Positions 1 through 64,000 of a stretch of DNA of 64,000 bases are shown here, piece by piece. The stretch is from the NCBI GenBank assembly GCA_963805625.1, contig CAWDVE010000017.1:352001-416000 (forward strand). Reading direction: 5' to 3'. Source of the DNA: an uncultured Candidatus Rokubacteria bacterium (GTDB taxonomy: Bacteria; Methylomirabilota; Methylomirabilia; Rokubacteriales; DASRDR01). The translations under genes were made by a program, and so were the position numbers. Under the pieces are notes generated by a model, which did not search any database, was not told the origin of the DNA, and was given only the letters and a program-made list of their open reading frames with translations. Each line of letters starts with the position of its first letter. Within the stretch, counting starts at the first letter, position 1.

Positions 1-65
1 ACTTCGGATGTCCTGTAGCCTTAAGTGCTTTTCGCGATTCCCCCACGAGATTCCGAGAGGATCCA

Positions 66-1415
66 ATGTTCGAAGCCCTGACGCAGCGTCTCGAGGCGAT
101 CTTTGACCGCCTCCGGGGTGCCGGCCGCCTGACCGAGGAGAACATCCAGGAGGCGCTCCGGGAGGTGCGGGTCGCCCTCCTCGAGGCCGACGTCAACTTC
201 AAGGTCGTCCGGTCCTTCGTCGAGCGGGTCCGCGAGAAGGCCGTGGGGCACGAGGTCCTCCAAAGCCTCACGCCGGGTCAGCAGGTGGTGAAGATCGTCC
301 ACGGTGAGCTGGTCGATCTTCTGGGCGGCGCCGCGCATCGACTCACGATGGCGCCCCGGCCGCCGACGGTGATCATGGTTTTGGGCCTCCAGGGTTCCGG
401 CAAAACGACGAGCGTCGCGAAGCTCGGGCGGCACTTCCAGCGCGAGGGCTTCCGGCCCCTCCTGGTCGCGGCCGACGTCTACCGGCCTGCGGCGATCCAG
501 CAATTGCGTGTCCTCGGCGGAGAGCTGGGGCTGCCCGTCCACGGTGCCGAGGGGCAGTCGCCCGTCGAGATCGCACGCGGCGCCCTGGATCAGGCGGCGG
601 CCAACGGGTGGAACCCGGTCCTCCTCGACACGGCCGGGCGGCTCCACATCGACGAGGCGATGGTCGAGGAGCTGAAGGTCCTCCGGCGCGAGGTCAAGCC
701 CCATCACGTCCTCCTGGTCGTCGACGCGATGACGGGGCAGGACGCGGTGACGATGGCCCAGCGGTTCAACCAGGACGTCGGCTACGATGGCATCGTCCTG
801 ACGAAGCTCGACGGAGATGCCCGGGGGGGCGCGGCACTGTCGATCCGCACCGTCACCGGCAAGCCGATCGTGTTCTGCGGCGTCGGCGAGCGGGTCGACG
901 CGCTGGAGCCCTTCCATCCCGACCGGATGGCCTCGCGCATCCTCGGCATGGGCGACGTCCTCTCTCTCGTCGAGAAGGCCCAGGCGACGGTGGACGCCTC
1001 GAAGGCCGAGGAGCTGGCCCAGAAGATCCGGGAGGACAGCTTCACCCTCGAGGACTTCGCCGAGCAGCTGCGACAGCTCCGGAAGATGGGGCCACTCGAC
1101 CAGATCCTCGACATGGTGCCGTTCTTCAAGGGCGCCAAGCTGGGCCGGCCCGAGATCGACGCCGAGTCGAAGGACCTCGGGCGGTTCGAGGCGATCATCG
1201 GCTCGATGACGCCGGGCGAGCGGCACACGCCGGCGATTATCAACGGCGAGCGGCGGGCTCGGATCGCGCGCGGGAGCGGCACGTCGGTGCAGGACGTGAA
1301 CCGGCTGCTCAAGCAGTACGCGCAACTCCGGAAGATGATGAAGGACATGAAGGGTATGAGCGGCCGGCTCGGACGCAAGGACCTGCGCCGGGCGATGCCG
1401 TTCTTCCGAGGCTAG
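66..1415 (+). CDS. ffh: Signal recognition particle protein Ffh
   Basis: ALLEADV, GLQGSGKTT, DTAGR, TKLDGDARGGAALS, RILGMGD, Met-rich M domain; heads the ffh-rpsP-rimM-trmD-rplS cluster. Confidence 0.98.
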   Translation: MFEALTQRLEAIFDRLRGAGRLTEENIQEALREVRVALLEADVNFKVVRSFVERVREKAVGHEVLQSLTPGQQVVKIVHGELVDLLGGAAHRLTMAPRPPTVIMVLGLQGSGKTTSVAKLGRHFQREGFRPLLVAADVYRPAAIQQLRVLGGELGLPVHGAEGQSPVEIARGALDQAAANGWNPVLLDTAGRLHIDEAMVEELKVLRREVKPHHVLLVVDAMTGQDAVTMAQRFNQDVGYDGIVLTKLDGDARGGAALSIRTVTGKPIVFCGVGERVDALEPFHPDRMASRILGMGDVLSLVEKAQATVDASKAEELAQKIREDSFTLEDFAEQLRQLRKMGPLDQILDMVPFFKGAKLGRPEIDAESKDLGRFEAIIGSMTPGERHTPAIINGERRARIARGSGTSVQDVNRLLKQYAQLRKMMKDMKGMSGRLGRKDLRRAMPFFRG

Positions 1416-1443
1416 ACCGAAGCAGGGCGAGGAGGAGACTCAC

Positions 1444-1692
1444 ATGGCGGCACGGATTCGGCTACGACGCACGGGCACGACGAGGAAGCCTTCCTATCGG
1501 GTGGTGGTGGCGGACGGCCGGACGGCACGGGACGGCCGGTTCATCGAGCAGATCGGGTTCTACGACCCGCTGACGGAGCCGCCGACGATCCGGATCGACA
1601 CGGAGAAGGCATCGGCGTGGATCCGGAAGGGCGCGCTTCCCTCGAACACCGTGCGGCACCTCCTGGCGCGTGCGGGCATGCCAGCGAGCTAG
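1444..1692 (+). CDS. rpsP: 30S ribosomal protein S16
   Basis: IRLRRTG..YRVVVAD.R..RDGRFIE.IG.YDP; GAGGAG RBS upstream. Confidence 0.97.
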
Positions 1693-1719
1693 AGGCGGGC
1701 GCGACCGAGGAACGAGCGG

Positions 1720-2286
1720 ATGCGCGAGACGGCGGACGCCAAGGTCGCCGGGGCCGACGTGCCGGCCGGCGCCGGGGCGCTGGTCGCGGTGGGGCGGATC
1801 GTCCGGACCCAGGGTCGGCGGGGCGAGGTGCGGGTCGAGCCCCTGACCGATACCCCGGAGCGGCTCGCCGAGCTGCGGGAGTGCTGGCTCGTGCCGCCAG
1901 CCGCGGGCGAGCGACACGACGTGGAGGCCGTCTGGTTCCGGGGGCGAGTACCCGTCGTGAAGCTTGCCGGGAGCGACAGCATGACGGACGCCCAGGCGCT
2001 CGTCGGCCGGCTCGTCACAATCCCGCGCACCGCGGTGCGACAGCTGCCGCCGGATCGCTACTACGCGTTCGACCTGGTCGGGTGCGTCGTGGAGACCCCG
2101 GAGGGAGCGAGCCTCGGCACGATCTCGGAAGTCCTCGCGGGCCCCGAGCACGACTACTGGACGGTCCAGCGCGGCGATCGGGCGTGGTCTCTCCCGGCGG
2201 TGGCGGCGCTCGTCGACCGGGTGGACCTTGCGGCGCGGCGCGTGGTCGCGCGGCCTCCCGAGGGGCTCGTGGAGCTCGACGCGTGA
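1720..2286 (+). CDS. rimM: 16S rRNA processing protein RimM
   Basis: [17 protein letters not shown]-terminus, [12 protein letters not shown] barrel; synteny. Confidence 0.93.
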
Positions 2287-3032
2287 TGCGGATCGACGTG
2301 GTGACGCTCTTCCCAGGGATGCTCCCGGGGGTGCTCGACGAGTCGATGCTCCGAGTGGCGCGGGAGCGGGGCGCCGTCGACATTCGGGTGGTGGATCTCC
2401 GCGACTACACGGAGGGCCGGCACCGGGTCGCGGACGACTACCCGTTCGGCGGCGGTGGTGGCATGGTGCTTAAACCCGAGCCCCTCTTCGCCGCCGTCGA
2501 CGCCCTGCGAGGGCCGGAGAGCCGCGTCGTGCTCCTTTGCCCGCAGGGCCCGACGTTCACGCAGTCGGCCGCGGAGCGTCTGGCCAAGGAGACCCACCTG
2601 GTCCTGCTCTGCGGGCACTACGAGGGGGTGGACGAGCGCGTCCGGGCGCAGCTCGTCGACGAGGAGCTCTCCATCGGCGACTACGTGCTGACGGGCGGGG
2701 AGCTCCCGGCGCTCGTCGTGCTGGACGCGGTGGTCCGGCTCTTGCCGGGAGTGCTCGGGGATCCGGACGGCTCGGTGCGGGAGTCGTTCGCCGCGGGCCG
2801 GCTCGACTACCCCCAGTACACGCGACCCGCCGAGTTCCGCGGGTGGCGGGTGCCGGAGGTTCTGCTCTCCGGGGACCACGGCCGCATCGCGCGGTGGCGG
2901 CGCCGCGAGGCGCTCCGGCGCACGCTGGCGCGCCGGCCGGACCTGCTGGACGCGGTGCCGTTGACGCGCGAAGAGCGCGAGTGGATGGACGAGATGACGC
3001 GCAGCGGCGAGCTGACGCGGACGGGTGAATGA
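2286..3032 (+). CDS. trmD: tRNA (guanine37-N1)-methyltransferase
   Basis: [55 protein letters not shown]; ATG overlaps the rimM stop (start trimmed from ORF 1617..3032). Confidence 0.97.
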
Positions 3033-3069
3033 CGCCCAGCCGGGCGAGTGACGCACCGAGGAGACGAAC

Positions 3070-3465
3070 ATGGCGACGGATGCGATCGCGGTGGTGGAGG
3101 CAAGCGCCCTTAAGCGGGACCGGGGCGCCTTTGCGCCCGGGGACAGCGTGCGGGTCCACGTGAAGGTGATCGAGGGCGAGAAGGAGCGAGTGCAGATCTT
3201 CGAGGGGACCATCATCCGCAAGCGCGGTGAGGGCGCGCGCGCGACCTTCACGGTCCGCCGCGTGTCCTACGGCGTTGGCGTCGAGCGGACCTTCCCGCTC
3301 CATTCCCCGCGGGTCGAGCAGGTCCAGGTCGTGAAGTCCTCGCACGTCCGGCGCTCCAAGCTCTACTACCTCCGGGCGCGCACGGGGAAGGCCGCGCGCC
3401 TGCGGGAGAAGCGGCAGGAGCGGCCGACTGCGGCCCCCGCGGCGCCCGCCGCGAGCGACGAGTAG
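3070..3465 (+). CDS. rplS: 50S ribosomal protein L19
   Basis: [44 protein letters not shown]. Confidence 0.98.
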
Positions 3466-3493
3466 CCGCGCGACGAGCTCCCCGACCCCCCGC

Positions 3494-4201
3494 GTGCGCC
3501 AGCGCCGCTCCGGTCCCCTCCAGACAGGGCTGTTCGAGCTCGAGGAAGATCTCTACGCCCAGGAGCGCGGCGCCTGGGCACGGGGGCTTTGGGTGGCGGG
3601 GGTGGACGAGGTGGGGCGCGGACCCCTGGCTGGACCGGTGGTCGCTGCGGCTGTGATTCTCGACCCGACGGCGCCGGTCGACGGGCTCCGTGACTCGAAG
3701 CTCCTCAGCGTTCGGCAACGGCGGCGACTCGCGCGCGAAATCCGTGTCCGGGCGCTCGCCTTCGCCGTGGGACGCGTCGGCCCGCGGCGGATCGACACGG
3801 TCAACGTGCTGCAGGCTACCTGGTGCGCCATGCGGGCCGCGCTCGAGCGGCTACGTCTCGCGCCCGGTCTCGTCCTGGTGGACGGCAACCTCCGGATCCC
3901 CGGCGTGACCTGCGCCCAGCGGGCGATCATCGCCGGCGATCGCCGCTCGGCCTCGGTCGCCGCCGCATCGATCCTCGCGAAGGTCACCCGAGACTCCTTC
4001 ATGCTGCGCGCCGACCGGCGCTATCCCGAGTACGGCTTCCGGCAGCACAAGGGATACGCGACCGCCGCGCACCTCGAGGCGCTCGCACGGCTCGGCCCGT
4101 GTCCGCTCCACCGGCGCTCCTTTCATGGAGTTGGTCACGTGGTTGATCACGGCGTCGGGAGCGAGCCCGGCGATCCCTCCCTCGAGCTTCGGCTTTTCTG
4201 A
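3494..4201 (+). CDS. rnhB: Ribonuclease HII
   Basis: GVDEVGRGPLAGPVVAAAV, DSKLL, LVDGN, AAASILAKVTRD, HKGY. Confidence 0.96.
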   Translation: MRQRRSGPLQTGLFELEEDLYAQERGAWARGLWVAGVDEVGRGPLAGPVVAAAVILDPTAPVDGLRDSKLLSVRQRRRLAREIRVRALAFAVGRVGPRRIDTVNVLQATWCAMRAALERLRLAPGLVLVDGNLRIPGVTCAQRAIIAGDRRSASVAAASILAKVTRDSFMLRADRRYPEYGFRQHKGYATAAHLEALARLGPCPLHRRSFHGVGHVVDHGVGSEPGDPSLELRLF

Positions 4202-4202
4202 C

Positions 4203-5126
4203 GTGAGCCCGGCCGCGCTCGAGCGCCCGCTCGTCCCCCGCTTCCTCCTCGCGGGCTTCGCCGACGCCACCGGCCAGCTCATCGCGGAGCGGCGGGACCG
4301 CACCCGCCGGCGGCTCATCCTGGTGGACGCCGCCGTGGCGGAGCTCGGGCGGTATGCGCTCGTGGCCGACCGGACCGATGCCCCGGCGCTCGCGCGCCTC
4401 CTCGCCGAGGTGGAGGCCCGGGGGGCCGAGGCCGTCCAGCGGATCACGGCCGGCACCTTCCCGCCACGCGAGTCCGATCGGGCGAGCCTCGCCCTCGTCC
4501 TCGCCGCGCAGCTTCTCCTCGGGCGGTATCACCGGGCCGAGGCCGGGAGGGTCGCGACCCTCGTCGGCCAGCTCATCGTCTCGACCATCGAGGAGTCCGA
4601 GGCGGGCGAGGAGTCCGAGGATCTCGAGGAGCCCGAGACGGAAGATGCCGAGCGCCAGGGCGCGGCTGCCCCGGAGGCCCCAGAGGCCAGAGGGTCGGAG
4701 GCGGCACGCGGCGCAGGCGCGCCGGACGTGCTGCTCCCTGGCCGGCCGCCGGTCGGGCGGTCGCTGGCGTCCATGCCGGCGCTCGCGCGTCAGCTGGCGG
4801 CCCGCACGTGGCAGGTCGTCCGCTTTGCCTCACCGGTGCTCTTGACGAGCGACACGCCCGTCGTGCTCTGGGCGCCGTCGGCCGCCGCGAAGCTCTACCA
4901 GGTGGGGCTCGGATCCGCGCACGAGGTACGGGTTCCGCTCGATGCCCGCCACGCCCTGATCATCGCGCGCCGCGCTCCGGCCGGGGAGATCGTGCGCGAC
5001 CTGGGCGAGCGCCAGGCGCGCGCGCTCAACCGCACGGTCGCCGAGGGCGCCGCCGAATGGATGTACTACCACCCGGCGTCGGATCCCCTCGAGGGCGTGG
5101 AGCTGCCCTCGCCAGAATCGCCCTGA
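4203..5126 (+). CDS. DUF4238-like protein of unknown function
   Basis: N-terminal LVPRFLLAGFA and later LLTSDTPVV resemble DUF4238 motifs (H-Y-V-P-x-F..L..F; TSDxPV); GTG start just after the rnhB stop; acidic internal linker. Confidence 0.55.
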   Translation: MSPAALERPLVPRFLLAGFADATGQLIAERRDRTRRRLILVDAAVAELGRYALVADRTDAPALARLLAEVEARGAEAVQRITAGTFPPRESDRASLALVLAAQLLLGRYHRAEAGRVATLVGQLIVSTIEESEAGEESEDLEEPETEDAERQGAAAPEAPEARGSEAARGAGAPDVLLPGRPPVGRSLASMPALARQLAARTWQVVRFASPVLLTSDTPVVLWAPSAAAKLYQVGLGSAHEVRVPLDARHALIIARRAPAGEIVRDLGERQARALNRTVAEGAAEWMYYHPASDPLEGVELPSPESP

Positions 5127-5155
5127 CGCCTCCGGCCGGCCGTCGCGTCTGGCCC

Positions 5156-5848
5156 GTGAGCCGTCTCGTCGGGCTGCTCCTGGTCGGCCTCGTGGCGCTG
5201 CTCTCGTCTCGCGCCGGATTTCCACAGGTGCCGCCCGGCCCGGACGAGGTGCGAGCGTACACGGGGCTCCACGGGGCGGCGGCCCGTGGCGACGCGATCG
5301 AGATCCGCCGGCTTCTCGCGTCCGGCGGGGATCCTGGCGCACGGGACGGCCACGGACGCACGCCGCTTCACGTCGCCGTGTTCGCCGCGCAGGGCGAGGC
5401 GATGCGGGTGCTGGTGGCGGGCGGCGCGGACCCGAATGCTTTCGACGCGCAGCGCTACGATGTCGTCACGATCGCGGCCGTACGCGATGACGTGGCGACG
5501 CTCGGGCTCGCCCTCGCGCTCGGCGCGAGCCCGTGCACCGTCACAAGCCCCTACGACGGCACGGCGCTCATCGCCGCAGCGCACCTCGGCCACGTGGAGG
5601 TGGTGCGGGTCCTCGTCGAGGCCGGCGCGCCGCTCGACCATGTCAACAACCTCGGCTGGACGGCCCTCCTCGAGGCCGTGATCCTCGGAGACGGCGGGCC
5701 GCGCCACATGGCCGTCGCGCGCCTCCTCGTCGAGGCGGGAGCCGCCGGCGATCTCGCCGACCGCCAGGGCGTCACGCCGCTCGCCCACGCCCGGGCGCGC
5801 GGCTACGCCGCGCTGGCGCGGATCCTGGAGGGCGCGCGCCGGCCCTGA
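5156..5848 (+). CDS. Secreted ankyrin-repeat protein
   Basis: Hydrophobic N-terminus, then GRTPLHVA, GTALIAAAHLGH, GWTALLEAV, GVTPLAHA ankyrin motifs; start trimmed from ORF 4808..5848. Confidence 0.88.
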   Translation: MSRLVGLLLVGLVALLSSRAGFPQVPPGPDEVRAYTGLHGAAARGDAIEIRRLLASGGDPGARDGHGRTPLHVAVFAAQGEAMRVLVAGGADPNAFDAQRYDVVTIAAVRDDVATLGLALALGASPCTVTSPYDGTALIAAAHLGHVEVVRVLVEAGAPLDHVNNLGWTALLEAVILGDGGPRHMAVARLLVEAGAAGDLADRQGVTPLAHARARGYAALARILEGARRP

Positions 5849-5952
5849 CTGCCCAGACACGACGCGCATCCGTGGGCAGTAACCCGCGATGATCGCTCGG
5901 ATGTGCCGGCTCGACATCCGGCGGGCCTACCGCTTGGTCGGGTCCTTGCACA

Positions 5953-6366
5953 GTGACTGGCATGCGGTGGCAGCGCGATCCGCCCCGCGCCACGACACGG
6001 TCTGTCGGCCAGGTGGGGGAAGCCGCGGCTGTGCGCTACCTCAAGCGGTGCGGTCTCGTCATCCTCGCACGGAACCTCCGGTCGCGGCTGGGCGAGATCG
6101 ACCTCCTGGCCCGCGACGGCGCCACGCTGGTCTTCATCGAAGTGAAGTCGCGACGAGGCCACTCAGGCGATCCGCCCGAGGCCGCGGTGGATGCCCGGAA
6201 GCGCGCGCGGCTCGTCCGGCTCGCGCTCGGGTACCTCGCGACGCGGCGGCTTGGCGAGCAATCCTGCCGCTTCGACGTGGTGGGAGTGTCGCTCGACGAG
6301 GCGGGCGGGGTGACCGGTGTGCGGCATCTCAAGCATGCCTTCGGCCTCGACGGTTGGACATCGTGA
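5953..6366 (+). CDS. yraN: YraN-family (UPF0102) PD-(D/E)xK nuclease
   Basis: GE.AA..YL...G..IL.RN.R...GEIDL.A, LVFIEVKSR, CRFDVV; conserved position between rnhB and comM. Confidence 0.92.
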   Translation: MTGMRWQRDPPRATTRSVGQVGEAAAVRYLKRCGLVILARNLRSRLGEIDLLARDGATLVFIEVKSRRGHSGDPPEAAVDARKRARLVRLALGYLATRRLGEQSCRFDVVGVSLDEAGGVTGVRHLKHAFGLDGWTS

Positions 6367-6458
6367 CGGATACGCCCTGTATGACGTTGACGCCGCCGAG
6401 CCAGCCGCCCGCCTGAGCGAACCGCCCGCCACTCGGCGTCCGGTCGCGCGGCGCCTCT

Positions 6459-6474
6459 CGGCGCGCGGCTTGCA
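6459..6474 (+). promoter_or_regulatory. Candidate sigma54 -24/-12 promoter upstream of comM
   Basis: CGGCGCG-CGGC-TTGCA (GG-N10-GC), about 80 bp before the comM ATG; the GC-rich background raises the chance of a false match. Confidence 0.4.
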
Positions 6475-6553
6475 ACGCCTTCGCCATGGGCCGGACGAAT
6501 CAGGGGACCGCGGCAGCACGGGCGTCGAGGTCGCAGTCCCGGCGACGTGGGTA

Positions 6554-8077
6554 ATGCTCGCCCGGGTCTTCTCCGCATGCCTCGCCGGTGTCGACGCGGC
6601 GCTGGTCCGCGTGGAGGTCGACGTGAGCCAGGGGTTGCCCACGTTCGCGACGGTGGGCTTGCCGGATCCGGCGGTGAGGGAGAGCCGGGAGCGCGTCCGG
6701 ACGGCCATCCGGAACTCCGGCTTCGCGTTTCCGCTCGAGCGCGTGACCGTCAACCTCGCGCCGGCGGACGTGCGGAAGGAAGGCGTCAGCTTCGACCTGC
6801 CGATCGCGCTCGGCGTCCTGGCGGCGACGGGCGTGGTCAAGCCGGAGCGGCTGGCGCGCCTCCTCGTGGTGGGGGAGCTGGCCCTCGACGGGGCGATAAA
6901 TCCGGTGCGCGGGGTGCTCCCGATGGCGCTCCGGGCGAGCCACGCGGGGCTCGACGGCTGCCTCCTCGCCGCCGGCAACACCTCGGAGGCCTCGGTGCTG
7001 GAGGCCCTCGCCGTGTACCCGGTGACCTCGCTCGCGGAGGCGGCGGCGTTCCTCAACGAGGAGCACCCGATCGCCCGGACTCGCGAGGATCCGGGACAGC
7101 TCCTCGCGGTCGCGCCGCCCGACGACGTCGACCTCGGAGACGTGCGCGGTCAGGCGCATGCGAAGCGCGCGCTGGAGATCGCGGCGGCCGGCGGCCACCA
7201 CGTGCTGCTGATCGGCCCGCCGGGGACGGGCAAGACGCTCCTCGCGCGGCGGCTGCCGACAATCATGCCGCCCCTCACGCTGGGGGAGGCGGTCGAGGTG
7301 AGCCGGATCTGGAGCGTGGCGGGGTTGCTTCCGCCGGAGGGCCTCGTGACGCGCCGGCCGTTTCGCGCGCCCCACCACACCGTCTCGCCGGCCGGGTTAG
7401 TCGGCGGGGGCCGAGTGCCGCATCCGGGCGAGGTGAGCCTGGCCCACCTGGGCGTGCTCTTCTTGGACGAGCTGCCGGAGTTCGCGCCGCACGCGCTCGA
7501 CACACTACGCCAGCCGCTGGAGGATGGCGCGGTGACGGTTGCGCGGGTTGGCGGGGCGGTGCGGCTGCCGGCCGAGGTCCAGCTGGTGGGGGCGATGAAC
7601 CCGTGCCGGCGCGGCTGCCGGACCCTGGACGGGTGCGCGTGCACGCCGGGGGAGCGGGCGCGCTATCTGGGACGGCTGTCGGCGCCGCTGCTCGACCGGA
7701 TTGACCTCCACGTTGACGTGGGACCGGTGATGCCGGAGATGGCCACTTCAGGCGACGGCGCGCCGCCGGAATCGGCAGCGGTCCAGCAGCGGGTCACCCG
7801 CGCGCGCGAGCGTCAGCGGGCGCGGCTCGGGCGTGGGCCCGTGCGTGTGAACGCGCGGCTCACGCCGCGCCAGCTCCTTCGCCACTGCCCGCTGCCGCCG
7901 GCCGGGCGGGCCCTCCTCGCGCGCGCGGCGGCGCGGCTTGGGTACTCGGCGCGCGCCCACGACCGCGTGCTCAAGGTGGCGCGGACAATCGCCGACCTGG
8001 CCGGGGCGGATGCGATTGCCGTCGAGCACGTCGCGGAAGCGCTCGCCTACCGGACGCTCGACCGCGGGATCGTCTGA
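6554..8077 (+). CDS. comM: YifB/ComM Mg-chelatase-like AAA+ helicase
   Basis: VGLPD.AVRESRERV, VNLAPADVRKEG..FDLPIA, GPPGTGKT, FRAPHH, GEVSLAH.GVLFLDE, LLDRIDL, ARTIADL; start trimmed to ATG 6554. Confidence 0.93.
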   Translation: MLARVFSACLAGVDAALVRVEVDVSQGLPTFATVGLPDPAVRESRERVRTAIRNSGFAFPLERVTVNLAPADVRKEGVSFDLPIALGVLAATGVVKPERLARLLVVGELALDGAINPVRGVLPMALRASHAGLDGCLLAAGNTSEASVLEALAVYPVTSLAEAAAFLNEEHPIARTREDPGQLLAVAPPDDVDLGDVRGQAHAKRALEIAAAGGHHVLLIGPPGTGKTLLARRLPTIMPPLTLGEAVEVSRIWSVAGLLPPEGLVTRRPFRAPHHTVSPAGLVGGGRVPHPGEVSLAHLGVLFLDELPEFAPHALDTLRQPLEDGAVTVARVGGAVRLPAEVQLVGAMNPCRRGCRTLDGCACTPGERARYLGRLSAPLLDRIDLHVDVGPVMPEMATSGDGAPPESAAVQQRVTRARERQRARLGRGPVRVNARLTPRQLLRHCPLPPAGRALLARAAARLGYSARAHDRVLKVARTIADLAGADAIAVEHVAEALAYRTLDRGIV

Positions 8078-8463
8078 GCGCCCGGTCCAGGAGACCGATC
8101 GTCGCCGCTGAGCGAGGTGGGCGGAGCCTCGGCCGCGCTCGAAACCGAGGTAGGGCGGAGGAAGGCGCCGGCACGCGGCCGCGGGGGGGTCGCGCTGAGG
8201 CTGGCAGCGTCCCTACATTCCCGGGCCGACCTTCGGGATATGCTCAAGGCGCTCCAGGAGGGAGTGCTCGACCATTGTCGGGCGCGTCGACCGGGCAGTG
8301 ACCCGTGGAGGCCTTCGAGGACGTCACGCGCGAATGCAGCCGGTCGATCGACACGGCAGGCTTCCGGAGGTTGCGCGGCGGCCCCGAGGGCGCGCGGGAT
8401 CGATGTCCAGAACCTACACGTGGGCAACTGAGAACGCTCCCGCAGTGGAGAGTGAGGGCTAGG

Positions 8464-8658
8464 ATGCCGGCACAGTTCGGAGTGTGCTCCGTGTGCAAGA
8501 AGTCGATCCCGGTGGGGACGAAGTACTACCGGTGCTCCGTGTCGACCTGTAACTCCGGACGGTTGAAGCTCACATTCTGCAGCGTGCGTTGTTGGGACAT
8601 CCACCTGCCGGAAGCGCGTCACCGCGACGCCGCCGCGATCGAGGCACTGGCGCGATAG
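8464..8658 (+). CDS. Small Cys/His-rich zinc-finger protein (64 aa)
   Basis: MPAQFGVCSVCKKSIPVGTKYYRCSVSTCNSGRLKLTFCSVRCWDIHLPEARHRD: CxxC, CxxxxC, CxxxC, H..H; genome-like codon use from ATG 8464. Confidence 0.75.
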   Translation: MPAQFGVCSVCKKSIPVGTKYYRCSVSTCNSGRLKLTFCSVRCWDIHLPEARHRDAAAIEALAR

Positions 8659-8926
8659 CTGCCCACCTTTCCCGGAGCGCGTTCGGCGCGATAGGCAGCT
8701 CGACGAGCCCGCGCGACGACTCGAACCAGCCGCGGCTGAAGCCAACGTGGAGGCACCCGGGCGTCAAGACCAAGTCCGCGTGGCTGATCGAGCCGGACGC
8801 TTACCATGGGGGCTCAAGACGGGGGCCGGTCGGCATCTTTGCGCTCTCGGCGCCTCTTGTGTCGAGAGCACCCCGGTGAGAACGTCTAAAGAGCGCCGGT
8901 TGCGGGCTGTGAGCTTGGAGGTGAGC

Positions 8927-9337
8927 GTGAGCATTCGAGGGTTCCGGATCTCGAGCGGCGGTCTGCCGGCGCTGCTGGTGACCACCGCTCTCTGCGCGGG
9001 CTGCGCGGCATCGGCTGCCGCGGCGCGGCCGGCCGATTTCGAACTCCACAGCGAGGCGCCTCCGGTCGACTTCTACTGGCGGTTGAGCGTGACCCCGACC
9101 GCCGTCCAGGCTGACGGGCTCGTCGAGCGACGCAACCACCTCATCGCGGGCGCGTGGCTCCAGCTACTGGGCCTCGACGCGACCGGCCGCATTGTGAGCT
9201 TCACGGCCCCGACGCGCGTCCGCTGGAACGAGTCGGACGTGGAGTCGTTCACGATTCCGCTCCGGCCTCGAGGGGGGGAGCAGCGATTCGAGGTGCGCCT
9301 CTACTCCTTCGAGTATCCGGAGGAGAATTCCCCTTAG
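8927..9337 (+). CDS. Putative lipoprotein, beta-sandwich-like, function unknown
   Basis: GGAGG RBS before GTG 8927; hydrophobic stretch ending in ALCAGC lipobox-like motif. Confidence 0.6.
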   Translation: MSIRGFRISSGGLPALLVTTALCAGCAASAAAARPADFELHSEAPPVDFYWRLSVTPTAVQADGLVERRNHLIAGAWLQLLGLDATGRIVSFTAPTRVRWNESDVESFTIPLRPRGGEQRFEVRLYSFEYPEENSP

Positions 9338-9368
9338 GCGACCCACGAGGGTGGATTGAGGAGCACGC

Positions 9369-10046
9369 ATGAAGCTCGACGCGTTTGCCAGGTATCCGTT
9401 CCTGTTCGGTCCGTCTCCCGTGCATCCGCTGGAGCGGCTGAGCGCCCACCTCGGTGGAGCCCGCATCTGGGCGAAGCGCGACGACTGCAACAGCGGGCTC
9501 GCCTTCGGAGGCAACAAGATCCGGAAGCTCGAGTACCTGGTGGCGGACGCGATCGCGCAGGGATGCGACACGCTCGTGTCCATCGGCGGGGTCCAGTCCA
9601 ACCACACGCGCCAGGTGGCGGCGGCCGCGGCTCGGGTGTGGATGCGGTGCGTGCTGATCCAGGAGAGCTGGGTGGACTGGCCCGATGCCGTCTACGATCG
9701 CGTGGGCAACATCCTCCTCAGCCGGATTCTCGGCGCGGACGTCCGTTTGGTGCAGGCCGGGGTTCGGGATCGGGTTCAAGGAGAGCTGGGAGCAGGCGCT
9801 CGCGGAGATCGAGGCGTCCGGCGGGCGGCCGTATGCGATCCCGGCCGGCGCGTCGGACCACCGCCTGGGCGGCCTCGGCTTCACGCAGTGGAGGGCATGT
9901 TGACGGACCCCGTCTACGAGGGGAAGTCGATGGCGGGGCTCATCGACCTCGTGTCCCGGGTCGAGATCGAGAAGCGCGCGACGGTCCTCGACGCCCACCT
10001 GGGCGGCCAGCCGGCACTCAATGCATATAGCGCCCTCTTCCGTTGA
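9369..10046 (+). pseudogene. acdS: 1-aminocyclopropane-1-carboxylate deaminase, frameshifted and internally deleted
   Basis: [40 protein letters not shown]; extra G at 9759-9762 moves [20 protein letters not shown] into another frame; about 100 codons missing before [25 protein letters not shown]. Confidence 0.88.
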
Positions 10047-10146
10047 GCGGAGCATGAGGTGCGCGGCGCCCGGGCTGATCGGGCCACGGGACGTGCTGGG
10101 GCCGATCGGCGGGCGTCGGTGAGCGTACGGTAGTGCTCCCTGCAGA

Positions 10147-10803
10147 GTGGTCGAGATGATCCCGGCACCGTCCTGCCGACTCTCGTGGCGCCCCGCGAGG
10201 GACTGCCGTGCCCGCCCGTGGCGCGTGATCCAGACCATGATGCTTGTGATCGGCGCTTTCGTCACGAGCGTCGGGGCCCAGGTCTACCACTGGGTCGACG
10301 ATCAGGGGGTGGTTCACTACACGACAGGGCTCGAGAGCGTGCCGGAGCGCTACCGGGCCGCCGCTCGCGCCATGGCGGTGTCCTCCGTCGAGCCGCCGCC
10401 CGGGGCACCTGCCACCGCGCGGGCCGGGACGACTACCATCACCTTCGTCGCGGGCGCGCCGATCCTGGTCGCTGCCCAGATCAACGGGGCCGGCCCGGTC
10501 ACGCTGATCCTCGATACGGGGGCTGACCGGACGATGGTGGCCCCGGCGGCGCTTGCCCGCCTCGGTATCGTCACGCCAAACACGTATGCGGCCGAGGTCC
10601 GGGGCGTGACCGGCGTGACCCGGGCGGACGTGCTGTGGATCGAGTCGCTCGACGTGGGCGGCGCCCGCGCGGGCCCCCTCGCGATCGTGGCCCACGATGC
10701 CGGCCTTTCACAGGCCGACGGTCTGCTCGGCCGGGATTTCCTCTCGCTCTTCTCGGTGATGATCGACGCACGCGCGAGCATCGTCACGCTGGAGCCGAAC
10801 TGA
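10147..10803 (+). CDS. Secreted DUF4124 + retropepsin-like aspartyl protease
   Basis: VYHWVDDQGVVHYT (DUF4124), LILDTGA catalytic motif, GLLGRDFL; true start may be downstream (e.g. ATG 10237). Confidence 0.85.
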   Translation: MVEMIPAPSCRLSWRPARDCRARPWRVIQTMMLVIGAFVTSVGAQVYHWVDDQGVVHYTTGLESVPERYRAAARAMAVSSVEPPPGAPATARAGTTTITFVAGAPILVAAQINGAGPVTLILDTGADRTMVAPAALARLGIVTPNTYAAEVRGVTGVTRADVLWIESLDVGGARAGPLAIVAHDAGLSQADGLLGRDFLSLFSVMIDARASIVTLEPN

Positions 10804-10954
10804 CGCATGCGAGGCAGCCTACCGGTGAGGCGTGCCTTCGCTGGCCACCGACAGCATGCGCGCTCGCACGGGGCTTGTCGGCCGGCCCGACCCCAGACAC
10901 CTTTCGCAGGTCGCTGCCGTTCCCATCGATAGCCACAGCGGAGGCAATCGGAGC

Positions 10955-11362
10955 ATGCCGAAGACGATCCAGCAGAGCGTGACACTGCCGGCGCCGGCGG
11001 CCGATCTCTACCGCATGTATCTCGATCCGAAGCGCCACGCGGCGATCACGGGCGCGCCGGTGCGGATCGGGGCGCGGCTGGGCTCTCCCTTCCGCGCCTT
11101 CAACGGCGCGCTCTCGGGGAAGATGCTCTTCACGCGGCCCGGGCGGATGATCGTCCAGACCTGGCGCTCGACGGGCTTTGGTCCGGAGGACATCGACTCG
11201 ACGCTCGTCCTCACCTTCTGGCCCCGCGGCAAGTCGGGTTGCATCCGACTCGTCCACGTCAACGTGGCGGACCGCGACGCGCGCGGGGTGACCGAAGGCT
11301 GGAAGAAGTACTACTGGAAGCCCTGGCGCGCGTATCTCACGAAGAAGCGGCGGGCGCGCTGA
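10955..11362 (+). CDS. SRPBCC/AHSA1-like protein
   Basis: TIQQSVTLPA..LY..YLD...H, F.AFNG...G, IVQTWR, GWKKYYW.PW. Confidence 0.85.
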   Translation: MPKTIQQSVTLPAPAADLYRMYLDPKRHAAITGAPVRIGARLGSPFRAFNGALSGKMLFTRPGRMIVQTWRSTGFGPEDIDSTLVLTFWPRGKSGCIRLVHVNVADRDARGVTEGWKKYYWKPWRAYLTKKRRAR

Positions 11363-11442
11363 GGCGGGCAAGAGTTGCGAGGCGTCGTCGGGGGGGCGGC
11401 GTCGATGAACCGTGCGGTGCAATTCCAATCTGGAGGCCAGAC

Positions 11443-11943
11443 GTGACAGCACATCCGACGGAGAGCCCCGGAGAGACGCAGGCCAGGAGACTCGAGCGAG
11501 TCTCGGACGAAGTGGCGAAGCTGCTGCGAGAGCCCAAGGTGACCTCGCGCCTCCGTACGTCGCCAGGCGAGAGCGAGTGGTCAGCGATGCAGACCTTGGG
11601 ACACATGACGGAGATGATCCCGTACTGGTTGCACCATTGTCGCGTTCTGATCGCGGCGGCGACGGGAGAGGTTCCCACGTTTGGACGCACGCCAGGATCG
11701 CCCGAACGACTTGCCGGGGTGGCGCGCGGCGCTGCCGCCCAACCCGACGAGATGCTGGCTCAGCTGCAGGACGAAGTTCGGCGAGCAGCCGACACGATCC
11801 GGAGCCTATCGAAGGCCGAACGCAGCAAACGCGGCATCAACCCAGGGCGGGGTGAGATGAGCGTGGCCGACGTCATCGAGTCGTTCATCGTCGGCCATGC
11901 CGAGGAGCACCTGGCACAGGTGGAAGGCGCCCTGCGGACCTGA
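11443..11943 (+). CDS. DinB-family protein
   Basis: EWSAMQTLGHMTE and C-terminal HAEEH; GGAGG RBS before GTG 11443. Confidence 0.8.
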   Translation: MTAHPTESPGETQARRLERVSDEVAKLLREPKVTSRLRTSPGESEWSAMQTLGHMTEMIPYWLHHCRVLIAAATGEVPTFGRTPGSPERLAGVARGAAAQPDEMLAQLQDEVRRAADTIRSLSKAERSKRGINPGRGEMSVADVIESFIVGHAEEHLAQVEGALRT

Positions 11944-12008
11944 ACTGGTCGCGCCTTCCGTGCGGCCGAGACGCGTGCCCGCGCCGTCGATGCGGCGAGA
12001 AATAAGAG

Positions 12009-12504
12009 ATGCCCCCCATCGTCCGCCGGATCCGACCTGACGAGGGCCTCCGCTTGCGAGCGCTCCGCCTGCGGGCGCTGGCGGATTCGCCCTCCGCCTT
12101 CGGGTCCACGCTCGGGCGAGAAGAGGCCTTTGCCGACGAGGTCTGGCATGAGCGTGCGACGCGAGGCGGCTTGGGCCAGGACCGGGTGACGTACGTCGCC
12201 GAGGATGGCGACCGCTGGATCGGCATGGGCGACCGGTCTCGTGGCCGATGGACCTCGGCTCGACCTCGTCGGGATGTTCGTCGAGCCGGCGGCGCGTGGA
12301 AAGAGGGTCGGTGTCGCGCTGGTCCAGGCCGTGGCTGCGTGGGCTCGAGGACACGGCACGCCGCATCTATACCTCTGGGTGACCTCGACGAACCAGGCGG
12401 CGCTCGCGCTGTATCATCGCTGTGACTTCAAGGTGACCGGCAGGCACCAGCCCCTCGATCACACGCCCACCCTGTTGGAACTCGAGATGGTGCGAGATCT
12501 GTGA
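12009..12504 (+). pseudogene. GNAT acetyltransferase, frameshifted (or sequencing error)
   Basis: LRALRLRALADSPSAFGST in ORF 12009 continues as GMFVEPAARGKRVG..L, LWV...N..A..LY in ORF 12205; one extra G at 12227-12229. Confidence 0.8.
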
Positions 12505-12571
12505 CGAGCAGGGTAGGGGCAGCCGCTGAGCGCGGGGGCAGTCACGCGCGAGGCGTGGAAGGGAAGCCTTG

Positions 12572-13078
12572 ATGGACGTCTTCGAAACGATCCGCACGAT
12601 GCTGGCGGTCCGGCGGTACCAGGACAAGCCCGTTCCCGAGGCGACGCTACGACGCGTTGTCGAGGCGGGGCGGCTGACCGGCAGCGCCAAGAACCTCCAG
12701 CCGTGGCACTTCATCGTGGTCGAGGATCGGAAGACCCTCCAGAAGCTCGGCGGGCTCGCGCGGACCGGAGCGCACGTCGCCCAGGCGGGGGCCGCGGTCG
12801 TCGTCCTGGTCGACAAGACGCCCTTCGCCATCTCGGATGCGAGCCGGGCAATCCAGTCCATGCTGCTCGCCGCGTGGGCGGATGGGGTGGGGTCGAACTG
12901 GGTTGGCTTCGGAGGGCTGGACGAGGTCAAGGCGCTCCTCGGCATCCCGGCCAAGCTCGATGTCCTGGCGATCCTGCCGCTCGGCTATCCCGTCGGACCC
13001 ATGGGACGCGGCAGGAAGGACAGGAAGCCGCTCGGGACGATCGCCCACCGGGAGCGATACGGCCAGGCTTTCGAGTGA
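12572..13078 (+). CDS. Nitroreductase family protein
   Basis: MDVFETIRT..AVRRY, AGRLTGSAKNLQPWHFIVV, MLLAAWADGVGSNW, LPLGYP. Confidence 0.9.
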   Translation: MDVFETIRTMLAVRRYQDKPVPEATLRRVVEAGRLTGSAKNLQPWHFIVVEDRKTLQKLGGLARTGAHVAQAGAAVVVLVDKTPFAISDASRAIQSMLLAAWADGVGSNWVGFGGLDEVKALLGIPAKLDVLAILPLGYPVGPMGRGRKDRKPLGTIAHRERYGQAFE

Positions 13079-13161
13079 CTCCAGCGCGCGGCGACGGAAC
13101 TGACGCGAGCGATGGCTTGCGCCCGGGCAGCCCGGGTGCGGCCCCGAGGAAGCGGTCGGGG

Positions 13162-13887
13162 CTAGAAGCGCCCGGCGGCGGGCTTGGCGGTACGGGGCGG
13201 CAGGTTCGTGAAGGTGAGCGTGCCGTCTTCCGCGACGGCACGGTAGATGCGCTGGGGCGCCGTCACCAGGGCGATGGTCCGCGGCGCCAGGGACATGCCG
13301 CCGTCGTACATCGCGCGCACGCGCCGGACGTACTCGCGAGTCTCGGCGAACGGAGGGACGCCTCCGTAGCTCCGGACCGCGGCCTCGCCGGCGTTGTACG
13401 CCGCCAGGGCCAGGGTCACGTCGCCCCCGAAGCGCTGGAGCAGGTCCCGCATGTGGCGGACTCCGCCGTCCACGTTCTGGGTCGGGTCGAAAGAGTCCCG
13501 TACCCCCAGAACGGCGGCGCGTTCCGGCATGAGCTGCATCAGGCCGCGCGCGCCCTTCGGTGACACCGCCGTTGGATTGCCGGCCGACTCCGTCTGCACG
13601 ATCGCCTCGACGAGCCGCGTGTCGACGCCGTAGCGCTCGGCGGCGGCGCGGATGATGTGGGCGAAGGCGCGGAGTCCGCGCGACAGGCTCCCCCCCTCGC
13701 CGGCCGGCTTGGCGCCGGCCGGCTCCGGGTCCTTCCGGACGAAGTTGTACCGCGGGTCCCCCGGCACGTTCGTGTAGTGAACGACCCCCTGGTCATCCTC
13801 GAACTGATACATGGAACCAGCCCCCGCGGGGGTGGCCACGACGACGAGGGACAGGAGACCGACGTAGAGTGGCACCAGGCGAGCCAT
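13162..13887 (-). CDS. Lytic transglycosylase (SLT) with DUF4124
   Basis: Signal peptide, YQFEDDQGVVHYTN, AIVQTESAGNPTAVSPKGARGLMQLMP, ALAAYNAG, ETREYV; start trimmed to ATG 13887. Confidence 0.93.
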   Translation of the reverse strand: MARLVPLYVGLLSLVVVATPAGAGSMYQFEDDQGVVHYTNVPGDPRYNFVRKDPEPAGAKPAGEGGSLSRGLRAFAHIIRAAAERYGVDTRLVEAIVQTESAGNPTAVSPKGARGLMQLMPERAAVLGVRDSFDPTQNVDGGVRHMRDLLQRFGGDVTLALAAYNAGEAAVRSYGGVPPFAETREYVRRVRAMYDGGMSLAPRTIALVTAPQRIYRAVAEDGTLTFTNLPPRTAKPAAGRF

Positions 13888-13906
13888 AGGCGCTGGACCG
13901 GGGGCC

Positions 13907-13935
13907 AGTCTACGGAGCCGCCTCCGGCGTGTCAA
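13907..13935 (-). promoter_or_regulatory. Sigma70-type promoter for the lytic transglycosylase
   Basis: Minus strand TTGACA-N17-TAGACT. Confidence 0.65.
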
Positions 13936-13954
13936 TCCGGCGCCCATCTGACCG

Positions 13955-16495
13955 TCAGGACGTACCTTTCCCGACCAGCTCCAACTCCAGTTCCCCGTCG
14001 AGGGGGCTCCAGCGCGACGCATCGGGCAGAGCAATATGCAACACCTCGGCCACATCCCTGACCAGGTGGACCTCGAGCTGCGCCCGGACTTCGGCCGGGA
14101 CGTCCTCAAGGAGTTGGCGCTCGTTCTGCCGCGGCAGGATCAGGGTCGTGAGCCCGGACCGATGGGCGGCCAGGACCTTCTCCTTGATACCGCCGACCGG
14201 GAGGACCCGGCCGGACAGCGTGATCTCCCCGGTCATCGCGAGCCCCGGCCGGATTGACTGGCCCCGGAGCAGGGAGACCAGCGCCGTGGCCAGTGTCACG
14301 CCCGCCGACGGGCCGTCCTTCGGGATGGCGCCGGCCGGAACGTGAAGATGGAGGTCCGAGCGCATCCAGAAGTCCGGGGCGATGCCGAGCTCGGCCGCGT
14401 GAGCCCGCACCCACGAGACGGCGGCCTGGGCGGACTCCTTCATCACGTCGCCCAGTTGGCCCGTCAGCGTGAGTGACTTGCCCCCCGCCATTGTCGAGGC
14501 CTCGACGAAGAGGACGTCTCCGCCGGCCGGCGTCCACGCAAGCCCCACGGCCACGCCGGGGGTGCGGGTGCGCTCGGCGATCTCCTCCTCGAGGAGGAAG
14601 CGGGGCGACCCGAGGAGCGCCATCACGCGCTCGGGGTCCACGGTCACTGGCTGGACGTCGCCCTCGGCGCGCCGCCGCGCGACCTTTCGGCAGAGCGCGG
14701 CGATCTCCCGCTCGAGGCTCCGCACGCCCGCCTCGCGCGTATAGCTCCGGACGAGGAGCCGGAGCGCCGGCTCCGTGAACGTGATCTCCCGGTCGAACCC
14801 GAGCCCGTGCTCGGTGGCCTGCTTCGGCGCGAGGTGGCGCCGGGCGATCTCCACTTTCTCGTCCTCAGTGTAGCCGGGCAGCTCGATGATCTCCATCCGA
14901 TCGCGGAGCGGCGCCGGAACCGGATCGAGCATGTTCGCGGTGGTGATGAACAGGACCCGCGAGAGATCGAAGGGCACGTCGAGGTAGTGGTCCCGGAACG
15001 TCGAGTTCTGCTCCGGGTCGAGCACTTCGAGGAGCGCCGAGGCCGGGTCCCCGCGGAAGTCGAAGCCGAGCTTGTCGATCTCGTCCAGCATGAACACCGG
15101 GTTCTTGGACTCGGCCCGCCGTAGCCCCTGGACGATCTGCCCGGGCAGGGCGCCGATGTACGTCCGCCGGTGACCGCGGATCTCGGCCTCGTCCCGCATC
15201 CCGCCGAGGGCGATCCGGTGGAACTTCCGCCCGAGCGCGCGCGCGATCGACCGGCCGAGCGACGTCTTGCCGACGCCAGGGGGACCCACGAAGCAGAGGA
15301 TCGGCGACTTGCCCTCGGGCCGGATCTTCCGGACCGCGAGGTGCTCGAGGAGCCGCTCCTTGATCTTGCCGAGCCCCCAGTGGTCCTCGTCGAGCACCGC
15401 GCGGGCACGGGCCAGGTCGATGTCGTCCGGTGTCTCTTTGCGCCACGGCAGCGCCGTGAGCCACTCGAGATACGTCCGAGCGACCGAGTACTCGGCCGCC
15501 GCCGGCGGCATCTTCGTGAGCCGGTCGAGCTCCCGCATGGCCTCCCGGTGCGCCTCCTCGGACATACCAGCCCCCTCGATCTTCTCGCGAAGCTCGGTCA
15601 GCTCCTGACCCCGCTCGTCGCCCTCGCCGAGCTCCTTCTGGATCGCCTTCAGCTGCTCACGCAGGTAGTACTCCCGCTGGGTCTTGGTCATCTCGCTCTG
15701 GATCTGCGAGTGGATCTTCGACCCGAGCTCGAGGACCTCGGTCTCCTTCGTCAGCGACTCCACCAGGGTCTTGAGCCGCGCCTTGACGTCGGGCGTCTCG
15801 AGGAGCGTCTGGCGCTCGACCGTGGTCAGGGAGGGCAGGGTGGCGGCGATGAGGTCGATCATACGGCCCGCATCGCCGGCTCCGGAGATGAGCGGCAGGA
15901 GATCGTCGGACAGCGCCGGGGACAGCTCGACGATGCGCTCGAAGAGCGTGTGGGCCTGACGTCCGAGCGCCTGGGCTTCCACGTCGTCGGCCGCCGGCAT
16001 GATGTCCGGTACGCGCTCGATCCGGGCCCGGAGGTGCGGCATCGTCTGCGTGAACTCCACCACCCGGAACCGCTCGAGCCCCTGGACGACCAGGCGGATC
16101 GTGCCGTCGGACTGCTTGAGCATGCGGTGAATCATCGCGATCGTGCCCGTCCGGTGGAGGTCCTGGGGGGCGGGTGCCTCCTGCGCGGCGTCGTGCTGGG
16201 TCAGAACGCCGATCAGACGGTGGCCGAGAACGGCCTCGTCGACCGCGCGCACGGACGACGGCCGCGCGACCGCCAGCGGGATGACCGCCTGGGGGAAGAG
16301 CACGGATTCCCGGAGCGGCAGGATGGCCAGCTCATCCGGCTTGTCGCCGTCAGGACGCGCGGCGTTCGCTGGGCCCGGGCCGGCCGCGCTCGTCTCGATT
16401 CGGATGTCGGTGTCGCTCACGGCGCTTCCTCGATCTGCACCAGGATTGTTCGGGTCATGGGACAGCCTTCGGTCTGTGGTGCCCTGTTCGGTCAT
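13955..16495 (-). CDS. lon: ATP-dependent Lon protease
   Basis: LPLRESVLFP LON domain, QREYYLREQLKAIQKELGE, GPPGVGKTS, DEAEIRGHRRTYIGA, catalytic PKDGPSAG and GGIKEK; start trimmed to ATG 16495. Confidence 0.97.
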   Translation of the reverse strand: MTEQGTTDRRLSHDPNNPGADRGSAVSDTDIRIETSAAGPGPANAARPDGDKPDELAILPLRESVLFPQAVIPLAVARPSSVRAVDEAVLGHRLIGVLTQHDAAQEAPAPQDLHRTGTIAMIHRMLKQSDGTIRLVVQGLERFRVVEFTQTMPHLRARIERVPDIMPAADDVEAQALGRQAHTLFERIVELSPALSDDLLPLISGAGDAGRMIDLIAATLPSLTTVERQTLLETPDVKARLKTLVESLTKETEVLELGSKIHSQIQSEMTKTQREYYLREQLKAIQKELGEGDERGQELTELREKIEGAGMSEEAHREAMRELDRLTKMPPAAAEYSVARTYLEWLTALPWRKETPDDIDLARARAVLDEDHWGLGKIKERLLEHLAVRKIRPEGKSPILCFVGPPGVGKTSLGRSIARALGRKFHRIALGGMRDEAEIRGHRRTYIGALPGQIVQGLRRAESKNPVFMLDEIDKLGFDFRGDPASALLEVLDPEQNSTFRDHYLDVPFDLSRVLFITTANMLDPVPAPLRDRMEIIELPGYTEDEKVEIARRHLAPKQATEHGLGFDREITFTEPALRLLVRSYTREAGVRSLEREIAALCRKVARRRAEGDVQPVTVDPERVMALLGSPRFLLEEEIAERTRTPGVAVGLAWTPAGGDVLFVEASTMAGGKSLTLTGQLGDVMKESAQAAVSWVRAHAAELGIAPDFWMRSDLHLHVPAGAIPKDGPSAGVTLATALVSLLRGQSIRPGLAMTGEITLSGRVLPVGGIKEKVLAAHRSGLTTLILPRQNERQLLEDVPAEVRAQLEVHLVRDVAEVLHIALPDASRWSPLDGELELELVGKGTS

Positions 16496-16932
16496 ACGGT
16501 CTCCTCGGGGATCACTCGACTCCGGGCTCCCCCCGCCTCCGCGCGCGACTGGTCGCGCTCCCATATCTCCTGGCACCGCGTGCAGCGAATCGCGAAGGGA
16601 TGGGCCCGCAGCCGGGCCGGGGCAATCTCCTCCTCGCACGCCTCGCAGCGCCCGTAGCTTCCTTCATCCATCTTCTTGAGGGCCAGATCCACCTGCGCGA
16701 GCATGCCGGCCCGCCGGTCGGCCACAGCAAAGCCCATCTCGTCGTCGGGCGACAGAGCGGGGCGGTCGCCGAACGGCATTCCCTCGACCTTCTCGCGGCG
16801 CGCCGTCGCCTCGATGCGACCCTCGCGCTCTTCTCTGAGCTTCGCCACGAGGTCGGCGCGCTTCTGCAGGAGCAGCGCCTTCAGCTCCGCCTGCACGTTG
16901 GCGGGTCGCTTGGTCGATCGTGAACGTGCCAT
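16492..16932 (-). CDS. TraR/DksA family zinc-finger protein
   Basis: Coiled coil, then ALKKMDEGSYGRCEACEEEI...RL.A.P....CTRCQ. Confidence 0.88.
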   Translation of the reverse strand: MARSRSTKRPANVQAELKALLLQKRADLVAKLREEREGRIEATARREKVEGMPFGDRPALSPDDEMGFAVADRRAGMLAQVDLALKKMDEGSYGRCEACEEEIAPARLRAHPFAIRCTRCQEIWERDQSRAEAGGARSRVIPEETV

Positions 16933-16944
16933 TCTCGCTCCCGT

Positions 16945-17331
16945 CTAGCAGACATCGAGTTTGCGAAGTTGCCGGTCCGCGACCCGGACCAGGCCGCCGC
17001 GCGCCGCGGCCGCTCCGTCAGGGACGGGGCTGCCGGGTTCGTGGCGCAGGGGGGAGGCCGCTGCCTCCAGCTCTTGCTGCATCGCCTGCATCTGGCGCCG
17101 CATCTTTAAGATGATCTCGATGCCCGCAAGATTCACGCCGAGCTCTCGCCCGAGCCGCAGGATCAGCCGGATCTCCTCGACGTCCTCCACGGAGTACACA
17201 CGGGTCCGCCCCGTCGTCCGGCTGGGCCGGATGAGGCCCTTCTTCTCGTAGAGCCGGAGCGTCTGCGGATGGAGCGCCAGCATCTCGGCGACCACGCTGA
17301 TGCGGTACAGGGGCCGCCCGCGATCGCTCAC
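16945..17331 (-). CDS. hspR: HspR-like MerR-family heat-shock repressor
   Basis: YRISVVAEML.LHPQTLRLYEK.GL..P.RT.G..R.YS, LGVNLAGIEIIL; GTG overlaps the dnaJ stop. Confidence 0.88.
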   Translation of the reverse strand: MSDRGRPLYRISVVAEMLALHPQTLRLYEKKGLIRPSRTTGRTRVYSVEDVEEIRLILRLGRELGVNLAGIEIILKMRRQMQAMQQELEAAASPLRHEPGSPVPDGAAAARGGLVRVADRQLRKLDVC

Positions 17332-18368
17332 CGCGCGCCCTCCGCGCGGGCGCCCCAGAGGCCCGGGGGCCCCCAGAGCTCCGCCCGCGGATCCTCGGGG
17401 AGGAGTCGTTGCAGCGCCTGCAGCACCTCCTCCAGTGCGGGATCGGGATTCCGCGGGATCACGACACGCGTCTCCACGAGGAGATCGCCCCGCCCCTCGC
17501 GGTCCAGCCGGGGGCAGCCCTTTCCGCGAATCCGCAACGTCTGGCCCGTCTGGGTCCCGGCCGGGATCCGCACCACGACCGGCCCGTCGGGCGTGGGGAT
17601 CTGGATCCGCGTCCCGAGGGCCGCTTCGGGCACCGTGAGAGGCACCTCGCAATGGAGGTGATCGCCCTTCCGGCTGAAGAGCGGGTGCGGCCTCACGCGC
17701 GTGATGACGATCAGGTCGCCCCGGCGCCCCGGAGCCGGGGCAGCGTGGCCTTCCCCGACGGCGTGCACCTGGGCCCCCGTGTCGACGCCCGGCGGGATGG
17801 CCACCTCGATCCGGCACGGCTGGGTCCGCGTGCCCCGGCCGCCACAGCCGGGGCAGGGCGGCGGCAGGCGCCAGCCCGTGCCGCCGCAAGCCCCGCACCG
17901 GGTGGCCACCGGCCGGTCCCGGTGGAGAGTGACGCGGACGGGGTGCCCCTGGCATGCGGAGCAGTGCTCCGCCGCCTGGCCGCCGCTGCCCCCGGACCCG
18001 CCACAAGCCTCACACGGCTCCAGCCGCGTGACCTCGATCTCGACCCGCACGCCTCGGAGCGCCTCGTCGAGCTCGAGCTCCATCGCATAGTGGATGTCCT
18101 CGCCGCGCGAGGGGGGGCCGACGCCCGGTCCGTCTCGGGACGGCTCGAAGGCTTGGTGCCCGAGCCGGTCGTAGAGGGGGCGCGCCGTCGGATCGCCGAC
18201 CACGCGATACGCCTCCCGGATCTCCTCGAACAGCGCCTCGGCCCGCCCATCCCACAGATTCACGTCCGGCGAATAGCGTCGGGCGAGCCGCCGGTAAGCC
18301 CGGCGGATCTCCAAGACCGGGGCCTCCCGCGAGACCCCGAGCACCTCATAGTAGTCGCGCTTCTTCAC
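17328..18368 (-). CDS. dnaJ: DnaJ-family co-chaperone with variant J motif (SPD)
   Basis: KRDYYEVLGV J domain with YSPDVN, four CxxCxG repeats, IPPGVDTG, GDL..., EAALG, GTQ.G...R.RGKG; lacks a G/F-rich region. Confidence 0.88.
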   Translation of the reverse strand: MKKRDYYEVLGVSREAPVLEIRRAYRRLARRYSPDVNLWDGRAEALFEEIREAYRVVGDPTARPLYDRLGHQAFEPSRDGPGVGPPSRGEDIHYAMELELDEALRGVRVEIEVTRLEPCEACGGSGGSGGQAAEHCSACQGHPVRVTLHRDRPVATRCGACGGTGWRLPPPCPGCGGRGTRTQPCRIEVAIPPGVDTGAQVHAVGEGHAAPAPGRRGDLIVITRVRPHPLFSRKGDHLHCEVPLTVPEAALGTRIQIPTPDGPVVVRIPAGTQTGQTLRIRGKGCPRLDREGRGDLLVETRVVIPRNPDPALEEVLQALQRLLPEDPRAELWGPPGLWGARAEGAR

Positions 18369-18403
18369 CGCTGATCCCTCGTGCGCGCGCTCCCCGGCTG
18401 TCG

Positions 18404-20320
<1,917 letters not shown>

Positions 20321-20380
20321 TGCTTGTGTCTCCTTAACCTAAATGTCGGGCGCGCCCCGTCGGGCCCCCGCGGGTTCCTT

Positions 20381-20842
20381 CTAGCCGACCTCGATCTTGA
20401 TCTCGCGCGGCTTCACCTCGTCCAGCTTCGGGAGCCGGATCTCGAGGACGCCGTCGCGGTAGCTGGCCCGGATCTTGTCCGCCTGGACGGGGATCGGCAG
20501 CTGGACGTGACGCTCGAACGTGCCGGACCAGCGCTCGATCCGGTGGTAGTTCTCCTCGTGGGCCTCCGCCGCGATGCCGCGCTGCCCGCGGAGGCTGAGG
20601 ACGTCGCCGGTCATGGAGAGGTGGATGTCCTTCTCCCGCGCCCCAGGGAGCTCGACCGCCACAACGAGGTCGTCGCGGGTCTCGTAGACGTCGATCGGCG
20701 GAGCCCAAGTGCGCTCGGGCGAGCCAGTCCGAGGCCGGACGCCGAAGTAAGCGTCGAAGGCCCGGTTGATCTCAGTCTCGATGTCCGTCAGCTGACGGAA
20801 GGGGTCGAACCGCTGAATCCGCCATCGATCCATGGGAACCAT
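20381..20842 (-). CDS. Hsp20/alpha-crystallin small heat-shock protein
   Basis: W.PPIDVYET, ELPG, ER..G.F.R...LP, A.YRDGVLEIRLPK; GGAGG RBS. Confidence 0.94.
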   Translation of the reverse strand: MVPMDRWRIQRFDPFRQLTDIETEINRAFDAYFGVRPRTGSPERTWAPPIDVYETRDDLVVAVELPGAREKDIHLSMTGDVLSLRGQRGIAAEAHEENYHRIERWSGTFERHVQLPIPVQADKIRASYRDGVLEIRLPKLDEVKPREIKIEVG

Positions 20843-20856
20843 CCTCCAGGTGATGA

Positions 20857-20900
20857 TTGAGTCGCTAGTTCATATACAAGCTGATATGACTGTTGTCAAG
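20857..20900 (-). promoter_or_regulatory. Sigma70 promoter of the heat-shock operon with overlapping HAIR-like HspR operator
   Basis: Minus strand TTGACA(20899-20894)-N17-TATATG(20876-20871); CTTGACA-N7-TATCAGC resembles HAIR CTTGAGT-N7-ACTCAAG; extra ACTCAA half-site downstream. Confidence 0.65.
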
Positions 20901-20937
20901 CTTGCCCATGGCCGACGGAGCCCGTATGGTGACGGCC

Positions 20938-21594
20938 ATGGACCGACTGGGCCCCCGGTGGGGGCTGCTGATCCTACTCCTGGGAGCCCTGCTTGTCGGA
21001 GTAGGCGGAGGGTTCGCTCTGGTCCGGACCCTCGCCTGGCCGCCCGAGGCCGGCCGCCCTGCCTCCGACCCCCGGGCGGGCCTTCGCGTCCAGAGCGTCC
21101 TGGCTCAGCTCCTGCTCCGAGAGGCGGGCCTGAGCTCCCGCCAGGATCCCCTTGTTCTGACGGCCGCCGAGGTCAACGCGTTCCTGCTTGAACATGTGCA
21201 GATGCGGGATGCTCCGGTCTGGCCGGTCCGGGTCCAGATCGAGCCGGATGAGGTCGAGCTGGGCGGCGCCACGACCCTCGCGCAGCTGATTACATCAGCG
21301 GTGGGATCGGGGCTGGGGGGTCTCGTGCCCGGTTCGGTCGGCGAGCACCCCATCTGGATCGCCGCGCGGGGCCGGATCATGGTGTCACCCGGGGGCCGCA
21401 CGGAGTTCCAGGCCCACGCGGCGACGATCGGGCGTCAGGGGGTGCCGTTGGCGCTGTTGTGGCGAGTGGTGGGAGGCCGTCCGCCGGCGCTGGTGTGGCG
21501 GATGCCGCGGGTCGTCGACCGGGTCGACATCGAGCCAGGGCGACTCGTCATCCACACCCGGCGCTCCGGGGCGGGCCGAGTTTCCCCGGGCTAG
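20938..21594 (+). CDS. Membrane-anchored hypothetical protein
   Basis: N-terminal TM helix (WGLLILLLGALLVGVGGGFALV), LTAAEVNAFL and beta-rich body; start uncertain. Confidence 0.65.
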   Translation: MDRLGPRWGLLILLLGALLVGVGGGFALVRTLAWPPEAGRPASDPRAGLRVQSVLAQLLLREAGLSSRQDPLVLTAAEVNAFLLEHVQMRDAPVWPVRVQIEPDEVELGGATTLAQLITSAVGSGLGGLVPGSVGEHPIWIAARGRIMVSPGGRTEFQAHAATIGRQGVPLALLWRVVGGRPPALVWRMPRVVDRVDIEPGRLVIHTRRSGAGRVSPG

Positions 21595-21606
21595 ACCTCA
21601 CCGGGC

Positions 21607-22053
21607 TCAGCGGTTCCCGCGCCGCCCCTGACTGAGCTGCACGTAGCCCATCCGGAGGGTGGCCAGCATCTCCTCCAGGACGGCGCTCTCGTCCGGCGTC
21701 CGGTTGTTCCGGGTCTTCTCCTGCAGCATCGCCAGGAGGTCGATCGCGAAGCGTGCCTGGTCGAGATCCACGTGCGGTCGTCCGGTCGTCGGGTCGGGTG
21801 CTTGACCGAGGTTGGCCATGGCATCGCTGTAGAGCATGACCAGGAGCGCCGTCAGATCGGCCTTGGGGGCGCCGGCTGGCCCGCCGGCGCCCGGGCCGGG
21901 TCCGACGATGGCCGACTGGGCTGGCGGCGTCGGTGACCGCGGGGGTTCCATAACGGGCGATGGTGCGGGTCGGGACGGAAGAGCCTCGTCCTCCTCGCCT
22001 CGCCGACGACGGTCCACCACACTGAAGCCAGGTTCGGGCTCACGCTCGGACAC
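21607..22053 (-). CDS. DUF1844 domain protein
   Basis: GFSVVDRRR, AMANLGQ.PDP.TG....DL.QA...IDLL.ML.EKT..N.T..E. Confidence 0.85.
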   Translation of the reverse strand: MSEREPEPGFSVVDRRRRGEEDEALPSRPAPSPVMEPPRSPTPPAQSAIVGPGPGAGGPAGAPKADLTALLVMLYSDAMANLGQAPDPTTGRPHVDLDQARFAIDLLAMLQEKTRNNRTPDESAVLEEMLATLRMGYVQLSQGRRGNR

Positions 22054-22232
22054 GGATGCTCCTCCTCGGGTGCCGGGCTCGGGTGCGGGGCTCGGGGCCG
22101 AGCCCGCGGAAGTACCGTGACGCTAGCACACCGGGCCAGCGGGGACAAGCCGCCCGGGGCAGAAAGACGCCCGTGTTATACTGGCCGCGCCCTGCGGGGA
22201 TCGCGTGTTGACGAGCCCGCGGAAGGCCCCCG

Positions 22233-23030
22233 ATGTCGAGCCCGGACGCCGGCCAGCGTTTCGTCGAGTTGTTGACGATGATGACCCGCCTGCGTGGCGA
22301 CGGCGGCTGCCCCTGGGACCGAGAGCAAACCCGTGATTCCCTCCGCCCATTCCTCGTCGAGGAGACGTACGAAGTCCTCGACGCCCTCGACACTCGCGAC
22401 CCGCGGCACATTCGCGAGGAGCTAGGCGATCTGCTGTTCCAGGTCGTCTTTCATGCGGAGATCGCTCGCGAGCGGGGGGAGTTCTCGATGGCCGATCTCC
22501 TCGAAACCCTCGTCGCCAAGATGACACGTCGGCATCCCCACGTCTTCGGGGATCGTCCAGTCGGCTCCGCTCGGGAAGCGCTGGTTCAGTGGGAAGCCAT
22601 CAAGGATTCGGAGAGCCATGGATCGCCGAGGTCGGCGCTCGCGGGCGTGCCGCGCGCGCTGCCAGCGCTCCACCGCGCCCAGCGCGTCCAGCACAAGGCC
22701 GCGCGCGTCGGCTTCGACTGGGCCGACGCGGCGGGGGCGCTGGGGAAGGTCCGCGAGGAGCTCGGCGAGGTGACCGAGGCACTGCACCAGGGCAGCGGAG
22801 AGGCCCTCCGGGAGGAGCTGGGCGACCTTCTCTTCTCCGTCGTCAACGTGGCCCGGCTCGCGAGCGTGGATCCCGAAGGTGCGCTGCAGGTGGCCGTCGA
22901 TCGGTTCAGCCGGCGCTTCGCGTCGATGGAAGAAACCGCCCGGGGCGAGGGCCGGGAGCTGGCCGGCCTGTCCCTCGACGAGCTGGAACAGCTCTGGTCC
23001 CGGGCGAAGTCCCTGGAAAGACCAGCCTGA
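22233..23030 (+). CDS. mazG: Nucleoside triphosphate pyrophosphohydrolase MazG
   Basis: GCPWDREQT..SL...LVEETYEV, EELGDLLFQVVFH, RRHPHVF, KAA.VGFDW, second EELGDLLF. Confidence 0.96.
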   Translation: MSSPDAGQRFVELLTMMTRLRGDGGCPWDREQTRDSLRPFLVEETYEVLDALDTRDPRHIREELGDLLFQVVFHAEIARERGEFSMADLLETLVAKMTRRHPHVFGDRPVGSAREALVQWEAIKDSESHGSPRSALAGVPRALPALHRAQRVQHKAARVGFDWADAAGALGKVREELGEVTEALHQGSGEALREELGDLLFSVVNVARLASVDPEGALQVAVDRFSRRFASMEETARGEGRELAGLSLDELEQLWSRAKSLERPA

Positions 23031-23052
23031 GCAGGAGCAAGGGGAGACTGCG

Positions 23053-23598
23053 ATGAGGGTTCGGGTGGGCCCAGCCGACATCTATCTCGAGCGCGGTGAC
23101 ATCACCGAGTACGAGGTCGATGCCATCGTCAACGCCGCCAACAGCGACCTCTCCATGGGCACGGGCGTTGCCTCAGCGATCAAGCGAAAGGGCGGGACGA
23201 TCGTCGAGGAAGAGGCGGCTCGCCAGGGACCCGTCGAGGGCGGTGATGCGGTCGTGACCACGGCCGGCAACCTGCCCGCGAACTACGTGATCCACGCCGC
23301 GGTCATGGGAGTTGACCTCAGGTCCAGCGCCGACCTCGTGCGGCGGGCGACGCTCAACTCCCTCCGACGCGCCGAGGAGCTTCGACTCCACAGCATCGCG
23401 TTCCCCGCGTTCGGCACCGGGGTCGGGCGGCTAGACCCCAAGGACTCGGCGGATGCCATGGTGGGCGCGCTCCGGGCCCACTTCGCGGAGGTCGCGGAGT
23501 CGAGTGTCCGGCGGATCCACTTGGTTATATTCCAAGAGGACACTTATCAGGCGTTTGGATCATTGCTAGGAGTGGCGAAGGCACGGCGGGCGAGCTGA
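23053..23598 (+). CDS. Macrodomain (ADP-ribose binding/hydrolase) protein
   Basis: GDIT, DAIVNAAN, GVA.AI, TTAGNLPA.YVIHA, SIAFPAFGTGV; start trimmed to ATG 23053. Confidence 0.92.
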   Translation: MRVRVGPADIYLERGDITEYEVDAIVNAANSDLSMGTGVASAIKRKGGTIVEEEAARQGPVEGGDAVVTTAGNLPANYVIHAAVMGVDLRSSADLVRRATLNSLRRAEELRLHSIAFPAFGTGVGRLDPKDSADAMVGALRAHFAEVAESSVRRIHLVIFQEDTYQAFGSLLGVAKARRAS

Positions 23599-23714
23599 CC
23601 GTACCGGCCGAGAAGTCCGGGCTGGTACGACCTTTGCTATCTATTCACCGCCGATGACAAATATTTGCTCGTTTTGGCCTCGAGGCTGCCAGAATCCACC
23701 CATCCAAACCTGAG

Positions 23715-24086
23715 ATGGCACGCATCCTCGTGGCCGATGACGCCCCGGCTGTTCTGGATGTCCTGGATGACATCCTGACACTCGAGGGCCATCAAGTGAT
23801 CCGGGCGACTTCCGGCCAGGAAGCCCTCCGGAAATTCGAGGAGTCTCCTCCCGAGCTGGCTGTGCTGGACATCATGATGCCTGACATGGACGGTTTGGTC
23901 GTGCTGGACGCGATCAGGCGCACGAGTGGCGACCTCCCCGTGATTCTGATCACGGGGCTCGTGGGGGATTCCCTCGCCAAGAAAGTCGCGCACCACAAGG
24001 CAGTCTCATTCTTCGAAAAGGGCTCGGGGCTCGATCGCTTCGTCGAGCTGGTCAACGAGACGCTGGGCCGGAAGGCGGAAGCGTGA
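23715..24086 (+). CDS. Single-domain response regulator
   Basis: ILVADD, LAVLDIMMPDMDG, VILITG, conserved K. Confidence 0.9.
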   Translation: MARILVADDAPAVLDVLDDILTLEGHQVIRATSGQEALRKFEESPPELAVLDIMMPDMDGLVVLDAIRRTSGDLPVILITGLVGDSLAKKVAHHKAVSFFEKGSGLDRFVELVNETLGRKAEA

Positions 24087-24114
24087 GCGCGCTCGGTCGA
24101 CAGGACACACCGTC

Positions 24115-25818
24115 GTGAACCCGCGGCTGCTCGATCTGCTGGTCAAGGAGAACCTGCTCACTACGGACCAGGCCCAGAAGGCCGTGACCGACCAGCGGCG
24201 GTCGGGGGAGCGGCTGGCGACGGTCCTGACGCGGCTCGCCTTCATCACCGAGGACGAGCTGCTCGACTTCCTCAGCCGGAAGTACGGCATCCCGGTTATC
24301 AACCTCGGCCGCGTGGAGGCCGACCCCGACATCCTGCGGCTCGTCCGCAAGGAGATCGTCCAGAAGTACCAGGTGTTCCCCGTCCGGAAGGTCGGGAACA
24401 CGCTGACGCTCGCCCTGTCGGACCCGACCGTGGTGCTCGCGATCGACGACGTCCAGTTTGCCACCGGGCTGCACGTCATCCCCGTGCTGGCCGCCGAGAG
24501 CGCCATCCGGGGCGCGATCGACCACAATTACAGCTCGGGTGTCGACGACATCAAGAAGCTCATCGACCAGGAGTCCACCGGCATCGACACCAACCTCGAG
24601 CTGGTGGACAAGGGCGCGAAGGTCGACATCGCGGAGCTGGGGCGGGAAGCCGAAGAGGCCCCGACGATCCGCTTCGTCAACCTGATCATCGCCGATGCCA
24701 TCCGGAAGCGGGCCTCGGACATCCACCTGGAGCCGTACGAGAAGGTCTTCCGCGTCCGGTACCGGATCGACGGCGTGCTCCACGACATGATGAACCCGCC
24801 CAAACAGATGGAGCCGGCCATCCTGTCGCGCGTCAAGATCATGTCGAACCTGGACATCGCGGAACGCCGCCTGCCCCAGGACGGCCGGCTCTCGGTGAAG
24901 TTCCAGAACCGCGAGATCGACTTGCGCGTCTCGTCGCTCCCCACGATCTTCGGCGAGAAGATTGTCATGCGGGTCCTGGACAAAGGGAGCGTCGTCCTCG
25001 ACCTCGCCCGTCTCGGATTCGAGGAGGACGACCTCGCGCGGTTCAGGAAGACGATCACGACGCCCTACGGCATGATCCTGTGTACGGGGCCCACCGGTAG
25101 CGGCAAGAGCACGACGCTCTACGCGGCCATCGCGACTATCAACAACCCCGATATCAACATCATCACGGCGGAGGATCCCGTCGAGTTCAACATCCCCGGG
25201 GTCAATCAGGTGCTCGTGCGCGAGGACATCGGCTACAACTTCTCCGCTGCCCTGCGGGCGTTCCTGCGGCAGGACCCGGACGTGGTCCTGGTCGGCGAGA
25301 TGCGCGACCTGGAGACGGCGCAGATCGCGATCCGCGCCGCCCTCACCGGACATCTGGTGTTCTCCACGCTGCACACCAATGACGCCCCCAGCACGGTCAC
25401 GCGACTCCAGGACATGGGCATCCCGCCCTTCCTGATCTCCTCGTCGCTGCTCCTGGTCATCGCGCAGCGCCTGGTACGCCGGACCTGCCTCGAGTGCCGC
25501 GAGCCCGTCCAGGTGCCGGTGTCCGCCTTGATCGACATCGGGTTCCGTCCCGAGGAGGCCGAGGGCGTGCGCATCTATGCGGGGAAGGGGTGTGCCACCT
25601 GCGCCAACACCGGGTACAAGGGCCGGATCTCCATCCACGAGATCATGTGGATGATTCCGGAGCTCCAGGAAGCCATCGTCCGCCAGCGGCCCGCCAACGA
25701 GCTCAAGGACATCGCGGTGAAGGCCGGGATGCGGACCCTGCGTCAGACCGGGCTCCGGAAGGTGGCGAACGGGCTGACCACGATCGATGAGGTCCTCCGC
25801 GTGACGTTCGCCGACTGA
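24115..25818 (+). CDS. pilB: Type IV pilus assembly ATPase PilB
   Basis: ASDIHLEP, LDIAERRLPQDGR, GPTGSGKSTTLY, EDPVE, LRQDPD..LVGEMRD, TGHLVFSTLHTND, two CxxC motifs. Confidence 0.96.
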   Translation: MNPRLLDLLVKENLLTTDQAQKAVTDQRRSGERLATVLTRLAFITEDELLDFLSRKYGIPVINLGRVEADPDILRLVRKEIVQKYQVFPVRKVGNTLTLALSDPTVVLAIDDVQFATGLHVIPVLAAESAIRGAIDHNYSSGVDDIKKLIDQESTGIDTNLELVDKGAKVDIAELGREAEEAPTIRFVNLIIADAIRKRASDIHLEPYEKVFRVRYRIDGVLHDMMNPPKQMEPAILSRVKIMSNLDIAERRLPQDGRLSVKFQNREIDLRVSSLPTIFGEKIVMRVLDKGSVVLDLARLGFEEDDLARFRKTITTPYGMILCTGPTGSGKSTTLYAAIATINNPDINIITAEDPVEFNIPGVNQVLVREDIGYNFSAALRAFLRQDPDVVLVGEMRDLETAQIAIRAALTGHLVFSTLHTNDAPSTVTRLQDMGIPPFLISSSLLLVIAQRLVRRTCLECREPVQVPVSALIDIGFRPEEAEGVRIYAGKGCATCANTGYKGRISIHEIMWMIPELQEAIVRQRPANELKDIAVKAGMRTLRQTGLRKVANGLTTIDEVLRVTFAD

Positions 25819-25838
25819 GGGCCAGGGGGGAACCAGAC

Positions 25839-26930
25839 GTGAACCAGAGTGTGTCGATGCGAGATCTCCTCGTCGCGATGGCGGAGAGGGGCGCGTCGGA
25901 TCTGCATATCACCGCCGGGGCGCCGCCGACGCTGCGTGTCCACGGACACCTGGTGGGGCTGGACTACCCGCCGCTCGACGGGGAGCAGACGAAGGCCCTT
26001 GCCTACAGCCTCATCAACGCGGAGCAGCGGGAGCGGTTCGAGTCGAACTACGAGCTGGACTTCTCGTATGGCGTCGTCGGCCTCTCGCGGTATCGCGTCA
26101 ACGTCTACCGGCAGCGGGGCGCCGTGGGCGTGGCGATCCGCTCCATTCCGCACCAGCCCAAGAGCTTCCAGGAGCTCGGGCTCCCGGTCGAGATCTGCAC
26201 CCAGCTGATCCAGCGGCACAAGGGGCTCATCCTGATGACCGGGCCGACGGGGCACGGGAAGACGACGTCGATGGCGGCCATGCTCGACCGCATCAACCGC
26301 GAGCGCGACGTCCACATCGTCACTGTCGAGGACCCCCTCGAGTACCTGTACCAGCACCAGAAGGCGCTCGTGAACCAGCGCGAGGTGGGGAGCGACACGC
26401 ACTCCTTCCCGGCCGCCCTGAAGTACGTCCTTCGCCAGGACCCGGACGTCGTGCTCATTGGGGAGATGCGGGACCTGGAGACGATCCAGGCGGCGCTGAC
26501 GATCGCGGAGACGGGCCATCTGACCTTCGCGACGCTGCACACCAACTCCTGCGCCCAGTCGATCGACCGCATCATCGACGTCTTCCCGCCGCACCAGCAG
26601 TCCCAGGTGCGAGCCCAGCTGGCGCTCGTGCTCGAGGCCGTCTTCAACCAGCTCCTCGTCCCGCGGCGCGATGGACGCGGCCGGTCTCTTGCCATGGAGA
26701 TCCTGATTGCGACCCCGGCGATCCGGAACATGATCCGTGAGGAGAAGGTTCACCAGATCTACTCGGCGATGCAGGCGGGCCAGAAGTTCGGGATGCAGAC
26801 CATGAATCAGTCGCTCGCGAATCTCTATCTCCGCGGCCACATCTCGCGACCAGAAGCGCTGTCCCGGAGCTCGTACCCGGAGGAGCTGCTCCGCATGATG
26901 GACCAGCCGGTGGCGGCGGCCACCCGCTAG
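25839..26930 (+). CDS. pilT: Type IV pilus retraction ATPase PilT
   Basis: ASDLHITAG.PP, GPTGHGKTT, NQREVG.DT, LRQDPD, AIRNMIRE, GMQTM. Confidence 0.96.
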   Translation: MNQSVSMRDLLVAMAERGASDLHITAGAPPTLRVHGHLVGLDYPPLDGEQTKALAYSLINAEQRERFESNYELDFSYGVVGLSRYRVNVYRQRGAVGVAIRSIPHQPKSFQELGLPVEICTQLIQRHKGLILMTGPTGHGKTTSMAAMLDRINRERDVHIVTVEDPLEYLYQHQKALVNQREVGSDTHSFPAALKYVLRQDPDVVLIGEMRDLETIQAALTIAETGHLTFATLHTNSCAQSIDRIIDVFPPHQQSQVRAQLALVLEAVFNQLLVPRRDGRGRSLAMEILIATPAIRNMIREEKVHQIYSAMQAGQKFGMQTMNQSLANLYLRGHISRPEALSRSSYPEELLRMMDQPVAAATR

Positions 26931-26949
26931 AGCCGACACGGGGGAAGCC

Positions 26950-28179
26950 ATGCCGAACTTCACGTATCGAGGTGTCACGTCGGGCGGAGGGCAGGTGCGG
27001 GCGGAGATCACCGCGCCGGACGAGCGGTCGGCGGCCCGCCAGCTCCGATCCCAGGGGATCGTCGTCCAGAACATCGCGGTCAAGCGCGGCGCCGGCGGCA
27101 AGATCGAGCTCGGGGACCTGCCCGGTCTGAGCATCTTGCTCGGCGGAGTCCGCGGCAAGGACATCTCCGTCTTCAGCCGCCAGTTCGCCACGATGATCGC
27201 GGCGGGACTTCCCCTCGTCCAGTGCCTGCAGACGCTGGGCATGCAGATGGAGCGGAAGCGCTTACAGGACATCATCGCGAAGGTGGCGTACGACGTCGAG
27301 TCCGGCTCGACGCTCTCCGACGCGCTCGGCCGCTTCCCGCGGGTCTTCGACGAGCTGTACGTCAACCTAGTGCATGTCGGGGAGACGGGCGGTGTGCTCG
27401 ACTCCATGCTGTCCCGGCTCTCGACGTACCTGGAGAAGGCCCAGGCGCTGAAGCACCGGGTGCAAATGGCCGTTGTGTATCCGATCCTGGTCATGACCAT
27501 CGCGGTGCTGGTCGTGGCGTTCCTGATGGTCTTCATCATCCCGATCTTCGCCGCCTTCTTCGCGAACGCCGGCGTGCCGTTGCCGCTGCCCACCCGCATC
27601 GTGATCGCGGTGAGCAACGGGGTGACGCGATACTGGTACATCGTCCTCGCCGTCTGTGCGGGCGTGATGTTCGGCTTCCGCGCCTGGTACCGGACCGAGG
27701 CCGGGCGGCTGGCGGTCGACCGCTTTTTCCTGCGCGCGCCCATCTTCGGCCCGCTGGTGCGCAAGATCTCCATCGCGCGGTTCACGCGGACCCTGTCGGC
27801 ACTCCTGGGCGGCGGCGTGCCGATCATCGACGCGCTCCGCATCACCGCCAAGACGGCGGGCAATCGCGTCGTGGAGAACTCCGTCATGGCGGCGCGCGAG
27901 CGGGTCATGGCGGGGCAGACCCTCGGCGAGCGTCTCAAGGACAGCGGGGTCTTTCCGCCCATGGTGGTCCAGATGGTCATCGTGGGCGAGCAGACGGGTG
28001 CGCTCGACAACATGCTGGCGAAGGTCGCCGACTACTACGAGGACGAGGTCGACGTGGCGGTCTCCGGCTTGACGGCGCTGCTCGAGCCGCTGCTGATCGT
28101 CTTCCTCGGCGTGGTGATCGGCGGTATCGTCATCGCGATCTACCTGCCGATCTTCAAGGTGGTGACGCTGGTCAAGTAG
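26950..28179 (+). CDS. pilC: Type IV pilus platform protein PilC
   Basis: FSRQFATMI.AGLPL, GETGG.LD, YP..V, GEQTGALD.ML.KVADYYE.EV, LLEP, YLPIF. Confidence 0.95.
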   Translation: MPNFTYRGVTSGGGQVRAEITAPDERSAARQLRSQGIVVQNIAVKRGAGGKIELGDLPGLSILLGGVRGKDISVFSRQFATMIAAGLPLVQCLQTLGMQMERKRLQDIIAKVAYDVESGSTLSDALGRFPRVFDELYVNLVHVGETGGVLDSMLSRLSTYLEKAQALKHRVQMAVVYPILVMTIAVLVVAFLMVFIIPIFAAFFANAGVPLPLPTRIVIAVSNGVTRYWYIVLAVCAGVMFGFRAWYRTEAGRLAVDRFFLRAPIFGPLVRKISIARFTRTLSALLGGGVPIIDALRITAKTAGNRVVENSVMAARERVMAGQTLGERLKDSGVFPPMVVQMVIVGEQTGALDNMLAKVADYYEDEVDVAVSGLTALLEPLLIVFLGVVIGGIVIAIYLPIFKVVTLVK

Positions 28180-28207
28180 GCGCCCGTCAGGCGCAGTGGG
28201 GAGCGGG

Positions 28208-29869
28208 ATGAGCACGCCACCCGAGGGGCAGGGGACGGTCCGGTGGCTGGTGTACGGCCGGACCGGCTTCGTCTCGCTGCTGGCGGCCGCGCTGATCGGG
28301 TCGCATCTCAGCGGTCTGCCCCTGTTCCCGCTCCCCCCGGTCCTGACACTGCTGGCGGCGACCTACCTCCTCTCCGCGATCTACCTCGCGCTGCTCGGGC
28401 GGGTCCGGAACCCCACCTGGCTGGCGGAGGTCCAGATCTACGGGGACGTCGTCCTCGAGACGATGCTGATCTACCTCACGGGCGGGCCGTATAGCGTCTT
28501 CCCGTTTCTCTACCTCGTGTCGATCCTGACCGCCAGCATCATGGTGGCGCCCCGCGAGAGCTTCCGCGTGGCCACCGTGGCCGTGCTCCTGCACGGGGTC
28601 ATGCTCGGCGCCCAGTTCTACCGATGGCTGCCTCCCGCCGTGGACCTTCCCCTCGCGCGCAACGTCGGGATGGAAGGCAGCCTCACGATCCTTCTCATCA
28701 GCGCGAACTTCTGTGCCTGCTTCCTCATGGCCTATCTCGGGACGTACCTGGCGGGCCGCCTCCGCCAGGCGCGGGGCGAGGCGCATCGCAGCGAGGCGAG
28801 CCTGGCCGCCCTCCGGGCGCTCCACGAGGACATCGTCCAGAGCGTGGCGAGCGGGCTCCTGACCTTCGATCGCCGCGGCACCGTCACCTCGGTGAACCGG
28901 ACGGCGGAAGTGCTGTGCGCGCGGCGCGAGGTGGAGCTGCGGGGAGTGCGCTGGGAGACCCTGTTCCCGGGCGCGCCGCCGTTTCCCACCGTCTGGGAGG
29001 GCCTGGAGGGCGGCGCCGCGCGGCGGGCCCGCTCGGAGACTGAGCTGGTCCGGGCCGACGGCTCCCGGCTCCCGGTCGGGATGAGCCTCTCCTTCCTGCG
29101 GCGCGGGCGTGGGGCGATCTGTTCGTTCCAGGACCTGACCGACATCAAGCGCATGGGGGAACAGATCCGCCAGGCGGACCGGCTCGCGGCCATCGGCCGC
29201 CTGGCGGCCGGGTTGGCTCACGAGATTCGCAACCCGATCGGGTCGATCCGCGGCTCGGTCGAGGTCCTGGGCGGGAGCCTCGATCTCCAGGGAGACGACC
29301 GGCGTCTGATGGACATCGTCCTCCGCGAGTCGGACCGGCTGGACGCCATCATTCGCGACTTCCTCCAGTTCTCCCGGCCCCCGCGCCTCGTGCGGGTGCC
29401 GACGGACCTCCCGGCCATGCTCGACGAGATCCTGCTCATGCTGTCGAACCACAGTGGCGTGCAGGGGGCGGAGACCCCGCGCGTACAGATCCGACGGGAC
29501 GTGGCGGAGTCGACGGCGAAGGCGGACGTCGATCCGGCACAGATGCGCCAGGCGCTCTGGAACTTGTGTCTCAACGCGGTGGAAGCAATGCCGCAGGGCG
29601 GGGAGCTACGTGTGGGCGTGCGGACGATCACCTCAGAGGCAGGCCGGACCCTCATGGAGATCACGGTCGAGGACACCGGCGTGGGGATCACGGCGGCGGA
29701 GCTGACCCAGGTCTTCGAGCCCTTCTTCACCACCAAGCCCCAGGGCACCGGGCTCGGGCTCGCCATCGCGCACCGGATCGTCGAGGATCACGGTGGCGAG
29801 ATCCGAGTGCAGAGCGAGCCCTGGCGGGGGACCCGGTTCACCATCTCGCTCCCTGTGGGCGAGGGCTAG
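28208..29869 (+). CDS. pilS: PilS-like sensor histidine kinase
   Basis: Multi-TM N-terminus with TGG..S.F.FLY, PAS, LAHEIRNP, NAVEAM, DTGVG, FEPFFTTK..GTGLGL; position between pilC and pilR. Confidence 0.9.
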   Translation: MSTPPEGQGTVRWLVYGRTGFVSLLAAALIGSHLSGLPLFPLPPVLTLLAATYLLSAIYLALLGRVRNPTWLAEVQIYGDVVLETMLIYLTGGPYSVFPFLYLVSILTASIMVAPRESFRVATVAVLLHGVMLGAQFYRWLPPAVDLPLARNVGMEGSLTILLISANFCACFLMAYLGTYLAGRLRQARGEAHRSEASLAALRALHEDIVQSVASGLLTFDRRGTVTSVNRTAEVLCARREVELRGVRWETLFPGAPPFPTVWEGLEGGAARRARSETELVRADGSRLPVGMSLSFLRRGRGAICSFQDLTDIKRMGEQIRQADRLAAIGRLAAGLAHEIRNPIGSIRGSVEVLGGSLDLQGDDRRLMDIVLRESDRLDAIIRDFLQFSRPPRLVRVPTDLPAMLDEILLMLSNHSGVQGAETPRVQIRRDVAESTAKADVDPAQMRQALWNLCLNAVEAMPQGGELRVGVRTITSEAGRTLMEITVEDTGVGITAAELTQVFEPFFTTKPQGTGLGLAIAHRIVEDHGGEIRVQSEPWRGTRFTISLPVGEG

Positions 29870-29873
29870 ACCC

Positions 29874-31286
29874 ATGATCGAGCGCATCCTCGTCGTCGAC
29901 GACGACCAGAGCCTGAGGGAATTCCTGACGATCACGCTCGGCCGGGACGGCTTCGAGGTCGTGGCCGCGGCATCCGGTGCCGAAGCGCTCCGTGCCATGA
30001 CGGAGGCACCCGCCGACCTCGCTCTGGTCGATCTCAAGATGCCCGGCATGGACGGGCTCGAAACGCTGCGGCGCCTGAAGGAGCTCAGCGAGACCGTGGC
30101 GGTGGTGATCGTCACCGCCTTCGCCACGACCGAGACCGCGATCCAGGCGCTCAAGGAAGGTGCCTACGACTACCTGATCAAGCCGTTCAAGGTCGACGAG
30201 CTGAAGCTGGTGGTGCGGAAGGCGCTCGAGGAGCGACGACTCCGTTGGGAGAACCAGCGGCTGCGGCGCGAGGTCGAGCTTCGCTACACGCTGGGCAACA
30301 TGGTGGGTAAGAGCGCCAAGGTGCAGGAGCTCTTCTCGACCATCAGCCGGCTGGCCGAGTCCCGGGCGACGGTCCTCCTCACCGGGGAGAGCGGCACTGG
30401 CAAGACGCTTCTCGCGAAGACCATCCACTTCAACTCGAGCCGGAAGAACGGGCCGTTCGTCGGGGTGAACTGCGCCGCCATCCCGAGTGAGCTGATGGAG
30501 TCGGAGCTTTTCGGACACGTGCGGGGCGCCTTCACGGGGGCCATTGCCAACAAGCAGGGCCTGTTCGAGGCGGCCGACGGCGGGACGCTCCTCCTCGACG
30601 AGATCAGCGAGATGTCCACGCACCTCCAGGCCAAGCTGCTGCGCGTGCTGGAGGATCGCGAGATCCGGCCCGTGGGGGGAACGAAGCCCGTGCGGGTGGA
30701 GGTCAGGATCGTGGCGGCCACGAACCGGGACCTGGCGCAGGCGATGGCGCGCGGATCCTTCCGGGAGGATCTGTTCTACCGGCTCAACGTCATCTCGGTG
30801 GCCCTTCCATCGCTGCGGGAGCGCCGGGAGGACATCCCCCTTCTCGTCAATCACTTTCTTCAGAAGTTCACCGAGCTGGCGGGCGCGCCCGCCAAGGTGC
30901 TCTCGCCCGAGGCCCTGACGTGCCTCGAGGCCTATCCGTGGCCCGGGAATATCCGGGAGCTTGAGAACGTGATCGAACGGGCGGTCACTCTCGAGCCCGG
31001 CCCGATCATCCGTCCGGAGAGCCTGCCTGAGTCCTTGCGGCGCCCCCGTCAGCCGGATGCCTTCCACGTGGAGTTTCCACCGGAGGGGCTCGACCTCGAC
31101 AAGCTGATGGAGCAGATCGAGCGGGACCTCATCCGGCGGGCCCTCGATCGCGTCGACGGCGTCCAGAGCCGGGCGGCGCACCTCCTCGGGACCGGCTTCC
31201 GATCGTTCCGGTACCGCCTCCAGAAGTACGGGATGATAGAACGCGGCACCGCGCCTGATGGGGGCCCTGACGAGCCCGTCCAGTGA
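29874..31286 (+). CDS. pilR: PilR-like sigma54-dependent response regulator
   Basis: REC domain, GESGTGKT, ESELFGH.RGAFTGA, FREDLFYRLNV, WPGNIRELEN, C-terminal HTH; start ATG 29874. Confidence 0.92.
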   Translation: MIERILVVDDDQSLREFLTITLGRDGFEVVAAASGAEALRAMTEAPADLALVDLKMPGMDGLETLRRLKELSETVAVVIVTAFATTETAIQALKEGAYDYLIKPFKVDELKLVVRKALEERRLRWENQRLRREVELRYTLGNMVGKSAKVQELFSTISRLAESRATVLLTGESGTGKTLLAKTIHFNSSRKNGPFVGVNCAAIPSELMESELFGHVRGAFTGAIANKQGLFEAADGGTLLLDEISEMSTHLQAKLLRVLEDREIRPVGGTKPVRVEVRIVAATNRDLAQAMARGSFREDLFYRLNVISVALPSLRERREDIPLLVNHFLQKFTELAGAPAKVLSPEALTCLEAYPWPGNIRELENVIERAVTLEPGPIIRPESLPESLRRPRQPDAFHVEFPPEGLDLDKLMEQIERDLIRRALDRVDGVQSRAAHLLGTGFRSFRYRLQKYGMIERGTAPDGGPDEPVQ

Positions 31287-31349
31287 CAATTTGCGAACAG
31301 TCAGTGGCCAATCTTGACAGACGACGAATTCGGCAGTGTCTGCATCAAG
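31284..31349. promoter_or_regulatory. Candidate PilR upstream activator sites
   Basis: TGAC-N12-GTCA (31284-31303) and imperfect palindrome CTTGACAGAC..GAATTC..GTCTGCATCAAG, about 95-160 bp upstream of the sigma54 site. Confidence 0.4.
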
Positions 31350-31442
31350 TTAGGTCTCAAAACCGGGCGAATACCCGTGCCGCGAGACAGGATAGGTGGC
31401 TCCGGGAAGGCCTCAAAAGGCCTCTAAACTAGCCTGAGGGGT

Positions 31443-31458
31443 CGGCACCGGAATTGCT
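31443..31458 (+). promoter_or_regulatory. Sigma54 -24/-12 promoter of pilA
   Basis: CGGCACC-GGAA-TTGCT versus consensus TGGCACG-N4-TTGCW, between pilR and the pilin gene. Confidence 0.85.
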
Positions 31459-31537
31459 CTACTAAGCGCCGTGCGTGTAGGCAGACCTAAGCGGAACAGA
31501 CCCGGTGCAGCTCACCCCCAACCTCGGAGGTAGACAG

Positions 31538-31870
31538 ATGTTCAGGCAGCTTCGGAGCCAGAAGGGCTTGACCCTCGTCGAGCTCATGGTGGTCGTGGCG
31601 ATCATCGCCATCATCGCCGCCGTCGCCATCACCGTGTTTCAGGACATCCAGAAGAAGGCCAAGCTGGCCGCCGACCAGGGCCAAGTGGCCGCGCTGCGGT
31701 CCGCCGTCGCCATCTACTACGGCAAGAACAACGGTATCTTCCCGGGTGGCTTGCCGACCGCTTATGTGACGCCCCCTCCCGTTTGGGCGTGCACCACAAA
31801 CGTGCCCCCCACGTACGACACCGGGAACGGCAAGATCACGTTCTCGGCGACCATCAACGACTGCCCGTAA
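31538..31870 (+). CDS. pilA: Major type IVa pilin (100 aa mature)
   Basis: MFRQLRSQKG|LTLVELMVVVAIIAIIAAVAI class III signal, E5, C-terminal Cys pair; GGAGG RBS; sigma54 promoter. Confidence 0.9.
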   Translation: MFRQLRSQKGLTLVELMVVVAIIAIIAAVAITVFQDIQKKAKLAADQGQVAALRSAVAIYYGKNNGIFPGGLPTAYVTPPPVWACTTNVPPTYDTGNGKITFSATINDCP

Positions 31871-31905
31871 GCACATTGCAGCAGCGCGAGCGGAGGAGGG
31901 CGCCC

Positions 31906-32841
31906 ATGGCTCGAATCGAGGTCTCGGTGGTCCTGCCGGTCCTCGATGAGGTTCAGAGCCTGGGCGTCCTCCACCGCGAGCTGACCGAGGTGCTCGAGCG
32001 CCTCGGTCGGTCCTACGAGATCCTCTTCGTCGACGACGGCAGCCGCGACGGTTCCTTCGAGCGGATCGAGAAGCTTCAACTCGACGACCCCCATGTCCGC
32101 GGCGTGCAGCTCAGGCGCAACTTTGGCAAAGCCGCTGCCCTGGCCGTGGGCTTCCGCGAGGCGCAGGGAGACGTCATCGTCACCCTCGACGCCGATCTCC
32201 AGGACGATCCCGCAGAGGTGCCGAAGCTCCTCGCCCGCCTCGAGGACGGCTTCGACCTCGTGTCGGGCTGGAAGCAGGAGCGCCAGGACCCGCGGTCCAA
32301 GACCTGGCCGTCCCGGCTGTTCAACTGGGTCACCGGCGTCCTGACCGGGATCCGGCTCCACGACTTCAACTCGGGCTTCAAGATCTACCGCCGGGAGGTG
32401 GTGCAGGAGATCCGCCTGTACGGAGAGCTTCACCGCTTCATCCCGGCGCTCGCGGCCTGGCGTGGCTTCCAAGTGACCGAGATTCCCGTGCATCATCGCG
32501 CGCGGCGATACGGCCGGACCAAGTTTGGTTCGGCCCGGCTCTGGCGAGGGTTCCTGGACCTCCTGACGGTCCTGTTCCTGACCCGGTACACGCGGCGGCC
32601 GCTTCACCTCTTCGGAGGGCTCGGCCTGATTGCATGGACCGTGGGGTTTGCGGTGAACGCGTACCTCACCGGGATCTGGCTGTCGGGCGTGCAGCCGATC
32701 GGGCACCGCCCTCTCCTTGCCTTCGGCGTGCTCAGCATGCTCGTCGGCGTGCAGTTCTTCGCCGTCGGTCTCCTCAGCGAGCTGGTGCTCAGCTACCAGA
32801 CGCGGACCGACGACGTCTCGATCCGGCGTCGACTGGATTGA
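31906..32841 (+). CDS. GT2 polyprenol-phosphate glycosyltransferase (DPM1/GtrB/ArnC-like)
   Basis: SVVLPVLDE, FVDDGSRDGS, RNFGKAAAL, TLDADLQDDP, HDFNSGFK, LYGELHRFIP, two C-terminal TMs. Confidence 0.92.
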   Translation: MARIEVSVVLPVLDEVQSLGVLHRELTEVLERLGRSYEILFVDDGSRDGSFERIEKLQLDDPHVRGVQLRRNFGKAAALAVGFREAQGDVIVTLDADLQDDPAEVPKLLARLEDGFDLVSGWKQERQDPRSKTWPSRLFNWVTGVLTGIRLHDFNSGFKIYRREVVQEIRLYGELHRFIPALAAWRGFQVTEIPVHHRARRYGRTKFGSARLWRGFLDLLTVLFLTRYTRRPLHLFGGLGLIAWTVGFAVNAYLTGIWLSGVQPIGHRPLLAFGVLSMLVGVQFFAVGLLSELVLSYQTRTDDVSIRRRLD

Positions 32842-33437
32842 TCGCCGAAACCCAGCGGAGCGATAACAAAGGGAAGTATCGGTCGAAGAATCCGATCGTC
32901 CGGCATCTGGTGGGGCGCTTCCTCCACCGGGTGTCGGAATTGGCCGCTGTAGAGCGCCCTCGCCGCATACTGGAAGTCGGCTGCGGCGAGGGCATCGTGT
33001 TGGCAACCCTGGCAGCGCGCCTCCCGGGGGCGCAGCTCGACGGGCTCGAGCTCGATGAGACGGCGCTGGAGGAAGCGCGCACGCGCTGTCCCGGCGCCAC
33101 GCTCGTGAGAGGGGACGCATGCGCGCTGCCCTTCGGGGACCAGAGCTTCGACCTCGTGGTGTGTCTCGAGGTCTTGGAGCATCTGCCCGAGCCGGCTCGC
33201 GCACTCCGGGAGCTTCGCCGGGTCGCCCGGGCCGGATGCCTCCTCAGTGTGCCGCATGAGCCATTCTTTCGGCTCGGCAACCTCCTGCGAGGCAAGAACG
33301 TCACCCGGCTCGGCGACCCCACGGACCATCTCCAGCACTGGGGGGCGCGAGAGTTCGCCGCATTCTGCGGGCGCGAGCTTGCCGTCCGCATCCGCACCGG
33401 GGCCTTTCCCTGGCTCATCGTCTACGGGACGGTCTGA
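32838..33437 (+). CDS. Class I SAM-dependent methyltransferase
   Basis: ILEVGCGEG, GDACALPF.D.SFDLV.C.EVLEH; TTG start overlaps the GT2 stop. Confidence 0.88.
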   Translation: MIAETQRSDNKGKYRSKNPIVRHLVGRFLHRVSELAAVERPRRILEVGCGEGIVLATLAARLPGAQLDGLELDETALEEARTRCPGATLVRGDACALPFGDQSFDLVVCLEVLEHLPEPARALRELRRVARAGCLLSVPHEPFFRLGNLLRGKNVTRLGDPTDHLQHWGAREFAAFCGRELAVRIRTGAFPWLIVYGTV

Positions 33438-35106
33438 GAGAGCCCTCCGCCTCGGGCTTCTCCTCGTTCTGGTCCTCGGTCTGGCGCTCCGGGCGTGGAG
33501 CGCGGCGTACGGCCTGCCGGACCTCTACCATCCCGACGAGCCGCGGATCGTGGAGCGGGCAATTCGCTTCCACCAGGGTGACCTGAACCCGAGGTTCTTC
33601 AACTGGCCCAGCCTGTACATGTACGTGATGGCCGGCGTGTACGGGCTCGCGTTCGGCGCGTCCCCTGGTGGCGTGGCCGCGGCGTTCGGCCGGGATCCGG
33701 CGCTCTTCTACCTCGTCGGGCGCCTGGTCACGGCGCTGTTCGGCACCGCTACGCTCGCCATCCTCTATTTCACCGGCCGGATGGCCTATGGCCGCGCGGT
33801 CGGGATCCTGGCGGCGGGACTCCTCGCCGTCGATCTCCTTCACGTCCGCGATTCTCACTGGGTCACGACGGACGTGCCGCTCACCTTCCTGATCACGCTC
33901 GCGACCTTCCTCGCGCTTCGCTACTGGCGGGACGGGCGCCTCGCCGATGCCGGCGCTGCCGGGCTGGTGGCAGGCCTGGCCACGTCGATGAAGTACCCGG
34001 GCGGCCTTGCCTTCCTCGGGCTCCTGGCTGCCCATGCCGCGCGACGGCCGGCCTGTCCGGCTTGGCGCCGCGTCGTGGGGCGGGACACCGTCGCGGCCGC
34101 CGGCCTCGCGGCTGGAGGCTTCGTCCTGGGGACGCCGTTCGCGCTGCTGACGCCGGTCGCGTTCGCGCGAGGCGTGTTTGACGAGCTCCGCGAGGTCCAC
34201 ACGGTGCAGTTCGGGAACGAAGCGGACGCTCCCGGCTATCTGTTCCACCTCGCCTACTCGCTGCCGGAGGCCATGGGCTGGCCGCTGTACCTCCTGGCTC
34301 TGGCGGGCCTCGGGTGGGCGCTCGCCCGACGCGGCGCCCGCGAGGCGGTCCTCCTCGCGTTTGCCGTGCCGTATCTCCTCGTGATCGTTAGCTGGAGCTC
34401 CCGCTTCGAGCGCTACGCGATCCCGCTCCTGCCGTGCTTCACACTCCTGGCCGCGGTGGCGCTGATCCGGGGCGTGGCCTGGCTGTCGGCGCGGGCGCGG
34501 CTCGTTTCGGGGCCATGGCCCGCCATCGCGCTGGCGGGAGCCGCGATGGTGCTCCTCGCGCCGGCGCTCGCGCGGGTGGCCGCCTATCACCAGCTGCTCG
34601 CGCAGCCGGACACTCGCGAGCTCGGCTCCGGCTGGGTCGAGCGCCAGGTGCCGCCTGGGGCGCGGATCGCGCTGGAGCCCTATAGCCTGATGCTGCCCGT
34701 CGCCCGCCGGCAGCTCCGCGAGGCGCCCGGCAGCCTGGGGCATCTGCAGCAGGCTCGTCCGGAGACCCCGACGCCGGAGTCCACCGGGCGGGAGGACGGC
34801 TACTGGCTGGTGCGTCTCGACACGTATGATCTCGACCGGCTGCTGGGAGACGGCGTCCAGTACGTGGTCCTGTCGGGCTTCGTGTACCAGCGTCACCGCC
34901 AAGCCTGCGATCGTCATCCGGCCCCGTGCCGCTTCTACGGGGAGCTCGAGGCCCGGTCGCGGCTCGTCTTCAGCGCCTCACCCGGCGTCGAGGACACCGG
35001 GCTGACCGTCGGCGACATCTATTCGCCGCTTACGCGGATCCGCGAGCGCCGGCACCCGGGCCCGCCGATCCGGATCTACCAGCTCCCGGCCGGAGGCCCG
35101 ACATGA
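33424..35106 (+). CDS. GT-C membrane glycosyltransferase (ArnT/PMT-like)
   Basis: TM1 then HPDEP acidic motif, NPRFFNWPSL, GRLVTALFG, SHWVTTDVP, GLATSMKY, RYAIP, DTRE; start codon not evident (ORF open from 33247, hydrophobic TM1 begins about 33445). Confidence 0.82.
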   Translation, partial: TGRSERALRLGLLLVLVLGLALRAWSAAYGLPDLYHPDEPRIVERAIRFHQGDLNPRFFNWPSLYMYVMAGVYGLAFGASPGGVAAAFGRDPALFYLVGRLVTALFGTATLAILYFTGRMAYGRAVGILAAGLLAVDLLHVRDSHWVTTDVPLTFLITLATFLALRYWRDGRLADAGAAGLVAGLATSMKYPGGLAFLGLLAAHAARRPACPAWRRVVGRDTVAAAGLAAGGFVLGTPFALLTPVAFARGVFDELREVHTVQFGNEADAPGYLFHLAYSLPEAMGWPLYLLALAGLGWALARRGAREAVLLAFAVPYLLVIVSWSSRFERYAIPLLPCFTLLAAVALIRGVAWLSARARLVSGPWPAIALAGAAMVLLAPALARVAAYHQLLAQPDTRELGSGWVERQVPPGARIALEPYSLMLPVARRQLREAPGSLGHLQQARPETPTPESTGREDGYWLVRLDTYDLDRLLGDGVQYVVLSGFVYQRHRQACDRHPAPCRFYGELEARSRLVFSASPGVEDTGLTVGDIYSPLTRIRERRHPGPPIRIYQLPAGGPT

Positions 35107-36566
35107 TCGGGTCTACGCGGGTGATTCCGGCCGCGTTCCTGGCGGCGGTGGGAGTGACCGCGCTGCGGCCGATCGACGACGCCGACTTCTGGTGGCTGCT
35201 CCGGGCCGGGCGCTACATGGTCGAGACCCGGAGCTTCCTCACCGCCGACCCGTTCTCGGCGACGGCGCAGGGCGCGGAGTGGCTCAACCATGCCTGGGGC
35301 TTCGAGCTCCTCGTCTACGGCCTCTACGCCCTCGCTGGCACGTCGGGAGTCATCCTCCTCCAGGGGCTCGCCGCGTCGGCGACCTTCGGGGTGCTCTACG
35401 GTCTCCTCCGGCGGGAGGGCGTGGGGCGGGGATGGTCCCTCGGCCTCCTGGGCCTTGGCGCCCTGGCGACCCACGGGTTCTGGTCGCCGCGCCCGCAGCT
35501 GGTCACCTACCTCATCTTGGCCCTCTTCGTGCGGGTCCTCGCTGACTACCAGGTCGGGTGGCGGAACCGCCTGTGGTGGCTCCCGATCCTGACGGCCGTG
35601 TGGGCGAACCTGCACGCGGGGTTCCTGGCCGGGCCCGCGCTCGTGGCCCTGTGCGCGGCCGGCGAGCTCGTCGGGTGGGCGCTGGGCGACGACACCGGGC
35701 GGGCCGGCGGCCTCGCCCGCGCGCGGGTGCTCGCGTTCTGGTCCGCGGCGAGCGTCGCGGCTTCGCTGGCGAACCCGTTCCACTACCACGCCGTCCTGTT
35801 TCCCTTCCAGGTGATGGGGGAACGGTTGTCGCAGGCGTGGATCATCGAGTGGGCTTCGCCGCCGTTCGGACACCCGCAGGTGCTCGTTCTCCAGCTGATG
35901 CTGGGCCTGATGCTGGTCCTCGCCCTGGGGACCGCGCGGCCGATACCGTGGCGCGATCTCGTCGTGCTGGTGCCGCTCGTGCACCTCGCGTTCCAGGCGA
36001 CTCGCAACACGCCGCTCCTGGTGATTGTCGCGACGCCGATCCTGGGCCGGGCGGTCGCCTCGTGCGCCGGGGCCCACTGGGCGCGCCTGCCGGGTCTCGG
36101 CCGGCGCGCGGTCGCGGCGGGGGCGCTCGGCCTCGTCCTCTCCGCGTGCAGCCTGGTGGCGGGCTCGCGCCAGCCTGCCCAGGTGTGGAGCGCGTTCCAC
36201 CCGGCCTTCGGTGTCGCCGACACCCTTCCGGCCGGTGCAGTGGACTTTCTTCGCCGAGAGGGTCGCCGGGGTACGCTCTGGAACGAGTATGTCTGGGGGG
36301 GCTACCTGATCTGGCACCTCTATCCGGAGCTCCGGGTGTCGATCGACGGCCGGATGGCCGTCTACGGCCCGGTACGTTTCCGGGAGCACCTGATCGTGTC
36401 CGAGCTGGAGCCTGGGTGGCAGGACGTCCTGGCGCGGCTCGACGTCAACGCGGCGGTTGTACGGAGCGGGTCTCCCTTGGTGTCGGCGCTCCGCGCCGCG
36501 GGCTGGGTGGTGCGCTACCAGGACCGGGTCGCGACCGTGCTCGGCCCTCCGGGGCGGACCGGATGA
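35103..36566 (+). CDS. Polytopic membrane protein, putative GT-C glycosyltransferase (paralogue 1)
   Basis: DADFWWLLRAG, DPFS, WLNHAW, RPQLVTY, WANLHAGF, NPF, IIEW.SP, RN.PL, YVWGGYLIW, IDGR. Confidence 0.7.
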   Translation: MIGSTRVIPAAFLAAVGVTALRPIDDADFWWLLRAGRYMVETRSFLTADPFSATAQGAEWLNHAWGFELLVYGLYALAGTSGVILLQGLAASATFGVLYGLLRREGVGRGWSLGLLGLGALATHGFWSPRPQLVTYLILALFVRVLADYQVGWRNRLWWLPILTAVWANLHAGFLAGPALVALCAAGELVGWALGDDTGRAGGLARARVLAFWSAASVAASLANPFHYHAVLFPFQVMGERLSQAWIIEWASPPFGHPQVLVLQLMLGLMLVLALGTARPIPWRDLVVLVPLVHLAFQATRNTPLLVIVATPILGRAVASCAGAHWARLPGLGRRAVAAGALGLVLSACSLVAGSRQPAQVWSAFHPAFGVADTLPAGAVDFLRREGRRGTLWNEYVWGGYLIWHLYPELRVSIDGRMAVYGPVRFREHLIVSELEPGWQDVLARLDVNAAVVRSGSPLVSALRAAGWVVRYQDRVATVLGPPGRTG

Positions 36567-38221
36567 GCGCCGGGCGGGCTGCCCGCGGCACGCTCCTCGC
36601 CGTCACTCTCCTGGTCGTGGCGACGATCGCCCTGTCCTCGCTGACGGTCTTCGACTTCTGGTGGTATCTGGCTTCCGGTCAGCGCATCCTCGCGATGCGC
36701 TCGGTGCCGGCGACGGATCCCTTCTCCTACACGGCCGAGGGCCGGCCGTGGATCAACCACATGTGGGCCACGCAGGTGCTGTTCGCGCTCCTCTGGGAGC
36801 GCTGGGGGCGGCTCGCGCTGATCGGCCTGAAGACCGCGACCGTGGTGGCCACCTTCTGCGTGGTCCTGGGGACGATGCGCGCCCGCGGCGTCCACCCGCT
36901 CCTGGCGTCGGCGGTGACGGTTCTGGCGGCGTGGACCGGCGCCGAGTTCTGGCATGCGCGGCCTCAGACCTTCACGTACCTGTTCGTGGCGATCCTGATC
37001 TGGCTCCTGCGGCCCGGGTGGGAGCGCCGCCCCGTCACGCTGGTCCTCGTGCCCGCGCTGGTGGTCCCCTGGGTCAACTTCCACGCCGGCTTCGTGATGG
37101 CGTTCCTGGTGATCGGGATCGCAGGTCTGGGCACCGCGGTCCCGCTGCTCGTCGACCCCGAGCGGCGCCGCGCCGGATGGCGCGTGGTCGGGCGCACGGC
37201 GTTCTTGGGGATGGCGGCGGCCGCCTCCAGCCTACTGAATCCATTCGGCGTGCGGGCGATCCTGTTCCCGCTCGAGGTCGTCCGCAGCGTGCCCTTCATG
37301 ACCTCGACGATCGAGTGGTTCCCCCCGAACTTCCACCACGCGGGCTTCCGGCCGCTCGAGCTCATGCTGCTCCTCCTGTTCCCGGCGTTCGCGTGGGGCC
37401 GGGGTCGGCTCAGCGCCGCCGACGTCGGGCTGGTCCTCGTGTTCGCGAACCTCGGGCTCACGTCGGTGCGGCATGTGCCCTTGTTCGCCATCGTGGCGGC
37501 GCCACCGCTTGCAGCCGCGCTCGGGGCGGTCATGGCCGAATGGCGTCGGGTCGACTGGGCCCGGATCCGTGACACCGTGCGGGGACGCCTGCCCTCGCTC
37601 GCGCCCGCGCTGACGGCGCCTAGCATGCCGGTGGTGGCCGGCGCCGTGCTCCTGCTGACCGCGGTGTCGGCGCACTGGGCCGGCATCGCCCGGGTGCCCA
37701 CGAACCCGCTTCGACTCGACCTCGAGGAGAGCCGGTACCCGGAACGGACCATGACCTTCATCAGGGAGAACCGGCTGCCCCATCAGCTCTTCAGCGTCTA
37801 TGCGTGGGGCGGATACGAGCTCTGGCGACTGTATCCCGAGTACCGGATGTTCATGGACGGCCGTACGCACGTGTACGGGCCCGACGTGCTCAAGGAGTTC
37901 TTGGACGTCGTCAACGTCAGCTCGCGCTGGCAGGTCGTGCTGGACAAGTGGCAGGTGCAGACCATCCTGGCGCTGCGCTCGTCGCCGCTCAGCGAGACGC
38001 TCCTGGCCCAGGGCGGCTGGCGGCTGGTCTTCACCGAGCGCGAGGCCGTCGTCTTCGTCCGCGAGACCGACGCGAATCGGCCGCTCCTGGCGCGCCTGGC
38101 CCGGCTGTCCCGCGAGGACGTCTCCGACGATTGGGTGGCAGCCACCGGCCATGGCGCCAGGCCCGCCGCCGCGGATGGGGGGGTCCTGGCCTGGGCGCCC
38201 CGCGAGGAGGGGATCCGATGA
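36563..38221 (+). CDS. Polytopic membrane protein, putative GT-C glycosyltransferase (paralogue 2)
   Basis: Same motif series as 35103: FDFWWYLASG, DPFSYT, WINHMW, RPQTFTY, WVNFHAGF, NPFG, TIEW.PP, RHVPLF, YAWGGY, MDGR. Confidence 0.7.
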   Translation: MSAGRAARGTLLAVTLLVVATIALSSLTVFDFWWYLASGQRILAMRSVPATDPFSYTAEGRPWINHMWATQVLFALLWERWGRLALIGLKTATVVATFCVVLGTMRARGVHPLLASAVTVLAAWTGAEFWHARPQTFTYLFVAILIWLLRPGWERRPVTLVLVPALVVPWVNFHAGFVMAFLVIGIAGLGTAVPLLVDPERRRAGWRVVGRTAFLGMAAAASSLLNPFGVRAILFPLEVVRSVPFMTSTIEWFPPNFHHAGFRPLELMLLLLFPAFAWGRGRLSAADVGLVLVFANLGLTSVRHVPLFAIVAAPPLAAALGAVMAEWRRVDWARIRDTVRGRLPSLAPALTAPSMPVVAGAVLLLTAVSAHWAGIARVPTNPLRLDLEESRYPERTMTFIRENRLPHQLFSVYAWGGYELWRLYPEYRMFMDGRTHVYGPDVLKEFLDVVNVSSRWQVVLDKWQVQTILALRSSPLSETLLAQGGWRLVFTEREAVVFVRETDANRPLLARLARLSREDVSDDWVAATGHGARPAAADGGVLAWAPREEGIR

Positions 38222-40257
38222 CCGCGCGCGGCGCGGTCGACGCCGTCCAGGTGGGGGCCGCGAGTGCCGGCGGCGAGCGCGTGCTGGGGCTGTTCCTGCG
38301 CGCCCTGATGGCCGCCCGGAAGTCGCTCAGCCTGTATCCGGCCGGGAGCGAGATCGCCTCGACCTGGGTCCGGCGGCTCCACCGTTCGCTGGCTGACTTC
38401 TTCCAGCAGGGGCTCTCCTTTCCCCTTCGCGTGGAGCCTGACCGCTTCGTCTGGGCAGGGCCGGACATTCGCACGGTCGAGCCCGCGCTGGAGGCTTTCC
38501 GGTTCGACCTGGAGAGCCGCGGGATCCGCGAGCTCGAGATCGATGCCGCCGTCGAGGAGTGGGAGCTCCAGGCCTTCCTCGAGCTCCTGAACATGCCGGG
38601 CGGGGAGCTCCGGCAGCTCGGGGGAGCCAGCGGATTCCTGTCCACCCGCGGAGTCCTGCGGGTCCGCATCGGCGCTCCCGGCGACGGCGAGAAGAGCGAG
38701 GCCGACACGAGCGAGGTTACCCGGCGGGCCCTCCAGACCGGCCGGGACGCCGTGGACTTGTTCGTCGAGACGGTCGTGGGGCTCGTCGAGACCCGGTTCG
38801 CGGACCTCACCTATGACCGGACCGCGCTGATCGCCTGGCTCCAGGACACGGCCACCGTGGGCCCCGACCGCCTCTACGCGGCAACGCGGATGATCCACGG
38901 TCTGGTCGAGCAAGCGCCGGATCGAGAGGTGAGGACCCGGACGCTGGTCGAGGCGCTGCTGGGCCTCCCCGAAGAGCTCCTCCGGCCCTTCTTCGCCGAC
39001 CACTTCATCCCGTTGGCCGGGCGCGATGTCCTCGCCCTCAACCTCCTCAGTCAGATGACCGAGGACGAGATCCGTCACGTGGCGGCGCGCCTCGTACCGC
39101 AGGAATCCCTCCTGGCGCTGAGCTCGGAGCTCCTCGAGTTTCCATGGGAGGAAGTGCAGCGCCGCCGCCTGGTCGAGGCGATCACGTCCGCGGTCCGGGC
39201 GGACGACTCGCCGAGCCTCCTGGGGGACGAGGGCGTCGTGCTCGAAGCCGACGATCCCCTCGTTGTGGAGCTCCGTGAGGAGATCCTGGCGTCGTGCCAG
39301 CCGGACGTCCTGCTCGAGCGCACCGCCCAGATCCTGCTCGCCCTGATATTGAACGTCGAGGGCGAGGAGCACGGGACCTCCGCCGCGGATGCCCTCGAGG
39401 AGATTCTGGGCGAAGCCCTCGCCCGGGGGCGGCTTGAGCTGGCCACGCAGGTGCTGTCGACCCTCGAGGAGTCCGTCCAGGCGAGCGGAGGGCAGAGCCC
39501 CGAGCGCGTCCAGCACCTCACCGTCCTCCAGCAGCGCCTGGGCGGGCGCACGCACGTCGCCCTTCTGGGTGGACTGCTGCGTCAACACGGCGGCAGCGAG
39601 CGGCAACTGGCCCTGGTCGCCCGGTACCTCGGTCTGGTCGCTCGCGAGGCGATCCAGGGGTTCACCTCGCTCCTGGCCGATGAGCGCGACCGCCAGGTTC
39701 GGGCGAGAATGTGCCAGGTTCTCGCCAAGGTGGGTCCGTCCATCGTGCCGACGCTCGTGGAGTGGCTCGAGGATTCGCGGTGGTTCCTGGTGCGCAATCT
39801 TGTCCACGTCCTGGGCAAGATCGGCGACGAGGCCGCATTCGGTCCGGTGGTGACACTCCTCGGCCATCCCCACGTCCGGGTGCGCATCGAGGCGGTGCGG
39901 GCGCTCGTCCTGATCGCCCCGACCCGCGCCGCGCTGCCGATCCTCCCGTTGTCGAGGGACGTCGACCCGGAGGTTCGGCTGGAAGCCGTCCGCGCCCTCG
40001 GAGCGCTCCGGCGGGACGAGGCCGTACCGGTCCTGCGGGACGTCGCGGCCGGGGCGGCGGGCGTTGCCGACGTCCCCCTGCGCCGAGAGGCCGTCGAGGC
40101 GCTGGCGGCGATCGGGACCGCCGGCTCCTGCGAGGCGCTGGCGGGTCTGGCTCGACGCCGCGTCTGGCCCTGGAAGCGGACCGAGCGCCGGCTCCGTGAG
40201 ATCGCCGTGGTCGCGCTGGCGGCGCGGACGGAAGATCAGGATGCTCCCGATGAGTGA
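38218..40257 (+). CDS. HEAT/PBS-lyase repeat protein
   Basis: N-terminal LSLYP..S domain; C-terminal repeats LEDSRWFLVRNLV.VLGKIG, HPHVRVRIEAVRAL, DVDPEVRLEAVRALG. Confidence 0.8.
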   Translation: MTARGAVDAVQVGAASAGGERVLGLFLRALMAARKSLSLYPAGSEIASTWVRRLHRSLADFFQQGLSFPLRVEPDRFVWAGPDIRTVEPALEAFRFDLESRGIRELEIDAAVEEWELQAFLELLNMPGGELRQLGGASGFLSTRGVLRVRIGAPGDGEKSEADTSEVTRRALQTGRDAVDLFVETVVGLVETRFADLTYDRTALIAWLQDTATVGPDRLYAATRMIHGLVEQAPDREVRTRTLVEALLGLPEELLRPFFADHFIPLAGRDVLALNLLSQMTEDEIRHVAARLVPQESLLALSSELLEFPWEEVQRRRLVEAITSAVRADDSPSLLGDEGVVLEADDPLVVELREEILASCQPDVLLERTAQILLALILNVEGEEHGTSAADALEEILGEALARGRLELATQVLSTLEESVQASGGQSPERVQHLTVLQQRLGGRTHVALLGGLLRQHGGSERQLALVARYLGLVAREAIQGFTSLLADERDRQVRARMCQVLAKVGPSIVPTLVEWLEDSRWFLVRNLVHVLGKIGDEAAFGPVVTLLGHPHVRVRIEAVRALVLIAPTRAALPILPLSRDVDPEVRLEAVRALGALRRDEAVPVLRDVAAGAAGVADVPLRREAVEALAAIGTAGSCEALAGLARRRVWPWKRTERRLREIAVVALAARTEDQDAPDE

Positions 40258-41410
40258 CGCTCTGCGACCCGATCCCCAGCTCATCTTCACCTATGTTCAC
40301 GGCATGTTGCGCGCCGCCGGACTCTACCTGCCGACTCACCCCCAGACGCATCGGGCCAAGCAGACACTCTTCGAGGCGCTGACCGCCTATCTGGCCGGGC
40401 AGGGACGGCTGACCTATCGCTTCATGGGCGATCTCCTCGTGGCCAACGACCGCATCCTGCCGCGCGAGAGTCTCCTGTACCGGCGTTTCCTGGAGACCTG
40501 CCAGCACGAGCGCGGTCTCGGCGCCATCGCGTTCACGGCGGGTCTCGAGGATCGAGAGATCGACGCCCTCCTCGAGGCGCTGACCGAGGGGGTGGGCGCG
40601 TCGATCGGCGAGTGGACCTCCCGCCGTCGGCTCACCCATCTCCACCTAGCTCCGCCGAGCCAACCTGACCGGCAAAGTAGCGAGGGCATCGCACGGCGGG
40701 CCTATTACGGGTCGATCGAGGTGCTGCGCGACGTCGAATCGACGATCCGAGACCGCCGGGCTCTCAGCCTCGAGCACGTCGGAACGCTCCGCGTGTACAC
40801 CTCCACCATATTGGAACAGATGCTGCAAGCTCCTGGACTCGTGCTAAGACTGGCCAGCATCAAGTCGTACGATGAGTACACGCTGTATCATTCCGTCAAC
40901 GTCGCGGTGATCTCCATGGGGATTGGTCTCGCGCTTGGTCTTCCACACGAGCTCCTGCGGGAGTTCGGGATGGCCGGGATGCTCCACGACCTGGGGAAGA
41001 TCGCGATCCCGCTCGAGGTGCTACGGAAGCCCGGCCTGCTCGATGCGGAGGAGTGGCGGATCATGTGCCGCCATCCCGTGCTCGGGGCCGACCTCCTCGC
41101 GCGGCTCCCCGGGTCGAACCGGCTCCCGTTGATCGTGGCCTTCGAGCATCACATGCGCTACGACGGCAAGGGCTACCCGTTCGTCCGGGAGGGCTGGCGC
41201 CAGCACCCGGTGAGCCGCCTCGCGTGCCTCGCCGACGTCTTCGACGCGATGACGTCGCGCCGCGCCTACAAGAAGGCGATCCCGCTGGATCAGGTGCGGA
41301 CGTTCGTGCGCGATGAAGCGGGCCGCACCTTCGATCCGCGGCTGGTGAAGGTACTGGACCTGACGCTGCGAATGATGCGGGATCGAGTCCCCGAGCAGGT
41401 ATCTGCGTGA
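40250..41410 (+). CDS. HD-GYP cyclic dinucleotide phosphodiesterase
   Basis: YDEYTLYHSVNV, LHDLGK, HP..G, EHHMRYDGKGYP, ADVFDAMTSRRAYK. Confidence 0.92.
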   Translation: MSDALRPDPQLIFTYVHGMLRAAGLYLPTHPQTHRAKQTLFEALTAYLAGQGRLTYRFMGDLLVANDRILPRESLLYRRFLETCQHERGLGAIAFTAGLEDREIDALLEALTEGVGASIGEWTSRRRLTHLHLAPPSQPDRQSSEGIARRAYYGSIEVLRDVESTIRDRRALSLEHVGTLRVYTSTILEQMLQAPGLVLRLASIKSYDEYTLYHSVNVAVISMGIGLALGLPHELLREFGMAGMLHDLGKIAIPLEVLRKPGLLDAEEWRIMCRHPVLGADLLARLPGSNRLPLIVAFEHHMRYDGKGYPFVREGWRQHPVSRLACLADVFDAMTSRRAYKKAIPLDQVRTFVRDEAGRTFDPRLVKVLDLTLRMMRDRVPEQVSA

Positions 41411-41715
41411 GGGCGTGGGTCGACGCCGTCAGCCTCGCGGGCTCGACCCTCCGGGTGACCGCGCCGGGCCCCCTGCCGGCTGACCGGGGCACGCTGGCCG
41501 TGGCGACTGCCATCCGCGTGTTCGAGCGGTTCCAGGCGCTCGACGGCCTGGTTCTGGCCGGAGCGGATGGCGAGGTGACGGTGACGCGCGGCGACGTCGA
41601 GCGGCTGCTCGCTCCGGAGGGCTTCGCGGCGCTCCGCGAGCGGAGCCGGTGGCCCCAGGTGCTGGCGCGCGCTGTCCAGCGGTACGCCGCAGCCCACGCC
41701 GAGGGTGGGGCATGA
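41407..41715 (+). CDS. Hypothetical protein (102 aa)
   Basis: 4-bp overlaps with both neighbours; genome-like codon use. Confidence 0.6.
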   Translation: MRAWVDAVSLAGSTLRVTAPGPLPADRGTLAVATAIRVFERFQALDGLVLAGADGEVTVTRGDVERLLAPEGFAALRERSRWPQVLARAVQRYAAAHAEGGA

Positions 41716-42740
41716 TCACCGCGCTCCCGCCCGTCGTGGCCTGGCCCGCCGGGGTGATCCTGGCCGCGCTCCTCGGCAGCTTCCTCAATGTCTGCATCTC
41801 CCGGCTACCGCGCGGGGAGAGCATCGTCCTGCCCGCATCGCACTGCCCGAACTGCCAGAATCCCATCCGACCGCTGGACAACATCCCCCTCGTGTCCTAC
41901 CTCGTCCTGGGCGGGCGTTGCCGAGCGTGCGGCGTGGCGATCTCCTGGCGGTACCCCCTGGTCGAGGCGCTCGCCGTCGTGCTCGGGGTCCTGATCCTGT
42001 GGCAGCTCGGGCCGACCTGGAATGCGGTGCGCGCATTCCTCCTCTGCCTGGCGATGGTGGCGGCCGCGTTCACCGACCTCGAGACGCGGCGGATCCCGGA
42101 CCGGATCACACTGCCGGGTGTGGTCGTCGCCTGCATCCTCGCCCCCGAGGGGCTCGGCCGGGGAAGTGCCGGGGCGGCGATTGGCGCGGCGATCTTCGCC
42201 GCGATCTCGATGGCGCGCGCCCGAGGCGCGGCGTCCCGCGGAGCGCCGCCCCCGCCCACCGAGGGGGAGGACGAGGTGGATCCCGCGGAGCGTCGGCGGC
42301 TCGACGTCTACTGGGCGGCGGCGTGGGGCGCGCTGATTGGACGGCAGCTCGCGGTGGTGAACCTCGCGGCGTTGACGGCGCCGGGCTGGCCGCTCACCTT
42401 TCGCGTCCTGGGCCAGGTCGACCTCCCGGTTACCGGCTGCATCGTCACGGGTGGCCTCTTCTTTCTCGTGGCCTGGCTCAGCCACGCCGTGCTCGGGCGC
42501 ACGGGCCTGGGCGGCGGGGACATCAAGCTGGCGGGGCTCATCGGGGCCGCCCTCGGCGCAGGCGGCGGGCTGGTCGCGGCGTTCGTAGGGATCATACTCG
42601 GGGGCGTGTTGGCCGCGGCCCTGCTCGTCTCGGGTCGCCGGCAGTTTGGCGAATACCTGCCCTTCGGGCCCTTCCTGGCCGTCGGAGGGATCGTGGCGGC
42701 CGTTTGGGGCCGCCCCATCATGGAGTGGTACCTTGGCTGA
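41712..42740 (+). CDS. pilD: Prepilin peptidase/N-methyltransferase PilD with internal insertion
   Basis: GSFLNVCI.RLP, SHCPNC, NIPLVSY..L.GRCRAC, YPLVE, TDL....IPD, GGGDIKL, PFGPFLA. Confidence 0.93.
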   Translation: MITALPPVVAWPAGVILAALLGSFLNVCISRLPRGESIVLPASHCPNCQNPIRPLDNIPLVSYLVLGGRCRACGVAISWRYPLVEALAVVLGVLILWQLGPTWNAVRAFLLCLAMVAAAFTDLETRRIPDRITLPGVVVACILAPEGLGRGSAGAAIGAAIFAAISMARARGAASRGAPPPPTEGEDEVDPAERRRLDVYWAAAWGALIGRQLAVVNLAALTAPGWPLTFRVLGQVDLPVTGCIVTGGLFFLVAWLSHAVLGRTGLGGGDIKLAGLIGAALGAGGGLVAAFVGIILGGVLAAALLVSGRRQFGEYLPFGPFLAVGGIVAAVWGRPIMEWYLG

Positions 42741-43620
42741 GCCGACCAGGACCGCCCGACGCGGCTCCTTCCGACCGGGGCGAGGTGTCCGGAAGAAGTT
42801 CCGGCTCGCCATTCTCATGGCGGGACTCCTTCCGCTGCTGTTCCTGGTCTACCTGGGATTGCCGGTCCTGCTTCCCAGCACGGTGACCGCTCCCCTCTAC
42901 CCGAAGGGCGCGCCCGTCTTCTTCTTGCTCCTCGCGTTCCTGGCGTTCCTCGAGGTGGCAGGCTTCTACATGATCTACAGCGACGTCCTCGGTTACATGC
43001 AGCGGAGCCTGGAGGACGAGCTGGATCGGCTGAGGGTGGGCGGGGCGAAGGTCGACGGGATCGTGGAGGAGCTCCGGCTGGCCAACTTCCGCCTCCGGGA
43101 GATGTCGCACACGGACGAGCTCACGGAGGTCGGCAACCGGCGGAGCTTCGACTTGCGGCTTCGGGAAGAGATCAGCCGGTCCAGCCGGTTCGGACACGCG
43201 TTCAGCCTGCTGATGATCGACATCGACGGGTTCAAGAAGTTCAACGACGAGTTCGGCCACCCGAAGGGAGACGCGGTGCTGCGCGCCCTCGGCGCGCTCA
43301 TGCGCTCGGCGTCGCGCGAGGGCGACGTGCCCTGCCGGGTTGGCGGCGAGGAGTTCGCGTTCATCCTGCCCGAGACGGGCAAGCCCGAGGGGCTGGTGTT
43401 CGCCGAGCGATTCCGCCGGCGCGTGGAGTCGAGCGTGATGGCGCCCGACAGCCTGAATCCGATCACGGTGAGCATCGGGCTGGCGGCGTTTCCCCAGGAC
43501 GGCCGGAACCCGGACGAGATCGTGTGGGCGGCCGACGAGGCACTATACGAGTCGAAGCGAGCAGGCCGGAACCGGGTGACGACCTACCCACGCAAGAGCG
43601 ACGAGGTCCCGGCCGGCTGA
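42733..43620 (+). CDS. Membrane-bound diguanylate cyclase
   Basis: Two TMs, coiled coil, TDELT...NRR, DIDGFKKFND.FGH..GD, I-site REGD, GGEEF; TTG start overlaps the pilD end. Confidence 0.92.
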   Translation: MAEPTRTARRGSFRPGRGVRKKFRLAILMAGLLPLLFLVYLGLPVLLPSTVTAPLYPKGAPVFFLLLAFLAFLEVAGFYMIYSDVLGYMQRSLEDELDRLRVGGAKVDGIVEELRLANFRLREMSHTDELTEVGNRRSFDLRLREEISRSSRFGHAFSLLMIDIDGFKKFNDEFGHPKGDAVLRALGALMRSASREGDVPCRVGGEEFAFILPETGKPEGLVFAERFRRRVESSVMAPDSLNPITVSIGLAAFPQDGRNPDEIVWAADEALYESKRAGRNRVTTYPRKSDEVPAG

Positions 43621-43679
43621 CGCGGGCGCTTTTGGAACGGGCAGAGGCGAAAACACGCCATGTCTGTGTGGAATTGAGG

Positions 43680-44188
43680 ATGTCTCGCTTGAGTGCGTTC
43701 CGTAGGATTGCGTGGCCTCGGCAGGGAGCTCAGCTCGGGCTGACCGCGGAGGAACTGATGGTCGTTCTGGTTATCGTTGCGATCCTGGCTTCGCGGCATA
43801 CCCGTGGCTCTCCAACGTGCGCGAGGTCCTGATAGTGAAGGGCGCTGCCGAGAATGTTGCGGGCGCGATCCGAATGGCTCGACAGCTCGCCATCACCCAG
43901 GGCTCGAACCACTGCATCGAGTTCGGGTCGGGCCAGTATCGGATTCGACAGGCGGACACGACCCCATCGTGCACCGGGGCCGTCGTCTCCAGCTACGACT
44001 GGCAGAACCTGTCCGAGAGCGGAACGGTCGTGTCGACAGCGCCGACCCTTGCCTTCGATCCGATCGGGAATCGAATCCTTCCGGGCGGCGGGGCCGGCAC
44101 GATCTTCAGCGTTAACACATTACCCTCGTCCTGCCTCAGTACCATCACCGTGACGCTCTATGGAGGCGTTCGGGTGGCGGGCTGCTGA
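43680..44188 (+). pseudogene. FimT/FimU-like minor pilin, frameshifted (or sequencing error)
   Basis: LG|LTAEELMVVLVIVAIL in one frame continues as GFAAYPWL..AA..VAGAIRMARQLAI in another; restoring one G at 43787-43788 joins them. Confidence 0.78.
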
Positions 44189-44202
44189 AAAGGGAAACTC
44201 CG

Positions 44203-44622
44203 ATGCGAAGAAGGGATCAGCGCGGCGTCACCATGGTGGAGCTGATGGTGGCGATGGTCCTCATGGCCGTGGCCCTTCTCGCCCTTGCTGCGTCGATCCC
44301 CTATGCCTTGTATGGCGTGGTGGCGAGTGGATTCCAGACCACGGCGACCCAGCTGGCTCAGGAGGCGATCGAGCGCGCCACGGCGACGGACTATGAAACC
44401 ATCCCGAACCTGAGCTTCGACGGGTCATCGGGGACCCTGCCCGCCGACTGCAGCGGCAGCTTGCGCCCGGTGACGGCGTTCGCCGGGTTCAGTCGCTGCG
44501 TGGCTGTCCAGTCGGGCACCCCGACGAGCACCACGATGACGATCACTGTGGTCGTTGACTTCAGCGGGTCGGTACCGAACCCGATCTACAAGACGACGGT
44601 CGTGACCATCCGAGCGAATTGA
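44203..44622 (+). CDS. PilV-like minor pilin
   Basis: QRG|VTMVELMVAMVLMAVALLALA, ATQLAQEAIE, ITVVV. Confidence 0.85.
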   Translation: MRRRDQRGVTMVELMVAMVLMAVALLALAASIPYALYGVVASGFQTTATQLAQEAIERATATDYETIPNLSFDGSSGTLPADCSGSLRPVTAFAGFSRCVAVQSGTPTSTTMTITVVVDFSGSVPNPIYKTTVVTIRAN

Positions 44623-44633
44623 GGGTGCCGAAT

Positions 44634-45464
44634 ATGTCTCGCAGGACGATGTCCTTACTGCGCGACGGGCGTGGACGCAGCGTGATCGAGCTGGTTGTCA
44701 CCCTCGCGCTCTTCGCCCTGGTGATGGTCGGTGTCGTTGGCACCTGGGGTAAGGCGCAGGAAGCCTACTTCATCGGGTCGGAGTCGGCCGAGGTGCAGCA
44801 GAATGTGCGCGCCGCCATGGACTTCATGGTCCGCGAGATCCGATCGGCAGGCCGGGACGCCACCGTCTGTGCGTTCGACTATGCGACGTCCTCGACCGTC
44901 GACTGTGATGGGGGCAAGGTGGCGAACTGCACCGCCAGGCTCGCCGGGACGGGCACCCCGACCTGGGAGACCGGTAACGGCGTCGGCGGTCCCGGGTGCA
45001 CCGGGTTATATGCGATCCCCTTCGCGCAGGCGACGGCGACCACCCTGCGCATACGCTCGGACCGCAACCACAATGGGCGGATCGCCGGGTTGGGTAATGC
45101 CATTACTTCACCGGCATCGGCGGCTGACCGCGGCGAGGAGGACGTGCTCTACGCGCTTTCGACGGTGAACTGCCCGCCGGGAGTGCCCCAGTGCATCACG
45201 CGGGACGATGGGACGGGACCTGTGGCGATGGTGGCGGTGGACATCAATGGCCTGACGTTTACCTACTACCCCCGGGCGAACTTCGGCCCCTGTGCCGGCC
45301 AGGCCAACCCATGCAACATCGCCTTCGGGCTGCCGCTGTCGAGCCAGTCCCAAGCGGACAACATCGGGCGGATCCGCATCTCGGTCCAGGCGCAGCAGCA
45401 AATCGGCGGCCAAATGGTGAGCAGCACCCTTGTCACCGAAGTTACACTCCGAAACCGTTCGTAG
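44634..45464 (+). CDS. PilW-like minor pilin
   Basis: G|RSVIELVVTLALFALVM, QQNVRAAMDFMVREIRSAG, Cys-rich head, C-terminal V.LRN. Confidence 0.82.
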   Translation: MSRRTMSLLRDGRGRSVIELVVTLALFALVMVGVVGTWGKAQEAYFIGSESAEVQQNVRAAMDFMVREIRSAGRDATVCAFDYATSSTVDCDGGKVANCTARLAGTGTPTWETGNGVGGPGCTGLYAIPFAQATATTLRIRSDRNHNGRIAGLGNAITSPASAADRGEEDVLYALSTVNCPPGVPQCITRDDGTGPVAMVAVDINGLTFTYYPRANFGPCAGQANPCNIAFGLPLSSQSQADNIGRIRISVQAQQQIGGQMVSSTLVTEVTLRNRS

Positions 45465-45483
45465 CAGAGAAGCAGCGGGGAAG

Positions 45484-47046
45484 ATGAGATCAACCCTACA
45501 CAGCCAGCGGGGATCGGCCCTCATCATTGCGGTCATCGCAATGCTCATCCTCGGTATCCTGAGCTTCTCGTTCGCCCTCCTGGCAAGGATTGAGATGACG
45601 ACCGGGATCAACTACAAATTTCAGGCCCAGGCCGAGGCCCTGGCCGAGGCCGGGCTCGAACGGGGGCGGGACGAGGTTCGCACCGCGGCCGACGAGGCAT
45701 GCGGGTTCACGAAATGGACCGACCCCGGCAACTCGTCCCCGTACGGCTGTGGCGCCGGGTTCGCCAAGCTGCTCTTCAACAGTGTCGGTTTGGGGGCCGG
45801 CAACTACTCGGCGGTCATCGATAATGACTGCAGCCCCCTCGTGCCCGCGGCGATCCAGGACCCGAGCTGTAGCGGGGGCTTGGCCGGCCGCGACACGAAC
45901 GAGACGGCGATCCTCACGGCCTGGGCTACGGCAGCGAACGGGCAGGGACGGGCCCGGGTGCGCGCGGTTCTCGGGATCGACAATCCCTGGAAGCACGTCT
46001 GCTCGAACTCGAGCCAGGACAATCCGCCCGGCTACTGCAACGAGCCGGCCAACCGGAACGGAAGTCCCTCGATCGTGCCGGCGGACCCGAACGAGTACCC
46101 GGGCGGCCCCGCTGCATACGATGAGTTGCCCCGGCCCCAATTGGGCTGTTCTGCGGTCGACGTGACCCTGCACTATGAAACGGTCGGCAACTGCCCCCCT
46201 GGTACGAACGATGACTACCCCTATACGCTGGGTCGGCGGTACGTCGTCCAGGGCGATACCATCAAGGGCAACTGCGGCACCTTCGGCGGAGTCACCTTCA
46301 GAGGGTATTTCGACTGCGCTCTCACGACGCCCTGCGAGGCGCCGGCCTGTAGTCCCACCCGCAGGGCCTGCGTCCCCGCTTTGGACCCACGGTTATCTGA
46401 CACCACCCGTTACTACGACGCTTCAAGCCCCGGTGGGTGCGGCGCCAATACTGGGATGGTCTTCATCGGCAACGTGAACTGGAACAACCATGGCAATGTC
46501 GGGGGCTCCGGGAATGGCCGGAACATGTACGTGATGAATGGCACGTTGTCCATCCAGGGGGACGTGTTCCACGGGGTCATCGTGGTCGAAGGCGATGGGG
46601 GCGGCGGCGACGACCTCCAGCACAGGAACCAGGCGATCATCTGGACCGAGCAAACCAACACGACTCATGGCCGGCCGGTATACGGCTATCCCCTGGCCTA
46701 TCTGGTTTATGATTCGGAGCTGCCGGCTCCGACGGCCAATCCTCTGGCGCCCCAGAATACGTTCTCCGACATCGGCAGTGCCTCCGGAACCGAAGTCCAC
46801 GGGCTCGTCTACTCGGGCGGGCATGCGCAGTTCAAGCCCGTCATCATGGATGGGGGCGTCATCGCTTTCGAGATCCAGACCCAGTCCACGGCCTCCAGCT
46901 ACGGCTACAACTCCACGTATGGCAACGCGGCCCCCCCGCCTGGCTTCCCGGTGGGATCGGGCAATACGGTGGTCCTCGTCCGGAAGTCGTTCCTCGTTTG
47001 CGTGGACTACGCCGCCGACACGGGAGGCGGCAGCTCCTGTCGGTAG
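45484..47046 (+). CDS. Large Cys-rich PilX-like minor pilin
   Basis: QRG|SALIIAVIAMLILGIL (no E5, as in PilX), AEALAEAGLE; 520 aa with 16 Cys. Confidence 0.8.
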   Translation: MRSTLHSQRGSALIIAVIAMLILGILSFSFALLARIEMTTGINYKFQAQAEALAEAGLERGRDEVRTAADEACGFTKWTDPGNSSPYGCGAGFAKLLFNSVGLGAGNYSAVIDNDCSPLVPAAIQDPSCSGGLAGRDTNETAILTAWATAANGQGRARVRAVLGIDNPWKHVCSNSSQDNPPGYCNEPANRNGSPSIVPADPNEYPGGPAAYDELPRPQLGCSAVDVTLHYETVGNCPPGTNDDYPYTLGRRYVVQGDTIKGNCGTFGGVTFRGYFDCALTTPCEAPACSPTRRACVPALDPRLSDTTRYYDASSPGGCGANTGMVFIGNVNWNNHGNVGGSGNGRNMYVMNGTLSIQGDVFHGVIVVEGDGGGGDDLQHRNQAIIWTEQTNTTHGRPVYGYPLAYLVYDSELPAPTANPLAPQNTFSDIGSASGTEVHGLVYSGGHAQFKPVIMDGGVIAFEIQTQSTASSYGYNSTYGNAAPPPGFPVGSGNTVVLVRKSFLVCVDYAADTGGGSSCR

Positions 47047-47061
47047 GTGTTCTCAGGCCCC

Positions 47062-47121
47062 TGGCGCGGCAAATGCTAACGTTTCACAATATCTCGAAGT
47101 CCACGCAGCCCTGCGTATAAT
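47062..47121 (+). promoter_or_regulatory. Candidate promoters for the hybrid kinase: sigma54-like site and -10 box implying leaderless mRNA
   Basis: TGGCGCG-GCAA-ATGCT (47062-47077); perfect TATAAT at 47116-47121, 6 nt before ATG 47128, no SD. Confidence 0.5.
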
Positions 47122-47127
47122 AGCGCC

Positions 47128-49893
47128 ATGCCACCGCCCCCGAGCAGCACGTACAAGGTAGGTCTGGTCGGGACGGGGATCCACCTCGTTCAGGCGATCG
47201 AGGCGCTCCGGGCCGTCCAGGGAGTCACGATCGCCATCGTTGCCGACGCGAGTGACCGCTCTGACGGGGGCAAGCTCGCGAAGAGCCTCCACCTGCCGGT
47301 CGTCAAGAACGCCATGGAGGTATTCAAGACCGAGGCCAACCTCGTCATCGAGGTCAGCGGCGACGAGCGCCAGTACGAGCGGCTCCTGTCGATCAAGCCA
47401 CCGGGCGTCGAGGTGATGAGCGTTCGCGGCGCCCGTCTTTTCATGGATCTCCTCAAGAAGGCCGAGGTCGCGCCGGGTGGGGGGGAGCTCGGAGGCCCAG
47501 CGGCCGGATCCCCGGTCTCCCGCGACGGCATCCACCTGCTCGAGCCCCTGACCGTGGCACTCGAGGACGCCCTCCGCCACACGGGGGCCCCGGGTGACTC
47601 GGCCAAGGCGATGCTCCCGGGAGTTGCCCGCGCGACGGGGATGGAATGGGCGGCGCTCGCCATGCCGGGCACGGGGGGTGCCCTCTCGTGGATCGTCGCC
47701 GCCCCGGAGAGCATGGCGCTGTCCCGACTGCCGGCCGACAAGATCCGGCAGGTTCTCGGGCGAGGCGAACCCCTCTGGTTGATGCGGCCGAGCAAGGGTG
47801 TAGGGACCGCCGGGATTCTTCCGCTGCACGCGGGCGCTGATCTAATGGGCCTCCTGCTGGTGGGTCGATCGGGTGACAGCGCCGCGACGCCGGCGGAGCT
47901 CCTCGCCTCCCAGCTCGCGGCGGGCGTGGTGTCCTCCTCACTGCGGGCCGCCCAGCCGGCCGCCGCGGCCGCTCCAATCGAGGTCGTGAAGGAAGTCGTG
48001 CGAGAGGTGCCGGTCGAGGTAGTCCGTGAGGTGGAGGTCATCCGGGAGATCCCGGTCGACCGCGAGGTCATCCGGGAAGTACCGGTGGAGGTCGTGAAGG
48101 AGATCGTGCGGGAGGTGCCGGTCAACCAGGAGGTCGTGCGCGAGGTGGTGCGGGAGGTCCCGGTCGAGGTGATCCGCGAAGTGGAGGTCGTCCGGGAGGT
48201 CCCGGTCCAGGTTCCCGTGGAGTTCCTGAAGGAGATTGTGCGAGAAGTGCCGGTGGACCGGGAGGTCGTGCGGGAGGTGCCGGTCGAAGTCGTGAAGGAG
48301 GTCGTGCGGGAAGTGCCGGTCGATCGCGAGGTCGTCCGGGAGGTTCCGGTGGAAGTCGTGAAGGAGGTCATCCGGGAGGTGCCCGTCGACCGCGAGGTAG
48401 TGCGGGAAGTCCCGGTCGAGGTGATCCGCGAGGTGGAGGTCATCCGGGAGGTCCCGGTTCAGGTTCCCGTGGAGTTCCTGAAGGAGGTCGTGCGAGAAGT
48501 CCCGATCGAGCGCGAGGTTATCCGCGAAGTTCCCGTGGAAGTCGTGCGGGAGGTGCCGGTCGACCGCGAGGTCGTCCGGGAAGTCCCGGTCGAGGTGGTC
48601 AAGGAGATCGTCCGGGACGTTCCGGTGGAGATCATCCGGGAGGTGCCCGTCGACCGGGAGGTCGTACGGGAGGTCGTCCGCGACACCACTCGGATCGACG
48701 AGGAGGAGTTTCGGCGGCTGCGCCGACGGCTCGAGGAGCTGGAAACGACCCAGGATCAGCTGGCCGCACGGGCCGGCCGGATCCCCGTCGACGAGAAGAT
48801 GCAAGCCCTCCTAAACATGGCCGGCGGGGTAGGGCACGTCTTCAACAACGTGCTGGCGGGCATTCTCGGGCGCACCCAGCTCCTGGTGAAGCGGGCCTCA
48901 CGGGAGAAATCTCGGGAGATCGCCTCGGGGCTGCACGAGATCGAGTCCGCCACTCGCACCGGGATCGACGCCCTCTCGCGGATCCAGGAGTTCAGCCGCT
49001 CCCGGCCGGCCGAGCCGTTCGGCCCCGTCGACCTGAACGACATCGTCCAGCGTGCGGTCGAACAGACGCGGGCGAGGTGGCGGGACGAGCCCACGGCGCG
49101 CGGCGCGCCCATCGAGCTGATCACCCACTTCGGGCCGCACGCGCAGCTCATCGGGGCCGAGTCGGAGCTGCTCGAAGCCACCGTGCAGTTGCTCCACAAC
49201 GCTGTGGACGCCATGCCGCGGGGCGGTACGATCACGATTCGCACCGGGCTCGACGCCGGCCGTGCCACCATGTCGGTGTCGGACACGGGCGTGGGTATGT
49301 CCGAGGCGGTCCGCCGGCGCGCGTTCGAGCCGTTCTTCTCGACCAAGGGTGAGACCGGCCTGGGCCTCGGGCTCTCGATGGTCTACGGGGTCATGGCCCG
49401 CCATGGAGGCGATTCCACGCTCGACAGCGAGGAAGGGCGCGGCACGACGGTCACGCTGCGCCTGCCGACTGCTGGCGAGGGCGCGCCCCCTCCGCTCGCT
49501 GGCGCCGAGACGGATCGCCCGCAGGTGCTGCTGGTGGACGATGACGAGACCGTCCGGACGGCCGTCGGCGACATGCTGCGCGGCGCCGCCTACTCCGTCA
49601 CGCTGGCGGGCTCGGGCCTCGAGGGTATCGCCAAGGTGCGTGAACGCGAGGGCGCGTACGATCTCGTCATCACCGATCTCGGCATGCCGGACGTTCCCGG
49701 ATGGGAGGTCGTCGAGGCGGTGAAACAGGTGGACGCGACCACGCCGGTCGTGATCCTGTCCGGGTTCGATCGGGCGCGCGCGACACGCCGCGCGCGAGAG
49801 CTAGGCGTCGACATGGTGATCTCCAAGCCGTTCGACATTCAGGAGTTCCTCACCACTGTCCACGGGCTTCTGGCCGGCCGCAAACGCGGCTAG
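47128..49893 (+). CDS. Cytoplasmic hybrid histidine kinase with Rossmann-like and GAF-like input and a long Val/Glu/Arg/Pro repeat
   Basis: KVGLVGTG N-terminus, GAF-like LPL......GLLLVG, repeat, GVGHVFNN H box, NAVDAM, DTGVGM, FEPFFSTK, GLGLGL, REC (LVDDD, TDLGMP, KPF). Confidence 0.9.
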   Translation: MPPPPSSTYKVGLVGTGIHLVQAIEALRAVQGVTIAIVADASDRSDGGKLAKSLHLPVVKNAMEVFKTEANLVIEVSGDERQYERLLSIKPPGVEVMSVRGARLFMDLLKKAEVAPGGGELGGPAAGSPVSRDGIHLLEPLTVALEDALRHTGAPGDSAKAMLPGVARATGMEWAALAMPGTGGALSWIVAAPESMALSRLPADKIRQVLGRGEPLWLMRPSKGVGTAGILPLHAGADLMGLLLVGRSGDSAATPAELLASQLAAGVVSSSLRAAQPAAAAAPIEVVKEVVREVPVEVVREVEVIREIPVDREVIREVPVEVVKEIVREVPVNQEVVREVVREVPVEVIREVEVVREVPVQVPVEFLKEIVREVPVDREVVREVPVEVVKEVVREVPVDREVVREVPVEVVKEVIREVPVDREVVREVPVEVIREVEVIREVPVQVPVEFLKEVVREVPIEREVIREVPVEVVREVPVDREVVREVPVEVVKEIVRDVPVEIIREVPVDREVVREVVRDTTRIDEEEFRRLRRRLEELETTQDQLAARAGRIPVDEKMQALLNMAGGVGHVFNNVLAGILGRTQLLVKRASREKSREIASGLHEIESATRTGIDALSRIQEFSRSRPAEPFGPVDLNDIVQRAVEQTRARWRDEPTARGAPIELITHFGPHAQLIGAESELLEATVQLLHNAVDAMPRGGTITIRTGLDAGRATMSVSDTGVGMSEAVRRRAFEPFFSTKGETGLGLGLSMVYGVMARHGGDSTLDSEEGRGTTVTLRLPTAGEGAPPPLAGAETDRPQVLLVDDDETVRTAVGDMLRGAAYSVTLAGSGLEGIAKVREREGAYDLVITDLGMPDVPGWEVVEAVKQVDATTPVVILSGFDRARATRRARELGVDMVISKPFDIQEFLTTVHGLLAGRKRG
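47977..48684 (+). repeat. Intragenic degenerate tandem repeat encoding (E/D)-V-V-R-E-V-P-V units
   Basis: 236 codons almost only V/I/E/R/K/P/D; 66-nt unit at 48256, 48322, 48388; higher-order copy at 48166 and 48418 (252 nt apart); synonymous codon variation. Confidence 0.95.
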
Positions 49894-49935
49894 CCATCTC
49901 CCATAAGTTCTTGTAATCGTTGATGTTTTAAAATG

Positions 49936-49964
49936 TTGACTAGCAATTCCACGCGAGTCATACT
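49936..49964 (+). promoter_or_regulatory. Sigma70 promoter of pilMNOPQ
   Basis: TTGACT-N17-CATACT in an AT-rich intergenic region; IHF-like TTACAAGAACTTA on the minus strand just upstream. Confidence 0.7.
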
Positions 49965-50079
49965 CACCAACAAGTAATTACTACAAAGACCTGTAAACAG
50001 AACGATGGAAGAGCGAAAAAAAATAGTTTTGGGGTTTCGCGGATGCTGCGCGAGACTCGCGGGCAGTGAGGAATAACCT

Positions 50080-51135
50080 ATGACGTTCTGGAAGAAGAAG
50101 AAGCGACCTGAAGTAGTCGGCCTGGACATCGGCACGAGCGCGATCAAGGTGGTCGAGCTCAAGCCGAAGGGGTCGGCCTACGAGCTGAGTGGATTCGGCA
50201 TCGCCCACGTGCCCGCCGGCGCGATTCAGGGGGGCGAGGTGAAGCAGCCGGACGCGGTGCAGCAGGCGATCCGACAGGCCCTCGTGCAGGGCGGGGTCCA
50301 CGCCACCGAGGCCGTGATCGGTGTGTCGGGAGGCTCCGTTATCGCCAAGCGCGTCAACCTCCCCAAGATGTCGGAGAGCGAGCTCGGCGAATCCATCCGC
50401 TGGGAGGCCGAGCAGCACATCCCCTTCGACATCGACGACGTCAACATCGATTTCCAGATCCTGCGGCAGGACGGACCTCAGCTGGAAGTCATGCTGGTGG
50501 CGGTGAAGAAGGGAAAGGTCCAGAGCTACGCGGACGTCGTGGAGGCGTGCGGGCTCAACGTCGTGGTGGTGGACGTCGACGTCTTCGCGCTCGAGACGCA
50601 GTACCAGCACAACGAGCCTGCTCAGGGCAACGAGGTCGTCGCGCTCGTGAACATCGGGCACGAGACCACGAACACGAACATCCTGCAGGGCGGGGTAAAT
50701 GTGTACGCCCGCGACATCTTCGTCGGGGGCCGGCAGTACGCCTCGACGATCGCCCAGCGCTTCGACCTGGCCCCGGCCGAGGCCGAGGCCATCGTCCGGG
50801 GCGAGCAGGGGTCGGTGAGCTGGGTCGAGGTGGAGCCGGTCCTGGACCTGGTCTCCCAGGAGATCGGCCAGGAGATCCAGCGAACGCTCGACTACTTCGG
50901 CACCACGGCCGAGCACGAGCGTATCCAGCGGATCTTCCTCTCGGGCGGCTGCGCCTTGATCCCGGGTCTCCAGGAGTTCCTGGCCGGACAGTGGGGGATC
51001 GAAGTGATTCGGGCGAACCCCTTCAAGCGGGTTGACGTGGGCACCGGGACCGATGCGGGCATGGTCGACAAGCTGGCGCCGCTCGCGAGCGTCGCGACCG
51101 GGCTGGCAATGCGCTATCCGGACGACCGGAAGTAA
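50080..51135 (+). CDS. pilM: Type IV pilus assembly protein PilM
   Basis: VGLDIGTSAIKVVEL, WEAEQHIPF, DVDVFAL, VNIG, EIQRTLDYF, LSGG, ATGLAMR. Confidence 0.96.
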   Translation: MTFWKKKKRPEVVGLDIGTSAIKVVELKPKGSAYELSGFGIAHVPAGAIQGGEVKQPDAVQQAIRQALVQGGVHATEAVIGVSGGSVIAKRVNLPKMSESELGESIRWEAEQHIPFDIDDVNIDFQILRQDGPQLEVMLVAVKKGKVQSYADVVEACGLNVVVVDVDVFALETQYQHNEPAQGNEVVALVNIGHETTNTNILQGGVNVYARDIFVGGRQYASTIAQRFDLAPAEAEAIVRGEQGSVSWVEVEPVLDLVSQEIGQEIQRTLDYFGTTAEHERIQRIFLSGGCALIPGLQEFLAGQWGIEVIRANPFKRVDVGTGTDAGMVDKLAPLASVATGLAMRYPDDRK

Positions 51136-51147
51136 GGACGGGATACC

Positions 51148-51900
51148 GTGGCGATCAAAATCAACCTGCTCCCACGGGAAGCGCGCACAGCCCGAACCGG
51201 GCGCGCGGCGGCTCCAACCCTCCGCGCAGGCGTCAGTGCCGGGCTCCGCACCCGGGCCGGGCTCCTCACCCGGGTCCTGGGCGGCGTCTTCGTGCTGATG
51301 CTGCTGGCGATGAGCTTGGTCGGGTATCGCGCCTGGTCCGCGAAGCGTGACTACCAGACTCAGATCACGAGGCTGAAGGCCCAGAACGAACAGCTGAAAG
51401 GTCAGCTCAACGAGCTCGACCAGGCCCAGAAGGCGAAGGTTGAGATCCAGCGGCGGATCGAGGTGATCGGCAAGGTCGCCAAGAGCCAGGGCGTGCCGCT
51501 GGCGATGCTCAACGGTGTGCTCCGGGCGGTGCCGCAGGGCGTCTGGCTCTACGGAATCGACATGAAGCCCCAGGAAGTCAAGGTGCGCGTCGAGGAGCAG
51601 AGCGCCGCCACGATGAGCGAGACGTTGGGACAGCTCCAGGCCAAGCGCTCGGAAGTCGAGGGTCAGGGAGCGCGCCCGCCGCAACGGGGCCAGGCGGTCA
51701 CGCGAGAAGTCTCGCAGCTCGCGGGATATTCCGTGGTCATCAAGGGCGGGGCGTTCAACAACTTCCAGGTCGCCGACTTCATGGACAACCTGCGCAAGGT
51801 TGGCATCTTCGCGGACGTGGACTTCGTGGTGACCGAGGCTGAACGGGTCGATCAGACGCGCGTCGTGTCCTTCGAGGTCACGGCGACGGTCAAGCTCTGA
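51148..51900 (+). CDS. pilN: Type IV pilus assembly protein PilN
   Basis: IKINLLP, TM, coiled coil, P.GVWL, VADFMDNL. Confidence 0.92.
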   Translation: MAIKINLLPREARTARTGRAAAPTLRAGVSAGLRTRAGLLTRVLGGVFVLMLLAMSLVGYRAWSAKRDYQTQITRLKAQNEQLKGQLNELDQAQKAKVEIQRRIEVIGKVAKSQGVPLAMLNGVLRAVPQGVWLYGIDMKPQEVKVRVEEQSAATMSETLGQLQAKRSEVEGQGARPPQRGQAVTREVSQLAGYSVVIKGGAFNNFQVADFMDNLRKVGIFADVDFVVTEAERVDQTRVVSFEVTATVKL

Positions 51901-51920
51901 TCGGAGAGGGTTAGAGGACG

Positions 51921-52574
51921 ATGGACCGCGCGGAACGACAGCAGATCATCCTGATCTGCCTCCTCATCCTCGGTGTCGGCTACTTCGCGTGGTCCGGCAT
52001 CGCCGGCTTCGCTGGCGTGAAGGGCCTGCGCGATGAGACCGCGAAGCTCGCGGTGGAGCGGGACGGCCTGCAGAGGGAAGTCAGCAACGCCCAGAAGATG
52101 GTCGAAGACCTCGGGAAAATCAAGCGTGAGCGGGAAGCTCTCGAGGTCCAGCTGCGGGAGCTGTCTCGGCGGCTGCCGACCGAGCACGAATCGGCGGCGG
52201 TGCTCCGGAGTGTGGAGACGCTGGCCGGCAAGTCCGGGCTGACCGTCGGGCAAGTGCGGCGCCGGCCAAACCGCCAGCAGGAGCTCTACGTGGAGATCCC
52301 GATGGAAGTCGGGGTGGGCGGGGGCTACCACGAGTTACTGAAGTTCGCGGATCAGCTCGCGCAGCTGCCGCGCCTCGTCACGCTCAACGAGGTGAAGGTC
52401 CAGGCCCGGCAGCGCGCGGGGGCTCCGGCCGCCGCCCCCGCCGGCCGCGGCACCGATCTGGCGCCGGGGAGCATGCGCGCCGATCTCGTCGCGGTGGTCT
52501 TCCAGGCGGTTCCCATTCCTGCTGCGGCGGCGACGCCCGGGCCAGCGGCGGCCCAGCAGCCAGCCAAGCGCTAG
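51921..52574 (+). CDS. pilO: Type IV pilus assembly protein PilO
   Basis: TM, coiled coil, LP...E....L, YVEIP......GGYH....F...LA.LPRLV. Confidence 0.92.
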   Translation: MDRAERQQIILICLLILGVGYFAWSGIAGFAGVKGLRDETAKLAVERDGLQREVSNAQKMVEDLGKIKREREALEVQLRELSRRLPTEHESAAVLRSVETLAGKSGLTVGQVRRRPNRQQELYVEIPMEVGVGGGYHELLKFADQLAQLPRLVTLNEVKVQARQRAGAPAAAPAGRGTDLAPGSMRADLVAVVFQAVPIPAAAATPGPAAAQQPAKR

Positions 52575-52583
52575 CGGGTCACG

Positions 52584-53123
52584 ATGGAGGGGATGATGCA
52601 CCTTCCAGGCTTGTCCCGGTCGGGGTTGGGTGGGCTCCGGCTAGTGACAGTCGTCGCCGTGAGCCTCCTGATGGCCACGGCGTGGGCTCAGTCCCAGCCG
52701 AAGTTCCCGACGCCGCTGCCCGTGCCGAAGGCGCCCGCGTCGGGTGCCGCGCCGTCGGCGGCCCCGGCGCCGGCACCTGCAGCCCCGACGGCCGGCGCCC
52801 CGGCGCCCACCGGCCCCCGGGACCCGTTCGAGCCCCTAGTGCGGAAGCTCGATCCGGGGGAGGAGCGAAAGGTTCAGGAGGTCGCGAACCTCAAGCTCGT
52901 GGGCATCGTCTGGGATGTGAAGGATTCCGAGGCAATCCGGGCGCTCGTGGAAACGCCCGATGGTCTCGGCTACTACCTGCGCCTCAACGAGGAGAAGTTC
53001 GGCGGGAAGGTCGTGGCGTTGGAGCGGGATCGCGTCCGGTTCGTGATCCGGGAGGAAGTCCCGGGGGTCGGCACGCGAGAGCGGACCGTCGAACTCCGGC
53101 TGCCGAAGCCGGACGGACAGTAG
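52584..53123 (+). CDS. pilP: PilP-like protein
   Basis: RDPFEPL, LKLVGIVW, ALVETPDG.GY; position between pilO and pilQ; no lipobox Cys. Confidence 0.82.
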   Translation: MEGMMHLPGLSRSGLGGLRLVTVVAVSLLMATAWAQSQPKFPTPLPVPKAPASGAAPSAAPAPAPAAPTAGAPAPTGPRDPFEPLVRKLDPGEERKVQEVANLKLVGIVWDVKDSEAIRALVETPDGLGYYLRLNEEKFGGKVVALERDRVRFVIREEVPGVGTRERTVELRLPKPDGQ

Positions 53124-53164
53124 GAAAGCCTGTGGCTATCGCGGCCCGATCGCGACGGTCGAGG

Positions 53165-54988
53165 ATGGGGGGGAGCGGCGTGGCTAGACGAGGAGTCCTG
53201 GTCCTCCTGGGCTTGGCCTGGACGTTTGCCCTCGCGGGGGCGGCGAGGGGAGGCGAGGTGGTGGGCAGCCCCGTGCTGCTGGCCCAGCTTCGCGCGCCGA
53301 TCGTCGCCCAGGCGGCCGGCGGGCTGCAGCGGCCCCGCCTCATCTCGCTGGACTTCAAGGACGCGGACATCAACAACATCCTCCGCATCCTTGCCGAGTT
53401 CAGCGGGCTGAACATCGTGACGAGCGAGGACGTCAAGGGCAAGGTGACGGTCAAGCTCCAGAACGTTCCCTGGCAGCAGGCCCTGGACTCGGTCGTGCGG
53501 GCGGCCAAGCTTGCCTACGTGCAGGAAGGCAATATCATCCGGGTCGACAAGCTCGAGAACCTCACGAAGGAGGCCGAAGCGGCTTTCAAGGCCGAGCAGC
53601 GTGAGGTGGAGATCTCGCAGCGGCGCAAGGAGGGAGACCTCCGGCTCGCCGAGCAGGAGCGGGCGGCTGCGCTGGCCCGCCAGGAGTTCGAGGTCAAGCG
53701 GCTACAGCTGGAAGGCTTGCTGGCCCCGCTGGTCGAGGAAGTTGTCAAGCTCAAGTACGGGCACGTCGGCATCAAGCGCGTCCAGTCCATCGACTTCTTC
53801 ACCGACACTATCACGACGTTCGAGGAGAAAGGTGTCGAGGACGCGATCTCGGGGGGGCTCAAGAAGGAGGAAGGCAAGCCCGCCGGGATGCTTTCCCCGA
53901 GGGGCCAGCTGACCGTCGACCAGCGAACCAACTCCCTGATCGTTCGTGACATTCCCGATAACATGGTCAAGATCAAGGCCTTCCTCGAAAAGGTCGATCG
54001 ACCCGCGGCGTCGGTCCTGATCGAGGCGCGACTCGTAGAGATGTCGCGGACCGACGCGCGGTCCCTCGGCGTGATCTGGGGTGGCGCGTGGACTCCACGC
54101 ACCTCGTCCAATGGGCCCATCGTCGACCTGCGGGGCGCCCCGCCGGGTGGACCGATCTCCGGCGAGACGGCGGGGGCCGCGACGCCGACGACTGCCGCCA
54201 ACTTCCCCGCTCAGCTCGGCAGGTTGTTGGCCGGTGCCACTCCCTTTGGTCTGGGAATGGGCTGGCTCGCGTCGAACTTCGCGCTCGACATCCAGCTCCA
54301 GGCGCTGGAGGGGCAGCGCCGGGCCCGGATCCTTTCGTCGCCGAGCTTGCTGACGGTCGACAACCAGCCGGCGACCGTGGCCAGTGGCCAGAAGTTCCCG
54401 ATCATCAGCCTGACGTCTGTGCAGGGTGCCCAGCAGGCGTCCATCACCTTCCAGGACGTGACGACGCGCCTGCAGGTCACCCCCCGCGTCGTGGCCGAGG
54501 ATCGCCTCGTGCTGACGATCGCCGTAAAGGACGAGATCGAACAGGAAAGAATCACCACGGCTTTCTTGATCGCACCAGTCGTAGCCACCCGGCAGACGAT
54601 CACTCAGGCCGATATCGCCGACGGCGGCACGGTGGTGATTTCCGGTCTTCGTCAGGAAGCCTTTCAGAACGACGAGAAGGGAATTCCCTGGCTCTCGAAG
54701 ATCCCCGTGCTCGGGTGGTTGTTCAAGAACGACCTGACGGAGTCGGTGCGACGCGAGCTGGTTGTGTTCCTCACGGCGAAGATCGTGGCGAATCCTGGCC
54801 AGGCCGGCCTCGCGCCGCCGGCTGCGCTACCGGCTGCGCCCGGCATGCCCGCGCCTCCGGGACCGAGCGGGCAGGCTCCGACGACCATCCCGAAGACGGT
54901 CTCGGCAGCGGCTCTGGTGCCGGCGCCGATCTCTTCCGGTCCCGTCGTCCGGCCCCCGGCGCCGGCCGATCGGGCGGGAGAACGATGA
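53165..54988 (+). CDS. pilQ: Type IV pilus secretin PilQ (no AMIN domains)
   Basis: ISLDFKDADI.NILR.LAE..GLNIV, VPWQQALD, D.RTNSLIV.D, VLIEARLVE, L.VTPRV, IPWLSKIPVLGWLFK. Confidence 0.93.
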   Translation: MGGSGVARRGVLVLLGLAWTFALAGAARGGEVVGSPVLLAQLRAPIVAQAAGGLQRPRLISLDFKDADINNILRILAEFSGLNIVTSEDVKGKVTVKLQNVPWQQALDSVVRAAKLAYVQEGNIIRVDKLENLTKEAEAAFKAEQREVEISQRRKEGDLRLAEQERAAALARQEFEVKRLQLEGLLAPLVEEVVKLKYGHVGIKRVQSIDFFTDTITTFEEKGVEDAISGGLKKEEGKPAGMLSPRGQLTVDQRTNSLIVRDIPDNMVKIKAFLEKVDRPAASVLIEARLVEMSRTDARSLGVIWGGAWTPRTSSNGPIVDLRGAPPGGPISGETAGAATPTTAANFPAQLGRLLAGATPFGLGMGWLASNFALDIQLQALEGQRRARILSSPSLLTVDNQPATVASGQKFPIISLTSVQGAQQASITFQDVTTRLQVTPRVVAEDRLVLTIAVKDEIEQERITTAFLIAPVVATRQTITQADIADGGTVVISGLRQEAFQNDEKGIPWLSKIPVLGWLFKNDLTESVRRELVVFLTAKIVANPGQAGLAPPAALPAAPGMPAPPGPSGQAPTTIPKTVSAAALVPAPISSGPVVRPPAPADRAGER

Positions 54989-55605
54989 TGGATATGCGGG
55001 CGGTGCAGAGACTCGCAGTCGGGGCGGCGGTCGGTCTCGCCTTGCTTGCCGCCGCGGCGTCGCCCGCGCTTGCCCAAGAGTACACGATCCACCTTCACGG
55101 CCACACCGTACCCCTGAAGGCGAGCTTCTACGCCGAGGATCCGCCCTGGATCTTCTTCCGGGACGACGACAGCCAGTACGTGTTTGCCGTGGGCTGCGAC
55201 CGGATCCAGCGGGTCGAGCGTGGCGGGGCGGCGATCCCACCCGCTCCGTGCCCAGTGGAGCGGCTGCCCACGACGATGCCGCGCGTGTACCTCGGAATCA
55301 TGGACCTCGAGGCCAAGCGCCTCGACGACTCGATTGCCCGGCTCCGGGAGCAGACGCGCGCCTACGCGCAGGCGGTCATCGGCACCTTCGCGGCGACCGG
55401 TGAGTTCGCGGCCGACCCGAGCACGCGGGCCGAAGCGGAGCTGGCCCGGCGGCGGAACCTCGACGCCGTGGCCTTCTTGCAGAACCAGATCCAGGACACC
55501 TTGTTCGAGATCCGCCTGACGGAATCACGCGTCGGGACGCTCCTCGAGGCGTCCAAGACGTACCCAAAGTCCGAGCGGCAGCGGTTCTACTTCTTCACCA
55601 AGTAG
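54985..55605 (+). CDS. Secreted hypothetical protein coupled to pilQ
   Basis: ATGA overlap with pilQ; signal peptide ending ALA|Q; small beta domain followed by helical coiled coil. Confidence 0.7.
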   Translation: MMDMRAVQRLAVGAAVGLALLAAAASPALAQEYTIHLHGHTVPLKASFYAEDPPWIFFRDDDSQYVFAVGCDRIQRVERGGAAIPPAPCPVERLPTTMPRVYLGIMDLEAKRLDDSIARLREQTRAYAQAVIGTFAATGEFAADPSTRAEAELARRRNLDAVAFLQNQIQDTLFEIRLTESRVGTLLEASKTYPKSERQRFYFFTK

Positions 55606-55619
55606 AGACTAGCGAGGCG

Positions 55620-56705
55620 GTGCGGGAGGTCATGGTGCACCTTGGGGCCCGGAGCTACACGGTCCAGATCGGGCCGGGTCTTCTCGACGCGGCCGGGCCG
55701 GCGTGCGCCAAGCTTCGCCTCGGCCGCCGGGCGGCGGTCGTCACGCAGCCCGCCGTCGCGCCGCACGCCGCGCGCGTGACGGAGAGCCTCCGGAGCGCCG
55801 GCTTCGAGCCCGTGGTCCTCGTGGTGATGGAGGGCGAGGAGAGCAAGAGCCTCCGGGAGGCCGAGCGGCTCTGGGACGGGTTCGTCGCTCACGGCCTCGA
55901 CCGTTCCTCACCGGTCGTCGCGGTCGGGGGCGGCGTCGTGGGCGACCTGGCAGGCTTCGCCGGGGCGGCGTTCATGCGCGGCCTGCCGGTGATCCAGGTG
56001 CCGACGACCCTTCTCGCGCAGGTCGACGCGTCCATCGGCGGGAAAGTGGCCGTCAACCATCCGCGAGGCAAGAACCTCATTGGCGCCTTCCACCAGCCCC
56101 GGCTGGTCCTGATCGACCCCGAGGCGCTGCGGACGCTGCCGGAGCGGGAGTACCGCTCGGGCCTCGCCGAGGTCGTGAAGACCGGTGTCGCGCTCGACGC
56201 AGACCTGTTCCACTCGCTCGAGACGGGCTTGGACGCGCTTCGGCGACGGGATGCGGCCCTTCTCGAGGCGGTGGTGGCGACCTGCTGTGCCGCGAAGGCC
56301 CGGATCGTCGAGCGGGACGAGCGCGAGGAGACCGGTCTCCGCATGGTGCTGAACTACGGACACACGGTCGGCCACGCGCTCGAGGCTCTGTCGGGCTACC
56401 GTCGCTGGCTCCACGGCGAGGCCGTGGCCATCGGGATGGCGGCCGCCGGGCGGCTGGCCGTGCGAATGGGCTGGGCGGACGCGAGCGCGGCCGCGCGCCA
56501 GGAAGCGCTCCTGGAACGGGTCGGCCTCCCGACCCGGTTCGGCGGCATCGCCCCGGGCGAGATCGCCGATGCGCTGCGCCACGACAAGAAGGCCCGGGAC
56601 GGCCGCGTGCCCTTCATCCTGATGAGGAGCGTGGGGCGGGCCGAGGTCTGCCACGACGTCCCGGCGGAAATGGTCCTCCAGGTCTTGCAGGAGATCCAGC
56701 AATGA
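55620..56705 (+). CDS. aroB: 3-dehydroquinate synthase
   Basis: GEESKS, GGGVVGDLAGF, PTTLLAQVDASIGGK, KNLIGAFHQP, LNYGHTVGHALE, HGEAVAIG, DKK. Confidence 0.97.
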   Translation: MREVMVHLGARSYTVQIGPGLLDAAGPACAKLRLGRRAAVVTQPAVAPHAARVTESLRSAGFEPVVLVVMEGEESKSLREAERLWDGFVAHGLDRSSPVVAVGGGVVGDLAGFAGAAFMRGLPVIQVPTTLLAQVDASIGGKVAVNHPRGKNLIGAFHQPRLVLIDPEALRTLPEREYRSGLAEVVKTGVALDADLFHSLETGLDALRRRDAALLEAVVATCCAAKARIVERDEREETGLRMVLNYGHTVGHALEALSGYRRWLHGEAVAIGMAAAGRLAVRMGWADASAAARQEALLERVGLPTRFGGIAPGEIADALRHDKKARDGRVPFILMRSVGRAEVCHDVPAEMVLQVLQEIQQ

Positions 56706-56740
56706 CTCGCGCCCCGATGCGGGCAACGGAGAGGGAGCCG

Positions 56741-57175
56741 ATGCGAAGGATGTCGTGGGGACCGATGCTGTGCGTTGTCATCCTCGGAGCGGCTCTGGCA
56801 AGCTGCGACAGCCCCAACCGGGGCGGGGGCACACAGCCCAGCGCAGCCTCGGGATTCCTTATCGACCTCGTCGCCAGCCCAAACGTTGTACGCGGGCAGA
56901 CGGCCGGCAGCGGCGAGGAGGCCGGAGGGTGCGCGCTGGTCCAGGCCAAGGTGTACGACACCAAGGGGCAGCTCGTCGACGGCACCCCAGTCGCGTTCAC
57001 GACCACGCTCTGCTGCTTCGCCGGCCCGGAGGAGGTCAACATCGTTTCGCAGGTCGTAACCACGTTCCGTGGCACGGCCACCGTGACCTTCTGCGCCAAG
57101 AGGGAGCGAGGGACGGCCACCATCACCGCCGCTGTCGAGGATGCCTTCGACACCGTGCTCATCACGGTCTTCTAG
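56741..57175 (+). CDS. Lipoprotein with invasin/Big_1-like Ig domain
   Basis: LASC lipobox; A.VYD..G..V.GTPV.FTTT, G.ATVT, GTATITA pattern. Confidence 0.7.
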   Translation: MRRMSWGPMLCVVILGAALASCDSPNRGGGTQPSAASGFLIDLVASPNVVRGQTAGSGEEAGGCALVQAKVYDTKGQLVDGTPVAFTTTLCCFAGPEEVNIVSQVVTTFRGTATVTFCAKRERGTATITAAVEDAFDTVLITVF

Positions 57176-57187
57176 GGGGCCAGGACC

Positions 57188-57742
57188 ATGGATGCGAAAC
57201 TGTCACCTCCCAGCGCGAGACGGCGCCCGTGGGCCTTCCGTCCCTGGACCCTCGTGGTCTTGGCCCTCCTTCTGGTGGCCGGCACGCTGATCCAGGCGTG
57301 CACGGATAACGACGCCACCACCGGGCCGACGTTTTCGTGCAACGAGAACCCAATCGGGCGAGGCGCCGGATCAGGAAGCGTCCGATCCCTCGCTGCCTGC
57401 CCTCAGAGCGGGGGGCCGGTCCCGCTCGTTGGAGACGGCATCGGTGGCCCGGAAGGCACGCTCTTTGTGCTGGTCACCGTTAACCCCGCCAGCATTGAGG
57501 TTGGTCGGCGGGCGAGCGTCCTCACGATTGTCACGAACGCCACCGGCATTGGCATTCCGAATAGACCGGTACAGCTGACCGCCTCGGGCGGGAACCTCGA
57601 CGCGACGTCGGGGGTGACCGACTCCTCCGGCCTATTCTCGACGACGATCTTTGTTCCGTGCGATTCCGTGGGGGGTCAGGTAACTGCCATCGTCGCGGGC
57701 AAGGTGTCGACCGGGACCTTCACAACAACGGGCGGATGCTGA
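57188..57742 (+). CDS. Lipoprotein with Big_1-like Ig domain, probably C-terminally truncated
   Basis: IQAC lipobox; VTVNPASI, V.LTASGG.L....GVTD..G..ST; its stop codon lies inside a foreign 46-bp patch. Confidence 0.7.
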   Translation: MDAKLSPPSARRRPWAFRPWTLVVLALLLVAGTLIQACTDNDATTGPTFSCNENPIGRGAGSGSVRSLAACPQSGGPVPLVGDGIGGPEGTLFVLVTVNPASIEVGRRASVLTIVTNATGIGIPNRPVQLTASGGNLDATSGVTDSSGLFSTTIFVPCDSVGGQVTAIVAGKVSTGTFTTTGGC

Positions 57743-57773
57743 ATGCCGAGCTGATCCGGGTGGGCCTGGCCCG

Positions 57774-57875
57774 AATCTCGACGCTGAACTGGCAATTCTG
57801 ACCATCACCCCCGCCGCGACGTACACCGTCGGGGCTCCGGCCGCGGCTCAGGTGTAGATCGTCGACGGAGGTTAG
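57774..57875 (+). pseudogene. Orphan C-terminal remnant resembling a Calx-beta domain end
   Basis: NLDAELAILTITPAATYTVGAPAAAQV*IVDGG* resembles E-x-x-x-L-T-L..Y-x-V-G-x-P-x-x-A-x-V-x-I-x-D, with an internal TAG. Confidence 0.5.
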
Positions 57876-57905
57876 GAGGCCGGATCCTCGCCCGCGCTGA
57901 TGTGC

Positions 57906-57941
57906 CATCACCCCCTCCCCGCGGAGGGGGTGATGCTTTTT
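57906..57941 (+). terminator. Rho-independent terminator
   Basis: Perfect 13-bp stem CATCACCCCCTCC-ccgc-GGAGGGGGTGATG followed by CTTTTT. Confidence 0.85.
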
Positions 57942-57976
57942 CGAGAGAGCTCCCGGTGGGCGTGGCTCCAGCCTGG

Positions 57977-59080
57977 CTACCGGCGGGTCATGACCTCCTG
58001 GAAGAGGTCGACGTAGCGGATGTTCCGAGCCTCAGCCCGAGGCTGGGCGAGGCCCACCCGGATCAACTCGGCGTTCAGCATGCGCCCGTTCGGCAGGTAC
58101 ACGTACGCGAGCCAGTCCCCGTTCGCGCCGGATCGCTCGCGGTCGAACTCGAGGTGGACCAGGAGCCCGCGGTCGAGCCCGGTCCAGGGGTCCTCGAGGA
58201 CCCGCTCACCCGGGAGGGGCTCGACGCCGATCAGCCGGACGCGATGCAGGCGCTGGCTCACGCGGACCTCGATCCGGTCAGGCTCGAGCCGCCGAACGAA
58301 CCGGGCCGCCAGGCGTCCCCGCGACGACTCGGCCTCCTGGGGGAGGAGCTGGGCGATCTCGCCGAGCGCGAACCCCACGACCCCGCCAAGCCGGCGGAAG
58401 CGGATCTCGCCCGCTTCCAGCCAGAACCCGTCCACCTGCACCACGACGCCGTTGGCGAGTTGGAGGAGATGCGGGCGATTGCTGAGAGTGGGCGGCGGCG
58501 CGCCGGTCGGCCGGGCGTCCGCTCCGAGTCCCTGGGGTCCGAGCCTCACGCTCTCGCCGTCGGAGGCCCAGAGGGTGATCCAGGCCTCGGGCACGCCGGG
58601 GGCGGCGGGGACGCGCAGCACCCCGACCAGGTCCGACCGGTGGAAGCTGAGCGAGCCCTCGGGAGTGCCGACGCGGACCTCCGAGCCGGTCGTGCCGACG
58701 GTGCTGGCCCGGACCGTCGCTCCGCTCCGCGTAGCGACGTAGAGCGGGGTTCCGGCGCCCTCGCCCGTGGCCGGGGCGGCCGGCGGCAGCATCGCCTCCG
58801 TCTCCTCCGACTCGTCGGGCACGATCCGGAGCACCTCGTAACGCGGGATCCCCACCCAGCCCCCGTACTTCTCGAACCGGATCTGACCGTCCTGCTCGAC
58901 GTACTTCTGGACGACGATCGGATCGCCACCGTCGATCAGGTGGATGAGGTAGGCGCGGGGCGTCGCCGACCACCCGCGCGGGGAAGCCGTGGTCGGCTGG
59001 CCGAGGGCGGGTCCGCCGAGCATCGCGGCGAGCAGAACGCCCGTCCCGATCGCGCAGAGCGGTCTGGCGGCTCCAGCCAT
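57977..59080 (-). CDS. Secreted protein with three small beta repeats and a degenerate thermonuclease (SNase-like) domain
   Basis: Signal peptide; VRLIGV, V.LEFD, LAYVYLPNGRMLNAELIRVGLA; catalytic motifs altered. Confidence 0.78.
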   Translation of the reverse strand: MAGAARPLCAIGTGVLLAAMLGGPALGQPTTASPRGWSATPRAYLIHLIDGGDPIVVQKYVEQDGQIRFEKYGGWVGIPRYEVLRIVPDESEETEAMLPPAAPATGEGAGTPLYVATRSGATVRASTVGTTGSEVRVGTPEGSLSFHRSDLVGVLRVPAAPGVPEAWITLWASDGESVRLGPQGLGADARPTGAPPPTLSNRPHLLQLANGVVVQVDGFWLEAGEIRFRRLGGVVGFALGEIAQLLPQEAESSRGRLAARFVRRLEPDRIEVRVSQRLHRVRLIGVEPLPGERVLEDPWTGLDRGLLVHLEFDRERSGANGDWLAYVYLPNGRMLNAELIRVGLAQPRAEARNIRYVDLFQEVMTRR

Positions 59081-59207
59081 GGCCTCACTATACCGGGGGG
59101 CGTCGCGAGGTCCAACGACGGCGAGGGGTCCGGAAGCGACGGCGCGACGCGCGTTTGCGCCTCACCGACATTGACAAGCTCGGAGCGGGGCCCGTATAGT
59201 GAGGGCC
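59081..59207. promoter_or_regulatory. Divergent sigma70 promoter pair
   Basis: Plus: TTGACA(59171)-N18-TATAGT(59195); minus: TTGGAC-N17-TATAGT(59092-59087), 6 nt before ATG 59080. Confidence 0.65.
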
Positions 59208-59232
59208 GGCTCGGGCCAGGTCGAGACATCGC

Positions 59233-59862
59233 TTGCCGACCACCGACGAGATCCGACAGTTCGAGGCGCGGCTGGCCCGGGAGCCCACCTCCCAGGCCTA
59301 CGCGGCGCTCGCCGAGGCGTACCGCCGGGCCGGTCGAGCTGATGAAGCGGTGACGCTCTGCCGTGAGGGGCTCGCGCGCCACCCCGGGTACGCCACGACC
59401 CGGCTCGTGCTCGCCAAGTCGCTCCTCGAGAGCGGGGATGTCCGGACGGCCCGGGCGGAGATCCAGCACTTCCTGGGGGGCGAGCCAGACCACGAGCCGG
59501 CGCTCAGGATCGCGGTGGAATGCGCCCTCAGGGGAGGCGATCCCGCGGAGGCCCTGGGATACGTCCGGCGTCTGGCCGCGCTGGATCCTCACGACCGAGG
59601 GGTGCAGGGACTGTCCCGGGCCCTCGACGTGGGAGTCACCGGGCGGGTGGCACCCGACGGGGGTGGGCTTTGGCCTCTCTTCGTCGACGACATGTACGCG
59701 ACGGTCGCGTTCGGCGACCTCTGCCTCGCGCAGGGGCTCACGGACGAGGCCACGGCGGTGTTCAGCCGGATCGTCGTCCGGCAGCCCGATCATGAGACGG
59801 CCCGCGCGCGCCTCGGCGACCTTGGACGGCCGAAAGGCGCGGCGCGGCGGCCACGAGGATAG
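59233..59862 (+). CDS. TPR-repeat protein
   Basis: YAALAEAYRRAG..DEAV..CREGL..HP.Y and T..FGDL..AQG...EA helical repeats; TTG start. Confidence 0.8.
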   Translation: MPTTDEIRQFEARLAREPTSQAYAALAEAYRRAGRADEAVTLCREGLARHPGYATTRLVLAKSLLESGDVRTARAEIQHFLGGEPDHEPALRIAVECALRGGDPAEALGYVRRLAALDPHDRGVQGLSRALDVGVTGRVAPDGGGLWPLFVDDMYATVAFGDLCLAQGLTDEATAVFSRIVVRQPDHETARARLGDLGRPKGAARRPRG

Positions 59863-59865
59863 GCA

Positions 59866-60423
59866 ATGCAGGTGTCGACCGCGGAGTTCCGGAAGGGTCT
59901 GAAGATCGAGCTGGACGGGCAGCCGTACAACATCGTCGAGTTCCAGCACGTCAAGCCCGGCAAGGGTGGAGCGTTCGTGCGCACCAAGCTGAAGCACCTC
60001 CGGCTTGGGAGAGTGGTGGATCGCACCTTCCGGGCGGGGGAGAAGGTCGGCCTGGTCGACTACGAGCAGCGCTCGATGCAGTACCTCTACAAGGACGACC
60101 AGTTCCACTTCATGAACCTCCAGACCTTCGAGCAGATCGCGCTCGACGCCGATGTGGTTGCCGAGGCCGCGAACTGGCTAAAGGAGACGATGGAGGTCGA
60201 CGTCCTCATCATCAACGGCGTGCCCGCCGGCGTCGAGGTGCCGAACTTCGTCGAGCTCCAGGTCGTGAAGACGGACCCGGGTCTCCGGGGTGACACGGCG
60301 TCGGGCGGCTCCAAGCCCGCCACCCTCGAGACGGGCGCGGTGGTCCAGGTCCCGCTCTTCATCAACGAGGGGGAAGTCCTTCGGATCGACACCCGCACCG
60401 GGGCCTACATCGAGCGGGCCTGA
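59866..60423 (+). CDS. efp: Elongation factor P
   Basis: [44 protein letters not shown]....IDTR.G.Y. Confidence 0.98.
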
Positions 60424-60430
60424 GGGAGCC

Positions 60431-60889
60431 GTGAACCAGCGAGAGATCCGGCGGCTTGCCGACCTCCTCCGTGACTACGGCCTCACCGAGGTCGAGGTGG
60501 AGCGCGAGGGCGTTCGCGTGCGGCTGCGCCGGGAACCCGCGGCGCTCGCCGCGCCTTCGGCCGGATCCGCCGTCGCCGCGCCTGCCGCGTCCGTCGCGCC
60601 CGCCGCGGTGTCTCCGGCGGTCTCCGCCGAGCCGGCCGCGAGCGAGGCCCATCTCCTCACGATCGAGGCGCCCATGGTCGGCACCTTCTACCGGGCGCCG
60701 TCCCCGGACGCGCAGCCGTTCGTCCGGGATGGGGACCGCGTGAAGAAGGGGCAGGTCGTCTGCATCATCGAGGCGATGAAGCTCATGAACGAGATCGAGT
60801 CCAAGGTCGCCGGGCGCGTGGTCAAGGTGCTCGTCGAGAACACGCAACCGGTCGAGTACGGTCAGCCGCTGTTCCTCCTGGAGCCCTAG
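60431..60889 (+). CDS. accB: Acetyl-CoA carboxylase biotin carboxyl carrier protein
   Basis: Ala/Pro linker, [33 protein letters not shown]. Confidence 0.96.
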
Positions 60890-60915
60890 CGCAGGCCGGC
60901 CCGGCGCAGCGGCCG

Positions 60916-62460
60916 ATGTTCTGCCGATCCTGCTGGGCCAATCTCCCTGACGGCACCGAACGGTGCCCGAAGTGCCAGCACGACCCTCGAGTGGCCGCAT
61001 CGCTGCCCGAGTCCGCGCCCCCTGCGGAGCTTGCTCCCCCCGTGCCGCCCGCCGCGGCTCCGCCCGCCCGCCCGGCGCCCCCGCTGCCTCGCGGCGCGAA
61101 CCTGGCCCGGTTGAACGCGGCGCTGGCCGCGGTGCTCGTGCTCGGCGTGACCGGCCCGGTCCTGGTGCGCTGGTGGGAGACGCGGCGGGCCGCCGACCCG
61201 TCGCTCGGCGGGGACTCGGCGGCCGTCGCGCCAGCGGATGCTCTGCCGGAGCCGAGCCTGCCGACCGCCGTCGAGCCCGTGGCGGCGTCGGCTGGCGATG
61301 ACGCCCACGCCCGCGCGGCGCGGGAGGCGTACGCTCTCTACCAGCGAGGTGAGATCGCGGCGGCGTGCGAGGGGTACCGCGACCTGGCGGCCCGGAGCGG
61401 GCGCGACGACGTCCGGCGCGCGCTGGGCACCTGCTACGCGCGACTCGGCCGGGACTCCTACCAGGCCGGCCGGCCTGCCGAGGCGGTCGAGCACTACCGG
61501 CGAGCGGTGGATGCCTCACCCGACCGTGCTCACTGGGCAGGCCTGGCGATCGCTCACGGGGGCGCGGGCGAACTCGCGCGAGGTCAGGCAGTGCTCGAGC
61601 AGGGCCTGCGCGCCCTCCCGGACGACTCGGAGCTCCTCTACCTGCTGGCCGACTTCCAGGAGCGCCAGGGCCGGACACGCGAGGCCGTGGAGACCCTGAG
61701 GCGGCTCCTTGCCCGGGAGTCCGGCCATGCCCGTGGCCGGACGCTCCTCGCCCGCCTGGAGCGGGAGCAAGGGGTGGAAAGCGGCTACTGGAGCCAGGAG
61801 AGCCCGCACTTCCTCGCGCGCTACGAGGGAGGGGGTGGCATCGACGTGGGCCGGTCGGTGGTCGACAATCTCGAGCGGGCCTACGAGTCCCTCGGCCGTG
61901 ACTATGGTGTCTTCCCGAAGGAGCGGGTCCAGGTGGGCATCTACGTGACGAAGACGTTCGCGGAGCTGGGGGGCATCCCGCCAGAGTTCGCCGAGCACGT
62001 CCTCGGGTTCTACGACTTCCAGAAGCTGCGACTCCGGCTTTCGGCCTCCCAGGCGGGGTCGATCGGGCTCGAGCGCCTCGTGCGTCACGAGTACACGCAC
62101 CTCCTGATCCACCAGGCCACGAACGGCCATGCGACCCGGTGGCTTCACGAAGGCCTCGCCCAGGTCGCCGAGCCCCGCTCCGCGCCGCGGTTCGTCGAGA
62201 CGGACGTCGCCCTGGACCGCCAGCAGTACACGCTCGCCGGGCTGGAGCGTCTGTTCCGGTCGAACGCGGTCGTGGCGGCGTACCAGCTGTCCCACGTGGT
62301 CTGCGAGTTCCTGGTGGATCGGCGCGGCATGGCCGGCATCCGCGCGCTCCTCGGCCGCCTGGGCCAGGGGGACCCCCTGGACCAGGCCCTCAAGGAGGGC
62401 GTCGGGGTCAGCGTCGAGGATGTCGAGGCCCGCCTCCTGGCCGCCGGCGGCCGGAGCTGA
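60916..62460 (+). CDS. Zinc-ribbon/TM/TPR protein with peptidase MA-like metalloprotease domain
   Basis: MFCRSC..RCPKC, one TM, TPR helices, ESPHF...Y, HEYTH zinc motif, RWLHEGLAQ. Confidence 0.82.
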   Translation: MFCRSCWANLPDGTERCPKCQHDPRVAASLPESAPPAELAPPVPPAAAPPARPAPPLPRGANLARLNAALAAVLVLGVTGPVLVRWWETRRAADPSLGGDSAAVAPADALPEPSLPTAVEPVAASAGDDAHARAAREAYALYQRGEIAAACEGYRDLAARSGRDDVRRALGTCYARLGRDSYQAGRPAEAVEHYRRAVDASPDRAHWAGLAIAHGGAGELARGQAVLEQGLRALPDDSELLYLLADFQERQGRTREAVETLRRLLARESGHARGRTLLARLEREQGVESGYWSQESPHFLARYEGGGGIDVGRSVVDNLERAYESLGRDYGVFPKERVQVGIYVTKTFAELGGIPPEFAEHVLGFYDFQKLRLRLSASQAGSIGLERLVRHEYTHLLIHQATNGHATRWLHEGLAQVAEPRSAPRFVETDVALDRQQYTLAGLERLFRSNAVVAAYQLSHVVCEFLVDRRGMAGIRALLGRLGQGDPLDQALKEGVGVSVEDVEARLLAAGGRS

Positions 62461-62467
62461 CGCACTG

Positions 62468-63802
62468 ATGTTCACCAAGATCCTGATCGCCAACCGCGGG
62501 GAGATCGCGCTCCGGATCCTGCGCACGTGCCGGGAGATGGGGATCCGGTCGGTCGTGGCGCACTCGACGGCCGATGCCGGATCGCTCCCCGTCCGCCTCG
62601 CCGACGAGAGTATCTGCATCGGGCCCGAGGACAGCTCCCAGAGCTACCTGAACATCCCGCGGCTGATCGCGGCCGCCGAGGTCACCGACGCTGAGGCGAT
62701 CCACCCCGGCTACGGCTTCCTCGCCGAGAACGCGACGTTCGCCGACATCTGCCGGGCGTGCAACATCCGCTTCATCGGGCCGAGCCCGGAGGTGATCCGG
62801 CTCCTCGGGGACAAGGTCCGCGCGCGTGAGCTCGCGCGCAAGGCGGACGTGCCCCTTTTGCCCGGCAGCGACGGGGCCGTGCGCGACGAGACGGACGCGG
62901 GCGTCGTTGCCGAAACCCTCGGGTATCCGGTGCTCCTCAAGGCGTCGCTGGGAGGCGGCGGGCGCGGAATCCGGATCGTGTGGGATGCCGACAGCCTGGC
63001 GGCCGCCGTGCGGACCTGCCAGAGCGAGGCGGCCGCGGCGTTCGGGTCCTCGGAGATCTATCTCGAGAGGTACGTGGAAGGCGCCCGCCACGTCGAGGTG
63101 CAGGTCCTGGCCGACGGCCGCGGCCACACGATCCACCTGGGCGAGCGTGATTGCTCCATCCAGCGTCGCCACCAGAAGCTCCTGGAGGAGTCGCCGTGCC
63201 CGGTTCTGACTCCTGCGGTGCGCGGAGAGCTCACGGGCGCGGCGCTCCGGCTCTGCCGCGCGGCCGGCTTCGAGAGCGCGGGTACGGTGGAGTTCCTCGT
63301 CGACCGGAGCGGACGCTTCTATTTCCTCGAGGTCAACACGCGCATCCAGGTCGAACATCCCGTGACCGAGATGGTGACCGGCGTCGATCTCGTCCGCGCG
63401 CAGATTCTGATCGCGGCCGGGGAGCCGCTCGGCCTCCGGCAGGAGGACGTGCGCTTCCAGGGACACGCGATCGAGTGCCGCGTCACGGCGGAGGATCCGG
63501 TCACGTTCACGCCGAGCCCGGGCCGCATCACGGCCTACATCGCGCCCGGTGGCCCCGGCGTGCGCGTGGACAGTCACTGCTTCACGGGATACATCGTTCC
63601 CCCGCACTACGACTCGCTGGTGGCGAAAGTGATCGCCCACGGCGCGGATCGCGCGGAGGCGCTGGCCCGCATGCGGCGGGCGGTGGCGGAGTTCGTCGTG
63701 GAGGGGATCAAGACGAGCCTTCCCCTCCATGCGCGTGTCCTCGCCGACCCCCGGTTCACGGCCGGAGACTACTCGACGACCTTCCTCGAATCAGGACTCT
63801 GA
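62468..63802 (+). CDS. accC: Biotin carboxylase
   Basis: KILIANRGEIALRI, IHPGYGFLAEN, GGGGRG, ERDCSIQRRHQK, EVNTRIQVEHPVTE, YDSLVAK. Confidence 0.97.
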   Translation: MFTKILIANRGEIALRILRTCREMGIRSVVAHSTADAGSLPVRLADESICIGPEDSSQSYLNIPRLIAAAEVTDAEAIHPGYGFLAENATFADICRACNIRFIGPSPEVIRLLGDKVRARELARKADVPLLPGSDGAVRDETDAGVVAETLGYPVLLKASLGGGGRGIRIVWDADSLAAAVRTCQSEAAAAFGSSEIYLERYVEGARHVEVQVLADGRGHTIHLGERDCSIQRRHQKLLEESPCPVLTPAVRGELTGAALRLCRAAGFESAGTVEFLVDRSGRFYFLEVNTRIQVEHPVTEMVTGVDLVRAQILIAAGEPLGLRQEDVRFQGHAIECRVTAEDPVTFTPSPGRITAYIAPGGPGVRVDSHCFTGYIVPPHYDSLVAKVIAHGADRAEALARMRRAVAEFVVEGIKTSLPLHARVLADPRFTAGDYSTTFLESGL

Positions 63803-63821
63803 TCGGCCGAGCGGGCGGCCC

Positions 63822-64000
63822 ATGCCGCTTTGGACCCGGATCGCGGTGTTCATGGCCGTCCTGGCCTGCTCGACGCCGGGACGGTACCGGCCCAGGGCAC
63901 GGCCACCAGATCGCCACGCAGAGCCCGCTCTCCTCCGACCAGACTTCCCGCGGGGCAGGCATCAAGCTCGGCGCCCAGCTCGCGATCGAGCAGCTCGGGA
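63822..64000 (+). pseudogene. 5' fragment of a branched-chain amino acid ABC substrate-binding protein, apparently with two frameshifts; runs off the window
   Basis: MPLWTRIAVFMAVL / LLDAGTVPAQGT / IATQSPLS.....GAGIKLGAQLAIEQLG lie in three different frames; the last matches LivJ/LivK-type N-termini. Confidence 0.55.

Follow-up and report, generated by a model that had tools for sequence, protein, structure and literature searches.

The closest described counterparts of the repeat reported here are structural proteins of the protist membrane skeleton. In the sections of Goodenough et al. 2018 (PMC6212826) used here, epiplastins are recognized by a medial domain of acid-base dyads, rich in Val/Ile and charged residues and nearly devoid of Gly and Ala, for which β-strand and coil without helix are predicted; more than three VPV motifs define the articulin subclass. 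Articulin-like repeats have already been reported in a bacterium, Caulobacter (PMC6212826; Al-Khattaf et al., PMC4303705). Alveolin domains appear disordered as monomer models and form twisted β-ribbons with a partner, and alveolin recruitment depends on alveolin-alveolin contacts (sections of PMC12465100 used here). For the folding and assembly of both repeat types, the papers used here offer predictions. As for the signaling part of the protein, the acidic residue following the phospho-His (H+1) is needed for the kinase activity of HisKA kinases, and Thr or Asn at H+4 for their phosphatase activity (from the part of PMC3510030 used here); DrBphP, in which the H+1 acid and the N-box Asn are both lost, is a natural phosphatase only, according to the corresponding part of bioRxiv 2020.06.26.173310.

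The gene of interest (47128..49893, plus strand, as are all features below) lies in a window, the whole stretch of DNA analyzed, of 64,000 nucleotides from an uncultured Rokubacteria-type bacterium, and encodes a hybrid histidine-kinase-like protein of 921 aa without a transmembrane segment, as judged from the ORF, Pfam, and hydropathy (19-residue peak, 1.53). Its place between the minor pilins and pilMNOPQ, claimed in an earlier note made from the sequence, was confirmed: the 5' neighbor is a pilX-like minor pilin (45430..47046; named by position and an N-terminal pilin-like helix, with no Pfam match), and the 3' neighbor is pilM (50080..51135; Pfam PilM_2, 1.5e-74), followed by the remainder of pilMNOPQ. 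A TATAAT -10-like motif (47116..47121) 6 nt ahead of the ATG, which recurred 6-9 nt 5' of the start in 13 of the 15 upstream regions read, is likely the gene's own promoter of the leaderless type, and a distinct sigma70-like motif precedes pilM (49936..49964), recurring in 11 of 16 upstream regions. Since the kinase-like gene has its own promoter motif, co-transcription with the pilus genes is not required. Contigs from four public RNA libraries matched the gene and its repeat with shares of 0.05-0.07, matches of a kind unable to show transcription. In the literature searched, which covered few subscription papers, no description of this repeat-bearing pilus-locus protein was found, in agreement with the earlier statement that no such two-component system is known.

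The tract of almost only V/I/E/R/K/P/D proved to be real: positions 47977..48684 encode 236 residues (aa 284-519) composed of V91, E54, R32, P21, I15, D8, K7, Q3, F2, L2, and N1, corresponding to 44.9% V+I, 42.8% charged residues, a net charge of -23, and no G, A, S, or T. There were 19 VPV motifs, and the acid-base dyads were mostly base-first (39 vs 7). The proposed 22-aa period was clear, with a lag-22 identity of 0.54 and identity at 45 of 49 positions between aa 362-410 and the sequence 22 residues on. A unit structure was also present, although Pro-ended units were 4-14 aa (mostly 10-14, all even) instead of 8-12 aa. The 84-aa duplication stood as an offset of 84 residues, at which a 52-aa block (338-389) recurred at 47/52, but the full 84-aa block matched at 59/84. 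Codons were synonymously diversified, as the note had stated: the codon identity of identical residues was approximately random at most lags and slightly above expectation at lag 84 (0.64 vs 0.52).

The repeat had a strict odd/even register. Its charge parity (101/101) was not due to chance because the maximum among 10,000 shuffles was 0.72. Throughout 47 family sequences, which are kin with near-duplicates among them, acids and prolines occupied one parity and bases the other (Pro on the acidic parity, 613/617; bases on the opposite parity, 1215/1237), and 569 of 570 Pro-Pro spacings were even. This parity is the predicted signature of a two-stranded β-ribbon. In a register calculation, even antiparallel registers placed no Pro at a hydrogen-bonded position, in contrast to about eight in odd registers; even registers also put like charges opposite each other across the strands (0.19 per pair). 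The AlphaFold (AF2) monomer showed neither helix nor strand over the repeat (pLDDT 25-32).

The composition of the repeat was that of epiplastins, and its VPV count far exceeded the articulin threshold of more than three. "Epiplastin-like" is the proper term because the rule, as given in the sections of PMC6212826 used here, needs a sub-membrane epiplast and the host is an uncultured bacterium. A medial low-complexity domain, V+I and charge richness, and charge dyads are common to articulins, epiplastins, and the Caulobacter articulin-like proteins. On the other hand, articulins and epiplastins are head-repeat-tail structural proteins, whereas the present repeat is R-rich, has base-first dyads, and is located inside a two-component protein of a host with no known epiplast. 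The likeness to alveolins was limited to a Val/Pro/charged repeat and a low-confidence monomer model: neither the whole protein nor the repeat alone matched IMCp in Pfam at E≤0.1, the repeat contained no match resembling the alveolin heptad EKIVEVP, and every unit was even in length. The alveolin/articulin likeness previously proposed therefore stands, in composition, for articulins and epiplastins, while membership of the alveolins (IMCp) was rejected because of the absent match and heptad; the repeat, found with many unrelated domains, is not alveolin-specific.

The inference that the protein pattern is maintained was supported by purifying selection (pN 0.03-0.14 vs pS 0.25-0.56 between orthologues), with pN falling to 0-0.04 in the final 50 residues. 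All 32 indels were even in length, and parity survived point substitutions too. As a survey of homologues had been expected to reveal, repeat length varied: the core ranged from 12 to 354 aa (30-fold), with short cores (12-40 aa) in basal members. An assembly expansion, against which a check of reads had been suggested, was ruled out by six full-length orthologues having tracts of 218-250 aa with differing unit order; contigs from public runs also matched 47697-48179 (0 differences), 48222-48441 (1), and 48402-48560 (1), each listed piece covering part of the tract.

Ahead of the repeat, the Rossmann-like/GAF-like input was borne out by structure and orthologues, respectively. The Rossmann-fold domain (47152..47469; aa 9-114; AF2 pLDDT 89) was most similar to the acylating aldehyde dehydrogenase 4jn6 (Z 11.1, rmsd 2.4, 102 aligned), and comparisons with acylating aldehyde dehydrogenase and Gfo/Idh/MocA enzymes gave Z 11.1-9.9; a PDB sequence search with aa 1-283 yielded no match at E≤10. 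Pfam DapB_N/GFO was matched by 6 of 17 aligned members of this domain, all six being paralogues. Paralogous domains form the N termini of some sigma-54 activators and kinases, with the same fold and ~30% identity over 100 aa, and may resemble that of Bacillus BkdR. GxGxxG is kept in 7/7 distant paralogues, in contrast to GTGxx[L/V/M] in 36/36 family N-termini (GTGxxL in this protein), and dinucleotide binding is therefore doubtful. The GAF-like domain (47527..47952; aa 134-275) was delimited from AF2 secondary structure; Pfam GAF_3 was detected in three of five orthologues scanned (P0006, P0013, and P0176), not in this protein, and the domain was missing from whole subclades.

Downstream of the repeat, a charged helix (48697..48771; aa 524-548), modeled by AF2, conserved in the alignment, and likely a coiled coil, leads into a DHp-like helical hairpin (48793..48999). 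Within the claimed HisKA-HATPase-REC core, HATPase_c (49159..49470; 5.4e-22) and the receiver (49525..49860; 1.1e-22) were recognized by Pfam, but HisKA was not; the HisKA-like nature of the DHp was seen when it was aligned with CckA-type kinases. The receiver retained D804-806, D850, S878, and K900 and had the lowest pN among the large domains (0.009-0.025); its AF2 model superimposed on the ArlR receiver (Z 20.0, rmsd 1.4, 120 aligned), and a fold search with the full-length model returned receiver domains and nothing else. The DHp motif is H570-V-F-N-N574, with no acid after the His and Asn at H+4. In the 45 readable sequences (of 47), H+1 was V (30), I (10), or L (5), and never acidic; the phospho-His was kept in 40 and replaced by Gln in the five with Leu at H+1, and the H+4 Asn was found in all 45. 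By comparison, D/E occupied H+1 in 26 of the 27 further kinases encoded by the source genome. The second N-box Asn and the G1, F, and G2 boxes were present. The first N-box position, which alignment and comparison with DrBphP indicate as the partner position of the H+1 acid, was Gln687 in this protein and Gln (39), His (1), or Glu (1) in the 41 sequences read by pattern, compared with Asn in 30/36 source-genome matches.

The pilus-locus hybrid protein is thus similar to DrBphP in having lost the H+1 acid and the N-box Asn and kept the H+4 phosphatase residue; it differs in its input domains, in carrying its own receiver, and in that its phosphatase role is predicted. DivL is also counted with the phosphatase-only or pseudo histidine kinases. 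With CckA-type cytoplasmic hybrid kinases (DHp-CA-REC), the intact receiver and the best NCBIfam matches are common. These matches (CckA, EspC, and PRK13557) were all far under cut-off, and assignment as a CckA equivalog was rejected (122-141 bits against 1000); the protein also differs from this type in the absent H+1 acid, the His lost in one subclade, the lost first N-box Asn, the lack of a membrane segment, and the repeat insert. The changes at H+1, the His, and the N-box suggested that the protein is probably kinase-dead, contrary to the active kinase of the earlier note. Some residual activity, or phosphorylation of the His by another route, is possible because the His is kept in 40/45 and most of the ATP-binding boxes survive.

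The kinase-like gene was found in 16 of 251 Methylomirabilota genomes, belonging to three families, and was directly 5' of pilM in 16/16, so that the predicted linkage to pilM held. A scan of 5/64 parts of genome contigs gave at least one full-length member, which is uninformative on absence outside the phylum, and a metagenome scan of 47/64 parts gave at least three loci. A 51% match to the N-terminal domain in genome G007 belonged to another protein, short and not pilus-associated, and was left out of the orthologue count. In two genomes (G004 and G008), the gene was lost together with those for a HEAT-repeat protein (37804..40257 in the window; the real start is probably further in) and an HD-GYP-type (HD_5) protein (40064..41410), a 102-aa gene, and a FimT-like gene; pilB/T/C/A/D/V/W/X/M-Q were retained, and the kinase-like gene is dispensable in this sense. 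A single shared loss was rejected (AU p 0.009); two independent losses occurred, both of which included HEAT and HD-GYP. This co-loss concerns two lineages, one of which (G008) is represented by an assembly in which frameshifts are frequent and the locus is present twice; the other (G004) also lacked pilS/pilR, and general trimming of regulators would therefore explain it. HEAT and HD-GYP were present in three genomes in which the kinase-like gene was not found (G007, G016, and G018), as was HEAT in 4/97 family-f2 genomes without a detected kinase-like gene; in four further genera, they lie away from the pilus locus.

We favor, with a probability of roughly 0.4, a kinase-dead, phosphatase-competent accessory pilus regulator, in which the repeat would form a two-stranded ribbon, either a spacer tolerant of length changes or an arm that pairs with itself. 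Dimers would be held together by the coiled coil and DHp, as is usual for this class of kinases; since autophosphorylation would be impossible, the receiver would depend on another kinase for its phosphate, and the Asn of the DHp would dephosphorylate this receiver or that of a partner. The repeat would pair as an antiparallel ribbon, with all prolines at outward, non-hydrogen-bonded positions, by folding back on itself (~40 nm) or pairing with a second chain (up to ~80 nm), and the paired ribbon would have one acidic and one basic face. The HEAT and HD-GYP proteins would be partners of the hybrid protein in the c-di-GMP control of pilus activity. Among the parts of this reading, an ordered ribbon in the cell is moderately probable, and a pilus/c-di-GMP role only slightly favored.

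The repeat may instead be a soluble, disordered spacer in which composition alone matters, the parity being a by-product of duplicating even-length units, which could keep it with little selection. The AF2 model, the wide range of core lengths, and the occurrence of the repeat beside PP2C, PadR, OmpA, SPOR, and other unrelated domains are consistent with this; however, 236 residues without G, A, S, or T and with 45% V+I, low pN/pS, and a parity that survives substitutions and indels, and holds in most unrelated (similarity-found) carriers, are not expected of such a spacer, and alveolins also appear disordered in monomer models (PMC12465100, sections used here). We regard it as unlikely, if a serious contender. 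An alveolin-like interlocking of the dimers' repeats into filaments or a mesh, gathering a c-di-GMP hub near the pilus machine, would agree with the epiplastin-like and articulin characteristics, stackable acidic and basic faces, recruitment through alveolin-alveolin contacts (same sections of PMC12465100), and Rossmann and kinase folds kept despite altered catalytic motifs. Outward-edge prolines every 8-14 residues should nevertheless block sheet growth, 12-40 aa suffices in basal members, and the source genome has one such protein only, making this quite improbable; its fuller form, a pseudokinase polymerizing through an alveolin-type ribbon that is a portable module of hundreds of unrelated protein clusters, is more improbable still.

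The mechanical gating suggested in the earlier note, taken here as force or distance passing from the input domains or pilus motor through a rigid repeat rod to an active kinase, has in its favor the location of the repeat between input and transmitter, its conserved final 50 residues, the mostly kept His and ATP-binding boxes, and the fixed place before pilM. The 30-fold range in core length and the GAF missing from whole subclades, however, disfavor a tuned mechanical gate; with the altered H+1, His, and N-box residues and no membrane anchor, this explanation is very unlikely. The gene may also owe its place among the pilus genes to inheritance alone and regulate something else: it and pilM have separate promoter motifs, the surrounding gene order is common by descent, pilM occurs without a kinase-like orthologue in 119/159 family-f2 genomes, and two genomes keep the pilus without the gene. 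Against such a passenger, which we consider rather unlikely, are the position kept across three families and its repeated loss alongside other locus genes.

The repeat is a widespread module, and a bacterial example was already known from Caulobacter, which makes the find less surprising; probable kinase death in a repeat-bearing pilus-locus family is new. In this family, a soluble bacterial repeat is joined to a putative dimerizing anchor, occurs in natural lengths from 12 to 354 aa, and obeys a strict parity rule, so that ribbon models are directly testable. For type IV pilus clusters, the protein is an additional conserved regulator, probably phosphatase-only or a pseudo-kinase, and HEAT and HD-GYP are indicated as a partner module. 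If the polymerizing reading were true, a building principle of the protist membrane skeleton would be employed in two-component signaling.

In a six-frame search of the source genome, this protein was the only one bearing the repeat; viral contigs gave no match to one degenerate repeat pattern, and the top feature score in the ESM Atlas was 0.79, under the lead threshold. Pfam MgtE_N and Extensin matches on the repeats of relatives were taken as compositional noise. Similar repeats adjoined PP2C, PadR, anti-sigma, OmpA, SBP, G5, SPOR, CAP-Gly, and other unrelated domains. The parity was kept in most of these carriers, which were found by similarity.

The domain architecture encoded at positions 47128-49893 (921 amino acids) was real and conserved and, in line with the earlier note, previously undescribed in the literature searched, although it was assembled from known parts: a Rossmann fold, GAF domain, repeat, charged helix, DHp-like hairpin, HATPase_c domain, and receiver, in this order. 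No membrane segment was detected in the protein. The N-terminal Rossmann fold (AF2 pLDDT of 89) was structurally most similar to acylating aldehyde dehydrogenase (Z, 11.1; rmsd, 2.4; 102 aligned residues), followed by Gfo/Idh/MocA enzymes. The same Rossmann-like domain fronts other kinases within the order, and also proteins recognizable by their motifs as putative sigma-54 activators. GxGxxG was intact in 7/7 distant paralogues, whereas GTGxx[L/V/M] was found instead in 36/36 family members. In one genome (G007), a short protein (L073:8093-8960), encoded remotely from any pilus gene, combined this domain (51% identical) with a small domain containing RRxxxRR-like motifs.

An active kinase had been proposed; however, the focal kinase is probably dead, as judged from its motifs. 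The H-box was H570-V-F-N-N, and the H+1 position was occupied by V, I, and L in 30, 10, and 5 of the 45 readable family sequences, respectively (2/47 were unreadable), and by an acid in none; D or E was found in 26/27 of the other kinases of the same genome covering the H-box. The five members with L had Gln in place of His. At the first N-box Asn position, Gln (39), His (1), and Glu (1) were found in the 41 sequences read by pattern; this Asn was retained in 30/36 genome hits. On the other hand, the His was mostly retained and the ATP boxes looked usable, which counts against a dead kinase. According to PMC3510030, kinase activity needs the H+1 acid and phosphatase activity needs Asn/Thr at H+4; the H+4 Asn was retained in the focal family. 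The loss of both the H+1 acid and the N-box Asn is common to this family and DrBphP, described as a phosphatase only (bioRxiv 2020.06.26.173310). The receiver was intact, with the lowest pN among the large domains.

The repeat (positions 47977-48684; residues 284-519) consisted of V91, E54, R32, P21, I15, D8, K7, Q3, F2, L2, and N1. Tandem Repeats Finder gave array periods of 66, 120, and 132 nt with 69-71% matches. The 22-residue period proposed earlier was confirmed: residues 362-410 were identical to those 22 positions downstream at 45/49 sites, with 21 synonymous codon differences. The 84-residue duplication held only in part, since a 52-residue block recurred at this offset (47/52), but the whole 84-mer matched at just 59/84. 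Six full-length orthologues carried tracts of 218-250 residues with differing unit order, and short contigs from public runs, one of which may be the source sample, matched most of the tract almost exactly; therefore, the repeat is not an assembly expansion. The focal protein was its sole carrier in the 7.27-Mb genome searched.

Residue parity was analyzed in 47 family sequences (37 from a protein homologue search, query included, and 10 genome loci), which are kin and partly near-duplicates: 569/570 Pro-Pro spacings were even, one parity held 1907/1930 acids and 613/617 prolines, and the other held 1215/1237 bases. The query split was 101/101, against ≤0.72 in 10,000 shuffles. A β-strand shows residue alternation of this kind. 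Against the six orthologues, pN and pS of the repeat were 0.03-0.14 and 0.25-0.56, respectively, and 32/32 indels were of even length, a count from an ambiguous alignment and not independent of parity. In a simple count of antiparallel registers, even registers placed no Pro in a hydrogen-bonded position (about 8 in odd ones) and juxtaposed like charges. We infer that the repeat may form an isolated two-stranded ribbon, with edges guarded by prolines and one acidic and one basic face. The AF2 monomer showed no structure in this region (pLDDT of 25-32), resembling alveolin domains, which, according to PMC12465100, are likewise unstructured when modelled as monomers and become twisted ribbons only when paired.

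The proposed alveolin/articulin likeness stood as to type: judged against the sequence features set out in Goodenough et al. (PMC6212826), the repeat was articulin-type and "epiplastin-like"; no match to IMCp, the Pfam alveolin domain, was obtained. Such proteins were already reported in Caulobacter (PMC6212826 and PMC4303705). The repeat alone retrieved 348 clusters (E ≤0.001) among 1.84 billion representatives. In the protein homologue search, the labels of repeat carriers included bacteria, fungi, ciliates, and dinoflagellates. Among 110 new proteins (≤1200 residues) from the best 150 of these clusters, partner domains included PP2C, PadR, RskA, zf-HC2, DeoR, ParA-like, OmpA, SBP_5, G5, SPOR, DUF2760, CAP-Gly, and DnaJ, and neither IMCp nor kinase domains were found; the focal family was the only kinase-type carrier among those examined. 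From sequence, the repeat is a portable module. The same even-register V/E/K/P repeat, covered by no Pfam model, recurred across numerous unrelated proteins of bacteria and eukaryotes (P0034-P0245), including PadR, PTS IIC, anti-sigma factor, OmpA, G5, DUF2760, PP2C, and fungal PF12814 proteins.

Core repeat length varied from 12 to 354 residues in the 40 sequences with an N-terminus. In the kinase-core tree, the focal family formed one clade (100/100), with repeats of 12-40 residues in basal members and all long tracts (90-354) within one clade (98/95), GAF being present or absent. Two homologues were labelled Methylomirabilota by NCBI, and the closest titled kinase cores were from Rokubacteria. 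The N-terminal domain (≥65% identity) was found in 15/251 genomes of the phylum; with one contig-cut gene, the 16 genomes represented three families of one order. The gene was not found in 159 genomes of a large sister family (N-terminal query; full protein searched in 37), 119 of which had pilM (tallies including the unpublished G038, G055, G094, and G104). Two orthologues were frameshifted in the repeat, one in the kinase core, and one had an N gap, possibly sequencing errors.

The expected linkage to pilM was borne out: the gene lay immediately 5' of it in 16/16 genomes, and pilX preceded it in 12/16 (the remainder were three contig edges and one short contig without pilX) and in 3/3 metagenome loci. 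The entire pilus region was contained in the window: pilB, pilT, pilC, a PilS/PilR-like pair, pilin, glycosylation genes, HEAT, HD-GYP, pilD, GGDEF, minor pilins, the focal gene, and pilMNOPQ. Since TATAAT was located 6-9 nt 5' of the start codon in 13/15 upstream regions and pilM had a separate sigma70-like motif in 11/16, the focal gene is likely transcribed independently. The AT-rich 186 nt before pilM (positions 49894-50079) contained conserved blocks beyond the promoter, genus-wide and partly family-wide, possibly a regulator site or a 5' leader of ~110 nt.

A close pilM (≥60% identity) was present in 18 genomes, two of which (G004 and G008) had lost the focal gene: ~30 nt of repeat-like sequence remained between pilX and pilM in the former, and a frameshifted receiver fragment was the sole remnant in the latter. 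Both retained the core pilus genes and lacked HEAT, HD-GYP, a 102-residue gene, and a FimT-like gene. These losses were likely independent because a quick tree of six locus proteins (13/17 rows) rejected a G004+G008 clade (AU p, 0.009). HEAT was present in 15/16 gene-bearing genomes, the exception being 68% complete, and also, without the focal gene, in G007, G016, G018, and 4/97 sister-family genomes. Although there were two loss events only, these results suggest that the focal gene belongs to an optional regulatory module. Alternatively, a general trimming of regulators would explain the co-loss; pilS/pilR were additionally lost in G004. As a tentative overall reading, to which we give a probability of roughly 0.42 for the whole chain, the focal protein would be an accessory phosphatase/pseudokinase, in which the repeat acts as a length-tolerant β-ribbon arm, and would likely be linked to c-di-GMP control of the pilus through HEAT/HD-GYP.

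The HEAT, HD-GYP, and 102-residue genes (positions 37804-41715) overlapped or abutted. The usual HD-GYP motif has Glu after HH; that of the locus, HHMRYDGKGYP, did not. Four other genera had HEAT and HD-GYP outside the pilus locus; the 102-residue gene was seen in the locus in two. The membrane-anchored GGDEF protein of the locus (positions 42646-43620; GGEEF motif) was retained despite HD-GYP loss. The genes between pilin and HEAT (positions 31783-38221), which encode a family-2 glycosyltransferase together with three membrane proteins and likely serve pilin glycosylation, were retained in both genomes that had lost the kinase gene. The pilus locus was present twice in the G008 bin (contigs C65 and C93); both copies were rich in frameshifts and had the same deletions, probably reflecting two strains or long-read errors. 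Loci L063, L064, and L069 (G005, G001, and G019) had several extra kb within the minor pilin region 5' of pilX, which suggests that minor-pilin sets have been added or exchanged.
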